Source of the DNA: a phage
Sequence record: PZ049716.1
Strand: one strand, 5' to 3'
Length of the DNA: 18,895 nt
In this document: positions 1-18,895 of the stretch, piece after piece
How the letters are laid out: each line of letters starts with the position of its first letter
How positions within the stretch are numbered: position 1 is the stretch's first letter
Position numbers and translations under genes: made by a program
Notes under the pieces: model-generated
What the model was told of the DNA's origin: nothing
What the model saw: only the letters and a program-made list of their open reading frames with translations
The model's database searches: none

Positions 1-1804
1 GGCGCCCACCCAACAGCAGGCTATCAGTGCCCGCCAGGCCAGAGTCGAGCTGGCCGATGCTGGTGTTGGTCAGCAGCCTGGCCTGCATAGTGACGCCCGA
101 GGAGTACTCGGTCTCGTCGGTACCCTCGAACGTGTCGTAGAACCACACCCGCGCACCTGCCGCATGCTCGGCCGGCACGGTATCGGCGCAGCCGCGGCCG
201 AGGGTGATCGCGCCGGTACCCAGGTCGATGGCGTCCACCCGCACGATCTCGTCGTCGAGCAGCGCCGCCTGGCCGAGGGTGACGCGGTCCAGGTCGATGC
301 CGCCAGTCAGAGTCGCTGAGGTGGCCGAGATGCCGAGCGCGCCGATAAGCTCCGCCGTTGGGCACCAGTCGGCCACACCGCGATCGATGAACGAACCACT
401 CGGACCTACGCGCGTGGTGAGGTTGTAGCTCAGCGACAGGCCGGTGGGCTTGGCGGCCAGCGTCGACAACCAGGCCGCAGTGACATCCACCAATGCCAGG
501 TTGGCCCGGTCGATCAAGCCGGCCAGCTCGCGGTACGGCACCTCCATCAGTCTGCGCAGCGCGATGGCCTGCGGCGTGCGATCGGGCGGCACGTAGCCGC
601 TAGGCGGTACCGCGACGAACGATGCCGCCGGCAGGCCGAACACGTCCTGCAGGGCGGTGATGGTGATCGCGCCGGAGTCCAGGGTGCCATCCTCGATGCG
701 ACCGGCGCGCACCACCACCTCGGCGAGGCCGCGCTTGAGCGAGCGGATGCGGAAGGCGTCGGCCGGCCCGATGCCGGCGGCGCGGCGATCCAGCTTGACC
801 TTGTACTTGCGCAGGTTGCTGGCCCGCACGCGCATGTCGCGCTGTACCACCCTGGCTGCCAAGTCGGCAGTCGGGATACCCGGATAGCTCACCGTCTCGG
901 CAGACGGTCCGCCCTGCAGCTGGGCCAGCGCCGAATTGACCGCCCGCGCGCGACGGGTCTCGCCGGTGATCGCGTCGGTGTACTCCAGCAGCAGCTGGCT
1001 CGGAGCAACCATCACACTGCCGGTCTCGTCCTCCTCGATGCTGAGCAGGCCACTGTCCTCGTCGAACAACGGCAGGGTCTCGACGTCGTAGTCGTCGCGG
1101 ATCAGCTTGAGGGTGATCAGCCCGGTGTTGCGGTCGGGCCCGGAGTAGGCGCCGATGTGGTCGCAGATCTGCTCGCGGAACTCGGCCAGGGTGCCGGACG
1201 AACGCTTCCAGCCGATGCACAGGCCGAAACCCTCGTTGTATAGCTGCAGTGCCGCTGCACGGAACGCCGTATCGTCCAGAAGCGAGCGATCGAGGCCGAG
1301 GCCGTTCTCGCGGTTGGTGTAGACCTCATAGAGGATGTGCGCCGCGTTCATCGCCCGCACCTGGCCGCCTTCCAGATCGATGGCGCAGGTCTCGGGGTAC
1401 CACACCGCGCCGTCCCAGCCCTTCAGGCGGCGGTAGCGCAGCAGCTCCCAGGCCTTCGGGTACGGGTTGTTCGAGGTCACCAGGCCGGTATAGAAGAAGC
1501 CGGCGAAGCCGCGAAAGTTCGGCACCAGCCCGCCCAGCGCCGAGGCCAGGCGCGCGTTGGGCGGCTGGTCCTCCTCACCCAGCATCAAGTCGAGCTCGCC
1601 GGCGATGCCGCCTTCGCCCTTGTCGCCGCCGAACAGGTTCGGCGCGTCGATATTGATGGTCTGGTTGCTGGTGGCATTGCCGGTCCAGGCCGTCTTGCCG
1701 CTAGCACGGATGGCCAGCAGGCCGTCGACGGCCTTGGCGATCGCGCCATGGATGTCGAAGCTGTAGCGGAAACCGACCGTCTGCGACTTACTGCTGCTGC
1801 CCAT
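1..1804 (-). CDS. Tail-tip host-specificity protein (lambda J-like), N-terminal ~600 codons; gene continues beyond the window start
   Basis: Minus-strand frame open from ATG at 1804 to position 1 with no stop (absent from the ORF track because it has no in-window stop). N-terminus MGSSSKSQTVGF...AVDGLLAIRASGKT resembles the MGKGSSKG...VDGLKSVLL start of lambda J-type proteins. Last gene of the tail-tip cluster. Confidence 0.55.
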   Translation of the reverse strand, partial: MGSSSKSQTVGFRYSFDIHGAIAKAVDGLLAIRASGKTAWTGNATSNQTINIDAPNLFGGDKGEGGIAGELDLMLGEEDQPPNARLASALGGLVPNFRGFAGFFYTGLVTSNNPYPKAWELLRYRRLKGWDGAVWYPETCAIDLEGGQVRAMNAAHILYEVYTNRENGLGLDRSLLDDTAFRAAALQLYNEGFGLCIGWKRSSGTLAEFREQICDHIGAYSGPDRNTGLITLKLIRDDYDVETLPLFDEDSGLLSIEEDETGSVMVAPSQLLLEYTDAITGETRRARAVNSALAQLQGGPSAETVSYPGIPTADLAARVVQRDMRVRASNLRKYKVKLDRRAAGIGPADAFRIRSLKRGLAEVVVRAGRIEDGTLDSGAITITALQDVFGLPAASFVAVPPSGYVPPDRTPQAIALRRLMEVPYRELAGLIDRANLALVDVTAAWLSTLAAKPTGLSLSYNLTTRVGPSGSFIDRGVADWCPTAELIGALGISATSATLTGGIDLDRVTLGQAALLDDEIVRVDAIDLGTGAITLGRGCADTVPAEHAAGARVWFYDTFEGTDETEYSSGVTMQARLLTNTSIGQLDSGLAGTDSLLLGGR

Positions 1805-2027
1805 GCTCGGCCTCCACCTTGCGTGCGTGCTCCACCAGATGCAGCGCCAGCGCGTTGCCGGTCGCGATCAGCACCTGGGCGTCGATACCCTCGCGCACGA
1901 ACGCCAGCCAATCGAGGTCATGCTCGGCGAAGAAGGCCCGGCTCTGCCGCGCGCAGTAGCCGGTGCGGGTAGTCCAGGTCGGCACCGTATGCAGGTGCTG
2001 AATGGTCACAATCAACGGCTCGCTCAC
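1788..2027 (-). CDS. Hypothetical small protein (79 aa) in tail-tip cluster
   Basis: ORF track; its ATG overlaps the stop of the upstream ORF (ATGA at 2024-2027) and it overlaps the J-like start by 17 nt; no family recognised by eye. Confidence 0.4.
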   Translation of the reverse strand: MSEPLIVTIQHLHTVPTWTTRTGYCARQSRAFFAEHDLDWLAFVREGIDAQVLIATGNALALHLVEHARKVEAEHGQQQ

Positions 2028-2263
2028 TTCTTACCACCCTTGCTCTTGATCGCCCGGCTGCGCTGGTTGCGCACCGTGAGCACCATCCAGTCCTTGCCCC
2101 ACACCTGGCCGAAGACCCACTCCTTCTCGGTGCCCTCGTCGCAGCGCGGAAAGTCGAAGTCCTGGAACGCGGCCGGCTTGGGCTTCGGCGGCTTGGGCGC
2201 CAGGGCGCTGTTGATCAGGTAGGACGCCACCATGATGATGATGTTGATCGTGATCGGATCCAT
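2024..2263 (-). CDS. Small membrane-anchored protein (79 aa), possibly tail assembly related
   Basis: Trimmed from track ORF 2024..2650 (the upstream part overlaps the DUF2163-like gene out of frame). ATG at 2263 lies 2 nt after the DUF2163-like stop. N-terminal hydrophobic helix (ITINIIIMVASYLINSALA) followed by a KPPKPKP linker. Confidence 0.45.
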   Translation of the reverse strand: MDPITINIIIMVASYLINSALAPKPPKPKPAAFQDFDFPRCDEGTEKEWVFGQVWGKDWMVLTVRNQRSRAIKSKGGKK

Positions 2264-2265
2264 GC

Positions 2266-3087
2266 CTAGAACACCTGTTCGCCGTCGAAAGGACTTTTGC
2301 CATCCATCTGCGGCGTGGCGCGCAGGTTGGCGAGGTTGCCGAACTTGCTGTTGCAGGTGGCGGCGGTGAAATCGCAGCCGGGGTAGACCCGGATCGCCTG
2401 CCCGCCCGCCAGCGCCAATGTGCCGCCCAGCAGGGTCAGCACGCTGCCGGCATGGCTCTCGACCGCGCGACGGTCGTACTCGCCCTGGCCGATCGGCCAC
2501 TCCACCCAGCCGCCACTGAACCAGCCGTCCGGATACGCCGCAAAGGTGCCACTGCTGATGCTGGAACCCGTCAGAGACTGGATGGTGGTCTCGACCCGGA
2601 GCGGGTTCATGTCGACGCCGCACCAGGGCGAGCCCAGGTAGGTGGTGCAAGTTCGGGCGAAGGTATCGACCAGGCCGGGGCGCTGCATCTCCGAATCGAT
2701 GTCCTGGCAGGTGATGCTGCAGCTATCCAGCGTCGGCCAGCGCACGTTGTCGATGTTGCCGGTGTAGCGCCATTTGCGCTCGGTCTCGCCGTAGTGGCCG
2801 TCGTAGATCAGCACGCCGATCCTCGCGGTGGGCATGCTGTTGCGAAACTGCTGCACCACCTCCAGATCGGCCGGCGCGGTAATCACCAGCGCATCCTGCT
2901 TAGCGACTCCGGTCTGGATCAGGCCGCGGTCGCTGATGCCGCCGCGCACGGCGCGATAAACCTGGGTGCCCACGGCGATGTCGCGGTCGCCGCTGTTGTA
3001 CAACCAGCGCCACACCCCTCGGCGGAACTCGTAGAAGCGCACCGGCGCGCCATCGGCCAGCGAGTACTCGCGGCTATCAAAACTCAT
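2266..3087 (-). CDS. Tail tip protein, DUF2163 / lambda gpL-like
   Basis: Start trimmed to ATG 3087 with GAGGAG Shine-Dalgarno 8 nt upstream. GDRDIAVGTQVYRA matches the FTDHDRDL..YRA signature I recall for the DUF2163 (BR0599) family; C-terminal cysteine cluster (C..C...GCDFTAATCNSKFGNLANL) resembles the lambda gpL Cys motif. Confidence 0.6.
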   Translation of the reverse strand: MSFDSREYSLADGAPVRFYEFRRGVWRWLYNSGDRDIAVGTQVYRAVRGGISDRGLIQTGVAKQDALVITAPADLEVVQQFRNSMPTARIGVLIYDGHYGETERKWRYTGNIDNVRWPTLDSCSITCQDIDSEMQRPGLVDTFARTCTTYLGSPWCGVDMNPLRVETTIQSLTGSSISSGTFAAYPDGWFSGGWVEWPIGQGEYDRRAVESHAGSVLTLLGGTLALAGGQAIRVYPGCDFTAATCNSKFGNLANLRATPQMDGKSPFDGEQVF

Positions 3088-4777
3088 CGTCACGCTCCTC
3101 GCGAAACACCGTTGCCCAAGCGGCAACGCCTTCGCTGTCCGTCATGTGCTCGATCTCCTGTTCATCGCTCTCGAAGCGCATCAGGTTCATCCAGCTGATG
3201 CGCGCGATCTGGTGCGGCTGCACCTCGACGCCCAGGGCGCTGTCCAGGCCGACGCGCTCGACTTGGTTGTCGAGTTCGGTCGAACCGATCAGCCGGCGCA
3301 TGAATACCGAACCGTCGAACAGCTCGATGCGGATATCGCGGCGGCCGGGCTTGCCGTTGCTGAACCGGGTGTAGCCGATGTAGGCGATGTCCAACGTCGT
3401 GGCAAACGTAGAAACCGTGGCCACCAGCGTTAGATCGTCCATGTGGCTCGGCACCCACACGACCTTTTGCCGGCCGCGCATGCCATAGATGAAAGAACGC
3501 ACCAGGGCACGCGCCTCGCGGCCGAGGTCAAGGTGACGCTGCCCCAGCATCTGCAGCGCGCGCTTGGCTGTGTCAGTGATCAGTGGCTGGGCAAAGCCGC
3601 TATCGAGCGTCGAGCGCAGGCGCTGCGCGCTGTGCGTGAGGCTCTCGCTGTCGTCAGGGCGGCGATCCCATACGGGGCGTCCTCTATATAAAGAAGTGGG
3701 CAACCACTCCGGCCAGTCACACGCCTCAACAACCAGGAACTGCACGTCAGCCTCGACCAGCTGATCGGTAAGTTTGCTCAGTGACGGTTCTTCGAGCAGC
3801 TGCGCCGCACGTGCTGGGTAAAGGCGCGTGCCAGCCGGCCAGGCCTGCTGAGTGTTGCGCTTGAGCTGCAGGCCGCCGCTGAGCACTTCCAGGATCTCCA
3901 CCGTCTCGCTGGTGAAGGCATCCTCGCCGCGCAGCATGGCCAGGCCGCCTGCGCGAAAATCTAAGTACTGCGTGGCACAGGGGATGAAATCGGCATCAGC
4001 AGCGAGGCTGACATCGAGCAGCTGGATGTCAGGCCAGATGGGCATCGACCAGATGCGATCGCTCCAGCCGAACAGCGAAAGATCAAGCAGCTGCCGCTCA
4101 CGCCCTTCGGCATACACCGGGCCGCTAAACTCACGGCGCGGCGCGAGGCGTAATTGGCGACGCTGGCTGACGGCTGATTCGCTCTGCAGGATGTCGGTGG
4201 AGGCGGTCAACCGCTCGCGGATGCCATCGCCCCAGTCCGGCACGAACGTCCAGGCGATGATGCGGTTGGCGGTGATGCGTAGGCCAGCTGAACGGCCGTT
4301 GTCGAACTGCCAGTCCACCACTGTATCGAGCACAGGCTGGCCGTCTGGGGTGACGGTGACCTGCCAGGTCAGCTCTTTCAGCGCTGGGAACAACAGGGGC
4401 GGCGCAGGCTGGCCGCTGACCTCAATGCCCTCATCGAGGCCTGCGATGTTGGTTAGGGTGCGCGGCTCCAGGTAGGCGTTCCACAGCATTACCGGGCTGG
4501 TCTGGGCGGATACGACGTTGCCGAGGTCCAACTGCAGCGGGTTGATGTGGACGCGGTTGTATAGGTCGTCGAGGTAACACCTAGCCAATGTGGCTGAAAC
4601 CGAATCGCCGTTGGCCGCAACTGGCCAATGCTCCAGAAGTGCTTGCATGGTAGGCGCTCGTCCAGCGGACTCAGATGGAGGCCAACCAATGCCAGTGGAA
4701 ATTGAGATTGGCGCCGACAGCAACGGATTCGCAATATCACCAGTGGCAGGCTGTACGAGGAAACCAGACAGAATCAT
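3077..4777 (-). CDS. Tail-associated structural protein, unknown family (566 aa)
   Basis: Start trimmed to ATG 4777 (MILSGFLV...), 2 nt after the stop of the upstream gene; its 3' end overlaps the DUF2163-like start; sits between the fibre-like genes and the tip protein. Confidence 0.5.
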   Translation of the reverse strand: MILSGFLVQPATGDIANPLLSAPISISTGIGWPPSESAGRAPTMQALLEHWPVAANGDSVSATLARCYLDDLYNRVHINPLQLDLGNVVSAQTSPVMLWNAYLEPRTLTNIAGLDEGIEVSGQPAPPLLFPALKELTWQVTVTPDGQPVLDTVVDWQFDNGRSAGLRITANRIIAWTFVPDWGDGIRERLTASTDILQSESAVSQRRQLRLAPRREFSGPVYAEGRERQLLDLSLFGWSDRIWSMPIWPDIQLLDVSLAADADFIPCATQYLDFRAGGLAMLRGEDAFTSETVEILEVLSGGLQLKRNTQQAWPAGTRLYPARAAQLLEEPSLSKLTDQLVEADVQFLVVEACDWPEWLPTSLYRGRPVWDRRPDDSESLTHSAQRLRSTLDSGFAQPLITDTAKRALQMLGQRHLDLGREARALVRSFIYGMRGRQKVVWVPSHMDDLTLVATVSTFATTLDIAYIGYTRFSNGKPGRRDIRIELFDGSVFMRRLIGSTELDNQVERVGLDSALGVEVQPHQIARISWMNLMRFESDEQEIEHMTDSEGVAAWATVFREERDDEF

Positions 4778-4778
4778 G

Positions 4779-5732
4779 TCATGGCCCGTCGTAGCGAATG
4801 GCCCAGCCGAAGGTGCCACTGTGGTCTAACGCAATACCGCCGGCAGGAACCGCTGAGTTCTTGCGGTAGAACGGGAAAATGATCCAGCGGTCGGGCCCCA
4901 GGGTAATAATTTGGCCAGGTTCATAGTTGTTGACCCTGACGTAGCGCGCATGACGGACCTGGCAAACCAGCGAACATTTGCTCGAAGCTCTCCACTGGTG
5001 AATTTTGATCGGGATGAGGATTGCCTCGTTGTTCCATGCGTTGGGAGATCTGCCGACGTGAGGCGCTGCGGGGTAAATTGCGTTCAGAGCACCGACGCTG
5101 TCCCCCTGGACACCTCCAAACCAGCTACCCGAGTCCAATCCGGTGTGTAACGTATGCGGCCAATGCGTGGCTCCCTGACTACTGTCGGTCTCCCAGAAAA
5201 AAGCGGTGCTGCCATACGCCGAGACACTGCTGTGAGCTACGCCTCCGTTAGTAGCGCTGATCGTGGCGCCCCCAGACGGGGCGGTGCCATAACCACACCG
5301 CGATGACGCAGAAAGCCATAGACCTGAACCAGGCAGTTCAGACTGGTCTGAGAGCCCGAATGACAGCCAATAGTGGTAGTCGATGCCGAAGTTGAGTACC
5401 AGATACACCTCATCTGGATTTGCATGGACCATGACATGGTACGTCGCCGGCCAAACCAACGCTGCCCATTCTCCCGCGCTACCTGGCCTACCGAGCCTAG
5501 GGCGCGCTGCGCTCGCGCCACTCAGAACGCCACCACTTGAGCCGGTACCTCCTTCGACAATCAATCCTGGGCCTTCGGTGGTGGTGGCTGACGCAGACAC
5601 ATAGGGCCGAACAAACGCCGAACCCTTGCTGAGGATCGTACCGTCCCAGGCCCATCCCTCTGCCACGCAGGCGCTGGTCAGTGCGCTCAGCAGATCGCTA
5701 TAGTTGTTTACCGATCCGGTGTAGTAGGCCAT
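4779..5732 (-). CDS. Putative tail fibre / receptor-binding-like protein (317 aa), paralog of the upstream gene
   Basis: ORF track; start overlaps the upstream stop (TGATG); N-terminus shares a pattern with the 280-aa protein (L..L....A..GW......L.KG); C-terminal half coding DNA is ~53-58% GC against >62% elsewhere. Confidence 0.45.
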   Translation of the reverse strand: MAYYTGSVNNYSDLLSALTSACVAEGWAWDGTILSKGSAFVRPYVSASATTTEGPGLIVEGGTGSSGGVLSGASAARPRLGRPGSAGEWAALVWPATYHVMVHANPDEVYLVLNFGIDYHYWLSFGLSDQSELPGSGLWLSASSRCGYGTAPSGGATISATNGGVAHSSVSAYGSTAFFWETDSSQGATHWPHTLHTGLDSGSWFGGVQGDSVGALNAIYPAAPHVGRSPNAWNNEAILIPIKIHQWRASSKCSLVCQVRHARYVRVNNYEPGQIITLGPDRWIIFPFYRKNSAVPAGGIALDHSGTFGWAIRYDGP

Positions 5733-6574
5733 CAGCCGTCCATCCGTAGTGCGTAGTAGTCATTGAAACCGGTTCTGGCCACATCCTGGATCACGACCCA
5801 GTCGACGCCGGCGACCGACACGGTGTTCTCCACCGCATTGTTGAATCCCGTAATCTGAGCCACCCCATCGAGATAGCCATAGATGCCGTTGGCATCGCTC
5901 AGCTCTACCGGGGTCACCGAGTACGTTCCCTCGGTATCACGCAGCTGGGTTGTGGCTCCGGCCAAATGGTCGTTGTTCCACGGGTAGCACTCGGGCTGAA
6001 GCCAGACACCGCTGTTGAAACGCTGGCGCATATTGGCCCTGGCGCCTTTGTACGGCATTGAATGTACGGTGTCCGAGAATCGGGTGGCCGGAGTACCGCT
6101 GAGCATGCCGGCACAGATCAACGGATCGCGGTACTGACCTGGGCTTGCATAAGGCAGGAACTTGCCCACGTAGCAGCTCTCGTACACCGGTGTGCCCACC
6201 TTCATCGCCAGGGCTATGCGCTGCGGGTTTACCGTCAGCCAGTAGTCGATGCGATTGTTGTGCGCCGGTACTCCGCTGAGCATGGCACCCGGCTGAGTAT
6301 CAAATGAGTTGCTGGGCACGTACCCCATAAAGCACCCCGCCACCAGATTGTAGTAGTCCGCGCTGACGTCCTGGTACGTGCGGAAGCCGACGAAGATCTC
6401 CTCCTCGCCGGTGTAGCCCGCGCCCTTGAGGATCAGCTCGCGGTTGGCCGGGGCGGTGTCGTAGCGCAGCACCGTCCAGCCGTTCGCCGAGGCGAAGTCG
6501 CGGATGGTCTGCAGCATCTTGTAGTGGGCAAGCGTGCCGCCCGAGTTGTCGACGAATCCGATCTGGTGAGGCAT
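5732..6574 (-). CDS. Putative tail protein (280 aa), immediately after the tape measure gene
   Basis: ORF track; ATG at 6574 lies 1 nt after the tape measure stop; N-terminal region paralogous to the 317-aa protein. Confidence 0.45.
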   Translation of the reverse strand: MPHQIGFVDNSGGTLAHYKMLQTIRDFASANGWTVLRYDTAPANRELILKGAGYTGEEEIFVGFRTYQDVSADYYNLVAGCFMGYVPSNSFDTQPGAMLSGVPAHNNRIDYWLTVNPQRIALAMKVGTPVYESCYVGKFLPYASPGQYRDPLICAGMLSGTPATRFSDTVHSMPYKGARANMRQRFNSGVWLQPECYPWNNDHLAGATTQLRDTEGTYSVTPVELSDANGIYGYLDGVAQITGFNNAVENTVSVAGVDWVVIQDVARTGFNDYYALRMDG

Positions 6575-6575
6575 A

Positions 6576-9047
6576 TCAGAGTCCCAGTAGCTGGCGCACT
6601 TCGGCGCCGTTCTGTTGCAGGTAGACGAGGAAATGCTCCTGCCCGGGTTTGCTCCAGGCAGCGGCCGCCACGTCCTCGGGGCGCTGGACGGCGTACAGGT
6701 TCACGCTGTTCTTGAGGTTGGTGCTCATGCCCTTGGCCGGCTCGGCCAGGCGGGTGTTTGCCAGCCCAGGCGATGGCAAGGCCGGTGCCGGCACGCCTGC
6801 AAGGCCACCGGTCGAGTGACGCACGCGGTAGTCGTTGACTGCAGCCATGCCTCGGGCGTTGAAGTCGTGCAAAAAGTTCAGCGCACCAGGTTGCTGCACA
6901 ACAGCTGCACGGGTGACGAACTCGTAGTTCGATAGCCAAGCCGGGATGCTGTCGCTGGTGGTAGTACCAGGGCCGGTGATATGGCCACCAGTGGAAGCGG
7001 CTACTGCCGCAACCGATGCAGCACTCGAAAGCGCATTGCTGGTCGAGCTGGCCACCTTGGCGCCGGCGATCGCCGACGCCATCGCTGCAGCTGCAGATGC
7101 CCCAGCCGATGTGATTGCGGTACCCATAGCAGTCGCAGCCGTCGTGCCACCAGCTGTGATCCCTGTGCCCATTGCCGTGGCGCCGGCGGTCGATGCCGTG
7201 GTGATGGCCGTTGCCGTTGCCGTTGCCGCGGCCGTCTCAGCCGCTGCATCAGCACCACTGCCGAACATGCCCATCACACTGTTGGTCAGCCCTTCAGCCA
7301 GGTTCTTCGCGGCCATCTGCGCCAGGGCATCGGCCACGCTCTGGCCGAGGGCGGTGACGGCCTCGCGCAGGTTCATGGTGCCAGTTGCCAGGCCAGAAAG
7401 CGCCGAGGTCAAGCCGCCCTCGATGCCGGTGCGCAGGGTCTCCTGCAGGAGCGTGGTGGTAGCGAGCAGGCGGTTGGCCTGGGCGTCGAGATTGTCCAGC
7501 GCCTGCTGGGCGGAGGCGCCGATCGCACCGGGCATCTGCGCCATCTCAGCCAGCAGCGGGCGAATCTCCTGCAGCTGAGCATTCGTCTGGCGGTGGATCT
7601 CCAGAATCCGCTCGCGCGCGCCGACCTCGCTCAAAAGCCCGGCCTGCTGCTCGGCCTGCACCGATTGTTCTTGGCGGGTCTGCTCGGCCAGCACTTGGTC
7701 GTACAGACGCTGGATCTCGTTGAAGCGGATCTGCGCCTGCTCGACGTTCACCAGGCTGTTGATGATGTTCAGGCCGGCGGTGTCACCGTTGGCCTGCAGG
7801 CGCTGCATCAGTTCGCCATAGCGCTGCTCGATCTCGATCGTCAGCGCCTCGGCGTCGCGGCCCTCGGCGCGCAGCAGCTGGGCGCGCAGGCCGGCGATCT
7901 GGCGGGCGTCAGCATCGAGCTGCTGCTTGCGCTCCTCGGCAGCGATCAATGCCTGGGCGGCAATGGCTCGATCGCGCAGCGCGCCGGTCAGGCCCTTCTC
8001 GGCCAGCTCGTAGGCGCGCACCTGGTCAGTGCTCAGGCCGAGCAGCGCGGCGCTACGCTCCAGTCCGCGCACGTATTGTTCCTGCTGTCGGGTCTGCTGC
8101 TGGCTGGCCTGGGCGGCGGCCTTGCTCGCTTCGCCACTGGCGCGCTTGGCATCGATCTCCTGGGCGTAGCGCAGCAGGGCCTGTTGCTGGGCGGCGTCCA
8201 GTTCGCCCAACTCGCCGCGCTCGATGGCGTAGCGCACGCGGGCGGCTTCACTGGTGACGCCAAACAGCTCGGACTGTTTTTGCAGGTTGGTAAGGAGTTT
8301 GTCGTATTCCTTGTTCGCCGCCTTGACCTCTTCGGTCTCAGTGGTAACCGGGATCTCTACTGTCGGCTTGGCTGGCGCATTGCGCAGCACGTCCTCGATG
8401 CGCTTGATCTCGGCGCGGATCTCATCGTCGCTGACAAAGCTGATCAGCCCGTCATCGCCGAAGAAGCGCAGGCGCTCGCCGAGGTTGAACAGGCTGTCAT
8501 CAGCGAGCAGGCCGCGCAGGTCTTCGAGACGCTGCTGCAGACCGTCCACGTTCGAATCAGCGACGTCGACGCCGAGGCGGCCCAGGAAAGCGAGAAAGTT
8601 GCCGCCCTCGGCCGCAGCAGCAGCCAGGGAGCCAGTCAATCGCACCAGGCTACTGACAAGCGAATCAACACCCTGTGCGGTCGCCGGGTCGCTCAGCACC
8701 TGGGTGAGCTTCTCGATCTCTCCAGCTGACTCCTTGAGCCCGCCCTTGGCCTCCAGCAAGTCGCCAAACGCGTTCTTCAGCGCCTGGATACTGCCACCCA
8801 GGGTTTCGCGAGCCGCGCGAGCACTGCCGCCCATCTGCGTCTCTAGCTCGGCCAGAATGATCTTCTGTGCATCGAGAATCCGCCCGGACTCGACCAGGGT
8901 CTGTATCTGATCCTTCTGTTGCTCGGTGAACTGCACGCCAACGCGCGTCAGTGCGGCCACACCCTGGATGGGATCGTTGAGCGCCTTACCCAGCTGGATG
9001 GCCGAGGACTTGAGGTCTTGACCCATTGCGGTGCTCATATCGAGCAC
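6576..9047 (-). CDS. Tail tape measure protein, main segment (frame continues upstream of the GTG the track uses as start)
   Basis: 823-aa ORF; N-terminus MSTAMGQDLKSSAIQLGKALNDPIQG is the conserved tape-measure core; long coiled-coil middle; Ala/Thr/Gly-rich low-complexity C-terminus. Confidence 0.75.
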   Translation of the reverse strand: MLDMSTAMGQDLKSSAIQLGKALNDPIQGVAALTRVGVQFTEQQKDQIQTLVESGRILDAQKIILAELETQMGGSARAARETLGGSIQALKNAFGDLLEAKGGLKESAGEIEKLTQVLSDPATAQGVDSLVSSLVRLTGSLAAAAAEGGNFLAFLGRLGVDVADSNVDGLQQRLEDLRGLLADDSLFNLGERLRFFGDDGLISFVSDDEIRAEIKRIEDVLRNAPAKPTVEIPVTTETEEVKAANKEYDKLLTNLQKQSELFGVTSEAARVRYAIERGELGELDAAQQQALLRYAQEIDAKRASGEASKAAAQASQQQTRQQEQYVRGLERSAALLGLSTDQVRAYELAEKGLTGALRDRAIAAQALIAAEERKQQLDADARQIAGLRAQLLRAEGRDAEALTIEIEQRYGELMQRLQANGDTAGLNIINSLVNVEQAQIRFNEIQRLYDQVLAEQTRQEQSVQAEQQAGLLSEVGARERILEIHRQTNAQLQEIRPLLAEMAQMPGAIGASAQQALDNLDAQANRLLATTTLLQETLRTGIEGGLTSALSGLATGTMNLREAVTALGQSVADALAQMAAKNLAEGLTNSVMGMFGSGADAAAETAAATATATAITTASTAGATAMGTGITAGGTTAATAMGTAITSAGASAAAAMASAIAGAKVASSTSNALSSAASVAAVAASTGGHITGPGTTTSDSIPAWLSNYEFVTRAAVVQQPGALNFLHDFNARGMAAVNDYRVRHSTGGLAGVPAPALPSPGLANTRLAEPAKGMSTNLKNSVNLYAVQRPEDVAAAAWSKPGQEHFLVYLQQNGAEVRQLLGL

Positions 9048-9475
9048 CGTCTCCAGGGCGCGGGGAACACCTCGCGGCCGATCTTGGTGAAGGTGAGCAG
9101 CAGCGACTGAGCCGGGATCACCGCTTCATCGCCGTAGGTGGTCACCTGCTGCATGGCGCTGGCCATCTCCAGCAGTTCGTCGCGGGTCAGGCCAGCGGCA
9201 CCCTGAGTAGAGCGAAGGGTTTGTTCAAGCTGAGCAGTTACACGCTCCTGCTCGATGGTGGCGCTGATCACCGCCTTGTAAACGGCGCCGCCTGCAAAGG
9301 CAGCAACGACATTGCCGATGGTCTTGCCCAGCTTCTCCATATCGCGGCTGGACGACTGGGCCTGCTGGCCGTTGGCCTCGACGGCGCCCTCCAGCTGCTT
9401 CAGCTCACCGATCGCCTGCTGCAGATCGGCGCGGATGCGCATTGCCAGTTCGAGGTTCTTGCCTGCCAGAGCCAT
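9035..9475 (-). CDS. Tail tape measure protein, N-terminal segment (146 aa) separated from the main segment by an apparent frameshift
   Basis: ORF track; ...TRDELLEMASAMQQVTTYGDEAVIPAQSLLLTFTKIGREVFP is the first half of the same conserved core domain that continues in the 6576..9047 frame. Confidence 0.6.
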   Translation of the reverse strand: MALAGKNLELAMRIRADLQQAIGELKQLEGAVEANGQQAQSSSRDMEKLGKTIGNVVAAFAGGAVYKAVISATIEQERVTAQLEQTLRSTQGAAGLTRDELLEMASAMQQVTTYGDEAVIPAQSLLLTFTKIGREVFPAPWRRCSI

Positions 9476-9531
9476 GGGGTGCGGTCACATAGAGGGAATG
9501 TGCCGCCATGCTCGCGCGCGCGATGTGAGAT

Positions 9532-9552
9532 GTAATTTTGACGAGGCAAAAA
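9532..9552 (-). repeat. 21-bp motif copy A (plus-strand gtaattttgacgaggcaaaaa), 20/21 identical to copy B at 15483..15503
   Basis: Direct sequence comparison; both copies follow a minus-strand terminator hairpin and precede a late-gene start. Confidence 0.6.
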
Positions 9553-9572
9553 CAAACCGCCCGAAGGCGGTT
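9546..9572 (-). terminator. Intrinsic terminator-like hairpin between the chaperone frameshift product and the tape measure gene
   Basis: Minus-strand AACCGCC-TTCG-GGCGGTT stem-loop followed by TTTGTTTTTG. Confidence 0.5.
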
Positions 9573-9710
9573 GAGGCAGGCACCAGGGCGTTACCCCTGC
9601 TTATTTCCCCGCCGTCGTTTCTGGTATTGGCCGTCTGGCTCATACCGGCCCAGGAGGTTTACGGGGGCTTTGCTGTTCCTAACGCTGCACCGCACTTGCG
9701 GGCGCCTGCT

Positions 9711-9980
9711 TCACTTCTGCAGCAGCTTGAAGTGCTCGTTGGCTTCCTTGGCGCTTGCGCCTGCCTTGTTCATATCAATGAAGTTCTGGGCCCGCTCCAG
9801 GTTGCGGCGGCGGGTTTGGGCGTTGTAGTGCAGCAGGATCTGGCGTTGCGTCATACGGCCGATGCGCTCGGCATCGCCGTAACCGGCCGAGATCAGGACG
9901 GCGTAGACGTCGCTCCAGCGCGGCGCATGGCCCGCAGCCTTTCGCTGAGCAGTTGGCCCGCTGCACTGCGCACGAAAAAA
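9711..9980 (-). CDS. -1 frame extension of the tail assembly chaperone (GT-like fusion product)
   Basis: -1 frame is open from the slippery site to the stop at 9711; translation across the slip reads ...GPFF then RAQCSGPTAQRK...EHFKLLQK; arrangement mirrors lambda G/GT. Confidence 0.5.
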   Translation of the reverse strand, partial: FFRAQCSGPTAQRKAAGHAPRWSDVYAVLISAGYGDAERIGRMTQRQILLHYNAQTRRRNLERAQNFIDMNKAGASAKEANEHFKLLQK

Positions 9981-10342
9981 GGGCCGAGCACCCCCCACCA
10001 CACCAGCATCAGGTTGTGGCCACCCTCATGTCCCAGGCCTGCGACCCACTCGACGGGCTGATCACAGGCGGTGGCCATCAGCTGCGGTAGCGCGTCGGCA
10101 TGTTGCACCAGCAGATCCAGGATCTGCTCCAGGTCGGGCAACTCGCCCTCGGCCAGCACCGGCTTCAGGGTCTCGATCAACGGCGCATACAGCGGCCGCA
10201 GCTTGAGCCCCTCGACGAAGCCATACTCGCGCACCACCAACTGGCGACCGGCGATGGTGACCTCACGCTCCGGGTGGAGCACCTCCAGGTCATCGGCGCC
10301 AGGGGCGGCGACTGGCGCCGCCTCCTTTACCTTGCGCGCCAT
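9893..10342 (-). CDS. Tail assembly chaperone (lambda G-like), 149 aa
   Basis: Trimmed from track ORF 9893..10864 (its Arg-rich upstream part is the tail tube gene read out of frame). ATG at 10342 lies 2 nt after the tail tube stop; position between tube and tape measure; overlapping -1 frame ORF. Confidence 0.55.
   Translation of the reverse strand: MARKVKEAAPVAAPGADDLEVLHPEREVTIAGRQLVVREYGFVEGLKLRPLYAPLIETLKPVLAEGELPDLEQILDLLVQHADALPQLMATACDQPVEWVAGLGHEGGHNLMLVWWGVLGPFFVRSAAGQLLSERLRAMRRAGATSTPS
9974..9980 (-). other. Candidate -1 programmed ribosomal frameshift slippery heptamer T_TTT_TTC
   Basis: In the chaperone zero frame the codons are CCT TTT TTC; the -1 frame is open downstream for ~88 codons. 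Confidence 0.5.
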
Positions 10343-10344
10343 GC

Positions 10345-11082
10345 TTACTGATCCTGCCATTGCACGTTGCCGAAGCCGTGCATGCTGCTGCCGTTGGCGT
10401 TGGCCGGGTCGTACAGCACGCTGCCGGTCATGCTCAGCTGCCCGTACTCGTCGTGGATCAGGCCGAGGTCGCCGACCGGGTCGAAGCTGACGCGGTACAG
10501 GTCGAGCAGCACCGGGCGGTTGTTCTCGGTGTTGATGCCGTCCAGGAACAGCCAACGCTCGGGCGGCGTCTCGGCGAAGATGGACAGCGCCTGCGCAGCG
10601 GCGTAGCTGTAGGCGGCGCTGAACGGCGGGGTAACGCCGGCCAGATCCCCAAGGCGGATCAACCCGGCATTGGGCGACTCGACGGTATGCGGCACCGGGG
10701 TGCCGGCGCTGTCGGTGATCACCACACTGCTGACGAAGCCCTTGTCCAAGCGCACCAGGTCGCCCGCGACAATACCGGTGGGCAGAACCTCGCCCGTGGC
10801 CGAACCGGCGGTAACCGGCACCGACTTGCCGTGCAGGCCCAGGATCAGGTTCTCCAGAATCCATTCATCCAGCGCCAGGGTGATGTTGGCCGTCTTGCCA
10901 CGGCGCAGGCGGCCATACGGTAGACGATTGCCACTGAAAGACTCGGTCTTGTCGGTGGTCTCAGTCTGGAACTGCACCGAGCATTCCGGCGCGTTGCCCA
11001 CCCAGATGGACTTCACCAGCTTGCCCTGGGCCGAACGCTCGCCGAGGTAGATCTTGCCCTGGAAGGAAAAGAGATCAGACAT
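10345..11082 (-). CDS. Major tail tube protein (siphovirus type), 245 aa
   Basis: ORF track; AAGGAG Shine-Dalgarno upstream of ATG 11082; position after the head-tail joining genes and before the chaperone and tape measure genes. Confidence 0.6.
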   Translation of the reverse strand: MSDLFSFQGKIYLGERSAQGKLVKSIWVGNAPECSVQFQTETTDKTESFSGNRLPYGRLRRGKTANITLALDEWILENLILGLHGKSVPVTAGSATGEVLPTGIVAGDLVRLDKGFVSSVVITDSAGTPVPHTVESPNAGLIRLGDLAGVTPPFSAAYSYAAAQALSIFAETPPERWLFLDGINTENNRPVLLDLYRVSFDPVGDLGLIHDEYGQLSMTGSVLYDPANANGSSMHGFGNVQWQDQ

Positions 11083-11085
11083 GGG

Positions 11086-11277
11086 TTACTCCTTGGCCTG
11101 CGGCTGCTCAGAGCCGGCGATGACCTTGTTGGCGATCAGCCAATCCCGCTCTGCGGCATTGACGCGAATCTTGTCGCCCTTCTTGAACGGCTCACCCTTG
11201 TGGGTGTGCGGCTTCTCCAGGGTGACTTCTACGAGGGCCGGCCCGGCGGCCGGGGCGTTGCTGTTGCTCTTGCTCAT
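11086..11277 (-). CDS. Small hypothetical protein (63 aa), head-tail joining region
   Basis: Trimmed from track ORF 11086..11586; ATG at 11277 overlaps the gp37-like stop (ATGA); MSKSNSNAPAAGPALVEVTLEKPH... Confidence 0.45.
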   Translation of the reverse strand: MSKSNSNAPAAGPALVEVTLEKPHTHKGEPFKKGDKIRVNAAERDWLIANKVIAGSEQPQAKE

Positions 11278-11711
11278 GGGGTTACGCCTATGAAGTGTTG
11301 GGTCTGGTAAACATCCGTCCACAGCAGCGTGCTGGCGTCGTAGTCCAGCACGTCGCCCTGGAGGAACTGAAACGGCCGCCCGCCAATGATGTCCGGCGTC
11401 CAGCCCATCAGCGCGGCGCGCACCTTGCCGAGCAGCGGCGTCAGTTCCTCCACCGTCTCGGCACCTCGGGTGTCGCGGTAGTTGCGCACTGCCAAAACCA
11501 CCCCGACCGTGGCCATAGCACGCTGCCGGCCGGCCTTGGGCGCCTCGCCGTCGCCACGCTCGCGCACCAGCAACGCAAAGGCACAAGGGGTGCGGAAGTC
11601 GCGCAGGCTGGTCACCGCGCCGTACTCGGCCACGCCCTCGACGCTCTGCAGCTCGGGCACCTCGGCGCGCAGGCGGGCGATGACCAGGTTGATGTCGAAA
11701 GGGGCGCTCAT
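11274..11711 (-). CDS. Mu gp37-like head-tail joining protein
   Basis: ORF track; C-terminal pattern VRAALMGWTPD...LLWTDVYQTQHF matches the Mu gp37 family as I recall it. Confidence 0.55.
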   Translation of the reverse strand: MSAPFDINLVIARLRAEVPELQSVEGVAEYGAVTSLRDFRTPCAFALLVRERGDGEAPKAGRQRAMATVGVVLAVRNYRDTRGAETVEELTPLLGKVRAALMGWTPDIIGGRPFQFLQGDVLDYDASTLLWTDVYQTQHFIGVTP

Positions 11712-12226
11712 CAGAAGCTCCGGCGGCTTTTGCGGTCGAACACGGCCGGCGCCGAATCGAAGCGCACGTCGATGGTGCTCGGGTTGTTCTGGATGGGGTC
11801 CAGGGCGCCGAGGCTGAACTTGCCCTGAGCGATCAGCTCCAGGAATTTCAGCGCATCACGATAGGCGCGGACGATCGGGTCGTTGTCCTCGCGGCCTTGG
11901 CGATCCTTGTGCAGCAGATAGCGGGCGATATCGCGCACCCAGCCAGTCACCAGCTCTGGTACCGGGCTCAGTGGCAGGCCATAGCCGCGCCTCGCTAGGT
12001 AGCCATCCACCAGGCCCTCGGCCTGGCGCACGGCGTCTTCGATTCGTTGCAGGGCATCATCCGCCGAGGCCACCTGCGGTGCCGTCCAGGCGCTGCGATC
12101 GGCGCCGCGCAGGGTGGCCTCCATCAACTCGGCCGGCACGACTGCCAGGTGCGCAGCTGTGGCCACCTGGGCCAGCTCGCGAGCACCGGGGCGTTCTGCC
12201 AGTTGATCGGCGGTGATGTACTGCAT
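11711..12226 (-). CDS. Mu gp36-like protein (DUF1320)
   Basis: ORF track; MQYITADQLAERPGARELAQV...YGLPLSPVPELV...IARYLL fits the DUF1320 / Mu gp36 pattern. Confidence 0.6.
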   Translation of the reverse strand: MQYITADQLAERPGARELAQVATAAHLAVVPAELMEATLRGADRSAWTAPQVASADDALQRIEDAVRQAEGLVDGYLARRGYGLPLSPVPELVTGWVRDIARYLLHKDRQGREDNDPIVRAYRDALKFLELIAQGKFSLGALDPIQNNPSTIDVRFDSAPAVFDRKSRRSF

Positions 12227-12229
12227 GGG

Positions 12230-13018
12230 TTACTCCACGCGCTCGCCGACACGGCCGGAGAAGATGCCGCGCTCAACCTTGAGGTTGGGCTCGTTCTCCA
12301 GCTGCTCGATCTGCTCGGCCGTCAGGGCGTCCAGGGCGATGCCGAAGCCCTCGCGGGTGAAGCGAAAGCCGCAGCGGCGGAAGCCCTGCTCGGGAATCGC
12401 CACCACCCACAGCCCGTCGTAGTCGCCATCGTCGTCCAGGGCATCAACAGCATCAGTGGCACTGCCACCTGCAGGCGATGCCGCTGCCTGCGCCTCCGCA
12501 CCTGGTTGAGTCACAACGGCATCGCCCACAGACGCCTGGGGCGCGGCAGATGCCGGTTGGCTGGTGTCGGCCGCCTTATCAGGCGCGGCCGGGGCGGTAT
12601 CAGGGTCGCCAGTGGCCGGCGCAGGTGTCACCGCTAAGCCGATGCCCACCTTGGCCTCGATCTGGATAGCCAGTTGCTCAGGCGGCAACTCGGCAAAGCC
12701 CTCGATCTCGACGAACTGGCCGACCTGGCGCAGCAGCGGCTCATCGAGCTGCGACAGCGGGATCAGGTCGCCCAGGTTCTCCCCAGCAGCTTTGAGCTTG
12801 GCCAGATACGCGCCAATCTCATCACCGCCCAGGATCAAAACAGGGTGGGCTTCCTGCCCGCTCGAACCGGCGTCCGAGCCGGGTGCCTCGCTCTTGGCAG
12901 GTGCCGCCGGCTGGTTGTCCAGCTTTTCGGCGGCTGCAGGGGCAGCCGCTGGGGCTGCCTTATCTGCGCTCTTGGTGGGCGCCTTTGCAGGCGCCTTGGC
13001 GGTCGATTTATTAGCCAT
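12230..13018 (-). CDS. Ala/Pro/Lys-rich low-complexity protein (262 aa) following the major capsid gene
   Basis: ORF track; N-terminal KAPAKAPTKSADKAAPAAAPAAA repeats, acidic Ala/Pro-rich middle, structured C-terminal ~70 aa. Confidence 0.5.
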   Translation of the reverse strand: MANKSTAKAPAKAPTKSADKAAPAAAPAAAEKLDNQPAAPAKSEAPGSDAGSSGQEAHPVLILGGDEIGAYLAKLKAAGENLGDLIPLSQLDEPLLRQVGQFVEIEGFAELPPEQLAIQIEAKVGIGLAVTPAPATGDPDTAPAAPDKAADTSQPASAAPQASVGDAVVTQPGAEAQAAASPAGGSATDAVDALDDDGDYDGLWVVAIPEQGFRRCGFRFTREGFGIALDALTAEQIEQLENEPNLKVERGIFSGRVGERVE

Positions 13019-13029
13019 GCATCACCCCA

Positions 13030-13923
13030 TCAGGCCAGCCACGGGGTGACGAGCACGTCGACCACGTCGCGGTTGATGTTGGTGGCGCCGGCCGCGTTGC
13101 GCTCGGCCTTGACCACTTCCAGGGCAGTAGCACGCATGCTTGGCGGCACTACCAGCAGCTTCGGACGGATACCCAGCGGCCGCGCGTTGTCGCCCTTGAG
13201 TTCCTGCATGGCGGCATAGGCCGCGTTGAAGCTGTCGGCATCCAGCGCTTCCTTGGAGGCGTAGGCCAGCTGCCACAGGCCATAACCGACGTTCAGGCGT
13301 GCATCCACGCCCCACACGAACTCCTTGCGGTCGAACACGTTGGAGTCGGTCTCGCCGGTCTTGGAAACGAACTGATAGTTCTTGCGCTTCTGCAGGATGA
13401 TCGGCCGCATCATGCGAGTGACGTCCAGCAGGAACCACGCCGTACCGCTACCACCCTGGAAGTTGCTCACCGACGTTTCCTGGCCGTTGGCGCCGATCAC
13501 CGGGTGGTCGGTGTCGAAGAAGAACTGGCCGTCGTAGCACTTGCCGGTGAAACCGTTTTTCAGATGGGCATAAACCAGCTCGGCCGGGTGCTCCTTGGCG
13601 TCCTGGCCCAGTTGCGCCATCAGGGTGTTGTAGGTGCCGTACTGATCGTCCTCGATCGCCTCGCGGGGCACGCCCACGGTGTTCTCGAACGTCTTGTTCT
13701 TGATGCTGTAGTCATGCAGCGCCAGGTTCTGGATCACGCGGTCGCCCAGCCACTCACGGAAGCGGGTGGTAGCTCCCAGCCAGCCGTAGGTTTCGATGGC
13801 GGTGCCGGACTGCACTTCCATCACGATCTGGTCATAGTCGATCACTGCGCCCTGAAATGCGCCTTGGAACGACGCCTTATAGCCGGTGTGCAGGATGGAG
13901 AGGTTTTGCTTGTTGATGATCAT
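13030..13923 (-). CDS. Major capsid protein, Mu gpT-like
   Basis: ORF track; 297 aa, MIINKQNLSILHTGYKASFQGAFQ...; GGAG Shine-Dalgarno upstream; typical size and position after the protease/scaffold gene. Confidence 0.7.
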   Translation of the reverse strand: MIINKQNLSILHTGYKASFQGAFQGAVIDYDQIVMEVQSGTAIETYGWLGATTRFREWLGDRVIQNLALHDYSIKNKTFENTVGVPREAIEDDQYGTYNTLMAQLGQDAKEHPAELVYAHLKNGFTGKCYDGQFFFDTDHPVIGANGQETSVSNFQGGSGTAWFLLDVTRMMRPIILQKRKNYQFVSKTGETDSNVFDRKEFVWGVDARLNVGYGLWQLAYASKEALDADSFNAAYAAMQELKGDNARPLGIRPKLLVVPPSMRATALEVVKAERNAAGATNINRDVVDVLVTPWLA

Positions 13924-13937
13924 CTGAGTCTTGCTCC

Positions 13938-14345
13938 TTAGATCTCGACCCAGACGCCATCGCTATCCACATCGCGGATAACGCCGGCAACCGAGCGGGT
14001 GTTGGTGGCGGAGGTCTTAGCGACCGTCTGGTCGTCGACGATGTAGGCCGTGGCGCCGATATCGGCACGGGTGATCTCGTCGGCCGAGGCGCTGTTGACG
14101 AACGGGAACACGCCACGGCGGGTTTCCACGCGCAGATCACCAGCGGCACCGGCGGAGTTATCGACGTACTCCTGTGCAACCCCACGGGCTTTCAGGGTGG
14201 CGGAGGTGCTGCCCGGCACGGCGAAACCCGAGGCGTTGATGCACACCAGAGCACCAGCGAAAACCTTGGTGCTGCCGGCTACCGGGTCGGAGTACTGCAC
14301 GCCATCACGGCGCTTGGTGTTGCGGTCTTTGGTCAGCGCAGTCAT
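13938..14345 (-). CDS. DUF2190-like head structural / decoration-type protein (135 aa)
   Basis: ORF track; GAGGAG Shine-Dalgarno; glycine-rich beta-type pattern GVFPFVNSASADEITRADIGATAYIVDD...AGVIRDVDSDGVWVEI; sits between protease/scaffold and capsid genes. Confidence 0.45.
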   Translation of the reverse strand: MTALTKDRNTKRRDGVQYSDPVAGSTKVFAGALVCINASGFAVPGSTSATLKARGVAQEYVDNSAGAAGDLRVETRRGVFPFVNSASADEITRADIGATAYIVDDQTVAKTSATNTRSVAGVIRDVDSDGVWVEI

Positions 14346-14348
14346 GGC

Positions 14349-15452
14349 TTATTGCTCCTCGGCCTTGGCGGCCTTGAACTGTTCGGCGGTCAGGTTCATG
14401 CGCGAGCACACAGCCAGCTCGTCCTGAGTCAGCCCGGTTTTCTCGTCCGCCACCGGAGGCTCACCGCCAGTCTGGCTGCGGCTCAGCGCAGCAATCGGCT
14501 TCGCCTTGTCCAGGTAGGCAGTCAGCGCAGCGCGGTTGCTCTTGCCGAGGTCGCGTGCCCACTCTTCCATCGGTTTGGCCAGGCGGCCGTCTTCCAGGGC
14601 GGCGGTGATCTGGCTGTCGAGGTCCTTGTCATCACGCTCACCCAGGCGAGCGGTCAGCGCGGCGATCTCGGCTTGCATGCCCTCGATAGCCGACACCGGT
14701 ACGAACTTGGCGGGGTCAACAGAGGTAGCGGCCTTGGCCTTGAGGCCGGTGCAGGCTGCCAGCATGGCTTCGCCACCGGCCTTTTCATCCAGGCCCAGCA
14801 GCTTGCGCAGGTTGGTGGTGTGGGCGGAGAGCGCGGCGACTGCCTGCTCTTCGGTGGTGTTCTCGGCCAGGCCGAGGGCGGCGATCAGCGCCAGCAGCAA
14901 TTGGTTCACGGGGTTTTCCTCTGGGGAGTCATCGAAACAGCCGAACGACGCGGCGGCGCGCAGGCTGAGTTCCTGCATGCCGTCGATAGCCGGGGCATTG
15001 GTGAGCGCGCCCATCTGCACGTCCAGGACGTCGCCGGTGGTCGGGTGGTAAAGGAACACGGGGGAGAAATACTGGTACTCGCCCTCGGCGATGTACTGCG
15101 CGGCGCGGGCAGTCAGTTGCACCTGGGCAAACAGGCCTTCGCCCTCACGCCACTCCAGGGCCTGGTACCAACCTGCAGCTGGAGCGGGCTGGCCGTTCTC
15201 TTCCTTGAGCAGGGTCTGGTGTTCGTAGTCGACCACGCGCTTGTTCTTGCGAGCGTGGAAGCGCTCGATGACCTTGGTGGCCACTGCCTGGTTGATGTGC
15301 CAGGACGGCACCTTGATCTCGCGGCCATCTGCCGGCAGGAAATGGCCAGCCGGGGTCACCTGAACCCAGATGGTGTTGTCGGCAGCCGGCGCCCCCAGTA
15401 CGAAACTGCAGGCGGCGAGTGCAACGGCGAGAGGGAGGCGTTTTGTCTTCAT
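14349..15452 (-). CDS. Head maturation protease / scaffold protein, Mu I/Z-like
   Basis: Start trimmed to first ATG (MKTKRL...); VDYEHQTLLKEENGQPAPAAGWYQALEWREGEGLFAQVQLTARAAQYIAEGEYQYFSPVF matches the Mu gpI protease signature; C-terminal half is charged and helical, scaffold-like. Confidence 0.7.
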   Translation of the reverse strand: MKTKRLPLAVALAACSFVLGAPAADNTIWVQVTPAGHFLPADGREIKVPSWHINQAVATKVIERFHARKNKRVVDYEHQTLLKEENGQPAPAAGWYQALEWREGEGLFAQVQLTARAAQYIAEGEYQYFSPVFLYHPTTGDVLDVQMGALTNAPAIDGMQELSLRAAASFGCFDDSPEENPVNQLLLALIAALGLAENTTEEQAVAALSAHTTNLRKLLGLDEKAGGEAMLAACTGLKAKAATSVDPAKFVPVSAIEGMQAEIAALTARLGERDDKDLDSQITAALEDGRLAKPMEEWARDLGKSNRAALTAYLDKAKPIAALSRSQTGGEPPVADEKTGLTQDELAVCSRMNLTAEQFKAAKAEEQ

Positions 15453-15482
15453 GCCGGCAGCTTGGCGCTGCGGGCCGGGCAA

Positions 15483-15503
15483 GTAATTTTGACGGGGCAA
15501 AAA
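15483..15503 (-). repeat. 21-bp motif copy B (plus-strand gtaattttgacggggcaaaaa)
   Basis: Lies ~30 nt upstream of the protease/scaffold ATG and just downstream of the cassette terminator. Confidence 0.6.
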
Positions 15504-15529
15504 TCTCGCTGGCTGGCGAGGGCATTACG

Positions 15530-15561
15530 GCAGGAAATAAAGCCCGGCGTGAGGCCGGGCT
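15530..15561 (-). terminator. Intrinsic terminator ending the accessory cassette
   Basis: Minus-strand 8-bp GC stem (AGCCCGGC / GCCGGGCT, loop 5 nt) followed by TTATTT. Confidence 0.6.
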
Positions 15562-15569
15562 AGGGAGGG

Positions 15570-15887
15570 TCAGCGCACGCGCAGGGCGTGGTCGGCGGGG
15601 TAGTCCAGCAGGGCCAGGGTGTTGTGCAGGGCTTGATCGGCCAGCTCCTGCACTTTGTAGGCCTGCTGTTCCAGGTCGCCGGCCAGCACGTCCACCAGTT
15701 GGCACAGGTCGCTGCGCGACACATGGTCGAGCATGGCCGGGGTTTCGTCGCCTTCGGCATCCACCGGCAGCGGCACGGCCAGCAGTTGTTTCAGGGCGCT
15801 CAGGGCGCCCATGCGTTCGGCCAGGCGGCGCGCTGCAAAAGCGTTGATGGCCGCCACCTGGTCGGGGCGCAGCTCATGCAGGCTCAT
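15570..15887 (-). CDS. Acidic hypothetical protein (105 aa), no recognisable family; candidate accessory / anti-defence effector
   Basis: ORF track; ATG overlaps the stop of the Bro-N gene (ATGA at 15884-15887); about 16 Asp/Glu against 8 Lys/Arg; followed by a terminator. Confidence 0.5.
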   Translation of the reverse strand: MSLHELRPDQVAAINAFAARRLAERMGALSALKQLLAVPLPVDAEGDETPAMLDHVSRSDLCQLVDVLAGDLEQQAYKVQELADQALHNTLALLDYPADHALRVR

Positions 15888-16597
15888 TGCTCACCATCCT
15901 TGCTGCTCAGCGGCAGCAGGGCGACGGCGGCGGCCTGTTGCAGGTGCCGGCCAATGCGGTCGAGCTGGTCGGCCAGCGGCTGGTTGTGCGCCGAGTTGCA
16001 GAAGCGCTGGGCCAGGCGCTGCTGCTGCTCGATCAGCCGCGCCTGCTCGTTCTCCAGGTGCTTGGCCGCCACGGCGGCCAGCAGCTCGGGGCTGCACTGT
16101 GGGCTGCCGGCGGCGGGGCTGAACTGGTACTTGGCGTGCAGCAGCAGGTTGACCGTGGGTTTGGACAACCCCAGCTGGCGGGCGATATTGGCCTGGCTCC
16201 AGCCGCCCACGAACAACTCCAGCACCCGCCGTTCTATTTCGCGAGTGACCAGCACGCGGCCGCTGGGCGCTTTCGGTGGAGCCATAAGGGCATCGAGGAT
16301 GTCCAGCACCCACTTGCGGAACTCGGCTGCCACCGGCGTGCGGGCGAACATGCCCAGCAGGTGGGCGCCGCGCAGGGAGAATATACGGGTTTGTTGAATA
16401 CCGCCGGCAGTCTGCAGATCGACTAAGGCGGTCATGCCGTCGGTGAACTCCGCAGCATTCTTTTCGTACAGCTTCCAGATAGCGTGATCCGGCCGTGCAT
16501 ACCCCAAGGCACCTCCGATCTGGAGGCCCCTTAGCCAATGCTGGCCATTGCGGTCGATAACGTCGAACTGGGTATCGCGGAAGGTGAGCGCTTTCAT
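15884..16597 (-). CDS. Bro-N domain protein with central helix-turn-helix and C-terminal coiled coil (237 aa); putative regulator / antirepressor
   Basis: ORF track; GGAG Shine-Dalgarno 7 nt before ATG 16597; N-terminus TFRDTQFDVIDRNGQHWLRGLQIGGALGY...EF...GGIQQTRIFSLRGAHLLGMF...AAEFRKWV matches Bro-N; GWSQANIARQLGLSKPTVNLLLH is HTH-like. Confidence 0.6.
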   Translation of the reverse strand: MKALTFRDTQFDVIDRNGQHWLRGLQIGGALGYARPDHAIWKLYEKNAAEFTDGMTALVDLQTAGGIQQTRIFSLRGAHLLGMFARTPVAAEFRKWVLDILDALMAPPKAPSGRVLVTREIERRVLELFVGGWSQANIARQLGLSKPTVNLLLHAKYQFSPAAGSPQCSPELLAAVAAKHLENEQARLIEQQQRLAQRFCNSAHNQPLADQLDRIGRHLQQAAAVALLPLSSKDGEQ

Positions 16598-16605
16598 GGT
16601 GGGAC

Positions 16606-16680
16606 TCCGTAAGGTTCAGTCAATGCCTGATGGATTAGTAGCCCATCAGGTGGTCGGGACTCAACTAGGGCCTTACGGAC
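16606..16680 (-). promoter_or_regulatory. Nested inverted repeats and promoter-like elements immediately upstream of the Bro-N gene
   Basis: Outer inverted repeat ccgtaagg (16607-16614) / ccttacgg (16671-16678); inner perfect palindrome cctgatgg-9 nt-ccatcagg (16626-16650); minus-strand -35 TTGAGT (16659-16664) and -10 TACTAA (16635-16640) with 18-nt spacer; the 3' arm of the outer repeat abuts the Shine-Dalgarno sequence. Confidence 0.45.
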
Positions 16681-16730
16681 CCCTGGCGCTTCTTCCCCCG
16701 AAGGGTGTTGTATCCGCGCTCTCATCCCGA

Positions 16731-16762
16731 CCATAAAAGCAAACGCCAGCCCGAGGGCTGGC
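16731..16762 (-). terminator. Intrinsic terminator inside the G / Bro-N intergenic region
   Basis: Minus-strand GCCAGCCC-TC-GGGCTGGC stem followed by GTTTGCTTTTAT. Confidence 0.5.
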
Positions 16763-16812
16763 GGCAGGCGGCGTGGTCAGTGCCGTGGCTGCCGTAAGGT
16801 TTAGTGCCTAAA

Positions 16813-16841
16813 ACACTAGCCCAGCGTTACCACCTTGGCAA
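16813..16841 (-). promoter_or_regulatory. Sigma-70-like promoter candidate on the minus strand
   Basis: -35 TTGCCA (16836-16841), 17-nt spacer, -10 TAGTGT (16813-16818); lies ~50-70 nt upstream of the terminator at 16731-16762. Confidence 0.3.
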
Positions 16842-16860
16842 CAGCTTTTCCATTTAAGGC

Positions 16861-16960
16861 GTCGCCGAAACGGCGACACCCGGCGCGGATGCCGCCAAAG
16901 GGGTGGTCAAAATGGCGACCCCTTTTGATGACACTACATTCGTCGCCGTTTTGGCGACGA
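16861..16960. promoter_or_regulatory. Array of operator-like palindromes with GGCGAC arms
   Basis: gtcgccg-aaa-cggcgac (16861-16877), half-site ggtcaaaatggcgacc (16905-16920), tcgtcgcc-gtttt-ggcgacga (16940-16960); centre-to-centre spacing ~40 bp. Confidence 0.45.
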
Positions 16961-17167
16961 AACCCCCAAGAAGGAAGCTCGTATTTTCGCCGGTTTTCCC
17001 GGTTTTCCCAGGCTCTGGCCCAAAACTCACTCCAGGCCTGATGCAGAGCCGTGTTTATAAACGCCCAAACAGCCCCGGAAAGGGCCAGAGGCACCCGGAT
17101 ACATACAACGGCAGCCCCCTGGGGGCCTTAAAACGCTTCTACGGGCCTTTGCGGCGGTTTGCGGTTT

Positions 17168-17656
17168 TCAGCCCTGCAAACGGGCCTGCAGGTGATCGCG
17201 GGCGATGGCGATGATCTCCGCTGCGTCATCATCGGAGATACCGAGGAACGGCCGCGCCGGAATGTCGCCCCAGGGGATGGGCGCGCCGCGACGGGTTTTG
17301 CCGAAGGCGCCCTTGAGCGCGCCGAACTGATGCACCGCACCGTATACCCGATCGGTGCCCACCAGCAGGGTGGCGCCTTCGACCTGCGGGAAGATCTGCC
17401 GCACAAGATCGCCACGCCGCTGCAGGATCTTGCCAGGGTTCGGCGACTTGGTTTCCAGGTAGCGCGGGCTGAGTGACTTCCAGGTCTGGCCATCCGGCCC
17501 GCGTTGCGCGCTGAAGCGGTCGCGGGTGCTGTTGACCAGCGCCTCGCCGATGTCCAGCAGCATCGGCCTTGGGTCAGTCAGCTCGGCCAAGGCGCCGCGA
17601 ATAGCCGACAACACGGCGGCGTTGTCGAACTCCAGCTCTACCCGTGCGCCGCTCAC
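17168..17656 (-). CDS. Virion morphogenesis protein, Mu G-like (162 aa)
   Basis: ORF track (GTG start overlapping the upstream stop); LLDIGEALVNSTRDRFSAQRGPDGQTWKSLSPRYLETK...VGTDRVYGAVHQFG matches the Mu gpG signature. Confidence 0.7.
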   Translation of the reverse strand: MSGARVELEFDNAAVLSAIRGALAELTDPRPMLLDIGEALVNSTRDRFSAQRGPDGQTWKSLSPRYLETKSPNPGKILQRRGDLVRQIFPQVEGATLLVGTDRVYGAVHQFGALKGAFGKTRRGAPIPWGDIPARPFLGISDDDAAEIIAIARDHLQARLQG

Positions 17657-18177
17657 AGCTCACCCTCCAGCAGCACCAGTTGCCCGGCCTGCAGGCGGCG
17701 GCGCACAGCAGCGATATCCAGCGCCTGCTGCACGCTGTTGGCCCCGGTATCGCCGCTCACCTGGTAGCGCACGACAAGGGCCAGGTCATCGCCATACACA
17801 TACACCAGGCTGTTGCTGCCGGCATCGAGCAGCACGGCGCGCGGCCGGGCCAGTGCGGCGGGTACGCTACCGAAGCGCTCGGCGGCGACGGCACGCGTAT
17901 CGCGCGCCTTGCCGGCCAGCATGCGCAGCATAGCCACGTCGCTGATGCCGATTACCGCCGTCAGCGGCGTTACCCCGGCGCCGGCCAGGCCGGTGACCAG
18001 GTTCGGGCTGATGCTGCCCACCAGCATGCTGCGGCCGCGATCCACGCCGTCCATCACCACATCATCGAGCAGGCGGCGCCAGTCGTTGTCGATCGCCCGG
18101 CTCACAGCACCGTGCTCCAGCAGCTGCTGCGCCATGCTCGCGGCCGGCGCTGCCGGCAGGCGTTCGGTCTTGCTCAT
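17653..18177 (-). CDS. Hypothetical protein (174 aa) between the F-like and G-like genes
   Basis: Start trimmed to the first ATG (18177), which overlaps the F-like stop (ATGA); its stop overlaps the G-like GTG start; fills the gap exactly; no family recognised. Confidence 0.5.
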   Translation of the reverse strand: MSKTERLPAAPAASMAQQLLEHGAVSRAIDNDWRRLLDDVVMDGVDRGRSMLVGSISPNLVTGLAGAGVTPLTAVIGISDVAMLRMLAGKARDTRAVAAERFGSVPAALARPRAVLLDAGSNSLVYVYGDDLALVVRYQVSGDTGANSVQQALDIAAVRRRLQAGQLVLLEGEL

Positions 18178-18863
18178 GCTGAGTTGCACCTGGCGCTCCA
18201 GGGCGCTGCGACCTGGTGCATAGCCCCAGCCGGGTCGATACCTTCGGGCACCTCAACGATCTCGCCCTTGTACTCGATGCGCCGCGTCTGGCTGGCCGGC
18301 GCCTTGTCCGGGCCATCCTTGCCCAGGCGCTTGAGGTCGCGCTCGTTCAGCGCCCGCACCCGGCATTGGCAGCCCCAGCCGTTGGGCGGGTAATGGGTTT
18401 GCCACCAGGGATCATCCGCCGGGATCACCAGGCCGTGCCACGCTTCATGCTCGGGGCGCGGGGCGATCACCGCATCGCTGTGCTCGTACATCCAGTAGGG
18501 CCGCGTGGCCTTCACCTCCTGCAGCTGCTGGTAGCGGCCGGCGGCGTAGCTGGTGCGCAGGTTCGTCTCGTAGATCACCCGCGAGCGCCAGGCGCGGCCG
18601 CCATCTGGCTGCCAGCCGTAGTTGTCCAGGACGGCGGCGAAGTCCTCGCGGAACGCCTCCAGGGTGTCGCCGTTGTCCAGGGCGCTCTGCAGCACCTGCT
18701 GAATATCCGCCACCATGTCAGCGCGGTGAGCCCCGGCCACCACGAAGGCGTGGTCATGCGCGGCGCCGCGCACGGCGAAGTAATCCACGCTCGGCAGCTT
18801 GCGGCGCAGGAACTCGTTCTGCTCACGGAACGGCAGGCTGCCGTAGCTGGCGGGTTCGGCCAT
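18174..18863 (-). CDS. Head morphogenesis protein, Mu F-like / SPP1 gp7 family (229 aa)
   Basis: ORF track; GAAHDHAFVVAGA...GRAWRSRVIYETNLRTSYAAGRYQQL...RPYWMYEH...PRPEHEAWHGLV...PPNGWGCQCRV matches the Mu F domain. Confidence 0.75.
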   Translation of the reverse strand: MAEPASYGSLPFREQNEFLRRKLPSVDYFAVRGAAHDHAFVVAGAHRADMVADIQQVLQSALDNGDTLEAFREDFAAVLDNYGWQPDGGRAWRSRVIYETNLRTSYAAGRYQQLQEVKATRPYWMYEHSDAVIAPRPEHEAWHGLVIPADDPWWQTHYPPNGWGCQCRVRALNERDLKRLGKDGPDKAPASQTRRIEYKGEIVEVPEGIDPAGAMHQVAAPWSARCNSA

Positions 18864-18864
18864 C

Positions 18865-18895
18865 AGCGCACCTCGTCCTCGATGTTCGTTACGCC
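18865..18895 (-). CDS. 3' end of the upstream late gene (probably portal), only the last 10 codons in the window
   Basis: Minus-strand frame ...GVTNIEDEVR-stop with TGA overlapping the F-like ATG (TGATG); portal inferred only from the usual Mu-type gene order. Confidence 0.3.

What the first reader, a model, noticed from the sequence alone, without database searches (positions are those of the whole stretch)
4779..6574. Paralogous fibre-like gene pair after the tape measure gene, with a lower-GC 3' portion
The 280-aa and 317-aa proteins share an N-terminal pattern but diverge completely in their C-terminal halves. The DNA for the C-terminal half of the 317-aa protein (about 4780-5400) is ~53-58% GC against >62% in flanking genes. 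This is the signature of a recently exchanged receptor-binding domain, so a host-range determinant acquired horizontally.
Basis: partly seen in the sequence, partly recalled or inferred. Interest (0 to 1): 0.5.

Follow-up and report, generated by a model that had tools for sequence, protein, structure and literature searches.

The report
Paired pilus-binding tail-fibre genes, swappable cassette
The two genes after the tape measure gene are distant copies of one another that match the two-protein side fibre of Pseudomonas phage JBD30 (its type IV pilus grip), and the second gene plus the neighbouring anchor segment forms a variable, swappable block, which is an ordinary kind of phage host-range module.

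Summary

The GC dip is real (58%, 3rd percentile of the window). It is a third-codon-position trough over all of p317 and the first ~60-70 Dit codons, not p317's C-terminal half. It recurs in 23 of 27 related loci, so it does not indicate a recent import.

Exchange is supported, with different boundaries. Relatives with 90-97% identical Dit bodies carry 39-46% identical p317, and nucleotide homology stops at 4572-4576. The variable block is p280's C-half, p317 and the Dit N-arm. p317's C-terminal ~100 residues are its most conserved part.

Verdict: a new member of a known kind, of modest interest.

The parts
5732..6574 (-). p280: gp47-like subunit of the heterodimeric lateral tail fibre
4779..5732 (-). 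p317: gp48-like subunit of the heterodimeric lateral tail fibre. It is the most variable gene of the module and the centre of the GC3 trough.
   Evidence: PHROG 687, E 5.9e-30. Sequence match to 8rk3_S (JBD30 gp48), E 1.9e-4. Foldseek to 8rk3_G, E 2.7e-13, TM 0.69/0.71. Model pLDDT 94. GC3 0.635 against 0.75-0.87 in neighbouring genes.
4573..4777 (-). N-terminal arm of the distal tail protein (Dit residues 1-68), which co-varies with the fibre genes. The true Dit start is the ATG at 4777, not the GTG at 4819.
   Evidence: The first 48 residues do not align to JBD30 gp49, while residues 49-566 align at E 2e-183. In JBD30, Dit domain I (residues 2-74) wraps around the fibres. GC3 is 0.45-0.53. 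Nucleotide homology to L027-L030 stops at 4572-4576.
3077..4572 (-). Body of the distal tail protein (gp49-like), a conserved core component
   Evidence: PHROG 1082, E 2.4e-182. 8rk3_U, E 2e-183. 90-97% amino-acid identity to L027, L028 and L030. An 830-nt exact match to L027 at 3369-4198.
4573..6184 (-). Variable fibre cassette: p280 residues ~131-280, all of p317 and the Dit N-arm. Its hard core, with no nucleotide homology to the closest-core relatives, is 4573-5710.
   Evidence: Identity profiles. blastn gaps. Synonymous sites saturated here against dS 0.18 in the Dit body, window vs L027. Identity correlations: p317 with p280C rho 0.78, p317 with DitN rho 0.60, Dit body with hub rho 0.94.
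6576..9047 (-). Body of the tape measure protein (context). Its N-terminal 146 codons lie in another frame at 9035-9475.
   Evidence: PHROG 2335, E 1.2e-83. Frame analysis.
2266..3087 (-). Upper baseplate protein (gp50-like; DUF2163/BR0599), 273 aa from the ATG at 3087
   Evidence: PF09356, E 1.8e-17. 8rk3_g, E 4.7e-92.
2..1867 (-). Baseplate hub (gp53-like); it runs off the left end of the window
   Evidence: Open frame with GC3 0.88. 8rk3_o, E 3.6e-220.

Best explanation
The window is the late region of a Mu-like (JBD30/D3112-type) siphophage prophage from a Pseudomonas-like host.

The two genes after the tape measure gene encode the two subunits of a JBD30-type lateral tail fibre. p280 corresponds to gp47 and p317 to gp48. 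They are ancient paralogues that share one globular alpha/beta fold.

By analogy with the solved JBD30 baseplate, they are made in equal amounts from translationally coupled genes and pair as heterodimers. Three heterodimers stack into each of three bent arms. The arms are held by the N-terminal arm of the distal tail protein and by the upper baseplate protein. [quoted passage not shown]

The surface-determining part forms a hypervariable cassette: the C-half of p280, all of p317 and the Dit N-arm. This cassette is reshuffled among related prophages by recombination in the conserved flanks.

Shown here: paralogy, the fold assignment, the conserved baseplate context, the mosaic history and the family-wide GC3 trough.
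Inferred: heterodimer stoichiometry, pilus binding and a role in host range.
For: - Same profile family for both proteins.
- Reciprocal best structural matches to gp47 and gp48, with the other paralogue second and nothing else significant.
- Same gene order as JBD30 gp46-gp53.
- Core baseplate proteins match JBD30 at E 2e-183, 5e-92 and 4e-220.
- JBD30 architecture and pilus binding are described in PMC11445458.
- Stop/start overlap TGATG between the two genes.
- Mosaicism, identities: Dit body is 97/94/90% identical to L027/L028/L030, but p317 is 46/39/46% and Dit N-arm 38/32/44%. L002 has Dit body 72% but p317 67%.
- Mosaicism, divergence: dS is 0.18 in the Dit body against saturated synonymous sites in the cassette. 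Against L003, dS is 0.386 in p280 and 0.051 in p317. Nucleotide homology ends at 4572-4576 in four relatives.
- In a directed-evolution study, a gp48-like gene of phage M6/JM2 acquired a point mutation and a 154-bp recombination tract in output phages; one of these infected one additional host (PMC11577772).
- The pair occurs in phage groups that include pilus-dependent phages: 192 and 466 phage records, among them Septimatrevirus and Stenotrophomonas and Xylella phages. The related Stenotrophomonas phages DLP1 and DLP2 use type IV pili (abstract of PMC6024842).
Against: - Identity to JBD30 gp47/gp48 is only 16-27%, so the binding specificity cannot be transferred.
- Pilus contact in JBD30 rests on a 26 A map plus an AlphaFold-multimer prediction.
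- A 2026 preprint attributes pilin-specificity differences to the distal trimeric fibre (the gp54 type), which lies beyond the window's left end.
- Heterodimer formation was not modelled here.
- The direction and date of the cassette exchange are unknown. The only close cassette relative is a 2-kb contig (L003).
- The tape measure gene carries a frameshift, so the prophage may be defective.
Confidence: 0.8

Rival explanations
1. One reading: the C-terminal half of the 317-aa protein is a recently acquired receptor-binding domain, marked by its lower GC.
For: GC of 4780-5400 is 58%, among the lowest in the window. p317 is the least conserved gene of the module.
Against: - GC3 is equally low in both halves of p317 (0.62 and 0.65), and the trough continues into the Dit N-arm.
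- Among 50 homologues and 12 loci, p317 residues ~220-317 are its most conserved part, and residues ~40-220 vary.
- All listed homologues but one fragment cover 98-100% of the protein, so no N-only relatives were found.
- The trough is shared with L002, where synonymous sites are saturated, and with 23 of 27 loci.
Confidence: 0.07
2. No exchange occurred. The fibre genes simply diverge very fast in place, under diversifying selection from pilin variation, and are inherited vertically with the rest of the tail module.
For: p317 is less conserved than its neighbours in nearly every locus. Its identity to L002 (67%) is in line with that locus's Dit body (72%).
Against: - Window vs L027: Dit body pS is 0.16 (it includes an 830-nt exact match), but p317, the Dit N-arm and p280C have pS 0.74-0.78. 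In-place divergence would need a whole-gene dN/dS of about 3 and still could not explain the saturated synonymous sites.
- The order of relatedness is reversed between cassette and core (L002 vs L027-L030).
- There is a 7.5-fold jump in dS between the adjacent genes p280 and p317 against L003.
Confidence: 0.08
3. p280 is an enzyme: a nitrilase-superfamily hydrolase acting on the cell wall, as was suggested for JBD30 gp47. On this view it is not primarily a receptor-binding fibre subunit.
For: The JBD30 paper reports that gp47 was classified in the nitrilase superfamily.
Against: - No Pfam hit at E<=0.1.
- No cysteine is conserved in 31 orthologues: 4/31, 16/31, 20/31 and 25/31. A Glu-Lys-Cys triad is therefore not maintained.
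Confidence: 0.04

Closest known systems
Pseudomonas phage JBD30 (Casadabanvirus) tail-fibre-forming proteins gp47 and gp48 (PDB 8RK3; PMC11445458)
   Same: - The gene position is the same: TMP, then the pair, then Dit, upper baseplate protein, two small genes and the hub.
- The pair are paralogues of each other.
- The partner baseplate core is ~60% identical in Dit and hub.
   Different: - The fibre proteins share only 16-27% identity with gp47/gp48.
- p280 is 38 residues shorter than gp47.
- The Dit N-terminal 48 residues do not align.
- JBD30 itself shows almost no GC3 trough (0.80-0.81 against 0.82-0.84).
PHROG 687 'structural protein' pairs of Septimatrevirus and relatives (phage 73, Kakheti25, Ab26 ORF21/ORF22, PaMx42), and of Xanthomonas, Stenotrophomonas and Xylella siphophages
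   Same: The same tandem pair lies after the TMP and before a PHROG 1082 Dit and a BR0599 protein. In Ab26, the pair and the start of the Dit gene are also the lowest-GC3 genes of the module.
   Different: These are lytic phages with a different head and replication module. Identity is 35% for p317 and 44-45% for p280.
Phage M6/JM2 (Yuavirus) gp48-like structural protein PPM6_gp033
   Same: It was modelled on JBD30 gp48. It acquired a point mutation and a 154-bp recombination tract in directed-evolution output phages, one of which infected one additional host (PMC11577772).
   Different: The phage genus differs. No sequence comparison with the window was made here.
Modular receptor-binding-protein exchange in siphophage baseplates generally (established knowledge)
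   Same: A conserved attachment or flank region is combined with a variable receptor-contacting part, and the parts are swapped by recombination.
   Different: Here the swapped unit spans three genes, including the anchoring arm of the Dit, rather than the C-terminal domain of a single trimeric fibre.

Membership tests
JBD30 gp47/gp48-type heterodimeric lateral tail fibre | Two adjacent paralogous genes between the tape measure gene and the distal tail protein gene | tested here: met
   ORF map and PHROG hits. The JBD30 gene order is identical.
JBD30 gp47/gp48-type heterodimeric lateral tail fibre | Each protein has the gp47 or gp48 fold, with first gene = gp47 and second gene = gp48 | tested here: met
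JBD30 gp47/gp48-type heterodimeric lateral tail fibre | Detectable sequence homology to the family | tested here: met
   PHROG 687, E 2e-65 and 6e-30. phmmer against 8RK3 chains, E 2.8e-17 and 1.9e-4.
JBD30 gp47/gp48-type heterodimeric lateral tail fibre | JBD30-type attachment partners are present: a Dit with an N-terminal arm, the upper baseplate protein and the hub | tested here: met
   8RK3 chains U, g and o match at E 2e-183, 4.7e-92 and 3.6e-220.
JBD30 gp47/gp48-type heterodimeric lateral tail fibre | The two proteins form a heterodimer, with three heterodimers per fibre and three fibres per baseplate | not testable with these tools
   No multimer prediction was available. Indirect support only: the TGATG start/stop overlap and co-variation of p317 with p280's C-half (rho 0.78).
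JBD30 gp47/gp48-type heterodimeric lateral tail fibre | Binds the type IV pilus | not testable with these tools
   Inferred from JBD30. The pair also occurs in phage groups that include type IV pilus-dependent phages.
Nitrilase (CN-hydrolase) superfamily | Nitrilase fold and a conserved Glu-Lys-Cys catalytic triad | tested here: not met
Classical trimeric tail fibre or beta-helix tailspike | [quoted passage not shown] | tested here: not met
   The models are single globular alpha/beta folds. The only significant PDB matches are gp47 and gp48.
Diversity-generating retroelement target | A template/variable repeat pair and a reverse transcriptase nearby | tested here: not met
   No repeat of 30 nt or more involving 4500-6600 other than one 37-nt chance-level match. 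PHROG scans of 16 of the window's ORFs gave no reverse-transcriptase hit; the remaining ORFs were not scanned.

The most novel reading that the evidence does not exclude
The third-position GC trough is a heritable, family-wide property of the gp48-like gene and the Dit N-arm, not a trace of one import. It is seen in 23 of 27 loci, in hosts from 39 to 69% GC, and it persists across saturated synonymous divergence. The conserved p280 N-terminus is correspondingly GC3-enriched.

Two readings would explain this:
1. The pilus-binding cassettes circulate as a common pool across host genera and never equilibrate to any single host.
2. The divergent cassette is cold for homologous recombination, while its conserved flanks are crossover hot spots enriched by GC-biased gene conversion.

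On either reading, a GC3 trough flanked by a GC3 peak could be used as a sequence-only marker of swappable receptor-binding cassettes.
Probability: 0.3. Interest if true: 0.45.

Novelty: new member of a known kind. Interest (0 to 1): 0.3.

Why it matters
It gives a structure-based function to a pair of 'hypothetical' or 'structural' proteins. That pair is widespread in prophages of Pseudomonas, Acinetobacter, Moraxella, Xanthomonas and betaproteobacteria.

It also defines the unit to swap when re-targeting such phages. The unit is not a C-terminal domain. It is a three-gene block: the C-half of the gp47-like gene, the whole gp48-like gene, and the anchoring arm of the distal tail protein.

Finally, it is a caution against reading a local GC dip as recent horizontal transfer. 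Here the dip is an old, family-wide feature.

Tried and rejected
- BLASTP of the two proteins gave no significant alignment.
- hhalign of two shallow family alignments (Neff 1.6) found only the N-terminal 34 columns at E 0.14. Paralogy had to be shown through the PHROG profile and through structure.
- Megablast of the whole window against 50,697 phage records found no close phage. The best hit was 74% over 4% of the window.
- An exact-sequence look-up of p317 found no record.
- DGR-type mutagenesis was rejected because no repeats were found.
- An enzymatic nitrilase-like role was rejected.
- A general link between conservation and GC3 was tested along 2 kb of aligned codons in 26 loci. Outside the cassette there is none (rho 0.05), so the trough is specific to the cassette.
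- A megablast run with a 97% identity filter returned nothing, because the alignments extend into diverged flanks. A direct exact-match search replaced it.
- The direction and donor of the cassette exchange could not be determined. The only near-identical cassette, L003, lies on a 2-kb contig.

Full report
**1. What is at the coordinates**

All relevant genes are on the minus strand.
- The tape measure protein (TMP) body occupies 6576-9047. It matches PHROG 2335 at E 1e-83.
- It is followed by a 280-aa ORF (5732-6574, 'p280') and a 317-aa ORF (4779-5732, 'p317').
- The junctions are TGAtATG, TGATG and TGAcATG. The genes are therefore tightly, probably translationally, coupled.
- The next gene was listed as 580 aa from a GTG at 4819. 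It really starts at the ATG at 4777 and is 566 aa long, as in its relatives.
- Downstream lie a 273-aa BR0599/DUF2163 protein (2266-3087), two small ORFs, and a hub gene that runs off the left end (open frame 1867 to 2).
- Upstream lie a tail tube gene and Mu-like head genes: F-like, protease and major head. Relatives carry Mu-like gpT and Gp36 domains.
- The window is therefore the late region of a Mu-like transposable siphophage prophage.

**2. Are the two proteins paralogues?**

Direct sequence comparison fails.
- BLASTP gives E=4. Its best local hit is the C-terminal motif YALRMDG / WAIRYDG.
- hhalign of two family alignments aligns only the N-terminal 34 columns at E=0.14.

Other evidence shows full-length paralogy.
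- Both proteins match one profile, PHROG 687, over the same span, positions 161-469 (E 1.9e-65 and 5.9e-30).
- The AlphaFold models are confident: pLDDT 94 for p317 and 83 for p280.
- Each model finds exactly two significant PDB matches, namely the two fibre chains of the JBD30 baseplate, 8RK3.
  - p317 to gp48: Foldseek E 2.7e-13, TM 0.69/0.71.
  - p317 to gp47: Foldseek E 2e-8.

So the pair are full-length structural paralogues. The claim that their C-terminal halves 'diverge completely' is wrong at the level of fold.

**3. What they are**

The JBD30 paper (PMC11445458) describes the following.
- gp47 and gp48 have similar folds and form heterodimers.
- Three heterodimers build each of three bent-arm 'tail fibres'.
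- The fibres are attached through the upper baseplate protein and the distal tail protein (Dit). Dit domain I (residues 2-74) wraps around them.
- The fibres embrace the type IV pilus, based on a 26 A map plus an AlphaFold-multimer prediction.

JBD30 has the same gene order, gp46 TMP through gp53 hub.

The window's core baseplate proteins are close to those of JBD30.
- Dit residues 49-566 match at E 2e-183.
- The upper baseplate protein matches at E 4.7e-92.
- The hub matches at E 3.6e-220.
- By contrast, the fibre pair is only 16-27% identical, and the first 48 Dit residues do not align.

The same pair is found in 192 (p317) and 466 (p280) phage records. These include Septimatrevirus (phage 73, Ab26 ORF21/22, Kakheti25) and Xanthomonas, Stenotrophomonas and Xylella phages. 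It is also found in prophages of Pseudomonas, Acinetobacter, Moraxella, Cellvibrio, Thiobacillus, Rubrivivax and others.

The suggested nitrilase-like enzymatic role of gp47 finds no support for p280.
- There is no Pfam hit.
- There is no nitrilase among the listed structural hits.
- No cysteine is conserved among orthologues.

**4. The GC observation**

The dip is real: 4780-5400 has 58.0% GC, the 3rd percentile of the window. It is caused by third codon positions.
- GC3 of p317 is 0.635, with 0.62 in the N-half and 0.65 in the C-half.
- The neighbouring genes have GC3 0.75-0.87. GC1 and GC2 of p317 are unremarkable.
- The trough continues into the first ~60 listed codons of the Dit gene (GC3 0.45-0.53).
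- It is shallower over p280 codons ~80-280 (0.65-0.78), whereas the first 80 codons of p280 have GC3 0.93-1.0.

The trough is old and family-wide.
- The same profile is present in L002, whose p317 is 67% identical and whose synonymous sites are saturated relative to the window.
- It is also present in L003.
- Across 27 related loci from hosts of 39-69% GC, the p317 orthologue has lower GC3 than the module core in 23 (mean -0.095; Wilcoxon p 5e-6). The Dit N-arm is lower in 18 of 27. The p280 N-terminus is higher in 20 of 27. These loci are not phylogenetically independent.
- Outside the cassette, conservation and GC3 are unrelated (rho 0.05).
- JBD30 itself barely shows the trough.

The dip therefore cannot be used as evidence of a recent acquisition in this lineage. 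Its cause remains unexplained.

**5. Is there exchange?**

Yes, but with boundaries different from those proposed.

Where the variation lies:
- Among 12 relatives, the variable zone is p317 residues ~20-220 and Dit residues 1-60.
- p317 residues ~220-317 and p280 residues 1-180 are conserved.

Discordance between core and cassette:
- The closest Dit bodies belong to L027 (P. aeruginosa), L028 (P. spirodelae) and L030, at 97, 94 and 90% identity over residues 131-566.
- Those same loci have p317 at 46, 39 and 46%, Dit N-arm at 38, 32 and 44%, and p280 C-half at 64, 58 and 62%.
- Their p317 proteins are only 47-54% identical to one another.
- L002 has a Dit body of 72% but p317 of 67% and Dit N-arm of 57%. 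The order of relatedness is reversed between core and cassette.

Nucleotide-level evidence:
- Homology to L027-L030 ends at 4572-4576 in all four. It resumes at 5641-5720 in three of them and only at 6078 in L029.
- Window vs L027: dS is 0.18 in the Dit body, 0.62 in p280's N-part and 0.69 in the upper baseplate gene. Synonymous sites are saturated (pS 0.74-0.78) in p280's C-half, p317 and the Dit N-arm.
- Window vs L003: the adjacent genes differ 7.5-fold in dS (p280 0.386, p317 0.051).
- An 830-nt exact match to L027 lies inside the Dit gene (3369-4198), and a 214-nt exact match to L029 and L030 lies at 3168-3381. These show ongoing gene-conversion-like exchange in this module.

Co-variation:
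- Identity of p317 to the window correlates best with p280's C-half (rho 0.78) and the Dit N-arm (rho 0.60).
- Dit body and hub correlate with each other at rho 0.94.

Together these define a cassette: p280 C-half + p317 + Dit N-arm. Its history is decoupled from the baseplate core. It matches the parts that, in JBD30, form the fibre and wrap around it.

**6. Mechanism and caveats**

The most likely reading is a JBD30-type pilus-grasping lateral fibre whose receptor-facing parts are exchangeable.
- In JBD30, the residues predicted to contact PilA are gp47 Asp185 and gp48 Tyr169.
- By approximate alignment offsets, these fall at the start of p280's variable C-half and in the middle of p317's variable zone. 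This mapping is an inference.
- Experimental precedent: a gp48-like gene of phage M6/JM2 picked up a substitution and a 154-bp recombination tract in directed-evolution output phages. One of these gained one additional host (PMC11577772).

Caveats:
- A 2026 preprint assigns pilin-specificity differences among related phages to the distal trimeric fibre, which lies outside this window.
- Heterodimer formation and pilus binding were not testable here.
- The prophage's TMP appears frameshifted.

**7. Verdict**

This is an ordinary but well-resolved case: a new, divergent member of the JBD30 gp47/gp48 fibre family within a recombining cassette.
- Its interpretation is partly supported. A fibre-forming, probably receptor-binding, horizontally shuffled module is supported. 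A C-terminal domain swap dated by low GC is not.
- The family-wide GC3 trough is the one feature that remains without a tested explanation.

Noticed in passing
window 9035-9125 (minus strand), around 9060-9075: The tape measure gene is split between two frames. The N-terminal 146 codons (9475-9035) end at '...TFTKIGREVFP', and the reading continues as 'RALETVLDMSTAMGQ...' in another frame. This is consistent with a 1-nt deletion in the run GTTCCCCGCGCCC. It is either a sequencing error or an inactivating mutation, which would make the prophage defective.
   Followed up: partly
window 3369-4198 (also 3168-3381 and 59-193): An 830-nt stretch inside the distal tail protein gene is exactly identical to a P. 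aeruginosa contig (L027, run SRR5217505). Its flanks have only 40-70% third-position identity. A 214-nt exact match to L029 and L030 lies next to it. These look like very recent gene-conversion tracts in the baseplate core.
   Followed up: partly
window 15884-16597 (minus strand), with the low-GC stretch 16350-17250: An Ant-type anti-repressor gene (PHROG 5060, E 7e-39) sits between the Mu-like head genes. It lies next to the window's second GC dip (0.56-0.60), so it is possibly a moron insertion.
   Followed up: no
window 5732-6574, first ~80 codons (about 6335-6574): The N-terminal part of p280 has extreme GC3 (0.93-1.0), higher than any neighbouring stretch. The same enrichment relative to the module core is seen in 20 of 27 related loci. 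This is the mirror image of the trough in the next gene.
   Followed up: partly
window 3077-4819 and 2266-3126: The mechanically listed ORFs (580 aa from a GTG, 286 aa from a TTG) overextend the genes. Comparison with relatives and JBD30 places the starts at the ATG at 4777 (566 aa) and the ATG at 3087 (273 aa). The latter overlaps the Dit gene end by 11 nt, as in relatives.
   Followed up: yes
window 2-4777 compared with PDB 8VJH: The Dit, upper baseplate and hub proteins also match the tail tip of the flagellotropic phage Chi (E 1.5e-39, 3.7e-47 and 2.6e-131). The fibre pair has no counterpart among the chains of that entry. The same baseplate core is thus combined with different peripheral adhesins.
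   Followed up: no
L029 9102-10001: In the P. chengduensis relative, no gene is called between the p280-like gene and the Dit gene. The frame-1 translation of the distal ~360 nt of that gap is nevertheless open and p317-like (ending ...GTLGWAIRYEGP). This looks like an annotation gap in the public gene calls; the upstream part of the frame was not checked.
   Followed up: no

What the first reader, a model, noticed from the sequence alone, without database searches (positions are those of the whole stretch)
9035..9066. Tape measure gene split into two ORFs by a frameshift in a C4 homopolymer
The conserved tape-measure core domain begins in the 146-aa ORF (...LLTFTKIGREVFP) and continues in another frame (RALETVLDMSTAMGQDLKSSAIQLGKALNDP...). 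One extra C in the minus-strand CCCC run (plus-strand gggg at 9062-9065) would give a continuous ~970-aa protein. This is a sequencing or assembly indel, an inactivating mutation (defective prophage), or a rare translational frameshift.
Basis: seen in the sequence. Interest (0 to 1): 0.5.

Follow-up and report, generated by a model that had tools for sequence, protein, structure and literature searches.

The report
One-base deletion splits tape-measure gene
The tail tape-measure gene of a Mu-like Pseudomonas prophage is broken by the loss of one C from a five-C run; this is one of three single-base indels in the window, so it is an ordinary sequencing error or a very recent inactivating mutation, not a programmed frameshift.

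Summary
On the minus strand, a 146-aa ORF (9035..9475) carries the N-terminus of a tape measure protein (TMP). The protein continues in the -1 frame to 6576. Adding one C to the CCCC run at 9065..9062 gives a 966-aa protein, the same length as the intact TMP of a close relative. All 12 distinct relatives that align at the site keep the frame: 10 have C5, one has CCCTCG and one has CCCGCA. Seventeen relatives with a complete TMP gene carry it as one ORF. The site has no X XXY YYZ heptamer and no significant downstream RNA structure. The real programmed -1 frameshift of this module lies upstream, in the tail-chaperone pair (T TTT TTC at 9980..9974). The window carries two more private single-base indels in essential genes. 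One is C4->C3 in the Mu F-like gene (18234..18232). The other is an extra A (18886..18885) in the last codons of the portal gene. Selection downstream of the break is not relaxed (dN/dS 0.18-0.31, against 0.20-0.33 between intact genes). In 4.9 kb of well-sampled genes the window has only three private substitutions, all synonymous. I favour base-calling or assembly error (about 0.55) over a very recent real mutation in a defective prophage (about 0.40). Only reads can decide between them. Recoding is effectively excluded. Interest is low.

The parts
9062..9065 (-). C4 run, the site of the one-base deletion. Ten relatives have C5 here, reading TTC CCC CGC = Phe-Pro-Arg.
   Evidence: All 12 distinct relatives have one more base: C5 in L001, L002, L004, L005, L017, L027, L029, L031, L032 and L037; CCCTCG in L006; CCCGCA in L010.
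9035..9475 (-). ORF1: TMP N-terminal fragment, 137 native residues plus 9 out-of-frame residues and TGA.
   Evidence: TMP_2 17.5 bits; phrog_27166 over residues 18-137. It is 99.3% identical to residues 1-141 of the L004 TMP.
6576..9065 (-). Remainder of the TMP gene in the -1 frame (about 829 codons), open to its natural stop.
   Evidence: It is 88% identical to L004 TMP residues 141-744. TIGR01541 tape_meas_lam_C gives a weak hit. dN/dS against intact relatives is 0.18-0.31.
9035..9038 (-). ATGA overlap. The ORF1 stop TGA (9037..9035) overlaps an ATG (9038..9036) in the TMP frame, the conserved Met of ...LDMSTAMG. This is a chance arrangement that could allow termination-reinitiation if the deletion is real.
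   Evidence: Read directly. Relatives have the same GACATGAGC, where the TGA is out of frame.
9893..10408 (-). Tail assembly chaperone (G-like; DUF6631 / phrog_1442) immediately upstream of the TMP gene.
9711..10001 (-). -1 frame extension ORF of the chaperone (T-like part).
   Evidence: phrog_8022. The frame relation was worked out from the coordinates.
9974..9980 (-). Canonical -1 slippery heptamer T TTT TTC in the chaperone zero frame. This is the genuine programmed frameshift of the tail module.
   Evidence: It is identical in all seven relatives aligned there (L001, L004, L005, L006, L015, L017, L018; L015 is the same contig as L004).
17653..18863 (-). Mu F-like head morphogenesis gene, split into 18174..18863 and 17653..18189 by a second one-base deletion.
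   Evidence: frame switch in tblastn; PF04233; repaired gene is one 403-aa ORF, as in L017, L018 and L028.
18232..18234 (-). C3 run where 8 relatives have C4 (GAC CCC GGC) and 3 have a non-homopolymer in-frame codon.
18885..18886 (-). Extra A (CGAACAT against CGACAT in all 11 distinct relatives) within the last 10 codons of the portal gene. It puts the portal frame in register with the Mu F ORF.

Best explanation
Shown: the window carries the structural-gene module of a Mu-like (B3/D3112-type) siphovirus prophage of Pseudomonas/Ectopseudomonas. Its tape measure gene has lost one C from a C5 run (TTC CCC CGC became TTC CCC GC). Translation therefore stops after 146 codons, and the remaining 829 or so codons lie in the -1 frame. 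The change is not programmed. Inferred as most likely: the missing base is a homopolymer base-calling or assembly error, one of three private single-base indels in this 18.9-kb stretch (TMP, Mu F-like gene, portal C-terminus). The true gene would then be an ordinary intact 966-aa TMP.
For: (1) All 12 distinct relatives keep the frame at the site. Seventeen related elements have a single complete TMP ORF of 965-1157 aa. (2) The window has two further private single-base indels in essential genes, and every relative aligned at each site (11 at each) agrees against the window. None of the 16 or so relatives with complete modules has more than one lesion. (3) All three lesions are one-base length changes. 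There are no nonsense codons, large deletions or insertion sequences, and every other gene aligns full length in one frame. (4) Selection is not relaxed. TMP dN/dS downstream of the break is 0.18-0.31, against 0.20-0.33 between intact genes. (5) In nine densely sampled genes (4.9 kb) the window has 3 private substitutions, all synonymous, and no private non-synonymous change. That leaves little neutral time in which three real indels could accumulate. (6) Gene-fragmenting homopolymer indels are a documented systematic error of long-read assemblies (PMC8011154, PMC12007338, found).
Against: No reads, quality values or sequencing platform are available, so error cannot be shown directly. Real one-base deletions in short G/C runs are common in Pseudomonas; from my own knowledge, mucA22 is a deletion of one G in a G5 run, and mismatch-repair mutators raise the indel-to-substitution ratio. 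Two relatives carry their own independent TMP lesions, which look real: a 13-bp deletion in L001 and a one-base deletion in L002. One of the three indels (A to AA) is not a true homopolymer. The window's source is not in the searched collections, so no second copy of the same sequence could be compared.
Confidence: 0.55

Rival explanations
1. The deletion is a genuine, very recent mutation, caused by slipped-strand mispairing in the C5 run. The prophage is then defective. The TMP is truncated to a 146-aa fragment, so no tail of defined length can assemble. The Mu F-like and portal genes are hit as well, so the element cannot produce virions and is at the first stage of decay.
For: The sequence as given has three frame-disrupting lesions in essential morphogenesis genes. 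Two relatives have independent TMP lesions, so such inactivation does occur in this prophage lineage. Short G/C runs are known mutational hotspots in Pseudomonas (own knowledge: mucA22). The TMP is the longest gene and so the largest target.
Against: Selection is not relaxed downstream of either break. There are only 3 private substitutions, all synonymous, in 4.9 kb of well-sampled genes. At the usual ratio of about 1 indel to 10 substitutions (own knowledge), three neutral indels would come with about 6 private non-synonymous changes in those genes. There are no nonsense mutations, larger deletions or insertion sequences. None of the 16 or so complete relatives has more than one lesion.
Confidence: 0.4
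2. The deletion is real but the gene is rescued. One route is low-level -1 P-site slippage of tRNA-Pro on C_CCC (9065..9062), which would recreate exactly the ancestral FPRALE protein, a 'compensatory frameshift'. The other route is termination-reinitiation at the ATGA overlap (9038..9035), giving a two-piece TMP.
For: A -1 re-pairing of the CCC-decoding tRNA on the preceding C-CC is perfect, and the product would equal the wild-type sequence (read). An ATGA stop/start overlap is present. Compensated indels are a known category, for example the G7 run of herpesvirus thymidine kinase (PMC5009743).
Against: There is no X XXY YYZ heptamer. The downstream fold is no better than shuffled sequence (z = -0.88). 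Rfam finds nothing. The two-ORF state is absent from all 12 relatives, and L006 and L010 lack the homopolymer altogether, so nothing has been selected for. A run of four C is far too short for transcriptional slippage (own knowledge). The nearest GGAG lies 12 nt upstream of the ATG. The break falls inside the TMP_2 domain.
Confidence: 0.03
3. The two ORFs are the natural organisation: two separate genes with independent starts.
For: Only the ATGA overlap, which resembles coupled genes.
Against: Every relative has one ORF through the site. A single Pfam domain spans the junction. The last nine residues of ORF1 are out-of-frame TMP sequence.
Confidence: 0.01

Closest known systems
Tail length tape measure proteins of Mu-like transposable siphophages of Pseudomonas (B3/JBD25-type and D3112/DMS3/JBD24-type), Pfam TMP_2 (PF06791)
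   Same: The repaired protein has the TMP_2 domain above the gathering score. The C-terminal half is about 51% identical to the DMS3, JBD24 and JBD93 TMPs. The major head protein is 73% identical to that of JBD25, Fc02 and H71. The gene order portal, Mu F, gpG-like, protease, gpT, Gp36, tail terminator, tail tube candidate, chaperone pair, TMP is as in those phages and in 16 or so prophage relatives.
   Different: In the window the gene is interrupted by a one-base deletion. No cultured phage in the collection matches the N-terminal part at DNA level.
Lambda G/GT-type programmed -1 frameshift in tail assembly chaperone genes (reviewed in PMC5009743)
   Same: The window has one, directly upstream of the TMP gene: a DUF6631/phrog_1442 ORF, an overlapping -1 ORF, and T TTT TTC in frame, conserved in all seven relatives aligned there.
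   Different: That is a different site (9980..9974). The TMP break at 9065..9062 has none of its defining features.
Gene-fragmenting homopolymer indels in long-read (nanopore or PacBio) or 454/Ion Torrent assemblies (PMC8011154 Homopolish; PMC12007338 Kastor)
   Same: There are several one-base length errors in short runs. Each splits a conserved gene whose homologues are intact, and there is no other sign of decay.
   Different: The platform and reads are unknown here. One of the three indels is a single-base duplication rather than a run.
Real homopolymer deletions that inactivate Pseudomonas genes (for example mucA22, deletion of one G in a G5 run; own knowledge)
   Same: It is the same kind of event (loss of one base from a 5-base G/C run) in the same host genus.
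   Different: mucA22 is selected for. Here there is no evidence of selection for the loss.
Compensatory or 'savior' indel frameshifting (G7 run of herpes simplex thymidine kinase; PMC5009743)
   Same: It involves an indel in a homopolymer whose effect could be partly reversed by ribosome slippage on the same run.
   Different: The run here is only 4 bases long. No evidence of expression or of selection exists.

Membership tests
Phage tail tape measure protein (TMP_2, PF06791) | Pfam domain at or above the gathering score | tested here: met
   The repaired protein scores 39.7 bits against a cut-off of 30.2, with the match spanning the junction (residues 50-192). Neither fragment reaches the cut-off alone.
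Phage tail tape measure protein (TMP_2, PF06791) | Long gene placed directly after the chaperone pair and before the distal tail or baseplate genes | tested here: met
   the chaperone lies at 9711..10408 and tail proteins lie at 2..6574.
Phage tail tape measure protein (TMP_2, PF06791) | Single continuous ORF | tested here: not met
   The gene is split at 9062-9065 in the window as given. It is continuous in all relatives with a complete gene except L001 and L002, which are broken elsewhere.
Programmed -1 ribosomal frameshift site | Slippery heptamer X XXY YYZ in the zero frame | tested here: not met
   The zero-frame sequence is G TTC CCC GCG. Only single P-site re-pairing on C_CCC is possible.
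Programmed -1 ribosomal frameshift site | Downstream stimulatory structure | tested here: not met
   The fold of 9075..8975 has z = -0.88, and 36 of 200 shuffles fold at least as well. Rfam gives no hit.
Programmed -1 ribosomal frameshift site | Two-frame organisation conserved in relatives | tested here: not met
   All 12 relatives are in frame at this site.
Transcriptional slippage site | Long homopolymer (usually 8 or more A/T) | tested here: not met
   The run is C4. The threshold is from my own knowledge.
Sequencing or assembly homopolymer indel | Several private one-base indels in the same contig, at sites where all homologues agree | tested here: met
   Three sites (9062-9065, 18232-18234, 18885-18886), each contradicted by every relative aligned there: 12, 11 and 11.
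Sequencing or assembly homopolymer indel | Reads or an independent assembly disagree with the consensus | not testable with these tools
   The source is not in any searched collection. No reads are available.
Pseudogene in a decaying prophage | Relaxed selection or an excess of private non-synonymous changes | tested here: not met
   dN/dS is 0.18-0.31, as between intact genes. There are 0 private non-synonymous and 3 synonymous changes in 4.9 kb. The private changes in Mu F lie at variable positions.
Pseudogene in a decaying prophage | Other lesions in the element | tested here: inconclusive
   Two more one-base indels are present, but there are no nonsense codons, deletions or insertion sequences.

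The most novel reading that the evidence does not exclude
The C4 allele is real and the prophage still makes some functional tape measure protein. This could happen through low-level -1 P-site slippage of tRNA-Pro on C_CCC, which would restore exactly the ancestral sequence. It could also happen through a two-piece TMP made by ATGA termination-reinitiation. Either way it would be a compensated indel that throttles tail production in a Mu-like prophage.
Probability: 0.03. Interest if true: 0.45.

Novelty: already known. Interest (0 to 1): 0.08.

Why it matters
It matters mainly for annotation. As given, the TMP, Mu F-like and portal genes would be called as fragments or pseudogenes, and the prophage would be scored as defective. 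If the indels are errors, the element is an ordinary, probably inducible, B3/D3112-like Pseudomonas prophage, and the assembly needs polishing. If they are real, it is a freshly inactivated prophage, which is a common and well-understood state. Neither outcome bears on an open question. The only instructive point is that the genuine programmed frameshift of the tail module lies 900 bases upstream, in the chaperone genes, and should not be confused with this break.

Tried and rejected
- blastn (distant mode) of the TMP 5' region against the phage collection gave only short Gordonia TMP hits, which were uninformative.
- Exact look-up of ORF1, and of seven of ten window proteins, found nothing, so the source genome is not in the protein collection.
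- The genome-contig scan returned only a 52%-identical Desulfuromonadales MAG.
- The first metagenome DNA scan for the C4/C5 site found nothing. The second found one contig, which has C5. No C4 allele exists in the viral or metagenome collections.
- The programmed frameshift was rejected for lack of a heptamer, structure and conservation.
- Transcriptional slippage was rejected because the run is too short.
- A natural two-gene organisation was rejected because one domain spans the junction and all relatives are continuous.
- I asked whether the TMP lesions in L001 and L002 indicate selection for TMP loss. They were found with a TMP query, so there is ascertainment bias, and 17 other relatives are intact. 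There is no support.
- I asked whether the excess of private non-synonymous changes in Mu F (6 N to 2 S) shows decay. The changes lie at positions that vary among relatives, and one allele is shared with L006, so it does not.
- Structure prediction and fold search were not used, because the family assignment is already unambiguous.
Full report
**The observation**

On the minus strand, an ATG-initiated ORF runs from 9475 to 9035 (146 aa). It ends ...SLLLTFTKIGREVFP followed by APWRRCSI*. The -1 frame reads ...RALETVLDMSTAMGQDLKSSAIQLGKALNDP... from about 9062 and stays open to a stop at 6576..6578. The zero-frame codons are GTG TTC CCC GCG CCC TGG. With one extra C they become GTG TTC CCC CGC GCC CTG GAG (V F P R A L E), and the gene becomes one 966-codon ORF with only a terminal stop.

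**It is a tape measure gene, and one domain spans the break**

- Pfam TMP_2 (PF06791) matches the repaired protein over residues 50-192 at 39.7 bits (gathering score 30.2). ORF1 alone scores 17.5 bits and the downstream ORF alone scores nothing.
- PHROG 27166 (tail length tape measure protein) matches ORF1 residues 18-137, stopping at the frameshift.
- NCBIfam tape_meas_lam_C gives a weak hit in the distal part.
- About 2,000 database homologues read through ...KIGREVFPRALETVLDMS... as a single protein.

**Context**

The window is the late-gene module of a Mu-like siphovirus prophage, all on the minus strand.

| Window coordinates | Gene |
|---|---|
| 18864 to the window end | Portal, C-terminal end |
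| 17653..18863 | Mu F-like protein (PF04233) |
| 17168..17656 | gpG-like virion morphogenesis protein (PF05069) |
| 15884..16597 | Bro-N/Ant-like gene |
| 15570..15887 | 105-aa gene |
| 14349..15500 | Mu I protease/scaffold (PF10123) |
| 13938..14345 | 135-aa structural protein |
| 13030..13923 | gpT major head protein (PF10124) |
| 12230..13018 | FluMu_N-containing protein |
| 11711..12226 | Gp36 |
| 11274..11711 | Tail terminator |
| 10345..11082 | Probable tail tube protein |
| 9711..10408 | Chaperone pair |
| 6576..9475 | TMP |
| 2..6574 | Distal tail proteins |

Exact copies of three window proteins occur in Pseudomonas aeruginosa, P. (Ectopseudomonas) chengduensis, P. oleovorans, P. sihuiensis and others. 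The nearest cultured phages are B3/JBD25-type (head protein 73% identical) and D3112/DMS3/JBD-type (C-terminal half of the TMP about 51% identical).

**Relatives at the break site**

I collected related loci from IMG/VR, ENA, Logan, NCBI and JGI. At the break, all 12 distinct relatives that align have one base more than the window:

- TTCCCCCG (C5) in L001, L002, L004, L005, L017, L027, L029, L031, L032 and L037.
- TTCCCTCGG in L006.
- TTCCCGCAA in L010.

The last two keep Phe-Pro without any homopolymer. L004 has an intact TMP of exactly 966 aa and L005 one of 968 aa. L016-L018 and L028-L037 have single TMP ORFs of 965-1157 aa. The ancestral state is therefore one gene, and the window has a C5-to-C4 deletion.

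**It is not a programmed event**

- There is no X XXY YYZ heptamer. Only the tRNA-Pro in the P site could re-pair one base back, on C_CCC.
- The 100 nt downstream fold no better than shuffled sequence (z = -0.88).
- Rfam finds nothing in the window.
- No relative has the two-frame arrangement.
- A run of four C is far too short for transcriptional slippage (own knowledge).

The tail module's real programmed -1 frameshift is where it is expected (lambda G/GT type; PMC5009743). The chaperone ORF (DUF6631, phrog_1442) ends at 9893, and an overlapping ORF (9711..10001) lies in its -1 frame. The zero frame contains CCT TTT TTC, that is T TTT TTC, at 9980..9974. This heptamer is identical in all seven relatives aligned there.

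**Two more lesions in the window**

A tblastn of relatives' ORFs against the window showed a second frame switch. The Mu F-like gene is split into 18174..18863 and 17653..18189. The window reads GGTATCGA-CCCGGCTGG where eight relatives read GACCCCGG and three read GATCCAGG or GACCCAGG. This is a C4-to-C3 change at 18234..18232. Adding a C restores a 403-aa ORF, the length found in L017, L018, L028 and others.

Third, the window reads CGTAACGAACATCG where all 11 distinct relatives read CGTAACGACATCG (extra A at 18886..18885). This lies within the last ten codons of the portal gene, and it puts the portal frame in register with the Mu F ORF.

A gap-by-gap listing of the window against its closest relatives found no other uncompensated indels in coding sequence. 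The remaining single gaps are paired alignment artefacts in divergent patches or lie between genes. All other genes align full length in one frame.

**Error or real mutation?**

The evidence favouring error is this:

- Three private one-base indels sit in 18.9 kb, at sites where every relative aligned at that site (12, 11 and 11) agrees against the window. None of the 16 or so relatives with complete modules has more than one lesion.
- There are no nonsense codons, deletions or insertion sequences.
- dN/dS of the TMP downstream of the break is 0.18 (against L005), 0.26 (L004) and 0.31 (L017). Between intact genes it is 0.33 (L004-L005) and 0.20 (L004-L017).
- In nine densely sampled genes (4.9 kb) the window has only three private substitutions, all synonymous. 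At about one indel per ten substitutions (own knowledge), three neutral indels would be accompanied by roughly six private non-synonymous changes in those genes.
- The 6 N to 2 S private changes in Mu F lie at positions that vary among relatives.
- Gene-fragmenting homopolymer indels are a recognised systematic fault of long-read assemblies (PMC8011154, PMC12007338).

The evidence favouring a real mutation is this:

- Short G/C runs are real hotspots in Pseudomonas (own knowledge: mucA22), and mismatch-repair mutators raise the indel share.
- Two relatives have their own independent TMP lesions. L001 has a 13-bp deletion after ...EKGLAGAL. L002 has a one-base deletion (ATGGGC to ATGGC) only 30 nt downstream of the window's site.

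I put error at about 0.55 and a very recent real mutation at about 0.40. Reads are needed to decide.

**Consequences if the deletion is real**

The TMP would be truncated to 137 native residues. The break lies inside the TMP_2 domain. With the Mu F and portal lesions as well, the prophage could not make virions.

Two rescue routes are conceivable but unsupported. A -1 slip of tRNA-Pro on C_CCC would restore exactly the ancestral protein. Alternatively, the ORF1 stop overlaps an in-frame ATG (ATGA at 9038..9035), which could allow reinitiation of an 820-aa C-terminal piece. I give both together about 0.03.

**Verdict**

It is an ordinary single-base homopolymer indel in an ordinary tape measure gene. 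Novelty is nil and interest is low.

Noticed in passing
window 17653-18863 (site 18232-18234, minus strand): The Mu F-like head morphogenesis gene is also split by a one-base deletion (C4 to C3). Adding a C restores a 403-aa ORF, as in relatives.
   Followed up: yes
window 18885-18886 (minus strand): An extra A lies in the last ten codons of the portal gene and is absent from all 11 distinct relatives. It puts the portal frame in register with the Mu F ORF, so the portal would read through into Mu F.
   Followed up: yes
window 9711-10408, heptamer 9974-9980 (minus strand): This is the canonical tail-chaperone -1 programmed frameshift. A DUF6631/phrog_1442 ORF overlaps a -1 ORF, with T TTT TTC in frame, preceded by a G6 run. 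The heptamer is identical in all seven relatives aligned there.
   Followed up: yes
L001 about 11490 (13-bp deletion) and L002 about 985 (ATGGGC to ATGGC): Two related elements from other samples have their own independent TMP frameshifts. The one in L002 lies only 30 nt downstream of the window's site. With only two cases, found through a TMP query, this is probably coincidence or ordinary prophage decay.
   Followed up: partly
window 9476-9710: A 235-nt non-coding gap lies between the chaperone and the TMP gene, with a terminator-like hairpin (9572..9555, minus strand). In relatives this slot holds small extra genes. These include 149-152-aa ORFs with a weak, sub-threshold Mom-like hit (L002 2-460, L032 16095-16544) and 47-79-aa ORFs. 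It appears to be a moron insertion slot.
   Followed up: partly
window 9476-9479 and 9509-9511 (minus strand): A C run directly before the TMP ATG varies in length: C4 in the window and L002, CCTC in L001, and C3 in L005 and L017. With C3, an upstream ATG comes into frame, and gene callers extend the TMP by MAAHSLYVTAP. There is no obvious Shine-Dalgarno sequence before either ATG.
   Followed up: no
window 12230-13018: A FluMu_N-domain protein next to the major head gene varies greatly in length among relatives: 262 aa here, about 104 aa in L005, and 130-263 aa elsewhere. The differences are in-frame insertions and deletions in its middle.
   Followed up: no
window 15570-16597: A Bro-N/anti-repressor-like gene plus a 105-aa gene sit inside the head module, between the gpG-like and protease genes. 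They are present in L018 and L028-L037 and absent from L016, L017, L019 and L020.
   Followed up: no

What the first reader, a model, noticed from the sequence alone, without database searches (positions are those of the whole stretch)
15483..15503. Conserved 21-bp motif repeated downstream of terminators and upstream of two late genes (second copy at 9532-9552)
Plus-strand gtaattttgacgRggcaaaaa occurs twice with one mismatch. Each copy follows a minus-strand terminator hairpin and lies ~30-55 nt upstream of a late-gene start (protease/scaffold at 15452, tape measure at 9475). Neither copy has a clear sigma-70 -35 element. This resembles activator-dependent late promoters of Mu-type phages, or a conserved re-initiation or processing signal.
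Basis: partly seen in the sequence, partly recalled or inferred. Interest (0 to 1): 0.6.

Follow-up and report, generated by a model that had tools for sequence, protein, structure and literature searches.

The report
Mor-type late promoters of a Pseudomonas prophage
The repeated 21-bp motif is real and is most likely the binding site of the phage's own Mor-type activator inside two of the three late promoters of a B3-like, Mu-type Pseudomonas prophage; this is a well-understood kind of switch not previously spelled out for this phage group.

Summary
GTAATTTTGACGRGGCAAAAA occurs at 9532-9552 and 15483-15503, with none expected by chance. On the coding (minus) strand it reads TTTTTGCCYCGTCAAAATTAC. 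It lies 30 nt before the Mu-I-like protease ATG and 56 nt before the tape-measure ATG, each time after a terminator-like hairpin.

Related Pseudomonas prophages carry the box at three places: before the lysis operon, the protease gene and the tape-measure gene. A loose pattern for the box finds exactly three sites in each of the complete genomes of phages JBD25 and Fc02. The layout is fixed: a 16-bp imperfect dyad plus conserved AC, 18-19 GC-rich bases, a -10-like hexamer (A at position 2, T at 6), then about 6 bases to a predicted start.

With the predicted start, the dyad centre falls at -42.5, against -43.5 for phage Mu Mor and C sites. The box changes in concert at all three sites between phages. 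Those changes track only the Mor-family activator and its recognition helix. Published RNA-seq of Fc02 shows three late transcription clusters.

Verdict: these are Mu-type, activator-dependent late promoters, a new member of a known kind. Binding and start sites are inferred. A secondary prediction is that the protease mRNA is leaderless.

The parts
15483..15503 (-). Late-promoter box, protease site ('I'): TTTTTGCCCCGTCAAAATTAC. Positions 2-17 are an imperfect dyad (TTTTG-N6-CAAAA). Positions 17-21 plus the next base form a poor -35-like hexamer (ATTACT). Predicted span -51 to -31.
   Evidence: exact location, chance. (invariant in many relatives while the upstream flank diverges). (1.86 bits per position against 0.25 upstream).
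15459..15464 (-). -10-like hexamer CAAGCT (A at position 2, T at position 6), 18 nt after the box and 6 nt before the protease ATG.
   Evidence: The hexamer is CAAGCT, CAACCT, CACTCT or CAATCT at the same place in all relatives. Positions 2 and 6 carry 1.88 bits each.
15450..15452 (-). ATG of the protease/scaffold gene. Its A (15452) is the predicted +1, which would make the mRNA leaderless. No Shine-Dalgarno sequence lies upstream.
   Evidence: box-to-ATG distance 30-31 nt in all specificity classes. (no SD, whereas most neighbouring late genes have one). (RS138 has CACGAT-N6-ATG). The start site is inferred, not measured.
14349..15452 (-). Mu I-like head protease/scaffold gene, first gene of the second late transcription unit.
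   Evidence: Pfam Mu-like_Pro, E=2.5e-103.
15541..15561 (-). Terminator-like hairpin ending the accessory insertion upstream of the protease promoter.
   Evidence: Present only in genomes that carry the insertion.
9532..9552 (-). Late-promoter box, tape-measure site ('T'): TTTTTGCCTCGTCAAAATTAC.
9508..9513 (-). -10-like hexamer GAGCAT, 18 nt after the box. The predicted +1 is the A at 9501 on the minus strand, giving a 26-nt leader to the ATG at 9475.
   Evidence: The hexamer is GAGCAT, GAACAT or GAGGAT at the same spacing in relatives. The start site is inferred.
9555..9572 (-). Terminator-like hairpin AACCGCCTTCGGGCGGTT after the tail-chaperone genes. Its T tract merges with the T run of the box.
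   Evidence: Fc02 RNA-seq reports that the second late cluster ends at a rho-independent terminator (PMC9936078).
6576..9475 (-). Tape-measure gene, first gene of the third late unit. It is split in this window by a 1-nt deletion at 9062-9065.

Best explanation
The two motif copies are the activator-binding halves of two of the three late promoters of a B3-like, Mu-type transposable prophage of Pseudomonas.

Each promoter has the same layout. A 16-bp imperfect dyad (TTTTGCCnCGTCAAAA) runs into a poor -35-like element (ATTACn, of which only the AC is invariant). Seventeen base pairs separate that element from a -10-like hexamer (sAnnmT). The predicted start lies about 7 nt after the hexamer.

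The proposed mechanism is as follows. A dimer of the phage's single Mor/C-family activator binds the dyad, centred near -42.5. Mor is the last gene of the early operon and lies outside this window. Bound Mor recruits or remodels host sigma-70 RNA polymerase. This switches on three units only after early expression: lysis and packaging, head (from protease I), and tail (from the tape measure). Terminators in front of the boxes, where present, insulate the units.

Shown here: the sequence architecture, its conservation, three copies per genome, and co-variation with Mor. Inferred: Mor binding, sigma-70 use, the exact start sites, and that the protease mRNA starts at its own AUG.
For: 1. The motif is real and non-random.
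2. It is invariant in 25 IMG/VR stretches and in several Pseudomonas genomes while the flanks diverge. Across 60 unique class A instances, information content is 1.86 bits per position in the box, 0.25 upstream, and 1.88 at hexamer positions 2 and 6.
3. A third copy precedes the lysis operon in relatives. No copy was found in the early regions of L031-L043. A loose box pattern hits exactly three sites, all on the late-gene strand, in complete JBD25 and Fc02.
4. The geometry matches Mu. Mor and C bind a 16-bp imperfect dyad centred at -43.5 that overlaps a poor -35, with a recognisable -10 (PMC2582627; PMC4287176). Here the dyad centre is 30.5 bp from the first base of the hexamer. That compares with 31.5 bp in Mu, if Mu's -10 occupies -12 to -7.
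5. The box switches class in concert at all three sites within a genome. Class A is TTTTTGCCnCGTCmAAATTAC, class B is TTTyCGGnnnnCCGAAAAGAC and class C is TTTTCGCnCCTTCCAAAAkAC. The AC, spacer length and hexamer stay constant.
6. Only Mor tracks the class. Spearman correlation between protein distance and box distance is 0.87 for Mor and 0.16-0.61 for ten other early proteins. Near-identical Mor pairs differ by at most 1 box base. Near-identical pairs of any other protein differ by up to 7-10. The Mor recognition helix changes with the box. In L040, L035 and L038 the promoter flanks are nearly the same, but box and Mor are swapped.
7. The activator is a bona fide Mor-family protein: Pfam PF08765 E=6e-30 and Mu Mor structure 1RR7 E=1.7e-5. 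The closest full-length relative with the same insertion carries it (L163).
8. Fc02 RNA-seq shows the early operon, including mor, coming on first. Three late clusters follow: holin and packaging; structural genes ending at a terminator; and a third cluster (PMC9936078).
9. Ralstonia phage RS138 has a different shared box (ACTCCCTGACA-N33-hexamer) before its lysis and protease genes, downstream of its annotated late activator. The architecture is the same with another specificity.
Against: No transcription start, footprint or reporter data exist for this phage group, and the Fc02 paper does not map late promoters. The Mor gene is not in the window and was seen only in relatives. The -10-like hexamers are weak: only A2 and T6 are conserved. 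The -42.5 position depends on an assumed start site. Co-variation is correlative, and the genomes are phylogenetically related, so pairs are not independent. B3-like phages have one Mor/C homologue where Mu has two, so the cascade differs from Mu. Another factor that depends on Mor cannot be formally excluded.
Confidence: 0.85

Rival explanations
1. The box is the operator of a different regulator, phage or host, rather than of Mor. Candidates are the IclR-like winged-helix early protein, the Ner-like protein, the c repressor, the small divergent ORF next to the lysis promoter, or a host nucleoid protein.
For: Several DNA-binding proteins are encoded in the early and immunity region. A dyad only says that a dimer binds. 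Conserved T and A runs could attract host bending proteins.
Against: The winged-helix protein is 94-100% identical in genomes with different boxes (L035, L038, L041). For all ten other early proteins tested, near-identical pairs occur with boxes differing by 7-10 bases. The c repressor and the divergent ORF are not even conserved among class A genomes. A host factor would not explain concerted class switching among phages of one genus.
Confidence: 0.07
2. The box acts at the RNA level, as a processing, anti-termination or re-initiation hairpin in read-through transcripts.
For: The sequence is a palindrome, and the class B box would form a 7-8 bp hairpin. Two copies in the window follow terminators.
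Against: The class A box alone does not fold better than shuffles (z = -1.47 and -0.25). There is no Rfam match. The lysis copy sits between divergent genes, so no co-directional transcript crosses it. The fixed spacing to an A2/T6 hexamer and the invariant asymmetric AC are promoter features. Terminators upstream are not conserved.
Confidence: 0.03
3. The boxes are module-boundary or linker sequences that promote recombination between phage modules, or sites for transposition or packaging.
For: They lie exactly at module junctions (lysis/packaging, head, tail). These phages are highly mosaic.
Against: A recombination linker should be shared between phages. Instead the box differs between near-identical backbones and changes in concert with one gene located at the far end of the genome. 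Strict orientation and strict spacing to a -10-like hexamer and to the protease ATG are unexplained by recombination.
Confidence: 0.03

Closest known systems
[quoted passage not shown]
   Same: Several promoters head the late operons, one before lysis and one before gene I. Each has a recognisable -10 and no proper -35. A 16-bp imperfect dyad for a dimeric Mor/C-family activator is centred near -43 and overlaps the -35 region, and the bases just downstream of the dyad matter (PMC2582627). In Mu a terminator also sits just before the Plys activator site, as at the two window sites.
   Different: The box sequence is unrelated to Mu's. The third unit starts at the tape measure of a siphovirus tail, not at baseplate gene P, and there is no mom. 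Only one Mor/C homologue is present, encoded at the far end of an early arm that is inverted relative to Mu. Mu gene I has a leader with a Shine-Dalgarno sequence, while here the ATG sits at the predicted +1. The predicted centre is -42.5 rather than -43.5.
Phage Mu middle promoter Pm with activator Mor
   Same: The activator is the last gene of the early operon, after gemA. It binds a dyad at -51 to -36, centred at -43.5, in a promoter lacking a -35 (PMC4287176). Mor and C do not cross-activate, which is a precedent for the specificity classes seen here.
   Different: In Mu, Mor drives one middle promoter that makes C. Here the Mor homologue appears to drive the late operons directly, giving a two-tier rather than a three-tier cascade (inferred).
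B3-like Pseudomonas aeruginosa phages (Fc02, JBD25; beetrevirus-type)
   Same: Same genome organisation and same three box positions, with a class C box. Fc02 RNA-seq shows three late clusters, the second ending at a rho-independent terminator (PMC9936078).
   Different: Mor is only about 59% identical and the box differs (TTTTCGCyCCTTCCAAAAkAC). The window's phage shares no megablast-level DNA with any deposited phage except a capsid segment of Ralstonia phage RS138. I found no paper describing the late-promoter box. The B3 genome paper could not be read.
P2/P4 Ogr/Delta-dependent late promoters
   Same: Functionally analogous: several late operons are each switched on by one small phage activator bound upstream of a poor -35.
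   Different: The activator family is different (zinc-finger Ogr) and the site is different (TGT-N12-ACA near -55, from my own knowledge). By inspection the box does not fit that pattern, and no Ogr-like gene was seen in the B3-like genomes.

Membership tests
Mu-type Mor/C-dependent late promoter | Recognisable -10 hexamer but no consensus -35 | tested here: met
   No sigma-70 consensus promoter is called at either site. A hexamer with conserved A2 and T6 lies 18-19 nt after the box in all classes. The best -35-like hexamer (ATTACn, AAGACn) matches 3-4 of 6 positions at 17-bp spacing, by inspection.
Mu-type Mor/C-dependent late promoter | [quoted passage not shown] | tested here: met
   The dyad is TTTTG-N6-CAAAA in class A and a perfect 18-bp palindrome in class B, with the same centre at box position 9.5. 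The centre is 30.5 bp from the hexamer, against 31.5 bp in Mu if Mu's -10 occupies -12 to -7 (PMC2582627). The absolute position of -42.5 assumes the predicted start.
Mu-type Mor/C-dependent late promoter | Several co-oriented copies heading the late operons, including lysis and gene I | tested here: met
   Two copies in the window. Three per genome in relatives, at lysis, protease and tape measure. A loose box pattern gives exactly three hits in complete JBD25 and Fc02.
Mu-type Mor/C-dependent late promoter | A cognate Mor/C-family activator encoded by the same phage | tested here: met
   Not in the window. Relatives, including the closest full-length one (L163), carry a Mor gene at the end of the early operon: PF08765 E=6e-30 and 1RR7 E=1.7e-5. 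It co-varies with the box.
Mu-type Mor/C-dependent late promoter | Activator binding to the dyad and activator-dependent initiation by host RNA polymerase | not testable with these tools
   This needs EMSA or footprinting, start-site mapping and mor-dependent reporters. The only indirect support is the early-then-three-late-clusters RNA-seq of Fc02 (PMC9936078).
Intrinsic (rho-independent) terminator, for the upstream hairpins | G+C-rich stem-loop followed by a T tract on the coding strand | tested here: met
   Minus strand 15561-15541 (8 pairs, 7 GC, tail TTATTTCC) and 9572-9555 (7 pairs, tail TGTTTTTGCC). The hairpins also appear in the folds.
Structured RNA element or processing signal | A stable, conserved RNA structure located inside a transcript | tested here: not met
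   Fold z-scores are -1.47 and -0.25. No Rfam family matches. The lysis copy is not downstream of any co-directional gene.
Sigma-54 promoter | GG and GC elements at -24 and -12 with fixed spacing (TGGCAC-N5-TTGCW) | tested here: not met
   By inspection. The TTGC in the box has no GG at the required distance upstream, and the upstream flank is not conserved between sites.

The most novel reading that the evidence does not exclude
Mor and its box form at least four to six mutually orthogonal specificity pairs. These pairs are swapped horizontally among otherwise near-identical B3-like prophages, with all three promoters re-tuned in concert. They would act as 'late-transcription types' that stop co-resident or superinfecting relatives from cross-activating each other. 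In addition, the protease/scaffold mRNA would be leaderless, starting at its own AUG, across B3-like phages and RS138. That would couple promoter strength directly to scaffold and protease dosage.
Probability: 0.4. Interest if true: 0.55.

Novelty: new member of a known kind. Interest (0 to 1): 0.4.

Why it matters
The finding gives base-level, testable late promoters for a large and poorly studied group of Mu-like Pseudomonas prophages. It explains the three late transcription clusters seen by RNA-seq in Fc02. It links a recognition-helix variant of Mor to each box variant. Those natural activator/promoter pairs are a ready-made set for studying how Mor/C proteins read DNA. They are also candidates for orthogonal switches in Pseudomonas. 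The mechanism itself follows the established Mu paradigm, so the result is useful rather than surprising.

Tried and rejected
- Megablast of the head region against deposited phages found only a 74%-identical capsid segment of Ralstonia phage RS138.
- RS138 lacks the motif within 3 mismatches. It proved to have its own shared box.
- blastn of the protease promoter against deposited phages gave no match.
- Looking for the activator next to the lysis genes, where C sits in Mu, found no Mor-family hit among ten ORFs upstream of the lysis promoter in L022. Mor is at the other end of the early arm.
- The B3 genome paper (PMC516594) is not held. Literature searches found no description of this box.
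- I considered a -10 inside the box (CAAAAT or AAATTA). I rejected it because class B boxes have no A2/T6 hexamer there, whereas the downstream hexamer is kept in all classes.
- Sigma-54 and P2 Ogr-type patterns were rejected by inspection.
- The RNA hairpin idea was rejected.
- Three exact matches in non-Pseudomonas genomes (L148, L149, L151) lack the G+C-rich spacer and hexamer. I take them as chance hits of an AT-rich 20-mer in 596 Gb.

Full report
**Observation**

The window is G+C-rich (about 65%) and its genes run on the minus strand. The plus-strand 21-mer GTAATTTTGACGRGGCAAAAA occurs at 9532-9552 and 15483-15503 with one difference. Allowing three mismatches finds nothing else, and none of 200 shuffles reached two matches.

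Read on the coding strand, the motif is TTTTTGCCYCGTCAAAATTAC. It ends 30 nt before the ATG at 15452 of a Mu I-like protease/scaffold gene (Pfam Mu-like_Pro, E=2.5e-103). It ends 56 nt before the ATG at 9475, the start of the tape measure.

Terminator-like hairpins lie just upstream on the same strand, at 15561-15541 and 9572-9555. The consensus scan finds no sigma-70 promoter at either place. The observation therefore stands as written.

**Context**

The window is the late region of a Mu-like prophage. It encodes F-like, G-like, protease I, major head T and gp36-like proteins, followed by a siphovirus tail with major tail protein, chaperone and tape measure.

An exact search of one genome per species finds the motif in several Pseudomonas species. 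One of them, P. chaetocerotis, is 98% identical to window 12876-15506.

The genome organisation of relatives is that of B3-like phages. The late genes run one way. The immunity region and an early operon run the other way. The early operon holds a Ner-like gene, transposase, B-like ATPase, gemA and, last, a Mor-family gene. This matches JBD25 and Fc02.

**Conservation and copy number**

The exact motif occurs in 25 stretches of IMG/VR contigs, mostly prophages of 37-41 kb. In these the upstream flank varies freely while the 21-mer is invariant.

A contig that encodes an identical protease (L026) has a third copy about 100 nt upstream of the holin gene. That copy sits between divergent genes.

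Protease-anchored loci from 39 relatives show three co-oriented copies wherever the sequence reaches far enough. They lie about 8.4 kb upstream (lysis), at -51 from the protease ATG, and 5.3-7 kb downstream (tape measure). The early regions of L031-L043 hold no copy.

A loose pattern ([TC]TTT-N10-AAA-N-[GT]AC) hits only the two known sites in the window. It hits exactly three sites in each of the complete genomes of JBD25 and Fc02.

**Architecture**

Every instance has the same layout: box, then 18-19 G+C-rich bases, then a hexamer with A at position 2 and T at position 6, then 6 bases, then usually an A.

| Site | Hexamers seen |
|---|---|
| Protease | CAAGCT, CAACCT, CACTCT, CAATCT |
| Tape measure | GAGCAT, GAACAT, GAGGAT |
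| Lysis | GAAGCT, GATGAT |

Over 60 unique class A instances the information content is:

| Region | Bits per position |
|---|---|
| Box | 1.86 |
| 45 bases upstream | 0.25 |
| Spacer | 0.80 |
| Hexamer positions 2 and 6 | 1.88 each |

Box positions 2-17 form an imperfect dyad, TTTTGcCnCGtCAAAA. In another specificity class the dyad is a perfect 18-bp palindrome with the same centre.

The last bases of the box plus the next one (ATTACn, AAGACn) lie 17 bp from the hexamer. They match TTGACA at only 3-4 positions. The AC is invariant in nearly all classes. That is what one expects if the AC is read by the host sigma factor while the dyad is read by a phage protein (inference).

If the start is 7 nt after the hexamer, the box spans -51 to -31 and the dyad is centred at -42.5.

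Mu C and Mor bind 16-bp imperfect dyads centred at -43.5 that overlap a missing -35. The bases just downstream of the dyad are also required (PMC2582627; PMC4287176; bioRxiv 10.1101/2025.05.02.651988).

**The trans factor**

Between phages the box changes, and it changes at all three sites together.

| Class or locus | Box | Mor recognition helix |
|---|---|---|
| A (window type) | TTTTTGCCnCGTCmAAATTAC | xTENAIYKLLKR |
| B | TTTyCGGnnnnCCGAAAAGAC | xTEDWIYSxLR |
| C (P. aeruginosa B3-like) | TTTTCGCnCCTTCCAAAAkAC | LTPSSIYKLLKR (seen in L047) |
| L035 | TTTTTGCCCCAGCAAAAATAC | VTENFIYRTMRK |
| L075, L093 | TTTTGTCCGCGTTCAAATTAC | MSVRGIYKL... |

Among 22 early and immunity proteins, only Mor separates the classes. 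It is 68-95% identical within class A genomes and 28-33% identical in class B genomes. By contrast the winged-helix protein, GemA, transposase and others stay at 84-94% in L041, a class B genome.

Across 21 genomes the pairwise Mor distance correlates with box distance at Spearman 0.87. For ten control proteins the range is 0.16-0.61. Near-identical Mor pairs never differ by more than one box base. Near-identical pairs of every control protein differ by up to 7-10.

L040, L035 and L038 have almost the same lysis-promoter flanks but different boxes. Their Mor identities to the reference are 95%, 30% and 41%.

The Mor homologue matches Pfam Mor at E=6e-30 and the Mu Mor structure 1RR7 at E=1.7e-5. 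The closest full-length relative that shares the window's accessory insertion carries a class A Mor.

Ralstonia phage RS138 was the only deposited phage with DNA similarity. It has an unrelated shared box (ACTCCCTGACA-N33-hexamer) before its lysis and protease genes. This shows the architecture is general and the specificity is phage-specific.

**Experimental support from the literature**

In Fc02, strand-specific RNA-seq after thermo-induction shows the early operon, including mor, rising first. Three clusters then appear on the late strand. The first starts at the holin and endolysin genes. The second contains virion structural genes and ends at a rho-independent terminator. A third follows (PMC9936078).

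The three Fc02 boxes at 11702, 20100 and 25607 lie in front of the holin, protease and tape-measure genes. The third is directly preceded by a hairpin. That paper does not define the late promoters.

**Rival explanations**

- *RNA element.* This is unlikely. The box does not fold better than shuffles. There is no Rfam hit. The lysis copy has no co-directional upstream gene.
- *Another regulator.* This is disfavoured by the control-protein analysis.
- *A recombination linker.* This would not change in concert with a distant gene.
- *Sigma-54 and P2 Ogr-type patterns.* Neither fits, by inspection.

**A secondary inference**

At the protease site the ATG lies 30-31 nt after the box, that is 6-7 nt after the hexamer. 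This holds in every class even where the spacer sequence is unrelated, and also in RS138.

There is no Shine-Dalgarno sequence there, unlike most neighbouring late genes. The protease/scaffold mRNA is therefore predicted to be leaderless. Mu's own gene I has a leader with a Shine-Dalgarno sequence. This inference is unmeasured.

**Limits**

No start site, binding or genetic test was possible. Mor is outside the window. The co-variation is correlative among related genomes. I could not read the B3 genome paper, so prior description of the box cannot be excluded.

**Verdict**

The motif is a genuine, strongly conserved cis-element. Its best explanation is the Mor-binding part of Mu-type late promoters (confidence about 0.85). 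This is a new member of a known kind, of moderate interest. The co-evolving Mor/box classes and the predicted leaderless protease gene are the parts worth testing.

Noticed in passing
window 9062-9065 (tape-measure gene 6576-9475, minus strand): The tape-measure gene is split into a 146-aa ORF and an 823-aa ORF by a 1-nt deletion in a homopolymer. The window has C4 on the coding strand where relatives L110 and L011 have C5 and intact genes of 968 and 966 aa. It is either an assembly error or an inactivating mutation in this prophage.
   Followed up: yes
window 15541-17128 (between the G-like gene 17168-17656 and the protease promoter): An accessory insertion is absent from most relatives. It holds a 92-aa ORF (16816-17094), a terminator-like hairpin (16763-16744), a 237-aa Bro-N plus HTH protein (15884-16597), a 105-aa ORF (15570-15887) and the terminator-like hairpin 15561-15541. 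The 237-aa protein matches PHROG 'anti-repressor Ant' at E=7e-39 and has a Sigma70_r4_2-like HTH. RS138 has a different insert at the same junction, and in Mu this junction holds the gyrase site.
   Followed up: partly
window 9514-9531; lysis and tape-measure promoters in L108-L143, L173, L174: The spacer between the box and the -10-like hexamer carries an alternating (CG)3-6 tract in 47 of 65 unique lysis and tape-measure promoters, across specificity classes. The background is 3% of random 20-mers from these phages. Protease promoters show it in 1 of 16. This may relate to DNA untwisting by the activator. It remains unexplained.
   Followed up: partly
window 9476-9501 (predicted tape-measure leader): The predicted 26-nt leader of the tape-measure gene is C-rich and has no Shine-Dalgarno sequence. 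The lysis operon's first gene in L026 has GGAG. The sequence GCACCCCATGG is shared just before the start codons of the holin (L026) and the tape measure.
   Followed up: no
L032:17232-17837 (early operon of a relative, outside the window): A 201-aa early protein between DUF3164 and GemA matches the SutA RNA-polymerase-binding domain (PF20661, E=9e-8). It may be a phage-encoded RNAP-binding factor. It is present in only some relatives.
   Followed up: no
L027 (Ralstonia phage RS138) 12203-12275 and 20513-20569: RS138 has its own shared late box, ACTCCCTGACA-N33-(GAGACT or CACGAT), before the endolysin and protease genes. CACGAT-N6-ATG at the protease gives the same leaderless geometry.
   Followed up: partly
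L147:792-812 (Pseudomonas sp. C11): A lysis-type class A box (TTTTTGCCGCGTCCAAATTAC) is followed by an unrelated, non-G+C-rich spacer and CAAATA. It may be a prophage remnant or a different target.
   Followed up: no

Follow-up and report, generated by a model that had tools for sequence, protein, structure and literature searches.

What kind of element has entered the late region of this Mu-like prophage between its G-like and protease/scaffold genes, and what controls it? We addressed this question in the window, the whole 18,895-nucleotide stretch of phage DNA that was analysed (record PZ049716.1). An earlier note had recognized an accessory cassette at this junction and, from its resemblance in position to the anti-CRISPR loci of Pseudomonas phages, had proposed an anti-defence or host-takeover locus, perhaps an undescribed system. 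Our analysis leads to a different reading: the insert is probably an RNA-gated antirepressor cassette (a 'moron') like those of P1 immI and the Gifsy-1 IsrK locus, mobile between the operon boundaries of Mu-like prophages.

A mobile cassette at a late-operon boundary

All genes of the region, and all features located below, lie on the minus strand. The G-like virion morphogenesis gene (17168–17656; PF05069 Phage_tail_S, 1.5e-32; phrog_26) closes the upstream late unit, and the protease/scaffold gene (14349–15452; PF10123 Mu-like_Pro, 2.5e-103) opens the next. A near-identity search of the phage collection with the window gave no match, and a distant search returned the protease gene (~70%) as its sole match. 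In both the close relative L004 and phage JBD25, the two genes are separated by only about 210 bp, an empty junction alignable to both ends of the window's gap, which confirms that the head operon is interrupted here. The insert itself is self-contained, spans ~1.4 kb (~15541–16985) and ends in an intrinsic terminator (15534–15561; hairpin at 15541–15561, then a T-run) that is kept at the cassette 3′ end in L004 and L007; this terminator, the gene coordinates and the two coupled genes (a 237-aa Bro-N/HTH protein and an acidic protein of 105 aa) are as the earlier note had described them.

The ~570-bp gap upstream of the first gene had been taken for a single regulatory region of low GC. Its GC is indeed lower than that of the flanks (0.56–0.61 versus 0.64–0.70), but it resolves into five distinct parts: ~180 bp of ancestral DNA, a 128-bp element, a promoter-like site, a terminated leader and an 84-nt structured RNA that had been missed. 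The ancestral stretch (16985–17167), the 5′ part of the G/protease intergenic DNA, lies outside the cassette, is alignable to the empty junctions of L004 and JBD25, and yielded no significant RNA fold (z −0.34). The 128-bp element (16856–16983), recovered by a repeat search, contains three GTCGCC-N5-GGCGAC palindromes (16942–16958, the degenerate 16903–16919, and 16861–16877). It occurs only in the window, L001 and L002, and is absent from L006, L007, L010 and L011; with the element missing in half of the relatives, its palindromes were dropped as conserved operators. Representative genomes, searched for exact copies of the element, contained none. A 92-aa ORF at 16816–17094, which has no family match and spans this non-conserved element, was set aside as spurious.

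Comparison of the interval across related prophages, which the earlier note had put forward as a check, finds the cassette present, missing or at other junctions. It occupies the G/protease junction in the window, L001, L006, L007, L010 and L092; in L004 it lies at the chaperone/tape-measure junction, and homologous cassettes follow gene F (L090) or stand between Mor and the lysis genes (L091). This presence/absence polymorphism and these alternative insertion sites, together with a promoter-like site and a terminator of its own, identify the insert as a moron or autonomous cassette, and bear out the claim that it is a self-contained, independently transcribed accessory element. The proposed correspondence with DMS3 also holds: two small accessory genes, DMS3-30 and DMS3-31, which we take to be acrIE3 and aca1, lie at the same junction in that phage.

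In every case the cassette is found at a transcription-unit boundary, beside a conserved late-promoter-like motif. This motif (TTTTGCCCCGTCAAAATTAC; 15483–15502, ~30 nt upstream of the protease gene) belongs to the backbone and not to the cassette; a second copy (9532–9551) precedes the tape-measure gene, at the very junction that houses the cassette in L004, and these two copies in the window compare with 0 expected. In relatives the motif recurs at both junctions and at empty sites, that of JBD25 included. The boundary position, with its late-promoter-like motif, may explain why accessory genes, the DMS3 pair among them, have built up at the G/protease junction.

A structured RNA of the sRNA-Xcc1 type

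Upstream of the Bro-N/HTH gene lies an 84-nt structured RNA (16649–16732) of the sRNA-Xcc1 type, an analogue of c4, which comprises a closing stem, a conserved hairpin 1 (AUACAAcACCC-UUCG-GGGGAA), a variable hairpin 2 and a 3′ ACC tail. Against Rfam family RF02221 it scores 50.6 bits (E 2e-8), 2.4 bits short of the gathering score of 53 bits and hence no match at gathering; the alignment runs the full length of the RNA (model 1–87), and the consensus fold is present in its closing stem, hairpin 1 core and hairpin 2. RNAs at the equivalent position upstream of related Bro-N genes in divergent loci score 59–74 bits, above that gathering score, and with a purpose-built model, R2, the window RNA reaches 103 bits. 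In an alignment that had been fitted to the model, 96% of cells are paired and 13 of 19 pairs compensatory; the observed score was reached by none of 500 shuffles. Models of C4 (RF01695), c4-a1b1 (RF03163), isrK and AaHKsRNA82 found no match at E ≤ 10 in 16590–16860, and an exact search for the 5′ half of the RNA found none in representative genomes. Rfam matches to Esr41, SorX, HCV_SL669 and the like were discarded, lying far under their cut-offs and resting on terminator hairpins.

Members of sRNA-Xcc1 from Xanthomonas integron cassettes, Xylella islands and APSE phages share with the window RNA the core AUACAAnACCC...GGGGAA and the ACC tail, and they too stand upstream of a same-strand gene (symE in integrons, one for an ORF6N protein in APSE). 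In the searchable portion of the literature the family figures as an sRNA that acts in trans, is linked to virulence and works by an unknown mechanism, and a c4-like logic of loop pairing to RBS is not stated in that portion.

Relatives of the Bro-N protein prove to be systematically preceded by c4-type antisense RNAs. Either sRNA-Xcc1 or C4 lies 50–150 nt upstream of the gene in 15 of 17 unselected viral loci with Bro-N relatives, and many of the C4-bearing Bro-N loci have isrK, c4-a1b1 or AaHKsRNA82 further upstream. In Pseudothauera (L091), a homologue of the 237-aa protein over its full length sits behind an RNA, assigned to the C4 type by eye against the consensus, that has the same complementarity of loop, Shine–Dalgarno and leader. 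C4 and the window's RNA type occupy the same slot in homologous Bro-N operons, and the two consensus RNAs share one layout, with the 3′ ACC tail in both. An acceptor-like closing stem and an RCC tail are seen in Xcc1-type RNA, and by analogy with c4 it may be excised from its transcript by RNase P.

A loop matched to the ribosome-binding site and the leader

Hairpin 2 presents, in its loop and closing pair, an antisense determinant, UCCGUAAGG (16671–16679), that is the exact complement of both 16606–16614 and 16792–16799. The first of these falls within target a2, CCUUACGGA (16605–16614), which overlaps the Shine–Dalgarno GGAG (16605–16608), 7 nt before the ATG of the Bro-N/HTH gene; in the MFE fold of the leader this stretch is paired with hairpin 2, and RNAduplex gives −28.4 kcal/mol for the loop with a2. 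The second falls within a leader copy of the target (16792–16805; b1 ACUA + a1 CCUUACGG), identical to the RBS target and forming a direct repeat with 16607–16620.

Among close relatives, two alleles occur in which loop, RBS site and leader site change together: in allele A the loop CCGUAAGG goes with the target CCUUACGG, and in allele B the loop CCGUUUGG goes with CCAAACGG. The same co-variation recurs in L090 and in five divergent lineages (L012, L017, L033, L034 and L043), with one mismatch in the RBS site of L017. More broadly, we compared 95 non-redundant Xcc1-related RNAs from viral contigs. An exact complement of 7 nt or more lies within 70 nt downstream in 80% of them, against 10% of non-cognate pairs, and within 170 nt upstream in 85%, against 16%. 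The downstream site ends 6–12 nt before the start codon, and its spacing is fixed at 40–65 nt. Duplex energies distinguish cognate from non-cognate pairing for allele A (−28.4 versus −12.9 kcal/mol) but do not separate them for allele B, and the second (b) contact, judged by eye, extends over ~4 nt in the window's family as against 6–8 nt elsewhere. A single Pseudomonas sihuiensis genome (LT629797) has allele B in one prophage, at 10–27 kb, and allele A in another, at 1.94 Mb. In two metagenome contigs (L001 and L002) the loop is of type A and the RBS site of type B, indicating either that they are real escape recombinants or that the assemblies are chimeric. It seems that the Bro-N/HTH gene is silenced by a small, c4-like antisense RNA of its own.

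A promoter-like site, a terminated leader and a candidate operator

Transcription of the cassette could begin at a σ70-like promoter-like site (16813–16842) composed of −35 TTGCCA (16836–16841), a 17-nt spacer and −10 TAGTGT (16813–16818). The site is kept in 8/8 relatives, and divergent loci have a near-consensus TTGACA-17-TATnnT at the equivalent position; a strict promoter scan of the window did not pick it up. Beyond the target copy, the leader ends in an intrinsic terminator (16735–16763; stem 16744–16763, then UUUGCUUUU) that is kept in relatives, and a U-run separates the upstream site from the RNA in 74 of the 95 related loci.

Overlapping the −35 and the promoter site is a palindrome, GTTGCC-N5-GGTAAC (16826–16842), a candidate operator that is perfect (GTTGCC-N5-GGCAAC) in L006, L010 and L011 and that leaves room for additional autoregulation by the HTH protein. 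Taken with the HTH, a palindrome in this position suggests a protein that regulates by binding DNA, and not one that binds a repressor. To judge from the sequence, the main control is probably an antisense RNA that occludes the RBS, as in P1 immI, and not an Aca-type repressor alone.

The cassette proteins

The first gene (15884–16597) encodes a 237-aa protein (pI 9.4) made up of a Bro-N domain, an HTH of LuxR/sigma70-r4 type and a C-terminal helical domain. It matches Bro-N (PF02498, 1.4e-10), a Sigma70_r4_2/GerE-type HTH (3e-6) and phrog_5060, 'anti-repressor Ant' (7e-39), 'antirepressor' being mostly an annotation label on Bro-N proteins; its N-terminal domain belongs to the Bro-N/KilA-N/ORF6N/AntA/Rha group. 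In the fold search the protein found a match only through its LuxR-type HTH (TM about 0.17), and a search with the C-terminal domain returned a single protein. The second ORF (15570–15887) overlaps the first by ATGA, an arrangement of translational coupling, and specifies an acidic protein (105 aa, pI 4.8) that is predicted to form a helical hairpin and belongs to no family, an ORFan represented by 2 clusters among 5.8 billion non-redundant protein sequences. The predicted-structure fold search with this protein gave a generic helical hairpin and no informative match, and comparison with the small acidic proteins behind the homologous genes in L090 and L091 revealed no detectable similarity.

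Searches with both proteins against PDB chains (by sequence and by fold), PADLOC, NCBIfam and DMS3-30/DMS3-31 gave no informative match, a weak hit to the HTH being all that came from PADLOC; the PDB is where most Acr and Aca structures solved so far are deposited. The acr/aca reading of the earlier note thus finds no support here, and the HTH, far from being a free-standing Aca, is the C-terminal half of the Bro-N protein.

A wider view of the cargo comes from the genes downstream of Xcc1-type RNAs, 68 of 100 of which form one supercluster; the domains of its representatives are Bro-N, AntA+ANT, KilA-N, ORF6N+P22_AR_C, P22_AR_N+P22_AR_C and Rha+ANT, and an ORF6N+HTH analogue is also found behind an Xcc1-type RNA. 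The output protein, we infer, most likely acts on a phage repressor or promoter as an antirepressor-type regulator, and the acidic 105-aa protein would be its partner. The window itself contains no repressor gene. To our knowledge, antirepressors are no established part of Mu-like phage biology.

Proposed mechanism and known counterparts

The computed features of the locus (the RNA and its structure, the co-varying complementarity, the layout, a slot equivalent to that of C4, the type of gene found downstream and the mobility) can be joined in a scheme in which the RNA would repress translation and the leader would serve as a decoy. Transcripts would start from the host-type promoter (about 16813–16841) and carry the target copy b1/a1 within their first ~70 nt, and the majority would stop at the leader terminator. 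Those that read through would continue into the 84-nt tRNA-like RNA and on through the Bro-N/HTH gene and the 105-aa gene coupled to it. Pairing of the hairpin-2 loop with a2 over the Shine–Dalgarno would block translation of Bro-N/HTH, and through coupling the block would reach the 105-aa gene; it would operate in cis as long as the transcript is unprocessed, and in trans after excision and accumulation of the RNA. Because the terminated leader bears the same target sequence, it could act as a decoy or as an activator of the operon, as with IsrK. A burst of both proteins would be expected when the cassette enters an RNA-free cell, or when leader exceeds RNA, and in an established lysogen the cassette proteins would be silent; the loop sequence would set the immunity specificity.

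In phage P1, the c4 RNA represses Ant synthesis (PMC8546580). The cassette resembles P1/P7 immI in its constitutive promoter, its upstream target copy and its antirepressor-type cargo, in a processed-looking RNA of ~80 nt with closing stem, two hairpins and ACC tail, and in an antisense loop whose complement lies at the RBS of the first ORF behind the RNA; phages related to the window also display allelic specificities, as P1 does versus P7. It departs from P1 in that its RNA belongs to the sRNA-Xcc1 family, with a different, highly conserved hairpin 1, in having no icd-like leader ORF, the target overlapping the RBS of the Bro-N gene itself, in its cargo of a Bro-N+HTH protein and a 105-aa ORFan, and in its host, a Mu-like transposable prophage.

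A second counterpart is the isrK-orf45-anrP locus of Gifsy-1, where the terminated leader, IsrK, switches on translation of the read-through mRNA and AnrP induces the prophage (PMC4825925). There, as is proposed here, one promoter gives rise to a terminated leader sRNA and to a read-through mRNA that is translationally silent; a stable processed RNA behind the leader, and an antirepressor output that controls prophage induction, are features that the cassette presumably shares. Unlike that of Gifsy-1, the cassette leader falls outside the isrK family, and its role as an activator is putative.

P22 immI (ant, arc, mnt and sar RNA) likewise places an antirepressor under the control of an antisense RNA, and it too is situated within the late region of a temperate phage. 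Both it and the cassette are antirepressor-type modules with an antisense RNA, and Xcc1-type RNAs have P22_AR_N/C proteins in their cargo; sar, however, is a true cis-antisense RNA of the opposite strand, whereas the cassette RNA lies upstream on the same strand. To call the locus an undescribed system was too strong, as it is better seen as a variant of the immI/IsrK antirepressor module.

Alternative readings

One alternative retains the same RNA lock and makes the 237-aa protein a direct DNA-binding transcription factor, with Bro-N and HTH both on DNA, that switches phage or host promoters. The LuxR/sigma70-r4 type of its HTH, its basic character, the conserved palindrome at its own promoter and the ORF6N+HTH analogue behind an Xcc1-type RNA are all consistent with such a role, but no target sites were identified beyond that promoter, and relatives of the N-terminal domain are fused to classical Ant C-domains; we regard this as possible, though unlikely.

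That the cassette is an anti-defence operon of the acr–aca kind seems improbable. The 105-aa ORFan, possibly with the Bro-N domain, would here inhibit CRISPR–Cas or another defence, the HTH would be an Aca-like autorepressor at the −35 palindrome, and the RNA would add a second layer of shut-off. Like DMS3/JBD30-type acr–aca operons, the cassette has its place at the G/protease junction, is served by its own promoter and encodes an HTH protein as well as a small acidic one; its own terminator, the very narrow distribution of that acidic protein and the palindrome in three divergent HTH-bearing members also favour the idea, and a logic of burst then silence would suit early anti-defence expression. 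It is unlike those operons in its RNA-based control, in an HTH fused to Bro-N, in its reversed gene order and in its want of homology to DMS3-30/DMS3-31, and neither protein is similar to any PDB chain or to any PADLOC or NCBIfam model. Moreover, the regulated gene family in 68 of 100 related modules is the antirepressor superfamily, and the cassette also sits at junctions not known as acr sites. An anti-defence role, of the 105-aa ORFan or of the cassette as a whole, finds no support in homology; the junction, the cassette's own promoter and terminator and the acidic ORFan itself fit it. We hold in similarly low regard an RNA-timed version, in which an entry burst of both proteins would counter host defence or a resident competitor prophage before the Xcc1-type RNA locked the operon; if true, a c4-like RNA would do the job that Aca proteins do in classical anti-CRISPR operons.

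More doubtful still is a toxin–antitoxin or addiction/abortive-infection module, with the Bro-N/HTH or 105-aa protein as putative toxin and the RNA as antitoxin. It would accord with the position of sRNA-Xcc1 in Xanthomonas, where it precedes the symE toxin gene of integron cassettes, with an RNA-over-RBS logic like that of RNA antitoxins, and with the growth arrest that follows over-activation of the IsrK locus (PMC4825925), but most of the cargo consists of antirepressor-type proteins that are not known as toxins, and the weak HTH match is all that PADLOC returned. Finally, that the RNA is an independent trans-acting sRNA on host mRNAs, with the Bro-N gene its neighbour by chance, is scarcely credible: although the original description, as cited, presents the family as trans-acting and HrpG/HrpX-controlled in Xanthomonas, the loop and the RBS of the RNA's own gene downstream keep their complementarity by changing together from lineage to lineage, at a fixed spacing.

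Implications for Mu-like prophages and the sRNA-Xcc1 family

Read as an RNA-gated antirepressor cassette, the locus would represent an immI-type switch in Mu-like prophages, and not a candidate new anti-CRISPR system; we know of no place for immI-type RNA-gated modules in the textbook picture of these prophages. For the sRNA-Xcc1 family, the finding would supply a concrete mechanism, in which the RNA behaves as a sister of the P1 c4 RNA: its variable loop complements the RBS of the next gene, with what would be a decoy copy in the terminated leader, and the genes that it would guard are of antirepressor type or, in integrons, the symE toxin gene. The natural pairs of loop and target are, in turn, ready-made candidates for orthogonal RNA locks.

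A mobile cassette at the G/protease junction

Every gene in the window is coded on the minus strand. Between the G-like virion morphogenesis gene (17168-17656; PF05069, 1.5e-32) and the Mu-type protease/scaffold gene (14349-15452; PF10123, 2.5e-103) lie genes for a 237-aa Bro-N/HTH protein (15884-16597) and a 105-aa acidic protein (15570-15887), overlapping at an ATGA and followed by a hairpin and T-run (15534-15561). The 570-bp gap separating the G-like and 237-aa genes has a GC content of 56-61%, against 64-70% in its surroundings; on re-examination, the earlier note's description and coordinates of this region were correct. A 92-aa GTG reading frame in the gap (16816-17094, minus) is most likely not a gene, because it has no family match and spans a non-conserved 128-bp element. 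Further upstream, the Mu F-like gene (within 17653-18863, minus) is split between two frames, 18174-18863 and 17653-18189, because a C-run at 18231-18234 has lost one nucleotide (CCC in place of CCCC) compared with the intact 403-aa genes of related loci L092, L007 and L006; either the sequence is in error here or the prophage is defective.

Within the reference collection, the window comes closest to Pseudomonas Mu-like phages of the JBD25/Fc22 type, with ~70% identity in the protease gene only. JBD25 has ~210 bp between its G and protease genes, while DMS3 carries two small genes there, DMS3-30 and DMS3-31, which we take to be acrIE3 and aca1. In L004, a close relative from metagenomic data, the junction is empty: its 215 bp align with both ends of the window gap, and the same two-gene cassette, 80% identical, is found between the tail chaperone and tape-measure genes. 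Other relatives, from the Pseudomonas sihuiensis/chengduensis/oleovorans group, have the cassette at the G/protease junction, and more distant full-length homologues in other Mu-like prophages lie after gene F (L090) or between the Mor and lysis genes (L091); the location is always a transcription-unit boundary in the loci compared. The earlier note's reading of an independently regulated accessory locus at an anti-CRISPR hotspot is borne out in so far as a mobile, self-regulated cassette sits there, but that reading missed the main control element, a putative antisense RNA.

The 20-nt motif TTTTGCCnCGTCAAAATTAC occurs exactly twice in the window (none expected by chance), both times on the minus strand: before the protease gene (15483-15502) and before the tape-measure gene (9532-9551). 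Each copy has a terminator on its 5' side and the first gene of a late unit 30-60 nt further on, and the motif is kept in related prophages, empty sites included; JBD25 has a looser version. A role as late-promoter element or activator site is probable; the late promoter P_I of phage Mu lies at the equivalent place.

A conserved structured RNA in the gap

A permissive Rfam scan revealed a full-length match to sRNA-Xcc1 (RF02221) on the gene strand at 16644-16732. The window copy scores 50.6 bits (E 2e-8), below the 53-bit cut-off, and divergent copies reach 59-74 bits under Rfam's own RF02221 model. A covariance model built from the window RNA finds copies 50-140 nt upstream of Bro-N genes, both in close relatives and in divergent viral contigs. 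The fold has a closing stem and two hairpins: hairpin 1 contains an invariant AUACAAnACCC...GGGGAA core, and hairpin 2 varies. Compensatory changes maintain this fold: with the alignment fitted to the model, 96% of cells are paired, changes are compensatory in 13 of 19 pairs, and none of 500 shuffles scores as high.

Directly 3' of the RNA's ACC tail is a further hairpin, CUGAUGG-N9-CCAUCAG (16637-16660, minus). Close relatives keep it, L004 through compensatory changes (CAGACGG...CGUCUGG), and divergent lineages lack it; it may serve in processing or stability. Some viral contigs (L193, L194, L140, L156, L160 and L191) carry two to four Xcc1-type RNAs apiece (for example L193 8455-9938; L194 1303-1386 and 13491-14148), no two with the same loop and every one with an antirepressor-type gene of its own downstream, resembling a Xylella genomic island for which five tandem copies have been reported.

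Loop, ribosome-binding site and leader change together

The hairpin-2 loop, UCCGUAAGG (16671-16679), and the stretch CCUUACGGA (16606-16614) are exactly complementary; the latter includes the Shine-Dalgarno GGAG, with the ATG 7 nt further on. A second target copy, ACUAAACCUUACGG (16792-16805), lies upstream, between a promoter-like site (TTGCCA-17-TAGTGT, minus) and an intrinsic terminator (16735-16763, minus). Close relatives fall into two alleles (A, CCGUAAGG / CCUUACGG; B, CCGUUUGG / CCAAACGG), in which loop, RBS site and leader site change together. Both alleles occur in a single P. sihuiensis genome, whose two related Mu-like prophages have B (L007, LT629797.1 10457-26774) and A (L010, LT629797.1 1940145-1956876). 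The Bro-N domains of these two cassettes differ, while the C-terminal half and the 105-aa gene are essentially identical.

Divergent lineages each have their own loop, with its complement next to the Shine-Dalgarno and in the leader: CUCUAAA/UUUAGAG in L033, CUACUUG/CAAGUAG in L043 and L090, CCUGUG/CACAGG in L034, CUAUGCG/CGCAUAG in L012, and CCUUUGA/UCAAAGG in the leader of L017, whose RBS site (UCAUAGG) has one mismatch. These lineages also show a second contact, formed by single-stranded sequence 3' of hairpin 2 and a complementary site that lies 2-12 nt 5' of the first. By our reading this contact is weak in the family of the window, at only ~4 nt.

Scanning viral contigs for the conserved core, and then with a covariance model, yielded 104 RNAs, 95 of them non-redundant. 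Exact complements of 7 nt or more lie within 70 nt downstream for 80% of the 95, against 10% of non-cognate pairs, and within 170 nt upstream for 85%, against 16%; a U-run separates the upstream site from the RNA in 74 of 95. In the minimum-free-energy fold of the window leader, hairpin 2 and the RBS are paired in cis. Duplex energy for the window loop is -28.4 kcal/mol with its cognate site and -12.9 with the B site; this crude measure does not separate cognate from non-cognate pairs for allele B. Pairing of the hairpin-2 loop with the RBS of the Bro-N/HTH gene would provide c4-like antisense gating, and we consider such an RNA lock on the gene highly probable.

Two metagenome contigs have mixed alleles, L001 (1230-1490; leader B, loop A, RBS B) and L002 (610-870; leader A, loop A, RBS B); L003 encodes the same protein and is B throughout. 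The mixed contigs are either natural recombinants escaping their own RNA or chimeric assemblies.

Correspondence with the c4 and IsrK systems

In 15 of 17 unselected viral loci that have Bro-N relatives, sRNA-Xcc1 or P1-type C4 (RF01695) lies just upstream of the gene; farther upstream, many of the C4-bearing loci also have isrK, c4-a1b1 or AaHKsRNA82. In consensus form the C4 and Xcc1 RNAs are alike: both are 87 nt long, with a closing stem, two hairpins and an ACC tail at the 3' end. The Pseudothauera homologue of the 237-aa protein (L091; 48% identical) is preceded by an RNA of C4 type, as judged by eye against the consensus, whose loop CCUCAGA pairs with UCUGAGG at the Shine-Dalgarno and in the leader.

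The c4 RNA is reportedly excised from its operon transcript by RNase P, in work attributed to Citron & Schuster 1992 and Hartmann et al. 1995. P1 c4 RNA represses synthesis of the Ant antirepressor (PMC8546580); in Gifsy-1, transcripts ending at the IsrK terminator act in trans on the read-through isrK-orf45-anrP mRNA and activate its translation, IsrK is followed by a stable processed RNA, and AnrP is the inducer of the prophage (PMC4825925). Each element of the P1/Gifsy-1 order has its counterpart in the window, from the promoter, target copy and terminator through the RNA and the target over the RBS to an antirepressor-type gene. The window differs in that its RNA and leader are not members of the C4, c4-a1b1 or isrK families, whose Rfam covariance models gave no match at E <= 10. 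A link between sRNA-Xcc1 and c4 was not found in the literature searched.

The cassette proteins

The 237-aa protein combines a Bro-N domain (1.4e-10) with an HTH of LuxR/sigma70-region-4 type (3e-6) and a helical C-terminus, and matches phrog_5060, 'anti-repressor Ant' (7e-39). Among full-length homologues the C-terminal half (HTH, LLHAKYQFSPAAG motif and coiled coil) is nearly invariant, and the Bro-N half occurs as two swapped variants. The 105-aa protein is acidic (pI 4.8), is predicted to fold as a two-helix hairpin, and has no family match in domain-profile and phrog searches; it is found only alongside this Bro-N/HTH family, with 2 clusters among 5.8 billion non-redundant sequences. Distant homologues of the 237-aa protein are followed by other small acidic proteins (68-79 aa, pI 4.4-4.6), in which no similarity to the 105-aa protein could be detected.

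Several circumstantial features fit the anti-CRISPR membership raised by the earlier note, but homology lends it no support: neither protein matched a PDB chain by sequence or fold, a PADLOC or NCBIfam model, or DMS3-30/DMS3-31 (presumably AcrIE3 and Aca1). Elsewhere in this phage group, a 117-aa protein with an Acb2_Tad1_hairpin domain (PF24729), known from anti-CBASS/anti-Thoeris sponge proteins, lies between the capsid and Gp36 genes (L006 11544-11897; L008 4239-4592) and would be an anti-defence gene at a different place.

A palindrome, GTTGCC-N5-GG(C/T)AAC, overlaps the -35 of the cassette promoter, and L090 and L091 have palindromes of other sequence at the matching position, so autoregulation by the HTH is possible. 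Upstream of the promoter, a 128-bp element (16856-16983) present in the window, L001 and L002 only, and with no exact match in representative genomes, contains three GTCGCC-N5-GGCGAC palindromes, whose geometry is that of the GTTGCC-N5-GGCAAC site overlapping the -35.

Best supported, and in our judgement likely, is an immI/IsrK-like, antisense-RNA-gated module of antirepressor type; that its proteins themselves act as antirepressors is more tentative, a proposition at or a little short of even.

Genes downstream of Xcc1-type RNAs

In published accounts sRNA-Xcc1 precedes an ORF6N gene in APSE phages and symE in Xanthomonas integron cassettes, and no mechanism is given. On viral contigs, the genes behind Xcc1-type RNAs belong mostly to the antirepressor domain group, 68 of 100 falling in one supercluster whose representatives carry Bro-N, AntA+ANT, KilA-N, ORF6N+P22_AR_C, P22_AR_N+P22_AR_C, Rha+ANT or ORF6N+HTH; outside this group they encode small proteins of 52-109 aa without assignment. 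One contig, L117, has a 79-aa acidic protein directly behind its RNA (1448-1531), homologous (E 3e-10) to the 68-aa protein (L091 5743-5949) that follows the L091 Bro-N/HTH homologue, a resemblance suggesting that small acidic proteins can be directly gated cargo. Judged from sequence, control of the cassette would be a new variant of the known c4/IsrK principle, and its wider value would lie in assigning a c4-like mechanism to the sRNA-Xcc1 family.

What the first reader, a model, noticed from the sequence alone, without database searches (positions are those of the whole stretch)
15884..16597. Bro-N / HTH / coiled-coil protein encoded first in the cassette
Its N-terminal ~105 aa match the Bro-N pattern, followed by an HTH-like segment and a Gln/Ala/Leu-rich helical tail. 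Classical aca regulators are short HTH proteins, so a Bro-N fusion here would be an unusual regulator or antirepressor architecture. It is a plausible binder of the palindromes found upstream.
Basis: partly seen in the sequence, partly recalled or inferred. Interest (0 to 1): 0.55.

Follow-up and report, generated by a model that had tools for sequence, protein, structure and literature searches.

The report
RNA-gated antirepressor-type gene cassette in prophage
The gene does encode a Bro-N plus helix-turn-helix protein, but the nearer upstream "palindrome" is a small antisense RNA pairing with the gene's ribosome-binding site, so this looks like a phage P1-style RNA-controlled antirepressor cassette inside a Mu-like prophage, not an anti-CRISPR regulator.

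Summary
ORF 15884-16597 (-) encodes a 237-aa protein with a Bro-N domain (aa 12-100), a sigma70-r4/LuxR-type HTH (aa 120-154) and a helical hairpin tail.

The interpretation needs correcting.
- The ORF is the first gene of a ~1.3-kb self-contained cassette (about 16860-15540). Its order is promoter, short terminated leader, ~89-nt structured RNA, Bro-N-HTH gene, a translationally coupled orphan 105-aa ORF, and a terminator.
- The RNA (16732-16644) matches Rfam sRNA-Xcc1 (50.6 bits, E 5e-8), just under the family cut-off of 53.
- Its hairpin loop UCCGUAAGG is perfectly complementary to CCUUACGGA over the gene's Shine-Dalgarno sequence. A second target copy lies in the leader.
- In near-identical cassettes all three sites change together, giving three specificity types. 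Two types co-reside in one genome.
- Most Bro-N homologue loci in other bacteria carry a C4 or sRNA-Xcc1-type RNA with the same geometry.
- This matches the phage P1/P7 c4-icd-ant, P4 CI and Gifsy-1 IsrK logic.
- The 16858-16961 palindromes lie outside the mobile cassette and are missing from close relatives.

Verdict: a new variant of a known kind, of moderate interest. Antirepressor activity is inferred, not shown.

The parts
15540..16860 (-). Whole autonomous cassette (moron): promoter, leader, antisense RNA, Bro-N-HTH gene, ORF105, terminator
   Evidence: This span aligns end to end with L084, where the same unit sits between the tail chaperone and tape-measure genes instead of between Mu G and Mu I. 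In the window it lies between Phage_tail_S/G (17168-17656) and the Mu-like protease I (14349-15500).
16813..16841 (-). Sigma70-like promoter: TTGCCA (16841-16836), 17-nt spacer, TAGTGT (16818-16813). Inferred transcription start near 16809.
   Evidence: Read from the sequence. The hexamers and spacing are conserved in L081, L084, L086, L087, L091 and L092, and analogous hexamers occur in L089 and L007. The consensus scanner did not call it because the -10 matches only 3 of 6. Inferred.
16735..16809 (-). Short structured leader, the analogue of IsrK, P4 seqA or P1 a1/b1. It has a single-stranded target copy CCUUACGG (16799-16792), a hairpin, and an intrinsic terminator (16763-16744 plus a U-tract).
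   Evidence: Terminator scan. The 8-mer repeat is I14. The hairpin keeps pairing through G-C to U-A compensatory changes (helix 2). The target copy co-varies with the loop and the RBS site.
16644..16732 (-). About 89-nt structured antisense RNA of the sRNA-Xcc1 class, functionally C4/CI-like
   Evidence: Rfam RF02221: 50.6 bits (gathering score 53), E 5e-8, full-length match to model positions 1-87. My own covariance model R2 gives 84.7 bits, but this sequence was one of the three it was built from. All helices are kept in relatives. The backbone is nearly invariant, and variation is concentrated in the loop.
16671..16679 (-). Specificity loop UCCGUAAGG of the third hairpin (analogue of seqB or a'/b')
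   Evidence: Perfect 9-nt complement of 16614-16606 and 8-nt complement of 16799-16792 (I7 and I14). CCTTACGG occurs only three times in the 18.9-kb window, all within this module, against 0.3 expected.
16626..16650 (-). Conserved hairpin directly after the RNA (CCUGAUGG-GCUACUAAU-CCAUCAGG). Role unknown; possibly 3' end formation.
   Evidence: I13. Five pairs show compensatory changes in L084, and the loop is conserved (helix 8).
16605..16614 (-). Target site CCUUACGGA overlapping the Shine-Dalgarno GGAG (16608-16605) of the Bro-N gene (analogue of seqC or b2)
   Evidence: positions -17 to -9 relative to the ATG. The same geometry is found in most of the RNA-bearing loci tested.
15884..16597 (-). 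Bro-N / HTH / helical-hairpin protein, 237 aa. Bro-N is about 16597-16283, the HTH about 16243-16136, and the helical hairpin about 16090-15938.
   Evidence: C-terminal module shuffling with Rha and AntA N-domains is shown.
15570..15887 (-). ORF105: an acidic orphan protein predicted as two long helices, translationally coupled to the Bro-N gene through an ATGA overlap
   Evidence: Only two homologous clusters exist, always directly after the Bro-N-HTH gene. No Pfam, PHROG, NCBIfam, PADLOC or PDB match. AlphaFold2 gives a helical hairpin with pLDDT 79.
15541..15561 (-). Intrinsic terminator closing the cassette
   Evidence: It is the last segment shared with L084.
16858..16961 (.). Three palindromes GTCGCC-N5-GGCGAC spaced about 40 bp apart. 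They flank the cassette but are not part of it. Function unknown.
   Evidence: Present only in the window, L081 and L082. Absent from L084, L086, L087, L091 and L092. Similar palindromes lie upstream of the promoter in the Alishewanella locus L089.

Best explanation
**Proposed function.** The ORF encodes an antirepressor-family protein: a Bro-N N-domain plus an interchangeable C-terminal HTH/helical-hairpin module. It is the first gene of a ~1.3-kb self-contained cassette inserted in the head-gene region of a Mu-like prophage. Its expression is gated by a cis-encoded, trans-acting antisense RNA, not by a protein operator.

**Proposed sequence of events.**
1. A sigma70-type promoter (16841-16813) fires independently of the phage late operon.
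2. Most transcripts stop at the leader terminator (16763-16744). This yields a ~70-nt RNA that carries a copy of the target sequence.
3. Read-through transcripts carry the ~89-nt sRNA-Xcc1-type RNA, the Bro-N-HTH gene and the coupled ORF105.
4. The RNA has a tRNA-like closing stem followed by ACC. By analogy with P1 C4, it is probably excised by RNase P and accumulates.
5. Its loop UCCGUAAGG pairs with CCUUACGGA over the Shine-Dalgarno sequence. This blocks translation of Bro-N-HTH and, through coupling, of ORF105. It may also pair with the leader copy to modulate termination or be titrated by it.
6. In an established lysogen the protein is therefore off. It is made in a burst on infection, before the RNA accumulates. 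It is also made by a superinfecting phage whose target sites do not match the resident RNA. This is the P1/P7 heteroimmunity logic.
7. The protein then most likely antagonises a repressor or otherwise re-programmes transcription.

**Status of each step.** Shown by computation: the domain architecture, the RNA family match, the three-site complementarity and its covariation, the cassette's mobility, the terminators and the ATGA coupling. Inferred: promoter use, RNase P processing, translational block, and antirepressor activity and its target.
For: **Domains.**

**RNA.** Rfam sRNA-Xcc1 at 16732-16644, E 5e-8. Structure is kept in relatives: 98 % of cells are paired, 7 pairs carry compensatory changes, and slid controls give 29-51 %.

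**Three-site complementarity.**
- The loop matches the RBS site over 9 nt and the leader copy over 8 nt.
- The 8-mer is found nowhere else in the 18.9-kb window.

**Three-way covariation (leader copy | loop | RBS site) in near-identical backbones.**
- Window, L084, L086, L091: CCTTACGG | CCGTAAGG | CCTTACGG.
- L087: CCTGTAGG | CCTACAGG | CCTGTAGG.
- L092: CCAAACGG | CCGTTTGG | CCAAACGG.
- Also seen in more distant loci: L089 CAAAGAG | CTCTTTG | CAAAGAG, and L007 TATACGG | CCGTATA | TATACGG.
- L091 and L092 are two prophages of one genome carrying different specificities.

**Generality.**
- Among 80 loci encoding Bro-N homologues, my C4 model hits directly upstream of the gene in about 48 and my Xcc1-type model in about 7 more.
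- In nearly all of these, 7-11 nt of the variable loop complement positions -20 to -7 of the start codon.
- Cognate RNA-leader pairs average 7.8 nt of complementarity against 5.5 nt for non-cognate pairs.
- The upstream target copy averages 7.3 nt against 5.1 nt in a control region.
- Seven further Xcc1-type RNAs in those loci all precede antirepressor-type genes: Rha, AntA, Bro-N (three), KilA-N and P22_AR_N.

**Mobility.** The same cassette sits at a different site in L084.

**Precedents.**
- The P1 record annotates a1,b1 / c4 / a2,b2 / icd / ant1 with the same geometry.
- P1 immunity is described in PMC8198154 and PMC5320573.
- IsrK / STnc1160 / AnrP in Gifsy-1, with a comparison to P4 CI and seqA/seqC, is in PMC4825925.
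Against: - No expression data exist for this locus.
- The RNA scores just below Rfam's gathering threshold (50.6 against 53).
- The -10 hexamer is weak.
- The protein has no detectable homology to P1 Ant, which has only a KilAC domain. 'Antirepressor' for Bro-N proteins is largely an annotation label.
- The HTH argues that the protein may bind DNA itself.
- About 24 of the 80 Bro-N loci have no recognisable upstream RNA.
- L081 and L082 carry a loop that does not match their RBS site. These may be real derepressed recombinants or assembly chimeras.
- Why an antirepressor would sit among head genes of a transposable phage is not explained.
Confidence: 0.62

Rival explanations
1. One reading: an aca-like autoregulator of an anti-CRISPR-type operon. 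The HTH protein binds inverted repeats at the cassette promoter and shuts off transcription, and ORF105 is the anti-defence payload.
For: - The cassette occupies the accessory hot spot just upstream of the protease-scaffold gene. In P. aeruginosa Mu-like phages this region holds acr genes and aca1 (region RGP G in PMC4378225; the exact G|I placement is from my own knowledge of Bondy-Denomy 2013).
- ORF105 is small, acidic and an orphan.
- Three regularly spaced palindromes lie just upstream of the promoter, and similar ones occur in L089.
Against: - No similarity to any known Acr or Aca family, or to any solved structure.
- The HTH gene comes first and is itself under antisense-RNA control.
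- The nearer 'palindrome' is RNA-RNA pairing that co-varies across relatives.
- The distal palindromes are absent from L084, L086, L087, L091 and L092, which keep the cassette.
- The cassette also occurs at a non-acr site.
- The N-domain is shared with antirepressor families, and the C-terminal module swaps with Rha and AntA N-domains.
Confidence: 0.1
2. A toxin/antitoxin-like or abortive-infection module. The stable RNA acts as an antitoxin that represses a growth-inhibiting DNA-binding protein (Bro-N-HTH, with or without ORF105), and the protein is released when the RNA is lost or titrated.
For: - In Xanthomonas integron cassettes, sRNA-Xcc1 lies directly upstream of the toxin gene symE (10.1101/2025.06.18.660453).
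- Bro-like/KilA-domain proteins can be growth-inhibitory when overexpressed (PMC5944126 abstract).
- Expression of the Gifsy-1 AnrP cascade arrests growth (PMC4825925).
- The cassette is self-contained and mobile.
Against: - No match in PADLOC.
- The RNA and the mRNA come from one transcript, and the RNA is expected to be the more stable partner. That is the opposite of classical type I addiction.
- The diversification of specificity, and the co-residence of two types in one genome, fit immunity discrimination better than addiction.
Confidence: 0.13
3. A DNA-binding transcription factor rather than a protein-binding antirepressor. The HTH, possibly together with Bro-N, recognises phage or host promoters, possibly including the GTCGCC-N5-GGCGAC palindromes. 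It still sits under the same antisense-RNA gate.
For: - The sigma70-r4/LuxR-type HTH is above the Pfam cut-off.
- The helical hairpin could serve as a dimerisation element.
- Bro-N is widely regarded as a DNA-binding domain; BRO proteins bind DNA according to PMC7313666, citing Zemskov 2000.
- The palindromes are spaced about four helical turns apart.
- The window and L081/L082, which have the palindromes, share an identical HTH sequence that differs from the HTH of the palindrome-less L086/L087 cassettes. These are closely linked lineages, so this is not independent evidence.
Against: - The palindromes are not conserved with the cassette.
- No further copies occur in the 18.9-kb window beyond chance: 6 matches at up to 2 mismatches against 3.1 expected.
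- There is no structural match beyond a generic HTH.
Confidence: 0.15

Closest known systems
Phage P1/P7 immI operon (c4 antisense RNA - icd - ant1/2)
   Same: - A constitutive promoter drives one transcript that carries both the antisense RNA and its target.
- The RNA has a tRNA-like closing stem and variable loops.
- Target copies lie both upstream (a1, b1) and downstream (a2, b2, over the RBS) of the RNA, at similar distances.
- Specificity differs between related phages and sets heteroimmunity (PMC5320573).
- The downstream gene is annotated as an antirepressor.
   Different: - The RNA belongs to the sRNA-Xcc1 structural class, not C4. Neither Rfam RF01695 nor my C4 model hits it.
- One recognisable loop/target pair was found rather than two (a' and b').
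- There is no icd-like leader ORF; the RBS of the antirepressor-type gene itself is masked.
- The protein is Bro-N + HTH, whereas P1 Ant1 has only a KilAC domain.
- The host element is a transposable Mu-like phage, and the module sits among head genes.
Gifsy-1 IsrK / STnc1160 (orf45) / AnrP locus, and satellite phage P4 CI RNA with seqA/seqC
   Same: - A short terminated leader RNA lies upstream of a processed stable RNA, with an antirepressor-like gene downstream.
- Read-through of the leader terminator is needed to make the mRNA.
- Leader and downstream sequences share complementarity with the middle RNA (PMC4825925).
- In other Bro-N loci, Rfam isrK sits about 100 nt upstream of C4, which sits upstream of the Bro-N gene (L067, L022).
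   Different: - The window's leader does not match Rfam isrK. Its only hit is a weak one to Esr41 (24 bits).
- There is no orf45-type upstream ORF.
- Whether the leader RNA activates (as IsrK does) or merely duplicates the target is unknown.
sRNA-Xcc1 (Rfam RF02221), described as an integron-encoded trans-acting sRNA of Xanthomonas campestris
   Same: Full-length match to the family model with the same helices and the conserved AUACAA-CCC...GGG core. It is encoded directly upstream of a protein gene on the same strand, as with symE in Xanthomonas integrons and an ORF6N gene in APSE phages.
   Different: - The score is 2.4 bits below the gathering cut-off.
- The papers retrieved here treat the family as a virulence-linked sRNA with unlinked targets.
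- Here the evidence points to a cis-linked target, the RBS of the next gene, plus an upstream decoy copy. That is C4/CI-type logic.
acr-aca operons of Pseudomonas Mu-like phages (JBD30, D3112 group)
   Same: Same kind of phage and the same accessory hot spot next to the protease-scaffold gene. It is a small self-contained operon with its own promoter that contains an HTH protein. The predicted 'burst then shut-off' dynamics are analogous.
   Different: No acr or aca homology. The HTH protein is large, encoded first and fused to Bro-N. Shut-off is predicted to be by antisense RNA at the RBS, not by a repressor at the promoter.
Bro-N / Rha / AntA / KilA-N + variable C-domain phage 'antirepressor' proteins (for example phi11 Gp07, Bro-like + KilA-type C-domain)
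   Same: An N-terminal Bro-N domain is joined to a swappable C-terminal module. The same C-module is found behind Rha and AntA N-domains.
   Different: The C-module is a sigma70-r4/LuxR-like HTH plus a helical hairpin, not KilAC/ANT or ORF6C. This module is rare: 92 representative clusters at E <= 1e-3.

Membership tests
Pfam Bro-N (PF02498) | Profile match above the gathering score | tested here: met
   42.1 bits against 25.6, aa 12-100. The AlphaFold2 model is confident over aa 1-105.
Sigma70 region 4 / LuxR-type HTH (PF08281, PF00196) | Profile match above the gathering score | tested here: met
   PF08281 scores 27.1 against 25.7, which is marginal. GerE scores 20.6, below its 23.5 cut-off. 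A three-helix unit is modelled at aa 119-154.
Rfam sRNA-Xcc1 (RF02221) | Score at or above the curated gathering score | tested here: not met
   50.6 bits against 53, so nothing is reported at the gathering threshold. However, E is 5e-8 and the match covers model positions 1-87 in full.
Rfam sRNA-Xcc1 (RF02221) | Family secondary structure: closing stem, AUACAA internal loop with a CCC/GGG hairpin, and a variable hairpin | tested here: met
   Alignment to the model. All helices are kept in 5 related cassettes. Relatives L026 and L007 score 73 and 63.5 bits, above the cut-off.
Rfam C4 antisense RNA (RF01695) | Match to the C4 covariance model | tested here: not met
   No C4 hit at this position in the Rfam scan at E <= 10 or with my own C4 model R1.
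C4/CI-type antisense immunity module (functional class: P1 c4, P4 CI, Gifsy-1 STnc1160) | RNA encoded upstream of its target on the same strand, within the same transcription unit | tested here: met
   The RNA ends 47 nt before the ATG on the same strand, with no promoter-like site between them.
C4/CI-type antisense immunity module (functional class: P1 c4, P4 CI, Gifsy-1 STnc1160) | A loop complementary to the ribosome-binding region of the downstream gene | tested here: met
   A 9-nt perfect match covers positions -17 to -9 and overlaps GGAG.
C4/CI-type antisense immunity module (functional class: P1 c4, P4 CI, Gifsy-1 STnc1160) | A second copy of the target upstream of the RNA (a1/b1, seqA) | tested here: met
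   CCTTACGG at 16799-16792. Across loci the upstream copy averages 7.3 nt against 5.1 nt in a control region.
C4/CI-type antisense immunity module (functional class: P1 c4, P4 CI, Gifsy-1 STnc1160) | Loop and targets change together between related elements (specificity types) | tested here: met
   Three types occur in near-identical backbones, plus further types in distant relatives.
C4/CI-type antisense immunity module (functional class: P1 c4, P4 CI, Gifsy-1 STnc1160) | RNA excised from the precursor (by RNase P in P1), and repression of translation or read-through in vivo | not testable with these tools
   Only circumstantial: the RNA starts with GGU after the terminator U-tract, and its closing stem is followed by ACC. 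The GGW processing motif is reported in PMC5320573.
P1-type Ant antirepressor (KilAC/ANT domain, PF03374) | Presence of a KilAC domain, or sequence similarity to P1 Ant1 | tested here: not met
   No ANT hit in the window protein. P1 Ant1 has only the ANT domain. BLASTP between the two gives nothing meaningful.
Antirepressor (function: binds and inactivates a phage repressor) | Physical or genetic antagonism of a repressor | not testable with these tools
   Only family-level labels (PHROG 'anti-repressor Ant') and context shared with Rha, AntA, KilA-N and P22_AR_N genes.
Anti-CRISPR-associated (Aca) regulator | HTH protein encoded in an operon with, and typically downstream of, a recognised acr gene | tested here: not met
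   The only partner is orphan ORF105, which has no match in the libraries searched. None of those is an anti-CRISPR library. The HTH gene is first in the operon.
Anti-CRISPR-associated (Aca) regulator | Binds inverted repeats overlapping its own promoter to repress it | not testable with these tools
   The candidate repeats at 16858-16961 lie upstream of the -35 and are missing from close relatives of the cassette.
Anti-CRISPR-associated (Aca) regulator | Sequence similarity to Aca1-Aca13 | not tested
   No Aca library was available. Pfam assigns a sigma70-r4/LuxR-type HTH.

The most novel reading that the evidence does not exclude
Transposable (Mu-like) Pseudomonas phages may carry a portable, RNA-addressed 'identity' cassette.
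- A tiny change in one hairpin loop, with matching changes at two target sites, would create new specificity types.
- This would let co-resident or superinfecting Mu-like phages tell self from non-self.
- It would release a burst of a Bro-N-HTH effector, plus a variable acidic cargo protein (ORF105), only in the non-self or fresh-infection situation.
- In this reading the antisense RNA does the job that Aca repressors do for anti-CRISPR operons (early burst, then shut-off). ORF105 would be a new anti-defence or anti-immunity payload, delivered from the same hot spot that holds acr genes.
- The sRNA-Xcc1 family, so far treated as a virulence-linked trans-acting sRNA, would be reinterpreted as a second structural class of C4/CI-type immunity RNA.
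Probability: 0.2. Interest if true: 0.7.

Novelty: new variant of a known kind. Interest (0 to 1): 0.45.

Why it matters
- **It corrects an attractive mis-reading.** Position in the acr hot spot plus an HTH does not make a gene an aca. A 'palindrome' next to a start codon can be an antisense-RNA/RBS pair rather than an operator.
- **It ties the sRNA-Xcc1 family to a concrete cis-linked target.** In the papers retrieved here this family is treated as a virulence-linked or integron sRNA. Here it is linked to a testable mechanism, and it is shown to sit in front of antirepressor-type genes (Bro-N, Rha, AntA, KilA-N, P22_AR_N) across beta- and gammaproteobacteria.
- **It offers a clean experimental system.** There are three natural specificity types in almost identical backbones, and two of them sit in one genome. 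That is the raw material for cross-immunity experiments like the classic P1/P7 ones, now in transposable phages.
- **It exposes an annotation gap.** Routine annotation would miss the RNA entirely, because it scores below the Rfam cut-off.

Tried and rejected
- Megablast of 14300-17700, and blastn of the leader/RNA region, against isolated phage genomes: no match. No close cultured relative exists in that collection.
- A joint MAFFT alignment of C4 and Xcc1-type RNAs was uninformative. The two are different structural classes, so separate covariance models were built.
- Foldseek of the full-length model against the PDB gave only generic LuxR/MarR HTH hits with E > 0.02. No fold assignment was made for the C-terminal hairpin.
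- A PDB profile search of the family gave only weak HTH matches.
- NCBIfam and PADLOC gave nothing meaningful for either protein.
- ORF105 has no Pfam, PHROG or PDB match and only two homologous clusters. It shows no similarity to the 74-aa ORF that follows the Alishewanella homologue. The AlphaFold2 model is a plain helical hairpin, so I judged a fold search uninformative and did not run one.
- An exact search for the central palindrome in IMG/VR found no copies, so there is no evidence that it is a repeated mobile element.
- A formal per-column count of loop-to-target pairs was not attempted. MAFFT puts the three specificity types out of register at the loop and at the RBS, so the triplets were read directly from the sequences instead.
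- Twelve Bro-N loci without a C4 or Xcc1 hit were scanned with Rfam and gave nothing. The RNA gate is therefore common but not universal for Bro-N genes.
Full report
**1. The observation**

The - strand carries an ATG-initiated ORF of 237 aa from 16597 to 15884. GGAG lies 7 nt upstream of the ATG. The domain evidence is:
- Pfam Bro-N at aa 12-100 (E 1.4e-10, 42.1 bits against a cut-off of 25.6).
- A sigma70 region-4 type HTH at aa 120-154 (27.1 bits against 25.7), with GerE, HTH_23 and other HTH models hitting the same residues.
- PHROG families labelled 'anti-repressor Ant' matching the N-terminal 105 aa (best E 6.9e-39).
- An AlphaFold2 model built on 18 homologues. It shows a confident Bro-N fold (aa 1-105), a three-helix HTH (119-154) and two long helices (170-199, 203-220) separated by low-confidence linkers.

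The full-length architecture is conserved in about 24 protein clusters from Pseudomonas/Ectopseudomonas, Marinobacter, Alishewanella and Pseudothauera. The description in the finding is therefore correct. Only 'coiled coil' remains unshown.

**2. Context**

All genes in this part of the window are on the - strand and belong to the late region of a Mu-like prophage:
- the C-terminal part of an F-like protein, 18174-18863;
- G / Phage_tail_S, 17168-17656;
- then 570 bp without a credible ORF;
- the Bro-N-HTH gene;
- a 105-aa ORF (15887-15570) whose ATG overlaps the Bro-N stop codon (ATGA);
- an intrinsic terminator, 15561-15541;
- the Mu-like protease I, 14349-15500.

Close homologues sit at the same G|I junction. 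These are L081, L086 from P. sihuiensis, L087 from E. chengduensis, and L091/L092.

In L084 (protein 80 % identical) G and I are adjacent. There the same unit, corresponding to window 16860 to 15540, lies between the tail chaperone and tape-measure genes. In Alishewanella it lies between Mu F and the capsid gene and is followed by an unrelated 74-aa ORF.

The unit is therefore a ~1.3-kb autonomous cassette with its own promoter and terminator. Its GC content is slightly lower than that of its flanks.

**3. The upstream region is RNA, not an operator**

An Rfam scan places sRNA-Xcc1 (RF02221) at 16732-16644 on the - strand. It scores 50.6 bits (gathering score 53), E 5e-8, and covers model positions 1-87. 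At the gathering threshold nothing is reported in the whole window.

The loop of its third hairpin, UCCGUAAGG (16679-16671), is the perfect complement of CCUUACGGA (16614-16606). That site spans positions -17 to -9 of the start codon and overlaps the GGAG. A further CCUUACGG lies at 16799-16792, upstream of the RNA (I7 and I14). The 8-mer occurs only at these three places in 18.9 kb, against 0.3 expected.

Upstream of the RNA there is a sigma70-like promoter (TTGCCA, 17-nt spacer, TAGTGT; 16841-16813). It is conserved in relatives but has a weak -10. It is followed by a short leader holding the upstream target copy, a hairpin, and an intrinsic terminator (16763-16744 plus a U-tract) that ends 3 nt before the RNA.

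A further conserved hairpin (16650-16626) follows the RNA. On five related cassettes, 98 % of cells in the proposed helices are paired. Seven pairs carry compensatory changes. Slid controls fall to 29-51 %.

**4. Covariation**

In cassettes whose RNA backbone is otherwise almost invariant, the differences cluster at the three short sites and change together.

| Loci | Leader copy | Loop | RBS site |
|---|---|---|---|
| window, L084, L086, L091 | CCTTACGG | CCGTAAGG | CCTTACGG |
| L087 | CCTGTAGG | CCTACAGG | CCTGTAGG |
| L092 | CCAAACGG | CCGTTTGG | CCAAACGG |
| L089 (more distant) | CAAAGAG | CTCTTTG | CAAAGAG |
| L007 (more distant) | TATACGG | CCGTATA | TATACGG |
| L001 (C4-type RNA) | TCTGAGG | CCTCAGA | TCTGAGG |

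L091 and L092 are two Mu-like prophages of one genome carrying two different types.

L081 and L082 come from metagenome assemblies. They combine a type-1 loop with type-3 target sites, so they are either derepressed recombinants or assembly chimeras.

**5. Generality**

I examined 80 genomic loci encoding Bro-N homologues.
- Rfam finds C4 (RF01695) or sRNA-Xcc1 ending 50-70 nt before the gene in 9 of the 12 loci scanned. In three of those, isrK or AaHKsRNA82 lies about 100 nt further upstream.
- My C4 model hits that position in about 48 loci, and my Xcc1-type model in about 7 more.
- In nearly all of these, 7-11 nt of the variable loop complement positions -20 to -7 of the start codon, with different sequences in different loci.
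- Cognate pairs average 7.8 nt of complementarity against 5.5 nt for non-cognate pairs.
- The target is duplicated upstream of the RNA, averaging 7.3 nt against 5.1 nt in a control region.
- Seven additional Xcc1-type RNAs elsewhere in these loci all precede genes with antirepressor-type N-domains: Rha, AntA, Bro-N (three), KilA-N+ORF6C and P22_AR_N+ORF6C.
- About 24 loci show no such RNA.

**6. Comparison with known systems**

*P1.* The annotated P1 record shows the same layout: promoters, a1/b1, c4 RNA (77 nt), a2/b2 (b2 lies 11-18 nt before icd), icd and ant1. In P1 the C4 RNA is needed for full repression of ant (PMC8198154). It is cut out by RNase P at a GGW motif, and its loops determine specificity (PMC5320573). 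The window RNA begins with GGU, and its closing stem is followed by ACC.

*Gifsy-1.* Transcripts from the isrK promoter either stop at a terminator, giving short IsrK, or read through into a translationally inactive mRNA. That mRNA holds a stable processed RNA (STnc1160) and the antirepressor-like anrP. The authors liken this to P4 CI RNA with seqA and seqC (PMC4825925).

*This window.* The module fits this class in layout and in the tested sequence features. Three things differ. The RNA is of the sRNA-Xcc1 structural class rather than C4. The leader does not match isrK. The protein is unrelated to P1 Ant1, which has only a KilAC domain.

*sRNA-Xcc1 in the literature.* Retrieved papers treat it as a virulence-linked trans-acting sRNA. 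They note it upstream of symE in Xanthomonas integron cassettes and upstream of an ORF6N gene in APSE phages. None of those retrieved links it to C4/CI-type control.

**7. The protein**

The C-terminal half (aa 110-237) finds 92 representative clusters at E <= 1e-3, and it is almost always the C-terminal half of a 230-270-aa protein. Among 36 of these proteins, the N-domain is Bro-N in 24, Rha in 4 and AntA in 1.

This is the domain-swapping pattern typical of phage 'antirepressor' proteins. It supports assigning the protein to that broad class. It does not show what the protein binds.

The HTH leaves open that the protein acts on DNA. No fold match beyond a generic HTH was obtained.

**8. The distal palindromes**

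Three GTCGCC-N5-GGCGAC palindromes lie at 16858-16961, about 40 bp apart and just upstream of the -35.
- They sit in a ~140-bp indel present in the window, L081 and L082.
- They are absent from L084, L086, L087, L091 and L092, and they lie outside the segment shared with L084.
- Similar palindromes occur upstream of the promoter in the Alishewanella locus L089.
- No exact copy of the central palindrome exists in IMG/VR.

They are not needed for the cassette. Their role is unknown. Binding by this HTH is possible but unsupported.

**9. ORF105**

ORF105 is acidic and predicted to form two long helices. Only two homologous clusters exist, always directly after this Bro-N-HTH gene. It has no family or structure match.

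Distant relatives of the Bro-N-HTH gene carry other ORFs, or none, in this position. ORF105 therefore looks like variable cargo expressed under the same RNA gate.

**10. Verdict**

The finding's description is confirmed. Its regulatory interpretation (aca-like, palindrome-binding) is mostly not supported.

The best-supported reading is an antisense-RNA-gated, antirepressor-type cassette working like P1/P7 immI. It has naturally diversified specificities and is carried as a mobile unit in Mu-like prophages.
- The regulatory logic rests on strong comparative evidence: roughly 0.8 for RNA control of the RBS.
- The biochemical role of the protein is inferred: roughly 0.4-0.5 for antirepressor.
- Overall this is a new variant of a known kind, of moderate interest.

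Noticed in passing
window 16644-16732 (-): The structured RNA scores 50.6 bits against Rfam sRNA-Xcc1 (cut-off 53), so a standard Rfam annotation of this window reports no RNA at all. Across loci this family behaves like a second structural class of C4/CI-type antisense RNA placed in front of antirepressor-type genes, yet Rfam lists it without a clan.
   Followed up: yes
L091 and L092 (two prophages of IMG genome 2667527235), about 5434-5661 in each: Two Mu-like prophages in one genome each carry the cassette at the G|I junction, but with different loop/target triplets (CCGTAAGG type and CCGTTTGG type). This is what heteroimmune specificity would predict.
   Followed up: partly
L081 1266-1490 and L082 644-868: The cassettes encoding the closest homologue (92 %) have a type-1 RNA loop but type-3 RBS targets. 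L081 also has a type-3 leader copy, while L082 has a type-1 leader copy. They are either naturally derepressed recombinants or metagenome assembly chimeras.
   Followed up: partly
window 16858-16961: A ~140-bp block with three regularly spaced GTCGCC-N5-GGCGAC palindromes is an indel relative to otherwise collinear relatives. Similar palindromes lie upstream of the Alishewanella cassette (L089 about 5565-5625). No copy was found in IMG/VR. Function unknown.
   Followed up: partly
window 16626-16650 (-): The hairpin immediately 3' of the RNA has a conserved loop (GCUACUAAU) and five compensatory base-pair changes in L084. It may be a processing or 3'-end element.
   Followed up: partly
window 15570-15887 (-): An orphan acidic 105-aa ORF is translationally coupled to the Bro-N-HTH gene and predicted to form a two-helix hairpin. 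It is found only with this gene in Pseudomonas-group cassettes and is a candidate variable cargo.
   Followed up: partly
window 16962-17167: About 200 bp between the G stop codon and the palindrome block are conserved in all relatives with the G|I insertion (L081, L086, L087, L091, L092). This stretch does not align with the G-I spacer of L084. It contains a GC hairpin (GGCCCCCAGGGGGC) and no credible ORF; the 92-aa GTG ORF at 16816-17094 has no family hit.
   Followed up: no
L074, L075, L034, L019, L054, L072 (several positions): Single Pasteurellaceae or Enterobacterales loci carry two or three separate RNA-plus-antirepressor-type modules (Bro-N, AntA, Rha, KilA-N, P22_AR_N), each with its own loop/target sequence.
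   Followed up: partly
L084 7592-9143: The junction between the tail chaperone and tape-measure genes is a second insertion site for the same cassette in Mu-like prophages. In the window, the equivalent junction (about 9047-9500) has no such insert.
   Followed up: no

What the first reader, a model, noticed from the sequence alone, without database searches (positions are those of the whole stretch)
16606..16680. 75-nt nested palindrome overlapping the promoter, 5' leader and ribosome-binding site of the Bro-N gene, with a third copy of the arm upstream
The element TCCGTAAGG occurs as an inverted pair (16607-16614 and 16671-16678) around a perfect 8-bp palindrome (CCTGATGG-9 nt-CCATCAGG). A further direct copy, ccgtaaggtt, lies at 16792-16801, upstream of the internal terminator. 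As DNA this looks like an operator overlapping the -10 element. As RNA, the outer arms could pair and partly occlude the Shine-Dalgarno sequence, and the distal copy could offer an alternative pairing partner. Either reading implies tight autoregulation, as expected for an anti-defence locus.
Basis: seen in the sequence. Interest (0 to 1): 0.6.

Follow-up and report, generated by a model that had tools for sequence, protein, structure and literature searches.

The report
C4-like antisense RNA controlling a phage antirepressor
The "nested palindrome" is the RNA-level signature of a known kind of phage switch: a small structured RNA made from the leader of an antirepressor gene carries a loop that base-pairs with that gene's ribosome-binding site, with a decoy copy of the target further upstream. 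It is a new example, not a new mechanism.

Summary
All three copies of CCGTAAGG and the inner 8-bp palindrome sit where stated, and the 8-mer occurs nowhere else in the window. The gene is on the minus strand.

The distal arm (16679..16671) is the loop of hairpin 2 of a structured small RNA (16732..16652). This RNA matches Rfam sRNA-Xcc1 (50.6 bits, E 3e-8, just under the cut-off of 53). The proximal arm (16614..16606) covers the Shine-Dalgarno sequence of a Bro-N antirepressor gene. The third copy lies at the 5' end of a short leader that ends in an intrinsic terminator. The inner palindrome is a hairpin placed directly after the sRNA; its position is conserved but its sequence is not.

In 17 related loci the loop, the ribosome-site target and the upstream copy change together (permutation p <= 5e-5). 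In most other Bro-N loci the same position holds Rfam C4 antisense RNA preceded by isrK or c4-a1b1.

This is a P1/P7 immI-type module (a1b1, C4-like RNA, a2b2/RBS, ant) built on the sRNA-Xcc1 scaffold, inserted between the Mu G-like and I-like genes of a Mu-like phage. The RNA reading is largely right. The operator, promoter-overlap and protein-autoregulation readings are not supported. It is a new member of a known kind, of modest interest.

The parts
16813..16841 (-). Candidate promoter of the module: -35 TTGCCA (16841..16836), 17-nt spacer, -10 TAGTGT (16818..16813)
   Evidence: Positional homologue of the strongly conserved TTGACA-17-TAtaaT-like promoters upstream of the a1b1-like element in all Xcc1-type loci. 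It is weak by consensus (8 of 12 matches) and was not reported by the promoter scan. Inferred, not shown.
16792..16805 (-). Upstream target copy (a1/b1-like): ACUAAACCUUACGG, at the 5' end of the leader.
   Evidence: D7 (13/14 identical to the RBS-proximal copy). It co-varies with the sRNA loop and with the RBS target in 17 loci (p <= 5e-5). Predicted duplex with the sRNA hairpin-2/junction segment is -18.5 kcal/mol.
16733..16793 (-). Rest of the short leader RNA (isrK-like): hairpin 16793..16763, intrinsic terminator stem-loop 16762..16745, U-rich tract 16744..16733
   Evidence: Terminator scan; fold. The inner leader hairpin is kept by compensatory changes in L001. The same layout, with 6-7 U tracts, is seen in most of the related loci. 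In C4-type loci this position is Rfam isrK, AaHKsRNA82 or c4-a1b1. The window element itself matches none of these models.
16652..16732 (-). Structured small RNA (sRNA-Xcc1 class, C4-like): closing stem 16732..16725 with 16659..16652; hairpin 1 16721..16686 (UUCG loop); hairpin 2 16684..16667; junction 16667..16661; preceded by UAU|GG and followed by ACC
   Evidence: Rfam RF02221, 50.6 bits (cut-off 53), E 3e-8, full-length match. MFE fold z = -3.95. Own model R1 finds 21 homologues; 97.7% of cells are paired and 16 of 17 pairs show compensatory changes.
16671..16679 (-). b'-like antisense sequence UCCGUAAGG in the apical part of hairpin 2.
   Evidence: (I20). The loop sequence differs in almost every related locus and always matches that locus's own RBS target and upstream copy.
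16661..16667 (-). Possible a'-like second antisense site UAGUUGA (junction 3' of hairpin 2)
   Evidence: In L003, L005, L036, L116, L158, L082 and L103 this junction is perfectly complementary to a second site just 5' of b2. In the window the pairing with UUGACUG (16623..16617) is 7 bp with 3 G-U pairs. Tentative.
16626..16650 (-). Its 5' arm starts inside the ACC tail.
   Evidence: A hairpin at this position occurs in 17 of 18 loci with unrelated stem sequences, mean z = -2.9. Its loop often repeats the a-site.
16606..16623 (-). Target on the mRNA (a2/b2-like): UUGACUG..CCUUACGGA. b2 (16614..16606) overlaps the SD GGAG (16608..16605).
   Evidence: two-part duplex with the sRNA, -25.8 kcal/mol. 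In the whole-leader MFE it is paired with b' in cis.
15884..16597 (-). Regulated gene: 237-aa Bro-N domain protein with a central helix-turn-helix, antirepressor type
   Evidence: Pfam Bro-N 1.4e-10 and Sigma70_r4_2 3e-6; PHROG anti-repressor Ant 7e-39.
15570..15887 (-). 105-aa ORF overlapping the Bro-N stop codon (ATGA), probably co-expressed; no family match
   Evidence: 99-100% identical in L001 and L002.

Best explanation
The 75-nt 'palindrome' is part of an immI-type (phage P1/P7 c4-ant-like) antisense-RNA module on the minus strand.

Proposed sequence of events:
1. A promoter at about 16841..16813 starts a leader whose first nucleotides carry a copy of the target (a1b1-like, 16805..16792).
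2. Many transcripts probably stop at the intrinsic terminator (16762..16745), giving a short isrK-like RNA.
3. Read-through transcripts contain a structured about 80-nt RNA (16732..16652, sRNA-Xcc1 class, C4-like: closing stem, two hairpins, RCC tail), followed by a stabilising hairpin (16650..16626).
4. By analogy with C4, the RNA is probably cut out by RNase P at UAU|GG.
5. The apical sequence of hairpin 2 (UCCGUAAGG) pairs with CCUUACGGA over the Shine-Dalgarno sequence of the Bro-N antirepressor gene. A weaker second contact (UAGUUGA with UUGACUG) may help. Pairing can occur in trans, and on the unprocessed leader also in cis. Either way it blocks translation.
6. The upstream copy gives the small RNA a competing partner: a decoy, or a site that influences termination.

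What is shown and what is inferred. The sequence anatomy, the conserved fold, three-way co-variation of loop, RBS target and upstream copy, and positional equivalence with C4/isrK in homologous loci are shown by computation. Transcription start, termination, processing, trans action, repression and the biological role (keeping the antirepressor off in lysogens, with sequence-specific immunity) are inferred from the P1/P7 and Gifsy-1 IsrK precedents.
For: - Rfam sRNA-Xcc1 hit over the full model at 16732..16644, with the distal arm in hairpin 2.
- Stable fold, z = -3.95.
- 21 homologues with 16 of 17 pairs showing compensatory changes.
- In 17 loci the cognate sRNA/target pairs have longer complementarity (7.4 against 4.9 nt) and stronger predicted duplexes (-20.1 against -12.9 kcal/mol) than non-cognate pairs. 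Permutation p <= 5e-5 for sRNA-RBS, sRNA-upstream copy and RBS-upstream copy.
- Natural specificity swap: L001 has CCGUUUGG / CCAAACGG x2, whereas the window and L002 have CCGUAAGG / CCUUACGG x2, in otherwise near-identical leaders.
- In homologous Bro-N loci the same position holds Rfam C4 (RF01695) preceded by isrK, AaHKsRNA82 or c4-a1b1. L003, L005, L084 and L098 have sRNA-Xcc1 above the cut-off there.
- 59 of 123 non-identical Bro-N loci have a reverse complement of at least 7 nt of the RBS region 55-110 nt upstream, against 2-9 in control windows.
- The C4 and Xcc1 consensus sequences share the 5' UAUGG, a closing stem, a tetraloop hairpin 1, a variable-loop hairpin 2, a junction and an RCC tail.
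- APSE GenBank records and PMC7313666 annotate C4 / isrK / a' / b' upstream of BRO-N genes.
- C4 mechanism and RNase P processing at a GGW motif are summarised in PMC5320573. The IsrK short and read-through forms are described in PMC4825925.
Against: - The window RNA scores just below the Rfam cut-off for sRNA-Xcc1 (50.6 against 53). It is not detected by the C4, isrK or c4-a1b1 models.
- The candidate promoter is weak (8 of 12 matches) and was missed by the scan, so transcription could instead come from upstream late genes.
- In the MFE fold, CC and GG of the antisense sequence are paired around a GUAA tetraloop, so only 4 nt are fully exposed.
- The second (a') contact is weak in this locus.
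- There is no intervening icd-like ORF as in P1.
- No expression data exist for this element.
- The whole-leader MFE favours a cis structure, so trans action is not required by the sequence.
Confidence: 0.75

Rival explanations
1. Purely cis-acting leader structure. The two arms pair within the same mRNA to hide the SD, as a translational attenuator or standby structure. No processed trans-acting RNA is made. The upstream copy acts as an intramolecular anti-sequestor.
For: The whole-leader MFE pairs b' with b2 in cis. It also pairs the closing-stem strand GGUCGGGAU with GUCCCACCAU between the SD and the AUG. In Gifsy-1 the read-through isrK-orf45 RNA adopts an inactive cis structure (PMC4825925).
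Against: A cis-only switch does not need the conserved closing stem, hairpin 1, UAUGG 5' end and RCC tail, all of which are kept by covariation. The extra SD-AUG complementarity is specific to the window and L002 and absent from L001. L136 has at least two tandem modules with different loop/target sequences, which suggests selection against cross-talk, that is, trans action. The C4 precedent acts in trans.
Confidence: 0.13
2. Toxin-antitoxin-like addiction or exclusion module. The same RNA mechanism operates, but its role is to restrain a toxic Bro-N/HTH protein (sRNA as antitoxin) rather than to control lysogenic immunity.
For: sRNA-Xcc1-class RNAs also precede symE in Xanthomonas integron cassettes (10.1101/2025.06.18.660453). 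They also precede a 114-aa membrane protein in L139 and a KilA-N gene in L103. The module sits in the late region of a Mu-like phage, not next to a repressor gene.
Against: The protein's best family matches are antirepressors. Homologous genes in P1-like, APSE and lambdoid phages are annotated Ant. No toxicity data are available.
Confidence: 0.08
3. DNA operator: the three repeats are binding sites for a repressor (for example the HTH part of the Bro-N protein) that shuts off a promoter overlapping the palindrome.
For: There are three copies of a 9-14-nt sequence, two direct and one inverted. The protein has an HTH. Co-variation of the repeats could in principle follow a change in protein specificity.
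Against: No promoter-like site lies there. The arms are 56 nt apart and sit in an RNA hairpin loop and on the SD in every locus. L001 and L002 proteins are 91% identical, differing mainly in the N-terminal Bro-N half, while all three sites are switched. The secondary contact uses G-U pairs, which are meaningful only in RNA.
Confidence: 0.03
4. Chance palindrome in GC-rich intergenic DNA.
For: Several other 9-10-nt inverted repeats occur in the same 900 nt.
Against: The 8-mer occurs three times in the whole window, and all three lie within 193 nt. Three-way covariation is seen in 17 loci.
Confidence: 0.01

Closest known systems
c4 antisense RNA / immI operon of phages P1 and P7 (Rfam C4 RF01695 with c4-a1b1 RF03163; Citron & Schuster 1990, cited via PMC5320573 and PMC7313666)
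   Same: A small RNA encoded in the leader of the antirepressor operon. It has a closing stem with two hairpins, a 5' end at a GGW motif after UAU, and an RCC tail. A variable loop sequence is complementary to a target over the RBS downstream, and a second copy of the target lies upstream. Specificity changes by co-ordinated changes at all sites, as in P1/P7 heteroimmunity. In most homologous Bro-N loci the RNA at this position is C4 itself.
   Different: The Rfam C4 model does not detect the window RNA. The closing stem is 8-9 bp instead of about 17, and hairpin 1 is long with an AUACAA internal loop. The target is the RBS of the Bro-N gene itself, with no icd-like upstream ORF. The a' contact is weak here. 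The host phage is Mu-like and the module sits in the late region.
sRNA-Xcc1 (Rfam RF02221; Xanthomonas campestris integron-encoded sRNA)
   Same: Best Rfam match, over the full model (50.6 bits, E 3e-8). Relatives L003, L005, L084 and L098 pass the cut-off.
   Different: The window scores 2.4 bits below the cut-off. The papers I searched describe sRNA-Xcc1 as a trans-acting, virulence-linked sRNA. Here, and in all related loci, it is a cis-linked antisense regulator of the next gene, with an upstream target copy. None of the sRNA-Xcc1 papers I opened states this link to C4; one search listed 23 papers that mention the name.
IsrK / isrK-orf45-anrP locus of Salmonella prophage Gifsy-1 (Rfam RF01394; PMC4825925)
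   Same: A short terminated RNA from the operon promoter carries sequences identical to the downstream target. Read-through gives the mRNA with the structured RNA and an antirepressor gene. The short RNA can compete for pairing.
   Different: The window's upstream element does not match the isrK model. Its a1 hairpin is rudimentary. IsrK's demonstrated effect is activation through orf45; nothing has been tested here.
CI RNA with seqA/seqB/seqC of satellite phage P4
   Same: An RNA processed from the leader whose internal sequence pairs with copies located both upstream and downstream on the same transcript (as summarised in PMC4825925).
   Different: P4 CI acts by premature transcription termination rather than RBS occlusion. 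No sequence or model similarity was tested or seen.
sar RNA / ant of phage P22
   Same: A small RNA blocks the antirepressor RBS (PMC12197685).
   Different: From my own recollection, not: sar is a true antisense transcript from the opposite strand. Here both partners are encoded on the same strand.

Membership tests
C4 antisense RNA (RF01695) / P1-P7 immI | Match to the Rfam C4 covariance model at or above 45 bits | tested here: not met
   No C4 hit even at E <= 10 in 16400-17400. C4 is found at the equivalent position in many homologous loci.
C4 antisense RNA (RF01695) / P1-P7 immI | Architecture: closing stem enclosing two hairpins, 5' UAU|GGW, 3' RCC tail | tested here: met
   The CC of the tail is invariant in 17 sequences and the preceding UAUGG is largely conserved.
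C4 antisense RNA (RF01695) / P1-P7 immI | b' loop complementary to a target overlapping the RBS of the downstream ORF | tested here: met
   9 perfect pairs, with the target overlapping the SD GGAG. Covaries in 17 loci.
C4 antisense RNA (RF01695) / P1-P7 immI | Second antisense site a' pairing just upstream of b2 | tested here: inconclusive
   Clear in L003, L005, L036, L116, L158, L082 and L103. In the window only 7 bp, with 3 G-U pairs.
C4 antisense RNA (RF01695) / P1-P7 immI | Upstream duplicate of the target (a1/b1) | tested here: met
   16805..16792, 13/14 identical to the RBS copy (D7). Shared words are specific to cognate loci.
C4 antisense RNA (RF01695) / P1-P7 immI | Regulated gene is an antirepressor reached through a small upstream ORF (icd) | tested here: not met
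   The gene is Ant-like, but the target is its own RBS. No ORF lies between the sRNA and the ATG.
C4 antisense RNA (RF01695) / P1-P7 immI | Processing from the leader by RNase P; trans repression; heteroimmunity | not testable with these tools
   Only the sequence prerequisites are present (UAU|GGU, RCC). The precedent is summarised in PMC5320573.
sRNA-Xcc1 (RF02221) | Match to the Rfam model at or above 53 bits | tested here: not met
   50.6 bits, E 3e-8, full length. Relatives at the same position score 60-68 bits. Own model R1 links them all.
sRNA-Xcc1 (RF02221) | Consensus secondary structure kept by compensatory changes | tested here: met
   97.7% of cells paired and 16 of 17 pairs with changes on both sides. 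No shuffle or slid control comes close. The alignment was fitted to the model, which favours the structure.
isrK (RF01394) / c4-a1b1 (RF03163) | Match to either covariance model | tested here: not met
   No hit at E <= 10; only a weak Esr41 hit (24 bits, E 0.04) at 16817..16735.
isrK (RF01394) / c4-a1b1 (RF03163) | Short leader RNA carrying the target copy and ending in an intrinsic terminator just upstream of the C4-like RNA | tested here: met
   Terminator at 16763..16744, with the copy at 16805..16792. The same layout is seen in most of the related loci.

The most novel reading that the evidence does not exclude
The whole Rfam sRNA-Xcc1 family may not be a free-standing, virulence-linked trans-acting sRNA. 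It may instead be a C4-class, cis-linked antisense repressor of the gene immediately downstream (Bro-N or KilA-N antirepressors, SymE, small membrane proteins). On this reading it comes with its own isrK-like decoy/terminator element and a 3' hairpin, and its specificity is reprogrammed by co-ordinated changes at three sites. RF02221 would then belong with the C4 clan, and reports on Xanthomonas and Xylella sRNA-Xcc1 homologues would need re-reading in that light.
Probability: 0.65. Interest if true: 0.45.

Novelty: new member of a known kind. Interest (0 to 1): 0.33.

Why it matters
For annotation, the finding turns an unexplained palindrome into a defined regulatory module: promoter, decoy/terminator RNA, antisense RNA, target and gene. 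It predicts the immunity specificity (CCGUAAGG class) of this Mu-like prophage's antirepressor.

More generally, it shows that the sRNA-Xcc1 scaffold can replace C4 upstream of homologous Bro-N genes. It also provides natural compensatory triple mutants (window/L002 against L001) that could be tested directly. The mechanism itself has been known since 1990, so the gain is incremental.

Tried and rejected
- Rfam at curated thresholds found nothing in the window; the sRNA-Xcc1 match appeared only with the E-value scan.
- The promoter scan found no sigma-70-like site in 16300-17400, so the promoter rests on positional homology only.
- blastn against the phage collection found no close DNA relative of the locus, only distant Bro-N genes.
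- Exact look-up of the Bro-N protein found no contig, so the source organism stays unknown.
- A MAFFT alignment from the sRNA to the ATG (A2) was too unreliable in the loop and target columns for a positional pseudoknot count. I used a cognate against non-cognate permutation test instead.
- Chen et al. 2011 (PMC3256417) is not held.
- The first regular expression for terminator U-tracts failed. The rerun did not extract the window or L001 elements, and its 85-nt segments for L082 and L103 ended at a T-run upstream of the terminator seen.
- The operator hypothesis was rejected for the reasons given under rival explanations.
- Small ORFs 16548..16736 (+) and 16594..16734 (-), which overlap the RNA, were set aside on my own judgement as probably spurious. 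They were not checked in relatives or against protein families.

Full report
**Observation.** The sequence is as described.
- The outer arms are TCCGTAAGG (16606-16614) and CCTTACGGA (16671-16679), a perfect 9-nt inverted pair.
- The inner palindrome is CCTGATGG (16626-16633), 9 nt, CCATCAGG (16643-16650).
- The third, direct copy is CCGTAAGGTTTAGT (16792-16805), which matches 16607-16620 in 13 of 14 positions.
- A 9-nt inverted repeat is not remarkable in this GC-rich stretch, since one search lists many. However, CCGTAAGG occurs exactly three times in the 18.9-kb window, all within 193 nt. The expected count is 0.33.

**Context.** All genes of the window read on the minus strand.
- The element lies in the 570-nt gap between a Mu G-like virion morphogenesis gene (17168..17656) and a 237-aa Bro-N/HTH protein (15884..16597). 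The latter matches PHROG 'anti-repressor Ant' at 7e-39.
- A 105-aa ORF follows, overlapping the Bro-N stop codon as ATGA. Next comes the Mu I-like protease gene.
- Read on the minus strand, the proximal arm is CCUUACGGA and overlaps the SD GGAG (16608..16605), 8 nt before the AUG.

**What the distal arm is.** An E-value Rfam scan gives a full-length match to sRNA-Xcc1 (RF02221) at 16732..16644: 50.6 bits, cut-off 53, E 3e-8.
- A closing stem (16732..16725 with 16659..16652) encloses hairpin 1, which has a UUCG loop, and hairpin 2.
- The distal arm UCCGUAAGG is the apical part of hairpin 2.
- The RNA folds well on its own, with z = -3.95.
- A covariance model built from seven relatives finds 21 homologues. 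In these, 97.7% of cells are paired and 16 of 17 pairs carry compensatory changes, far above the shuffled and slid controls. The alignment was fitted to the model, which favours the structure.

**Related loci.** Homologues of the Bro-N protein were fetched from viral and genomic collections, 159 loci in all.
- Of 20 loci scanned at Rfam's curated thresholds, 14 have C4 antisense RNA (RF01695) just upstream of the Bro-N gene. Almost all of these are preceded about 100 nt further up by isrK, AaHKsRNA82 or c4-a1b1.
- In L003, L005, L084 and L098 the same position is occupied by sRNA-Xcc1.
- The two consensus sequences share the 5' UAUGG, a closing stem, a tetraloop hairpin 1, a variable-loop hairpin 2, a single-stranded junction and an RCC tail. 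sRNA-Xcc1 is therefore a positional equivalent of C4 with the same architecture. The two models do not cross-detect, so common descent is plausible but not proven.
- Of 123 non-identical Bro-N loci, 59 have a perfect reverse complement of at least 7 nt of the RBS region 55-110 nt upstream. Equal-sized control windows further upstream give 2-9.

**Covariation of the three copies.** In every Xcc1-type locus the hairpin-2 loop is complementary both to the RBS region and to a copy near the start of the leader. The sequence differs from locus to locus.
- Examples: L098 has CUGAUAUG / CAUAUCAG, L084 has CCUUUACG / CGUAAAGG, and L026 has CUCUAAA / UUUAGAG.
- Cognate pairings beat non-cognate ones. 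The longest complement is 7.4 against 4.9 nt, and the predicted duplex energy is -20.1 against -12.9 kcal/mol. Permutation p <= 5e-5 for sRNA-RBS, sRNA-upstream copy and RBS-upstream copy.
- The cleanest case comes from the closest relatives. L002 has the window's sites. L001 has CCGUUUGG in the loop and CCAAACGG at both targets, inside an otherwise nearly identical leader.
- The L001 and L002 Bro-N proteins are 91% identical. The specificity switch is therefore independent of the protein. This argues against a DNA operator read by that protein and for RNA-RNA recognition, as between P1 and P7.

**The inner palindrome.** A hairpin that begins within the RCC tail, directly after the closing stem, is present in 17 of 18 loci. 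The stem sequences are unrelated, and the mean z is -2.9.
- It is therefore a conserved RNA hairpin, not a protein site.
- In several loci its loop repeats the a-site. In the window the loop is CUACUAA and the junction is UAGU.
- Its role is not established. It could protect the 3' end, mask the RCC tail, or act as an internal partner for the junction.

**The third copy.** It sits at the very start of the predicted leader and is followed by a hairpin and an intrinsic terminator (16762..16745 plus a U-rich tract).
- Most relatives have the same layout, with a conserved TTGACA-17-TATAAT-like promoter just upstream.
- The window has TTGCCA-17-TAGTGT at the same place, which is weak and was missed by the scan.
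- This is the a1b1/IsrK arrangement. In Gifsy-1 the short terminated IsrK acts in trans on the read-through mRNA (PMC4825925).

**Mechanism.** The best-supported reading is a P1/P7 immI-type circuit.
- The leader-encoded RNA is probably released by RNase P at UAU|GG, by analogy with C4 (Hartmann 1995, as summarised in PMC5320573).
- It pairs through b', and perhaps a', with the SD region of the Bro-N mRNA and blocks translation.
- The predicted two-part duplex is -25.8 kcal/mol, and the duplex with the upstream copy is -18.5 kcal/mol.
- On the unprocessed leader the same pairing is predicted in cis.
- The upstream copy competes for the RNA or couples it to termination.
- Everything beyond the sequence, fold and covariation evidence is inference from precedent.

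**Comparison with what is known.** The system is known in kind.
- C4 and isrK upstream of BRO-N genes, with a' and b' sites, are already annotated in APSE phage records and discussed in PMC7313666.
- New here: the member itself, in a Mu-like phage at the G-I boundary; the use of the sRNA-Xcc1 scaffold; and evidence that this scaffold works like C4.
- The sRNA-Xcc1 papers I opened (one search listed 23 that mention the name) treat it as a virulence-linked trans-acting sRNA, or note only that it lies upstream of symE or an ORF6N gene.

**Verdict.** The RNA interpretation is largely right, but the promoter, operator and autoregulation parts are not. This is a new member of a known kind, with interest of about 0.33.

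Noticed in passing
window 16856-16960: Three copies of a palindromic motif GTCGCC-N5-GGCGAC (16861-16877, 16903-16919 with 2 mismatches, 16942-16958). They lie in a stretch of about 130 nt that is absent from the otherwise collinear L001 and L002. This may be a small inserted repeat element, or the terminator region of the upstream late operon.
   Followed up: partly
window 15884-16597 vs L001/L002 3001-3730: The Bro-N protein is mosaic. Residues about 41-160 are only 30-70% identical to L001 and L002. By contrast, the last 60 residues, the downstream 105-aa ORF and (for L002) the whole leader are 95-100% identical. This suggests recombination that swapped the Bro-N domain while keeping the RNA module.
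   Followed up: partly
window 15570-15887 (-): A 105-aa ORF overlaps the Bro-N stop codon (ATGA). It has no Pfam or PHROG match and is 99-100% conserved in L001 and L002. It is probably translationally coupled; its function is unknown.
   Followed up: partly
window 16596-16605 and 16724-16733 (-): The spacer between the SD and the AUG (GUCCCACCAU) is complementary to the 5' strand of the sRNA closing stem (AUGGUCGGGAU). This gives a long alternative cis structure in the whole-leader MFE. It is present in L002 but not in L001.
   Followed up: partly
window 16735-16817 (-): The upstream short leader gives a weak Rfam hit to Esr41, an EHEC sRNA (24.4 bits, E 0.04). This is possibly driven by the terminator. 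Alternatively, Esr41-like RNAs may be a1b1/IsrK-type elements.
   Followed up: no
L136 1298-1388, 1917-1996, 2869-2959: Two clear Xcc1-type modules in tandem (50 and 48 bits), plus a weak third (25 bits). Each lies upstream of a Bro-N reading frame and has a different loop/target sequence. The first reading frame runs without a stop through the second module.
   Followed up: partly
L139 780-873 and L103 4522-4613: Xcc1-type RNAs also precede a 114-aa hydrophobic membrane protein and a KilA-N protein. In the first case the loop is complementary to the start codon region; in the second it is complementary to the RBS. The scaffold is therefore not tied to Bro-N genes.
   Followed up: partly
window 15500-17170: The module occupies the gap between the Mu G-like and I-like genes. 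From memory, not checked here, this is an operon boundary in Mu. It is also the site where Pseudomonas Mu-like phages carry anti-CRISPR loci.
   Followed up: no

What the first reader, a model, noticed from the sequence alone, without database searches (positions are those of the whole stretch)
16731..16841. Promoter-like element followed ~70 nt later by a strong intrinsic terminator: possible small RNA or attenuator
A minus-strand -35 TTGCCA / -10 TAGTGT pair at 16813-16841 would start transcription near 16806. The transcript would reach a GC-rich hairpin plus U-tract at 16762-16731 after ~70 nt, before the Bro-N gene. Alternatively the hairpin simply terminates read-through from the G-like gene ~400 nt upstream. 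The 400 bp between the G-like stop and this terminator has only implausible ORFs.
Basis: inference. Interest (0 to 1): 0.5.

Follow-up and report, generated by a model that had tools for sequence, protein, structure and literature searches.

The report
Antisense-RNA switch guarding a prophage antirepressor
The flagged promoter and terminator are real-looking but are only the front end of a P1-c4-type antisense-RNA switch (decoy leader, structured small RNA, masked ribosome site) that controls an antirepressor-like gene carried as a mobile cassette in a Mu-like Pseudomonas-group prophage; a known kind of phage control, here in a divergent and unannotated form.

Summary
The promoter-like pair (TTGCCA 16841-16836, 17 nt, TAGTGT 16818-16813) and the GC hairpin plus T-tract (16763-16733) are present as described. 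The promoter motif alone is no better than chance, so comparison carries the case. It matches Rfam sRNA-Xcc1 over its full length (50.6 bits, E 4.7e-8, just under the cut-off of 53). Its hairpin loop UCCGUAAGG is complementary to CCUUACGG in the 70-nt leader and to CCUUACGGA over the Shine-Dalgarno of the Bro-N/HTH gene (ATG 16597). All three sites change together in three alleles among relatives. In about 100 related prophage loci the same layout recurs: a promoter 11-15 nt before the upstream site, a terminator-like hairpin before the RNA, a downstream site 7-12 nt before a start codon, and mostly antirepressor-type genes. This is the phage P1 immI layout (a1b1, c4, a2b2, icd/ant) and resembles Gifsy-1 IsrK. 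The unit 16848-15540 also occurs in a different phage context, so the hairpin does not belong to gene G. Verdict: a divergent new member of a known kind. Transcripts and the direction of control are inferred.

The parts
15540..16848 (-). The whole mobile cassette (moron): promoter, leader, antisense RNA, Bro-N/HTH gene, 105-aa ORF and terminator.
   Evidence: L266, which sits between a DUF6631 gene and a tape-measure gene, matches window 16848..15540 at 81% identity and nothing outside it. L083, a Mu-like relative, lacks window 17122..15507.
16813..16841 (-). Sigma-70-type promoter: -35 TTGCCA (16841-16836), 17-nt spacer, -10 TAGTGT (16818-16813). The start site is inferred at about 16806/16805.
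   Evidence: This is the best promoter-like site in the 75 nt before the upstream target site, and its -10 ends 13 nt before that site. In 63 of 88 family loci the distance is 11-15 nt. The hexamers are kept while the spacer varies among relatives: TTGCCA or TTGCCT, and TAGTGT or TAGGGT. The cassette boundary lies 7 nt upstream of the -35. The motif alone is at chance level.
16792..16805 (-). Upstream decoy target site. b1 is CCUUACGG (16799-16792); a weak a1-like ACUAAA precedes it (16805-16800).
   Evidence: It is the direct-repeat partner of the site at the ribosome-binding site (D5) and is complementary to the RNA loop. It changes together with b' and b2 in three alleles. The predicted duplex with the RNA is -18.5 kcal/mol.
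16763..16793 (-). Leader hairpin 1: outer stem GGCAG/CUGCC and an inner 4-5 bp stem. Its base overlaps the last two G of b1.
   Evidence: It appears in the minimum-free-energy fold. Three inner pairs show changes on both sides across six distinct relatives, and 97% of cells are paired against 23-57% when the partners are slid.
16733..16763 (-). Intrinsic-terminator-like hairpin (16763-16744) plus U-tract UUUGCUUUUAU (16743-16733). It abuts the 5' end of the antisense RNA.
   Evidence: Found by the terminator scan. The stem is invariant in relatives, so there is no covariation for or against it. Terminator-like hairpins in this position are family-wide and one is also present in P1 between b1 and c4.
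16649..16733 (-). c4-type / sRNA-Xcc1-type antisense RNA. The closing stem is 16733-16725 paired with 16659-16651, followed by a CC tail. P2 has a UUCG loop with core AUACAACACCCUUCGGGGGAA (16713-16693). The P3 loop b' is UCCGUAAGG (16679-16671). The linker a' is AGUUGAG (16666-16660).
   Evidence: Rfam RF02221 matches 16732-16644 over model positions 1-87 of 87, at 50.6 bits (cut-off 53) and E 4.7e-8. Relatives with the same core score 63-85 bits. An orthologous gene in L273 is preceded by a 63.8-bit member.
16626..16650 (-). Spacer hairpin CCUGAUGG...CCAUCAGG between the RNA and the target site.
   Evidence: It appears in the fold of the 570-nt gap. L266 has a different sequence that is still self-complementary (CCAGACGG...CGUCUGG).
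16605..16622 (-). Downstream target. a2 is GACUGAAC (16621-16614); b2 is CCUUACGGA (16614-16606), overlapping the Shine-Dalgarno GGAG (16608-16605). The ATG is at 16597.
   Evidence: Inverted repeat I14 pairs it with the RNA loop. The predicted duplex is -25.6 kcal/mol and extends toward the start codon. It co-varies with b' and b1. In the family the downstream site ends 7-12 nt before the start codon.
15884..16597 (-). Regulated gene: a 237-aa protein with a Bro-N domain and a C-terminal HTH (sigma-70 region 4 / LuxR-like); antirepressor-like.
   Evidence: Pfam Bro-N at 1.4e-10 and Sigma70_r4_2 at 3.2e-6. PHROG 5060 'anti-repressor Ant' at 6.9e-39.
15570..15887 (-). 105-aa ORF whose start overlaps the bro stop by 4 nt; no family match.
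   Evidence: ORF list and family scans. It is kept after the bro gene in the relatives.
15541..15561 (-). Terminator at the end of the cassette: AGCCCGGCC-UCA-CGCCGGGCU followed by UUAUUU.
   Evidence: Found by the terminator scan. The cassette homology with L266 ends at 15540.

Best explanation
The flagged element is the front end of a self-contained cassette (16848-15540) that controls an antirepressor-like gene through a cis-encoded antisense RNA, in the manner of the phage P1 immI region. The steps below are inferred unless marked otherwise.

1. A weak sigma-70 promoter starts transcription near 16806.
2. The first nucleotides of the transcript carry a copy (b1) of the sequence that also covers the ribosome-binding site of the gene.
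3. A structured leader ends in an intrinsic terminator. Many transcripts stop there as a ~70-nt RNA, and the rest read through.
4. Read-through produces an ~85-nt tRNA-like RNA (acceptor-like stem plus a CC tail). It is probably released by RNase P, as P1 c4 is.
5. The hairpin loop and 3' linker of that RNA pair with the a2/b2 site over the Shine-Dalgarno of the Bro-N/HTH gene. This blocks translation and keeps the antirepressor off in the lysogen.
6. The short leader RNA carries the same target sequence and can titrate the antisense RNA. The ratio of terminated to read-through transcripts would then set how tightly the gene is shut, comparable to IsrK in Gifsy-1.

Shown here are the sequences, the structure match, the complementarity and its covariation, the family-wide layout and the cassette boundaries.
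For: - **RNA identity:** The RNA at 16732-16644 matches sRNA-Xcc1 over its full length at E 4.7e-8.
- **Complementarity in the window:** The loop is complementary to sites at 16799-16792 and at 16614-16606, the latter over the Shine-Dalgarno. Predicted duplexes are -25.6 and -18.5 kcal/mol, against about -10 for non-cognate alleles.
- **Covariation:** Three alleles change all three sites in concert. These are CCUUACGG/CCGUAAGG, CCAAACGG/CCGUUUGG and CCUGUAGG/CCUACAGG.
- **Family-wide target sites:** Across 105 non-identical loci, a 7-mer complement of the loop or linker occurs upstream in 86% and downstream in 83%. The same 7-mer occurs on both sides in 66%. With RNAs of unrelated loci the figures are 8.5%, 8.4% and 0.1%.
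- **Position at the start codon:** The downstream site ends 7-12 nt before a start codon.
- **Regulated genes:** 44 of 64 downstream proteins carry Bro-N, KilA-N, Rha, ORF6N, P22_AR_N or AntA domains.
- **Promoter:** The -10 ends 11-15 nt before the upstream site in 63 of 88 loci, and 13 nt in the window. 51% of these sites score at least 9 of 12, against 8.5% of controls.
- **Terminator:** A terminator-like hairpin lies before the RNA in 72 of 105 loci against 69 of 453 control windows.
- **Leader structure:** Hairpin 1 shows compensatory changes.
- **Cassette:** Its boundaries run exactly from promoter to terminator.
- **P1 comparison:** The P1 record annotates the same order, P1c4, a1, b1, c4, a2, b2, icd, ant. 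P1 also has a hairpin plus U-run between b1 and c4.
- **Published support:** Weinberg et al. describe the a1b1/a2b2 logic (PMC2864571 supplement). The IsrK paper shows a terminated short RNA acting on its own read-through mRNA to control an antirepressor (PMC4825925). sRNA-Xcc1 is a proven 88-nt RNA in Xanthomonas (PMC2996969).
Against: - There are no expression data, so the start site, the 3' end and any processing are all inferred.
- The promoter has only 3 of 6 matches in the -10 and is at chance level on its own.
- The terminator stem never varies among relatives, so covariation neither supports nor refutes it. Its U-tract is interrupted by GC.
- The RNA scores just below Rfam's cut-off (50.6 against 53).
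- The C4, c4-a1b1 and isrK models do not match the window.
- The a-site pairing is weak here, with one G.G mismatch, so this variant relies mainly on the b site.
- The direction of control by the leader (decoy, no role, or promotion of termination) cannot be read from sequence.
- L263 and L264 carry mismatched alleles. These may be natural escape recombinants or assembly chimeras.
Confidence: 0.75

Rival explanations
1. This is the P1-like constitutive precursor model. The hairpin is not a working terminator but only part of the 5' leader of the antisense-RNA precursor. One transcript runs from the promoter through the RNA into the bro gene, and the upstream b1 copy has little or no function.
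For: No promoter-like site lies between the T-tract and the RNA, so the RNA must come from read-through. The U-tract is interrupted (UUUGCUUUU). The Rfam C4 consensus also begins uuuuAuGG, so a U-rich 5' flank may serve processing. The role of a1/b1 in P1 is only hypothesised.
Against: An 8-bp stem with 7 G-C pairs followed by 7 U in 9 nt is a good intrinsic-terminator signature. Hairpin plus U6-7 in this position is strongly enriched across the family. b1 co-varies with b' and b2 in three alleles, which implies selection on b1. For IsrK both the terminated and the read-through forms were shown.
Confidence: 0.15
2. This is the P4 CI/seqA-like feedback attenuator model. The antisense RNA binds b1 on the nascent leader and thereby increases termination at the hairpin. 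The leader would then be a sensor that shuts off read-through, not a decoy.
For: b1 overlaps the base of hairpin 1 (16793-16792), so pairing would remodel the leader. In mainstream family members and in P1, b1 is followed by GCGG-N3-4-CCGC-N11-14-GCGG-U6-7, which allows alternative anti-terminator or terminator pairing. The IsrK authors raise this possibility by analogy with P4 CI.
Against: In the window variant hairpin 1 and the terminator are compatible, and inspection of the leader sequence shows no alternative anti-terminator pairing. In the IsrK study, constitutive expression of the downstream RNA did not reduce the IsrK effect.
Confidence: 0.08
3. The hairpin simply terminates read-through from the G-like gene or the upstream late operon, and the promoter-like motif is a chance match.
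For: The promoter motif alone is at chance level. The hairpin is the first strong terminator downstream of G.
Against: The hairpin lies within a cassette that starts 7 nt upstream of the -35 and recurs behind unrelated genes (L266). Relatives without the cassette lack the hairpin (L083). The promoter position matches the family mode. The hairpin lies between co-varying sites of one RNA system.
Confidence: 0.02

Closest known systems
Phage P1/P7 immI region: c4 antisense RNA with a1/b1 and a2/b2 sites controlling icd-ant (Rfam C4 RF01695 and c4-a1b1 RF03163)
   Same: - The order is the same: promoter, upstream target copy, hairpin plus U-run, ~80-nt RNA, downstream target over a ribosome-binding site, antirepressor gene.
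- The RNA topology is the same: closing stem, a tetraloop hairpin, a second hairpin whose loop and following linker carry the antisense sequences, and an ACC-type 3' tail.
   Different: - The C4 and c4-a1b1 models do not match the window.
- P2 carries the AUACAA/GGGGAA internal loop typical of sRNA-Xcc1.
- There is no icd-like upstream ORF, so the target is the ribosome-binding site of the Bro-N gene itself.
- The a-site pairing is weak.
- The leader has a different fold, and the terminator abuts the RNA.
- No C1-type operator is evident.
- The host phage is Mu-like, and the unit is a cassette between G and I.
sRNA-Xcc1 (Rfam RF02221), an 88-nt RNA of Xanthomonas campestris
   Same: The match covers the full model, including the invariant core AUACAAnACCC-loop-GGGGAA. 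Relatives found with that core score 63-85 bits.
   Different: - The score is 50.6, below the cut-off of 53.
- The papers found describe sRNA-Xcc1 as an integron-borne trans-acting sRNA with predicted host targets.
- The only two papers found that mention it together with c4 list both in annotation, and the passages read do not connect them.
- Here, and in about 100 prophage loci, its targets are its own flanks, upstream of antirepressor-type genes.
Gifsy-1 IsrK / STnc1160 / orf45-anrP (Salmonella)
   Same: In both, a promoter drives a short RNA that ends at an intrinsic terminator. Read-through gives an mRNA for an antirepressor whose ribosome-binding site is masked. A stable processed RNA downstream is complementary to the short RNA.
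   Different: - The isrK model does not match the window.
- IsrK works through orf45 and translational coupling.
- IsrK function is shown experimentally, whereas nothing has been tested here.
Satellite phage P4 CI RNA with seqA and seqC
   Same: A processed antisense RNA is flanked upstream and downstream by complementary sites on the same transcript (as summarised).
   Different: CI acts by causing premature transcription termination, not by masking a ribosome-binding site. Homology was not tested here.

Membership tests
sRNA-Xcc1 (Rfam RF02221) | Covariance-model score at or above the curated gathering score of 53 bits | tested here: not met
   The score is 50.6 bits, E 4.7e-8, over model positions 1-87 of 87. 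The gathering-threshold search returns nothing. The identical RNA in L269 also scores 50.6 bits.
sRNA-Xcc1 (Rfam RF02221) | Consensus architecture: a 9-bp closing stem, P2 with the AUACAAnACCC / GGGGAA internal loop and a tetraloop, a P3 hairpin, a single-stranded linker and a CaCC tail | tested here: met
   The alignment to the model shows every element present. The core pattern is identical to that of more than 100 viral-contig members.
sRNA-Xcc1 (Rfam RF02221) | Expressed as a discrete RNA of about 88 nt | not testable with these tools
   This has been shown only for the Xanthomonas member, by Northern blot and end mapping (PMC2996969).
c4-type antisense control (P1 immI) | Antisense segments of the RNA are complementary to a site overlapping the ribosome-binding site of the downstream gene (a2/b2) | tested here: met
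   b' at 16679-16671 pairs with b2 at 16614-16606, which covers GGAG, with a predicted duplex of -25.6 kcal/mol. The sites co-vary in three alleles.
c4-type antisense control (P1 immI) | A second copy of the target lies upstream of the RNA on the same strand (a1/b1) | tested here: met
   b1 is at 16799-16792 (D5) and co-varies with the other sites. The same 7-mer occurs on both sides in 66% of family loci against 0.1% in the permutation control. The a1 part is weak in the window.
c4-type antisense control (P1 immI) | The regulated gene is an antirepressor | tested here: inconclusive
   The protein has a Bro-N domain and matches PHROG 'anti-repressor Ant'. 44 of 64 family neighbours carry antirepressor-type domains. 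Antirepressor activity itself has not been tested.
c4-type antisense control (P1 immI) | Sequence and structure membership in Rfam C4 (RF01695) or c4-a1b1 (RF03163) | tested here: not met
   Neither model matches window 16550-17200 at E up to 10. Both match P1 itself.
c4-type antisense control (P1 immI) | The RNA is cut from the precursor by RNase P | not testable with these tools
   Only the tRNA-like acceptor stem with an ACC tail and a U at position -1 can be seen. The P1 precedent is Hartmann et al. 1995, seen only as a reference entry.
IsrK-type short leader RNA (Rfam RF01394) | Match to the isrK covariance model | tested here: not met
   There is no isrK match in the window or in six related loci. 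P1's a1b1-plus-terminator region does match it, at 35 bits.
IsrK-type short leader RNA (Rfam RF01394) | A promoter-proximal short RNA ends at an intrinsic terminator, with read-through into the antirepressor mRNA | tested here: inconclusive
   The promoter and terminator signals and their family-wide positions fit this. No transcript data are available.

The most novel reading that the evidence does not exclude
The sRNA-Xcc1 family as a whole would be a third, unrecognised branch of the c4/CI class of phage immunity RNAs. It would come with its own conserved partner: a promoter-proximal, terminator-ended leader RNA that carries decoy target sites and matched no Rfam family in the loci tested. 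In this reading the leader acts as a dedicated sponge, or anti-antisense RNA. Its ratio to the antisense RNA sets the threshold for antirepressor expression. The co-varying b1/b'/b2 alleles would be immunity specificities that diversify by recombination, with L263 and L264 as natural escape recombinants.
Probability: 0.4. Interest if true: 0.55.

Novelty: new member of a known kind. Interest (0 to 1): 0.4.

Why it matters
**For this prophage.** The analysis identifies how an antirepressor-like gene, inserted as a cassette between the G and I genes of a Mu-like prophage, is probably kept silent. It also gives precise bases to mutate.

**Beyond this window.** The comparison suggests that sRNA-Xcc1 family members found in prophages target their own flanks, whereas the papers found describe sRNA-Xcc1 as a trans-acting virulence-linked sRNA with predicted host targets. 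These RNAs sit upstream of antirepressor-type genes. One E. coli-type member occurs in 563 of 5426 complete E. coli genomes, and there only the antirepressor gene, not the RNA, is listed among the annotated features under the match.

**What it opens up.** The short terminated leader carrying decoy sites appears to be a conserved partner that matched no Rfam family in the window or in six related loci. This offers a tractable system for testing what a1/b1-type sites do, a question left open since the P1 work.

Tried and rejected
- **Standard RNA searches:** The Rfam gathering-threshold search and the tRNA search of the whole window found nothing.
- **Known phages:** A blastn search of the gap against 50,697 phage records found no match.
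- **Weak Rfam matches to the leader:** Esr41 (24 bits against a cut-off of 102), rnk_pseudo and isrG reflect only a generic hairpin plus U-tract and were rejected.
- **Genome scan:** Two of these (L004, L079) did carry the RNA upstream of the gene.
- **Metagenome and viral scans for the window's own RNA variant:** These returned only other variants, so no extra close relatives came from them.
- **Consensus folding of the family:** RNAalifold on a MAFFT alignment of 58 family RNAs recovered only the invariant 3-bp P2 tip, because the alignment was not structural. I did not build my own covariance model and relied on Rfam's.
- **First terminator scanner:** An initial scanner limited to loops of 3-8 nt undercounted the family terminators (18 of 105). 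It was replaced by a fold-based one.
- **Operator hypothesis for the palindromes:** I first considered the GTCGCC...GGCGAC palindromes at 16860-16959 as operators. They lie in a 128-bp insertion that most relatives lack, so I rejected that idea.
- **A separate promoter for the antisense RNA:** I looked for a TAnnnT -10 that could place a start at the RNA's 5' end and found none.
- **An anti-terminator fold in the window's leader:** Inspection of the leader sequence and its predicted fold showed none.

Full report
**Setting**

The window is the late region of a Mu-like prophage read on the minus strand. It encodes an F-like protein (18863-18174) and a G-like virion morphogenesis protein (17656-17168; Phage_tail_S, 1.5e-32). 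Further downstream are the I protease/scaffold (15500-14349) and the T major head protein (13923-13030). Between G and I lie a 570-nt gap without credible ORFs, a 237-aa Bro-N plus HTH protein (16597-15884; PHROG 'anti-repressor Ant', 6.9e-39), a 105-aa ORF and a terminator at 15561-15541. Full-length relatives of the Bro-N/HTH protein come from Pseudomonas sihuiensis, Ectopseudomonas oleovorans and E. chengduensis. The host therefore probably belongs to that group.

**The observation**

The sequence is as described:
- -35 TTGCCA at 16841-16836, a 17-nt spacer, and -10 TAGTGT at 16818-16813.
- Hairpin CGCCAGCC-CUCG-GGCUGGCG at 16763-16744.
- T-tract TTTGCTTTTAT at 16743-16733.

The hairpin is the second-best terminator-like site in the window. 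The promoter matches only 8 of 12 positions. Sites of that quality occur once in the window against 1.5 +/- 1.1 in shuffles. On its own it is therefore no evidence.

An E-value search of Rfam over the gap finds a full-length match to sRNA-Xcc1 (RF02221) at 16732-16644. The score is 50.6 bits, just under the gathering score of 53, with E 4.7e-8. The match begins right after the T-tract.

The RNA has these parts:
- A 9-bp closing stem (16733-16725 with 16659-16651).
- A hairpin with a UUCG loop and the invariant core AUACAAnACCC...GGGGAA.
- A second hairpin whose loop reads UCCGUAAGG (16679-16671).
- A single-stranded linker.
- An ACC-type tail.

The loop is exactly complementary to CCUUACGG in the flagged 70-nt leader (16799-16792). 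It is also complementary to CCUUACGGA at 16614-16606, which covers the Shine-Dalgarno GGAG; the ATG is at 16597 (D5, I14). Predicted duplexes are -25.6 kcal/mol with the ribosome-binding site and -18.5 kcal/mol with the leader.

**Covariation in close relatives**

I recovered relatives through the G protein, a DNA pattern and the Bro-N/HTH protein. Three alleles change all three sites together:

| Allele (b1 and b2 / b') | Loci |
|---|---|
| CCUUACGG / CCGUAAGG | window, L137, L266, L268, L269, L271 |
| CCAAACGG / CCGUUUGG | L081, L270 |
| CCUGUAGG / CCUACAGG | L272 |

 The window's RNA gives only about -10 kcal/mol against the two other alleles' ribosome-binding sites. The reverse combinations discriminate less well: L081's RNA scores no worse on the window's sites than on its own.

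The stem between b1 and the terminator (hairpin 1, 16793-16763) has three pairs with changes on both sides. In it, 97% of cells are paired, against 23-57% when partners are slid. The terminator stem never varies, which says nothing either way. An orthologous gene at 51% identity (L273) is preceded by an sRNA-Xcc1 that scores 63.8 bits, above the cut-off.

**The family**

The core pattern finds at least 120 viral contigs. Sampled members score 63-85 bits. Counts below come from about 105 non-identical loci.

| Feature | Observed | Control |
|---|---|---|
| 7-mer complement of loop or linker within 130 nt upstream | 86% | 8.5% (RNA of an unrelated locus) |
| 7-mer complement within 90 nt downstream | 83% | 8.4% |
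| Same 7-mer on both sides | 66% | 0.1% |
| Best sigma-70 site scoring at least 9 of 12 | 51% | 8.5% |
| Terminator-like hairpin plus T-run within 130 nt before the RNA | 72 of 105 | 69 of 453 windows |

 Further points:
- The downstream site ends 7-12 nt before a start codon.
- The best sigma-70 site before the upstream target ends 11-15 nt from it in 63 of 88 loci.
- Of 64 non-redundant downstream proteins, 44 carry Bro-N, KilA-N, Rha, ORF6N, P22_AR_N or AntA domains.
- One enterobacterial member occurs in 563 of 5426 complete E. coli genomes, upstream of genes annotated as antirepressors. The RNA itself is not listed among the annotated features under the match.

**Cassette boundaries**

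L266 sits in a different phage context, between a DUF6631 gene and a tape-measure gene. It shares window 16848..15540 and nothing else. That span runs from 7 nt upstream of the -35 to the end of the terminator at 15561-15541. L083, a Mu-like relative, goes from G to I without the unit.

The promoter, leader hairpin, RNA and gene therefore move together as one transcription unit. The hairpin does not belong to gene G. From general knowledge of Mu, G ends the lys operon and I starts a new late operon, so this boundary would tolerate an insertion. That last point is an inference.

**Comparison with known systems**

*Phage P1.* The P1 record annotates promoter P1c4, a1, b1, c4 (77 nt), a2, b2 (ending 10 nt before icd), icd and ant. 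This is the same order as in the window. P1 also has a hairpin plus U-run between b1 and c4. In P1 the Rfam models C4 and c4-a1b1 match, and isrK matches the a1b1-plus-terminator stretch at 35 bits. None of these three models matches the window or the related loci tested.

*Published accounts.* Weinberg et al. describe the a', b', a1b1 and a2b2 logic and the idea that a1/b1 compete with a2/b2 (PMC2864571 supplement). For Gifsy-1 IsrK, a terminated short RNA and its own read-through mRNA were shown experimentally, with the short form activating antirepressor translation. A processed downstream RNA, STnc1160, is complementary to IsrK (PMC4825925). sRNA-Xcc1 itself is an experimentally mapped 88-nt RNA (PMC2996969). 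The only two papers found that mention sRNA-Xcc1 together with c4 list both in annotation, and the passages read do not connect them.

**Mechanism**

The most likely sequence of events is as follows:
1. The promoter fires near 16806.
2. The leader carries the b1 decoy site and ends in a leaky intrinsic terminator, giving a ~70-nt RNA.
3. Read-through yields the tRNA-like antisense RNA, probably cut out by RNase P as in P1.
4. Its loop and linker mask the ribosome-binding site of the Bro-N/HTH gene.
5. The short leader can titrate the antisense RNA.

Shown here are the sequence features, the structure match, the covariation, the family statistics and the cassette limits. Transcription, termination efficiency, processing and the sign of the leader's effect are inferred.

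Three rival readings remain. In the first, the leader is an inert precursor as in the simple P1 model. In the second, the antisense RNA promotes termination on the leader, as P4 CI does. In the third, the hairpin is merely the terminator of gene G. The cassette data argue strongly against the third.

**Verdict**

The element is the leader of a c4-type antisense switch. It is a divergent new member of a known kind, with a modest family-level insight: sRNA-Xcc1 behaves as a c4-like regulator of antirepressor genes and has a conserved leader that matched no Rfam family in the loci tested.

Noticed in passing
window 16856-16983: A 128-bp insertion rich in GTCGCC-N-GGCGAC palindromes lies 15 bp upstream of the -35 and folds to -60 kcal/mol. 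It is identical in L263 and L264 and absent from L081, L137 and L268-L272. A 27-nt piece of it recurs in reverse orientation inside the bro-like genes of L137, L269 and L271. It could be a REP- or MITE-like element.
   Followed up: partly
L263:1229-1490 and L264:607-868: These two loci carry mismatched specificity alleles. In L263, b1 and b2 are CCAAACGG but the RNA loop is CCGUAAGG. In L264, only b2 is switched. The predicted duplex with the ribosome-binding site drops to -9.9 kcal/mol. They may be natural recombinants that escape antisense control, or metagenome assembly chimeras.
   Followed up: partly
L200, L151, L142 and many other loci; L275:470-520 (phage P1): In mainstream family leaders and in P1, b1 is followed by GCGG-N3-4-CCGC-N11-14-GCGG-U6-7. 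The CCGC can pair with either GCGG, which suggests an anti-terminator/terminator switch. The window's variant lacks this arrangement.
   Followed up: no
L275:431-512 (phage P1, NC_005856 48230-48311): The Rfam isrK model matches the a1-b1-terminator stretch of P1 at 35 bits (E 5e-6, below its cut-off). This suggests that IsrK-type RNAs are the a1b1 leaders of c4 loci. The two families are not in one Rfam clan.
   Followed up: no
window 16984-17123: The segment between the G stop and the insertion is about 95% conserved in Mu-like relatives, more than the flanking genes. It contains a 9-bp long-range inverted repeat (17090-17082 with 17021-17013) and a GC hairpin just after the G stop. No function was assigned, and the 570-nt gap as a whole folds with z = -4.9.
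   Followed up: no
window 15570-15887: A 105-aa ORF overlaps the bro stop codon by 4 nt. It is kept in the close cassette relatives but has no Pfam or PHROG match.
   Followed up: no
L265:1141-1504: One relative of the Bro-N/HTH gene (83% protein identity) lacks the RNA leader altogether. It is instead preceded by two small overlapping ORFs. The gene can therefore exist without the antisense module.
   Followed up: no
E. coli RefSeq genomes (hits H1-H8): An sRNA-Xcc1-type locus (L142 type) is present in 563 of 5426 complete E. coli genomes, next to genes annotated 'phage antirepressor Ant' or 'AntA/AntB'. No RNA feature is listed under the match.
   Followed up: partly

Follow-up and report, generated by a model that had tools for sequence, protein, structure and literature searches.

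A 174-codon open reading frame between the F and G genes of a Mu-like Pseudomonas prophage is very probably the severed back half of the F gene

The open reading frame of 174 codons at positions 17653 to 18177 of the window (the whole 18,895-nucleotide stretch of phage DNA analyzed here, record PZ049716.1) is very probably the back half of a gene for a minor head protein of the Mu gp30/F type, severed from the front half by a 1-nucleotide (nt) deletion that is private to this sequence. The element is a B3/Mu-like Pseudomonas siphophage-type prophage, and the window sequence is a disrupted or mis-sequenced copy of a member of the Mu F/gp30 type. Judged by its conservation, the reading frame (ORF174 below) is real coding sequence and not a chance ORF, with 94 to 96% amino acid identity to the C-terminal half of intact F and a dN/dS of 0.14 to 0.20. 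The original prediction had described a separate gene of an unassigned family, tightly coupled between F-like and G-like genes, and had proposed a detached F C-terminal domain, a capsid-delivered cargo protein, or an accessory protein. The features discussed are as follows.

17168 to 17656, minus strand: G-like virion morphogenesis or tail completion gene, 162 amino acids (aa), Pfam Phage_tail_S at 1.5e-32.
17653 to 18177, minus strand: ORF174, the 3′ half of the F gene, with an ATG start and a TGA stop, 174 aa; residues 230 to 403 of the intact 403-aa protein, comprising the helical linker region and the MuF-C domain.
18174 to 18231, minus strand: out-of-frame tail of the truncated F ORF, AGAMHQVAAPWSARCNSA followed by TGA, as seen in the three-frame translation, the tblastn frame switch, and alignment A3.
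18232 to 18234, minus strand: frameshift site, C3 on the minus strand (GGG on the plus strand), one base short in comparison with relatives.
18232 to 18863, minus strand: 5′ half of the F gene, codons 1 to 211, with the MuF domain (PF04233) at aa 53 to 169 and the start of the conserved GIDPGW linker.
18864 to 18895, minus strand: 3′ end of the portal gene, with an extra A in comparison with relatives (minus-strand AA at 18886 to 18885, alignment A5).
6576 to 9475, minus strand: tape-measure gene, with a 1-nt deletion that turns C5 into C4 (minus-strand CCCC at 9065 to 9062, alignment A2).

All genes at the right end of the window lie on the minus strand. They follow the order portal, F, G, with the portal 3′ end aligning to the portal genes of relatives, and the same order is found in those relatives, in Mu, and in B3. 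The layout that had suggested a separate gene is present in the letters as described: the ATG of ORF174 (18177 to 18175) shares an ATGA with the TGA of the 229-aa ORF at 18863 to 18174, and its TGA (17655 to 17653) shares a GTGA with the GTG start of the 162-aa ORF at 17656 to 17168. With a GTG start at 18189, as given in the ORF listing, the product would be 178 aa long. The naming of the neighbors as F-like and G-like also held, with the Phage_tail_S match of the 162-aa protein on one side and, on the other, a match of the 229-aa ORF to Pfam Phage_Mu_F at 1e-17 (65.3 bits, against a gathering cutoff of 29.6). The 5′ half of F is further assigned to PHROG 220 (minor head protein and DNA pilot) at 9e-84. 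The F ORF occupies positions 891 to 1105 of the PHROG 220 profile and ORF174 positions 1135 to 1260; because these positions are successive, the two ORFs are consecutive pieces of one protein family.

The break between the two pieces can be placed to the base. When the B3 gp33 protein was compared with the window by tblastn, its residues 1 to 211 aligned in the F frame from 18863 to 18231 (66% identity) and its residues 211 to 418 aligned in the ORF174 frame from 18234 to 17656. The same switch is seen with the 403-aa F proteins of two prophages in NCBI genomes (L036 and L037), of which aa 1 to 211 are 96% identical and aa 211 to 403 are 94 to 96% identical to the window. Homology in the ORF174 frame begins at 18234 with PGWGYAPGRSALERQVQLS, 57 nt upstream of the ATG, and the 5′ tight coupling of the ORF is therefore a by-product of the frameshift. 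The frames switch at 18231/18234, and the last 18 codons of the 229-aa ORF are out-of-frame junk; the same stretch, 18174 to 18231, read in the other frame gives (P)GWGYAPGRSALERQVQLS, the conserved linker of intact F. On the minus strand, relatives read GAC CCC GGC TGG (with CCA in L006 and L049), where the window reads GACCCGGCTGG, a C4 run minus one C. DNA alignments show a 1-nt gap at this C run against eight of eight relatives (L004, L005, L006, L028, L029, L030, L031, and L032). Adding one C back yields an ORF of 1,212 nt and 403 codons that aligns without gaps to nine relatives and encodes a protein scoring 64.5 bits against Phage_Mu_F (PF04233). The dN/dS of the repaired gene is 0.07 to 0.16 for the N-terminal half and 0.14 to 0.20 for the C-terminal half, and only four substitutions specific to the window, two synonymous and two not, fall past the frameshift.

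The two overlaps at the ends of ORF174 differ in kind. The GTGA junction between the F stop and the G start is the same junction that intact relatives have, and this side of the proposed tight coupling stood. The ATGA at the other end is incidental. The ATG of ORF174 is Met230 of the intact protein, and the same ATGA occurs in frame, as an internal Met codon, in L004 and L005; the codon at this position is Leu in L006, B3, and JBD67, and the ATGA itself is absent from L006 and B3. The apparent translational coupling to the F ORF is therefore accidental.

Every examined relative with a complete F gene has it as one uninterrupted ORF of 403 to 418 aa directly before G (3 from IMG/VR, 4 from Logan, 2 from NCBI, and 4 from Pseudomonas), while the window gene is split at 18232 to 18234. 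The three IMG/VR contigs (L004, L005, and L006) carry a 403-aa F that overlaps the 162-aa G after it by 4 nt, and the C-terminal half of their F is 81 to 93% identical to that of the window. In the four Logan contigs (L028, L029, L031, and L032), a 403-aa PF04233 gene lies directly before a G protein identical to that of the window; the two NCBI genome prophages also have a 403-aa F, and the more distant Pseudomonas genomes (L040 to L043) have a single F ORF of 404 to 418 aa. The portal genes of relatives (526 aa, PF06074) finish with a TGATG where F begins. A tblastn search of phage genomes with ORF174 returned 26 B3-like Pseudomonas phages with matches over the full length at 37 to 41% identity, and all 26 matches fall under the annotated F gene. 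B3 gp33 (418 aa) and JBD67 gp28 (416 aa) were checked directly; each is one ORF with G after it. In the relatives examined, no separate gene lies between F and G. The segment is a conserved part of F in homologues, which is essentially the finding that the original prediction had named as its own refutation.

A scan of genome contigs found no relative with a single-sequence query, and with alignment A3 it found four full-length Pseudomonas relatives, all with the two parts fused. Pattern scans of viral and metagenome contigs that accepted either allele returned only intact alleles and no copy of the frameshifted one. The exact ORF174 product was not on record in an exact-product look-up, and the plasmid collection gave no match. 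A word-index protein search with the 193-aa C-terminal half gave a single 124-aa fragment, an index of this kind being too insensitive for the family of the F C-terminal half.

In this sequence, then, the F gene is interrupted by the loss of a single C from the C4 run (plus strand, 18232 to 18234). The F frame reads 18 out-of-frame codons into a TGA, and this TGA by chance shares bases with a Met codon inside the true frame, so mimicking a separate and tightly coupled ORF. As written, the window would give a truncated 229-aa MuF fragment and, at best, some reinitiated 174-aa C-terminal fragment without the nearly invariant PGWxYAPGR linker. Should the mutation be real, a degree of reinitiation could come from the ATGA and from an AGGTG motif that precedes the ATG by 9 nt, and the C-terminal half might still be made. 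The phage as written would be expected to be defective, the more so because its tape measure is also interrupted.

The tape-measure gene is split into ORFs at 9475 to 9035 (146 aa) and 9047 to 6576 (823 aa), while relatives have one tape-measure protein of 966 to 978 aa. The tblastn alignments pass from frame -1 to frame -3 at about 9062 to 9065, and PHROG 27166 is spread over both ORFs. L036 and L037 are colinear with the window; of all their genes, translated and mapped to it, exactly two changed frame, F and the tape measure. A third indel, the extra A in the portal tail, lies in the last eight codons of the gene and is seen against eight of eight relatives that cover the site. This base would set the upstream portal frame in phase with the F ATG with no stop between them, so that portal and F would appear fused in the window, which reaches only to 18895. 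The remaining window genes are intact and 88 to 100% identical at the protein level to those of relatives, apart from mosaic segments. The F indel is read as an error or as recent decay because two further unique single-base indels lie in essential genes and the rest is intact.

Between these two causes, homopolymer base-calling or assembly error is in our judgement the probable one for the F indel. A genuine and very recent inactivating mutation in the prophage is, again in our judgement, a credible account, if not the favored one. It would make the element a cryptic prophage with recent real frameshifts in F, in the tape measure, and in the portal tail, and ORF174 a pseudogene remnant; it differs from the preferred explanation only in the cause of the indel, and we regard it as quite possible without being probable. 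The three unique single-base indels do hit three essential virion genes, homopolymer runs are also natural slippage hotspots, and related elements are integrated in bacterial genomes (on contigs of 110 kb to 1.2 Mb). However, the window contains no nonsense codons and no larger deletions or insertions, its other genes are intact at the identities given above, and the substitutions past the frameshift are as few as four, half of them synonymous. In addition, two of the three indels remove one base from a C run, as base-calling errors classically do. A total of three single-base indels within 18.9 kb draws attention either to the quality of the assembly or to a defective prophage, and either one affects other inferences drawn from this window.

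Readings in which the split has a function fare much worse. A real frameshift after which the halves are made separately, by termination and reinitiation at the ATGA, would leave a portal-binding MuF protein and a working free MuF-C protein. The stop/start overlap and the AGGTG motif would suit such an arrangement, as would the F-ORF174-G block, in which no terminator and no promoter was found. Nevertheless, the start codon is the non-conserved internal Met codon described above, the nearly invariant linker is lost from both products, no relative is split and the allele is unique, and the tape measure shows the same kind of break, one that cannot be adaptive. We consider a functional split very unlikely. 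That the C3 allele is real and the prophage viable, with MuF (229 aa) and ATGA-reinitiated MuF-C (174 aa) acting as separate polypeptides, is highly improbable; were it true, the window would be a natural experiment showing that MuF-C needs no covalent tether to the portal-binding domain for packaging or action. Full-length F could also be produced by a programmed -1 ribosomal frameshift at CCC-GGC, and the 229-aa product would then be a regulated isoform beside it. The C-terminal half does lie in the -1 frame relative to the N-terminal half, and a -1 slip after GAC CCG gives the DPGW of intact F. This candidate was nonetheless rejected as extremely unlikely, on the grounds that no slippery heptamer of the form X XXY YYZ lies at or after the site, that all relatives encode F in one frame and so hold no conserved recoding signal, and that Rfam identified no frameshift element, nor a family of any kind, in the whole window.

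An independent gene from a new family, inserted between F and G and encoding a cargo, toxin, or accessory protein, as had been suggested, would agree with the lack of a Pfam match for ORF174 alone, with the existence of MuF proteins that end in a toxin domain (Jamet et al. 2017, PMC5576092), and with the different C-terminal module, PBECR2, that sister prophages carry. Yet homology in the same frame continues upstream of the ORF174 start, and the sequence is colinear with Mu gpF and, in all relatives, with the C-terminal half of F. What follows is G and not a small immunity-type ORF, and other residues stand in place of the His and Thr/Ser that are predicted to be catalytic in the family. We give this reading next to no credence. 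The suggestion of a detached F C-terminal domain was right as to homology, which extends over F residues from about 230 to 403 and the C-terminal half of Mu gpF, and wrong as to a separately evolved gene, the detachment being the work of a 1-nt deletion. ORF174 would be wrongly annotated as a new cargo or accessory gene; the proper annotation is one F gene, marked as frameshifted or pseudo, or else entered in repaired form. Its only unusual feature is the private single-base deletion, and both the protein (Mu gp30/F family, MuF plus MuF-C) and its position (portal, F, G) are already known.

Further observations concern the window outside F. A Bro-N/Ant-type anti-repressor-like gene (237 aa, phrog_5060 at 7e-39) and a 105-aa ORF form a moron at 15570 to 16597 on the minus strand, with G on one side and the head protease on the other; the Ant-like moron is present in L031, L036, L037, and L004 and absent from L028, L029, L005, and L006. 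About 570 bp between G and the Ant-like gene (16598 to 17167) are non-coding. They include a strong terminator-like hairpin on the minus strand at 16763 to 16744, CGCCAGCCC-TCGG-GGCTGGCG, with a T-rich tail after it, and a direct repeat, ggttttcccggttttccc, at about 16992 to 17010; a simple scan of this stretch found no sigma-70-like promoter. The element is a mosaic in comparison with phage B3. Its F, G, connector, and tail genes are B3-like (35 to 66% identity), and no B3 counterpart was found by tblastn for the genes at 13030 to 15500 on the minus strand, which encode the head protease (phrog_328), a 135-aa protein, and the major capsid protein (phrog_371, Mu-like_gpT). On 22 other contigs there are proteins 100% identical to the major capsid protein, and an exact-product look-up found no record of the exact product of the major tail protein.

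In the intact 403-aa protein, a conserved GIDPGWxYAPG linker joins the MuF domain at the N-terminus to the MuF-C domain at the C-terminus. On profile comparison, the ORF174 part is the known MuF-C domain of Mu F, so the family that had been called unassigned is a region that Mu F already has. A profile of 21 sequences, trimmed to the 193 residues of the window, aligned to aa 230 to 439 of Mu gpF with an hhalign probability of 99.1% and an E value of 1.3e-18; the alignment spans 181 columns and takes in the terminal LEG motif. Among 1.84 billion cluster representatives searched exhaustively with HMMER, only 42 matched at E values up to 1e-3, and in every full-length matching protein (399 to 457 aa) the match lies at the C-terminus. 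The short database proteins that match the domain (about 160 to 180 aa) look like contig-end fragments or error-laden reads, and rare stand-alone versions of MuF-C may be among them; P0011 is exactly the last 126 residues of B3 gp33.

ORF174 by itself had no Pfam match, and across ORF174, the 193-aa extended version, and the repaired protein the only match for the C-terminal half was a chance-level one to ACP_syn_III_C. The window sequence matched neither PF18819 (MuF_C), for which it stayed under the 27.6-bit gathering threshold, nor PBECR; 7 of 10 homologues score 13 to 24 bits against PF18819, and Mu F itself scores 21 bits, all below that threshold and in register. A sequence-profile search of the PDB found nothing relevant. 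An AlphaFold2 model built on the family alignment (pLDDT 91.6, pTM 0.87) has three N-terminal helices followed by an alpha/beta core. The BECR fold is defined by an N-terminal helix and a sheet of four to five strands; in the model, a helix precedes a beta-sheet core, and its weak structural neighbors are enriched in BECR-fold toxins (RelE, HigB, ParE, YafQ, colicin D, and BrnT).

MuF-C has been assigned to a clade of predicted metal-independent RNases, phage BECR (PBECR), and is considered inactive in Mu (Iyer et al. 2017, PMC5512222). Alignment A4 shows LHxLRDxK and NxvR[T/S]A in most relatives versus MLRMLAGK and NSVQQA in the window. The predicted catalytic residues of a PBECR/BECR-fold endoRNase are thus replaced in the window, His by Arg and Thr/Ser by Gln. 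Because Arg and Gln stand where most relatives have His and Thr/Ser, MuF-C in the window lineage is probably a non-catalytic derivative, a nucleic-acid-binding or structural ex-RNase inside the head and not an enzyme or toxin. The same alignment holds a MuF-C subgroup (P0022, P0027, P0028, and P0031) in which the conserved His is displaced into G.K..RH instead of LHxLRDxK, while P0006 and the window lineage have lost both His and Thr/Ser (residues 99 to 110 and 166 to 172 of the window C-terminal half). By analogy with SPP1 gp7 and Mu F, the MuF domain would associate with the portal during prohead assembly, and intact F would carry the MuF-C domain into the capsid.

Among known systems, Mu gp30 (F) shares with the window the position between portal and G, the N-terminal PF04233 domain, the GIDPGW linker, and, by the hhalign result, a homologous C-terminal half. 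B3 gp33 and JBD67 gp28 (Beetrevirus) are orthologues at the same gene position, with C-terminal halves 40 to 45% identical to that of the window, and the 4-nt overlap of the F stop and the G start is common to the window, Mu, JBD67, and the closest relatives. The window differs in that its repaired F (403 aa) is shorter than Mu F (439 aa), in that the gene lies in two frames, and in that its lineage has no RREAGK insert of the B3 type. With the MuF-C and PBECR families (PF18819 and PF18810) it shares the place of the domain at the C-terminus of MuF proteins, although the window domain falls under every Pfam threshold; its MuF-C is probably catalytically dead, as proposed for Mu F (PMC5512222). 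The Bacillus phage SPP1 gp7, a portal-associated minor capsid protein that is cited in PMC5576092 and PMC5512222 as the only experimentally studied MuF member, shares the MuF domain and the place after the portal gene; it is without a C-terminal extension and so says nothing direct about the ORF174 part.

MuF polymorphic toxins have, like the window F, a MuF N-terminal domain and a C-terminal extension, but they are concentrated in Firmicutes (PMC5576092), whereas the window element comes from Pseudomonas. The window F also carries no toxin domain recognized by Pfam and is not followed by a small (<150 aa) immunity ORF, the next gene being the 162-aa G. Sister prophages (L034 at 6458 to 7687, L035, and L038) have a 409-aa F that shares the N-terminal 230 residues (50% identity) and ends in PBECR2 (PF18810, 1.7e-18). 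The swap point lies directly after the conserved GIDPG(W/F)xxxPG linker, the G that follows is a different one (187 aa), and the major capsid proteins of the prophages with the PBECR2-type F are identical. When the window domain was aligned by hhalign to PBECR2 of the L034 F, only the linker aligned, with no detectable homology between the two module types. Closely related Pseudomonas Mu-like prophages swap the C-terminal module of F, MuF-C or PBECR2, after a conserved linker. Together with the lost proposed catalytic residues, this swap fits the published view that MuF C-termini evolve fast and are effector or ex-effector domains delivered by the capsid.
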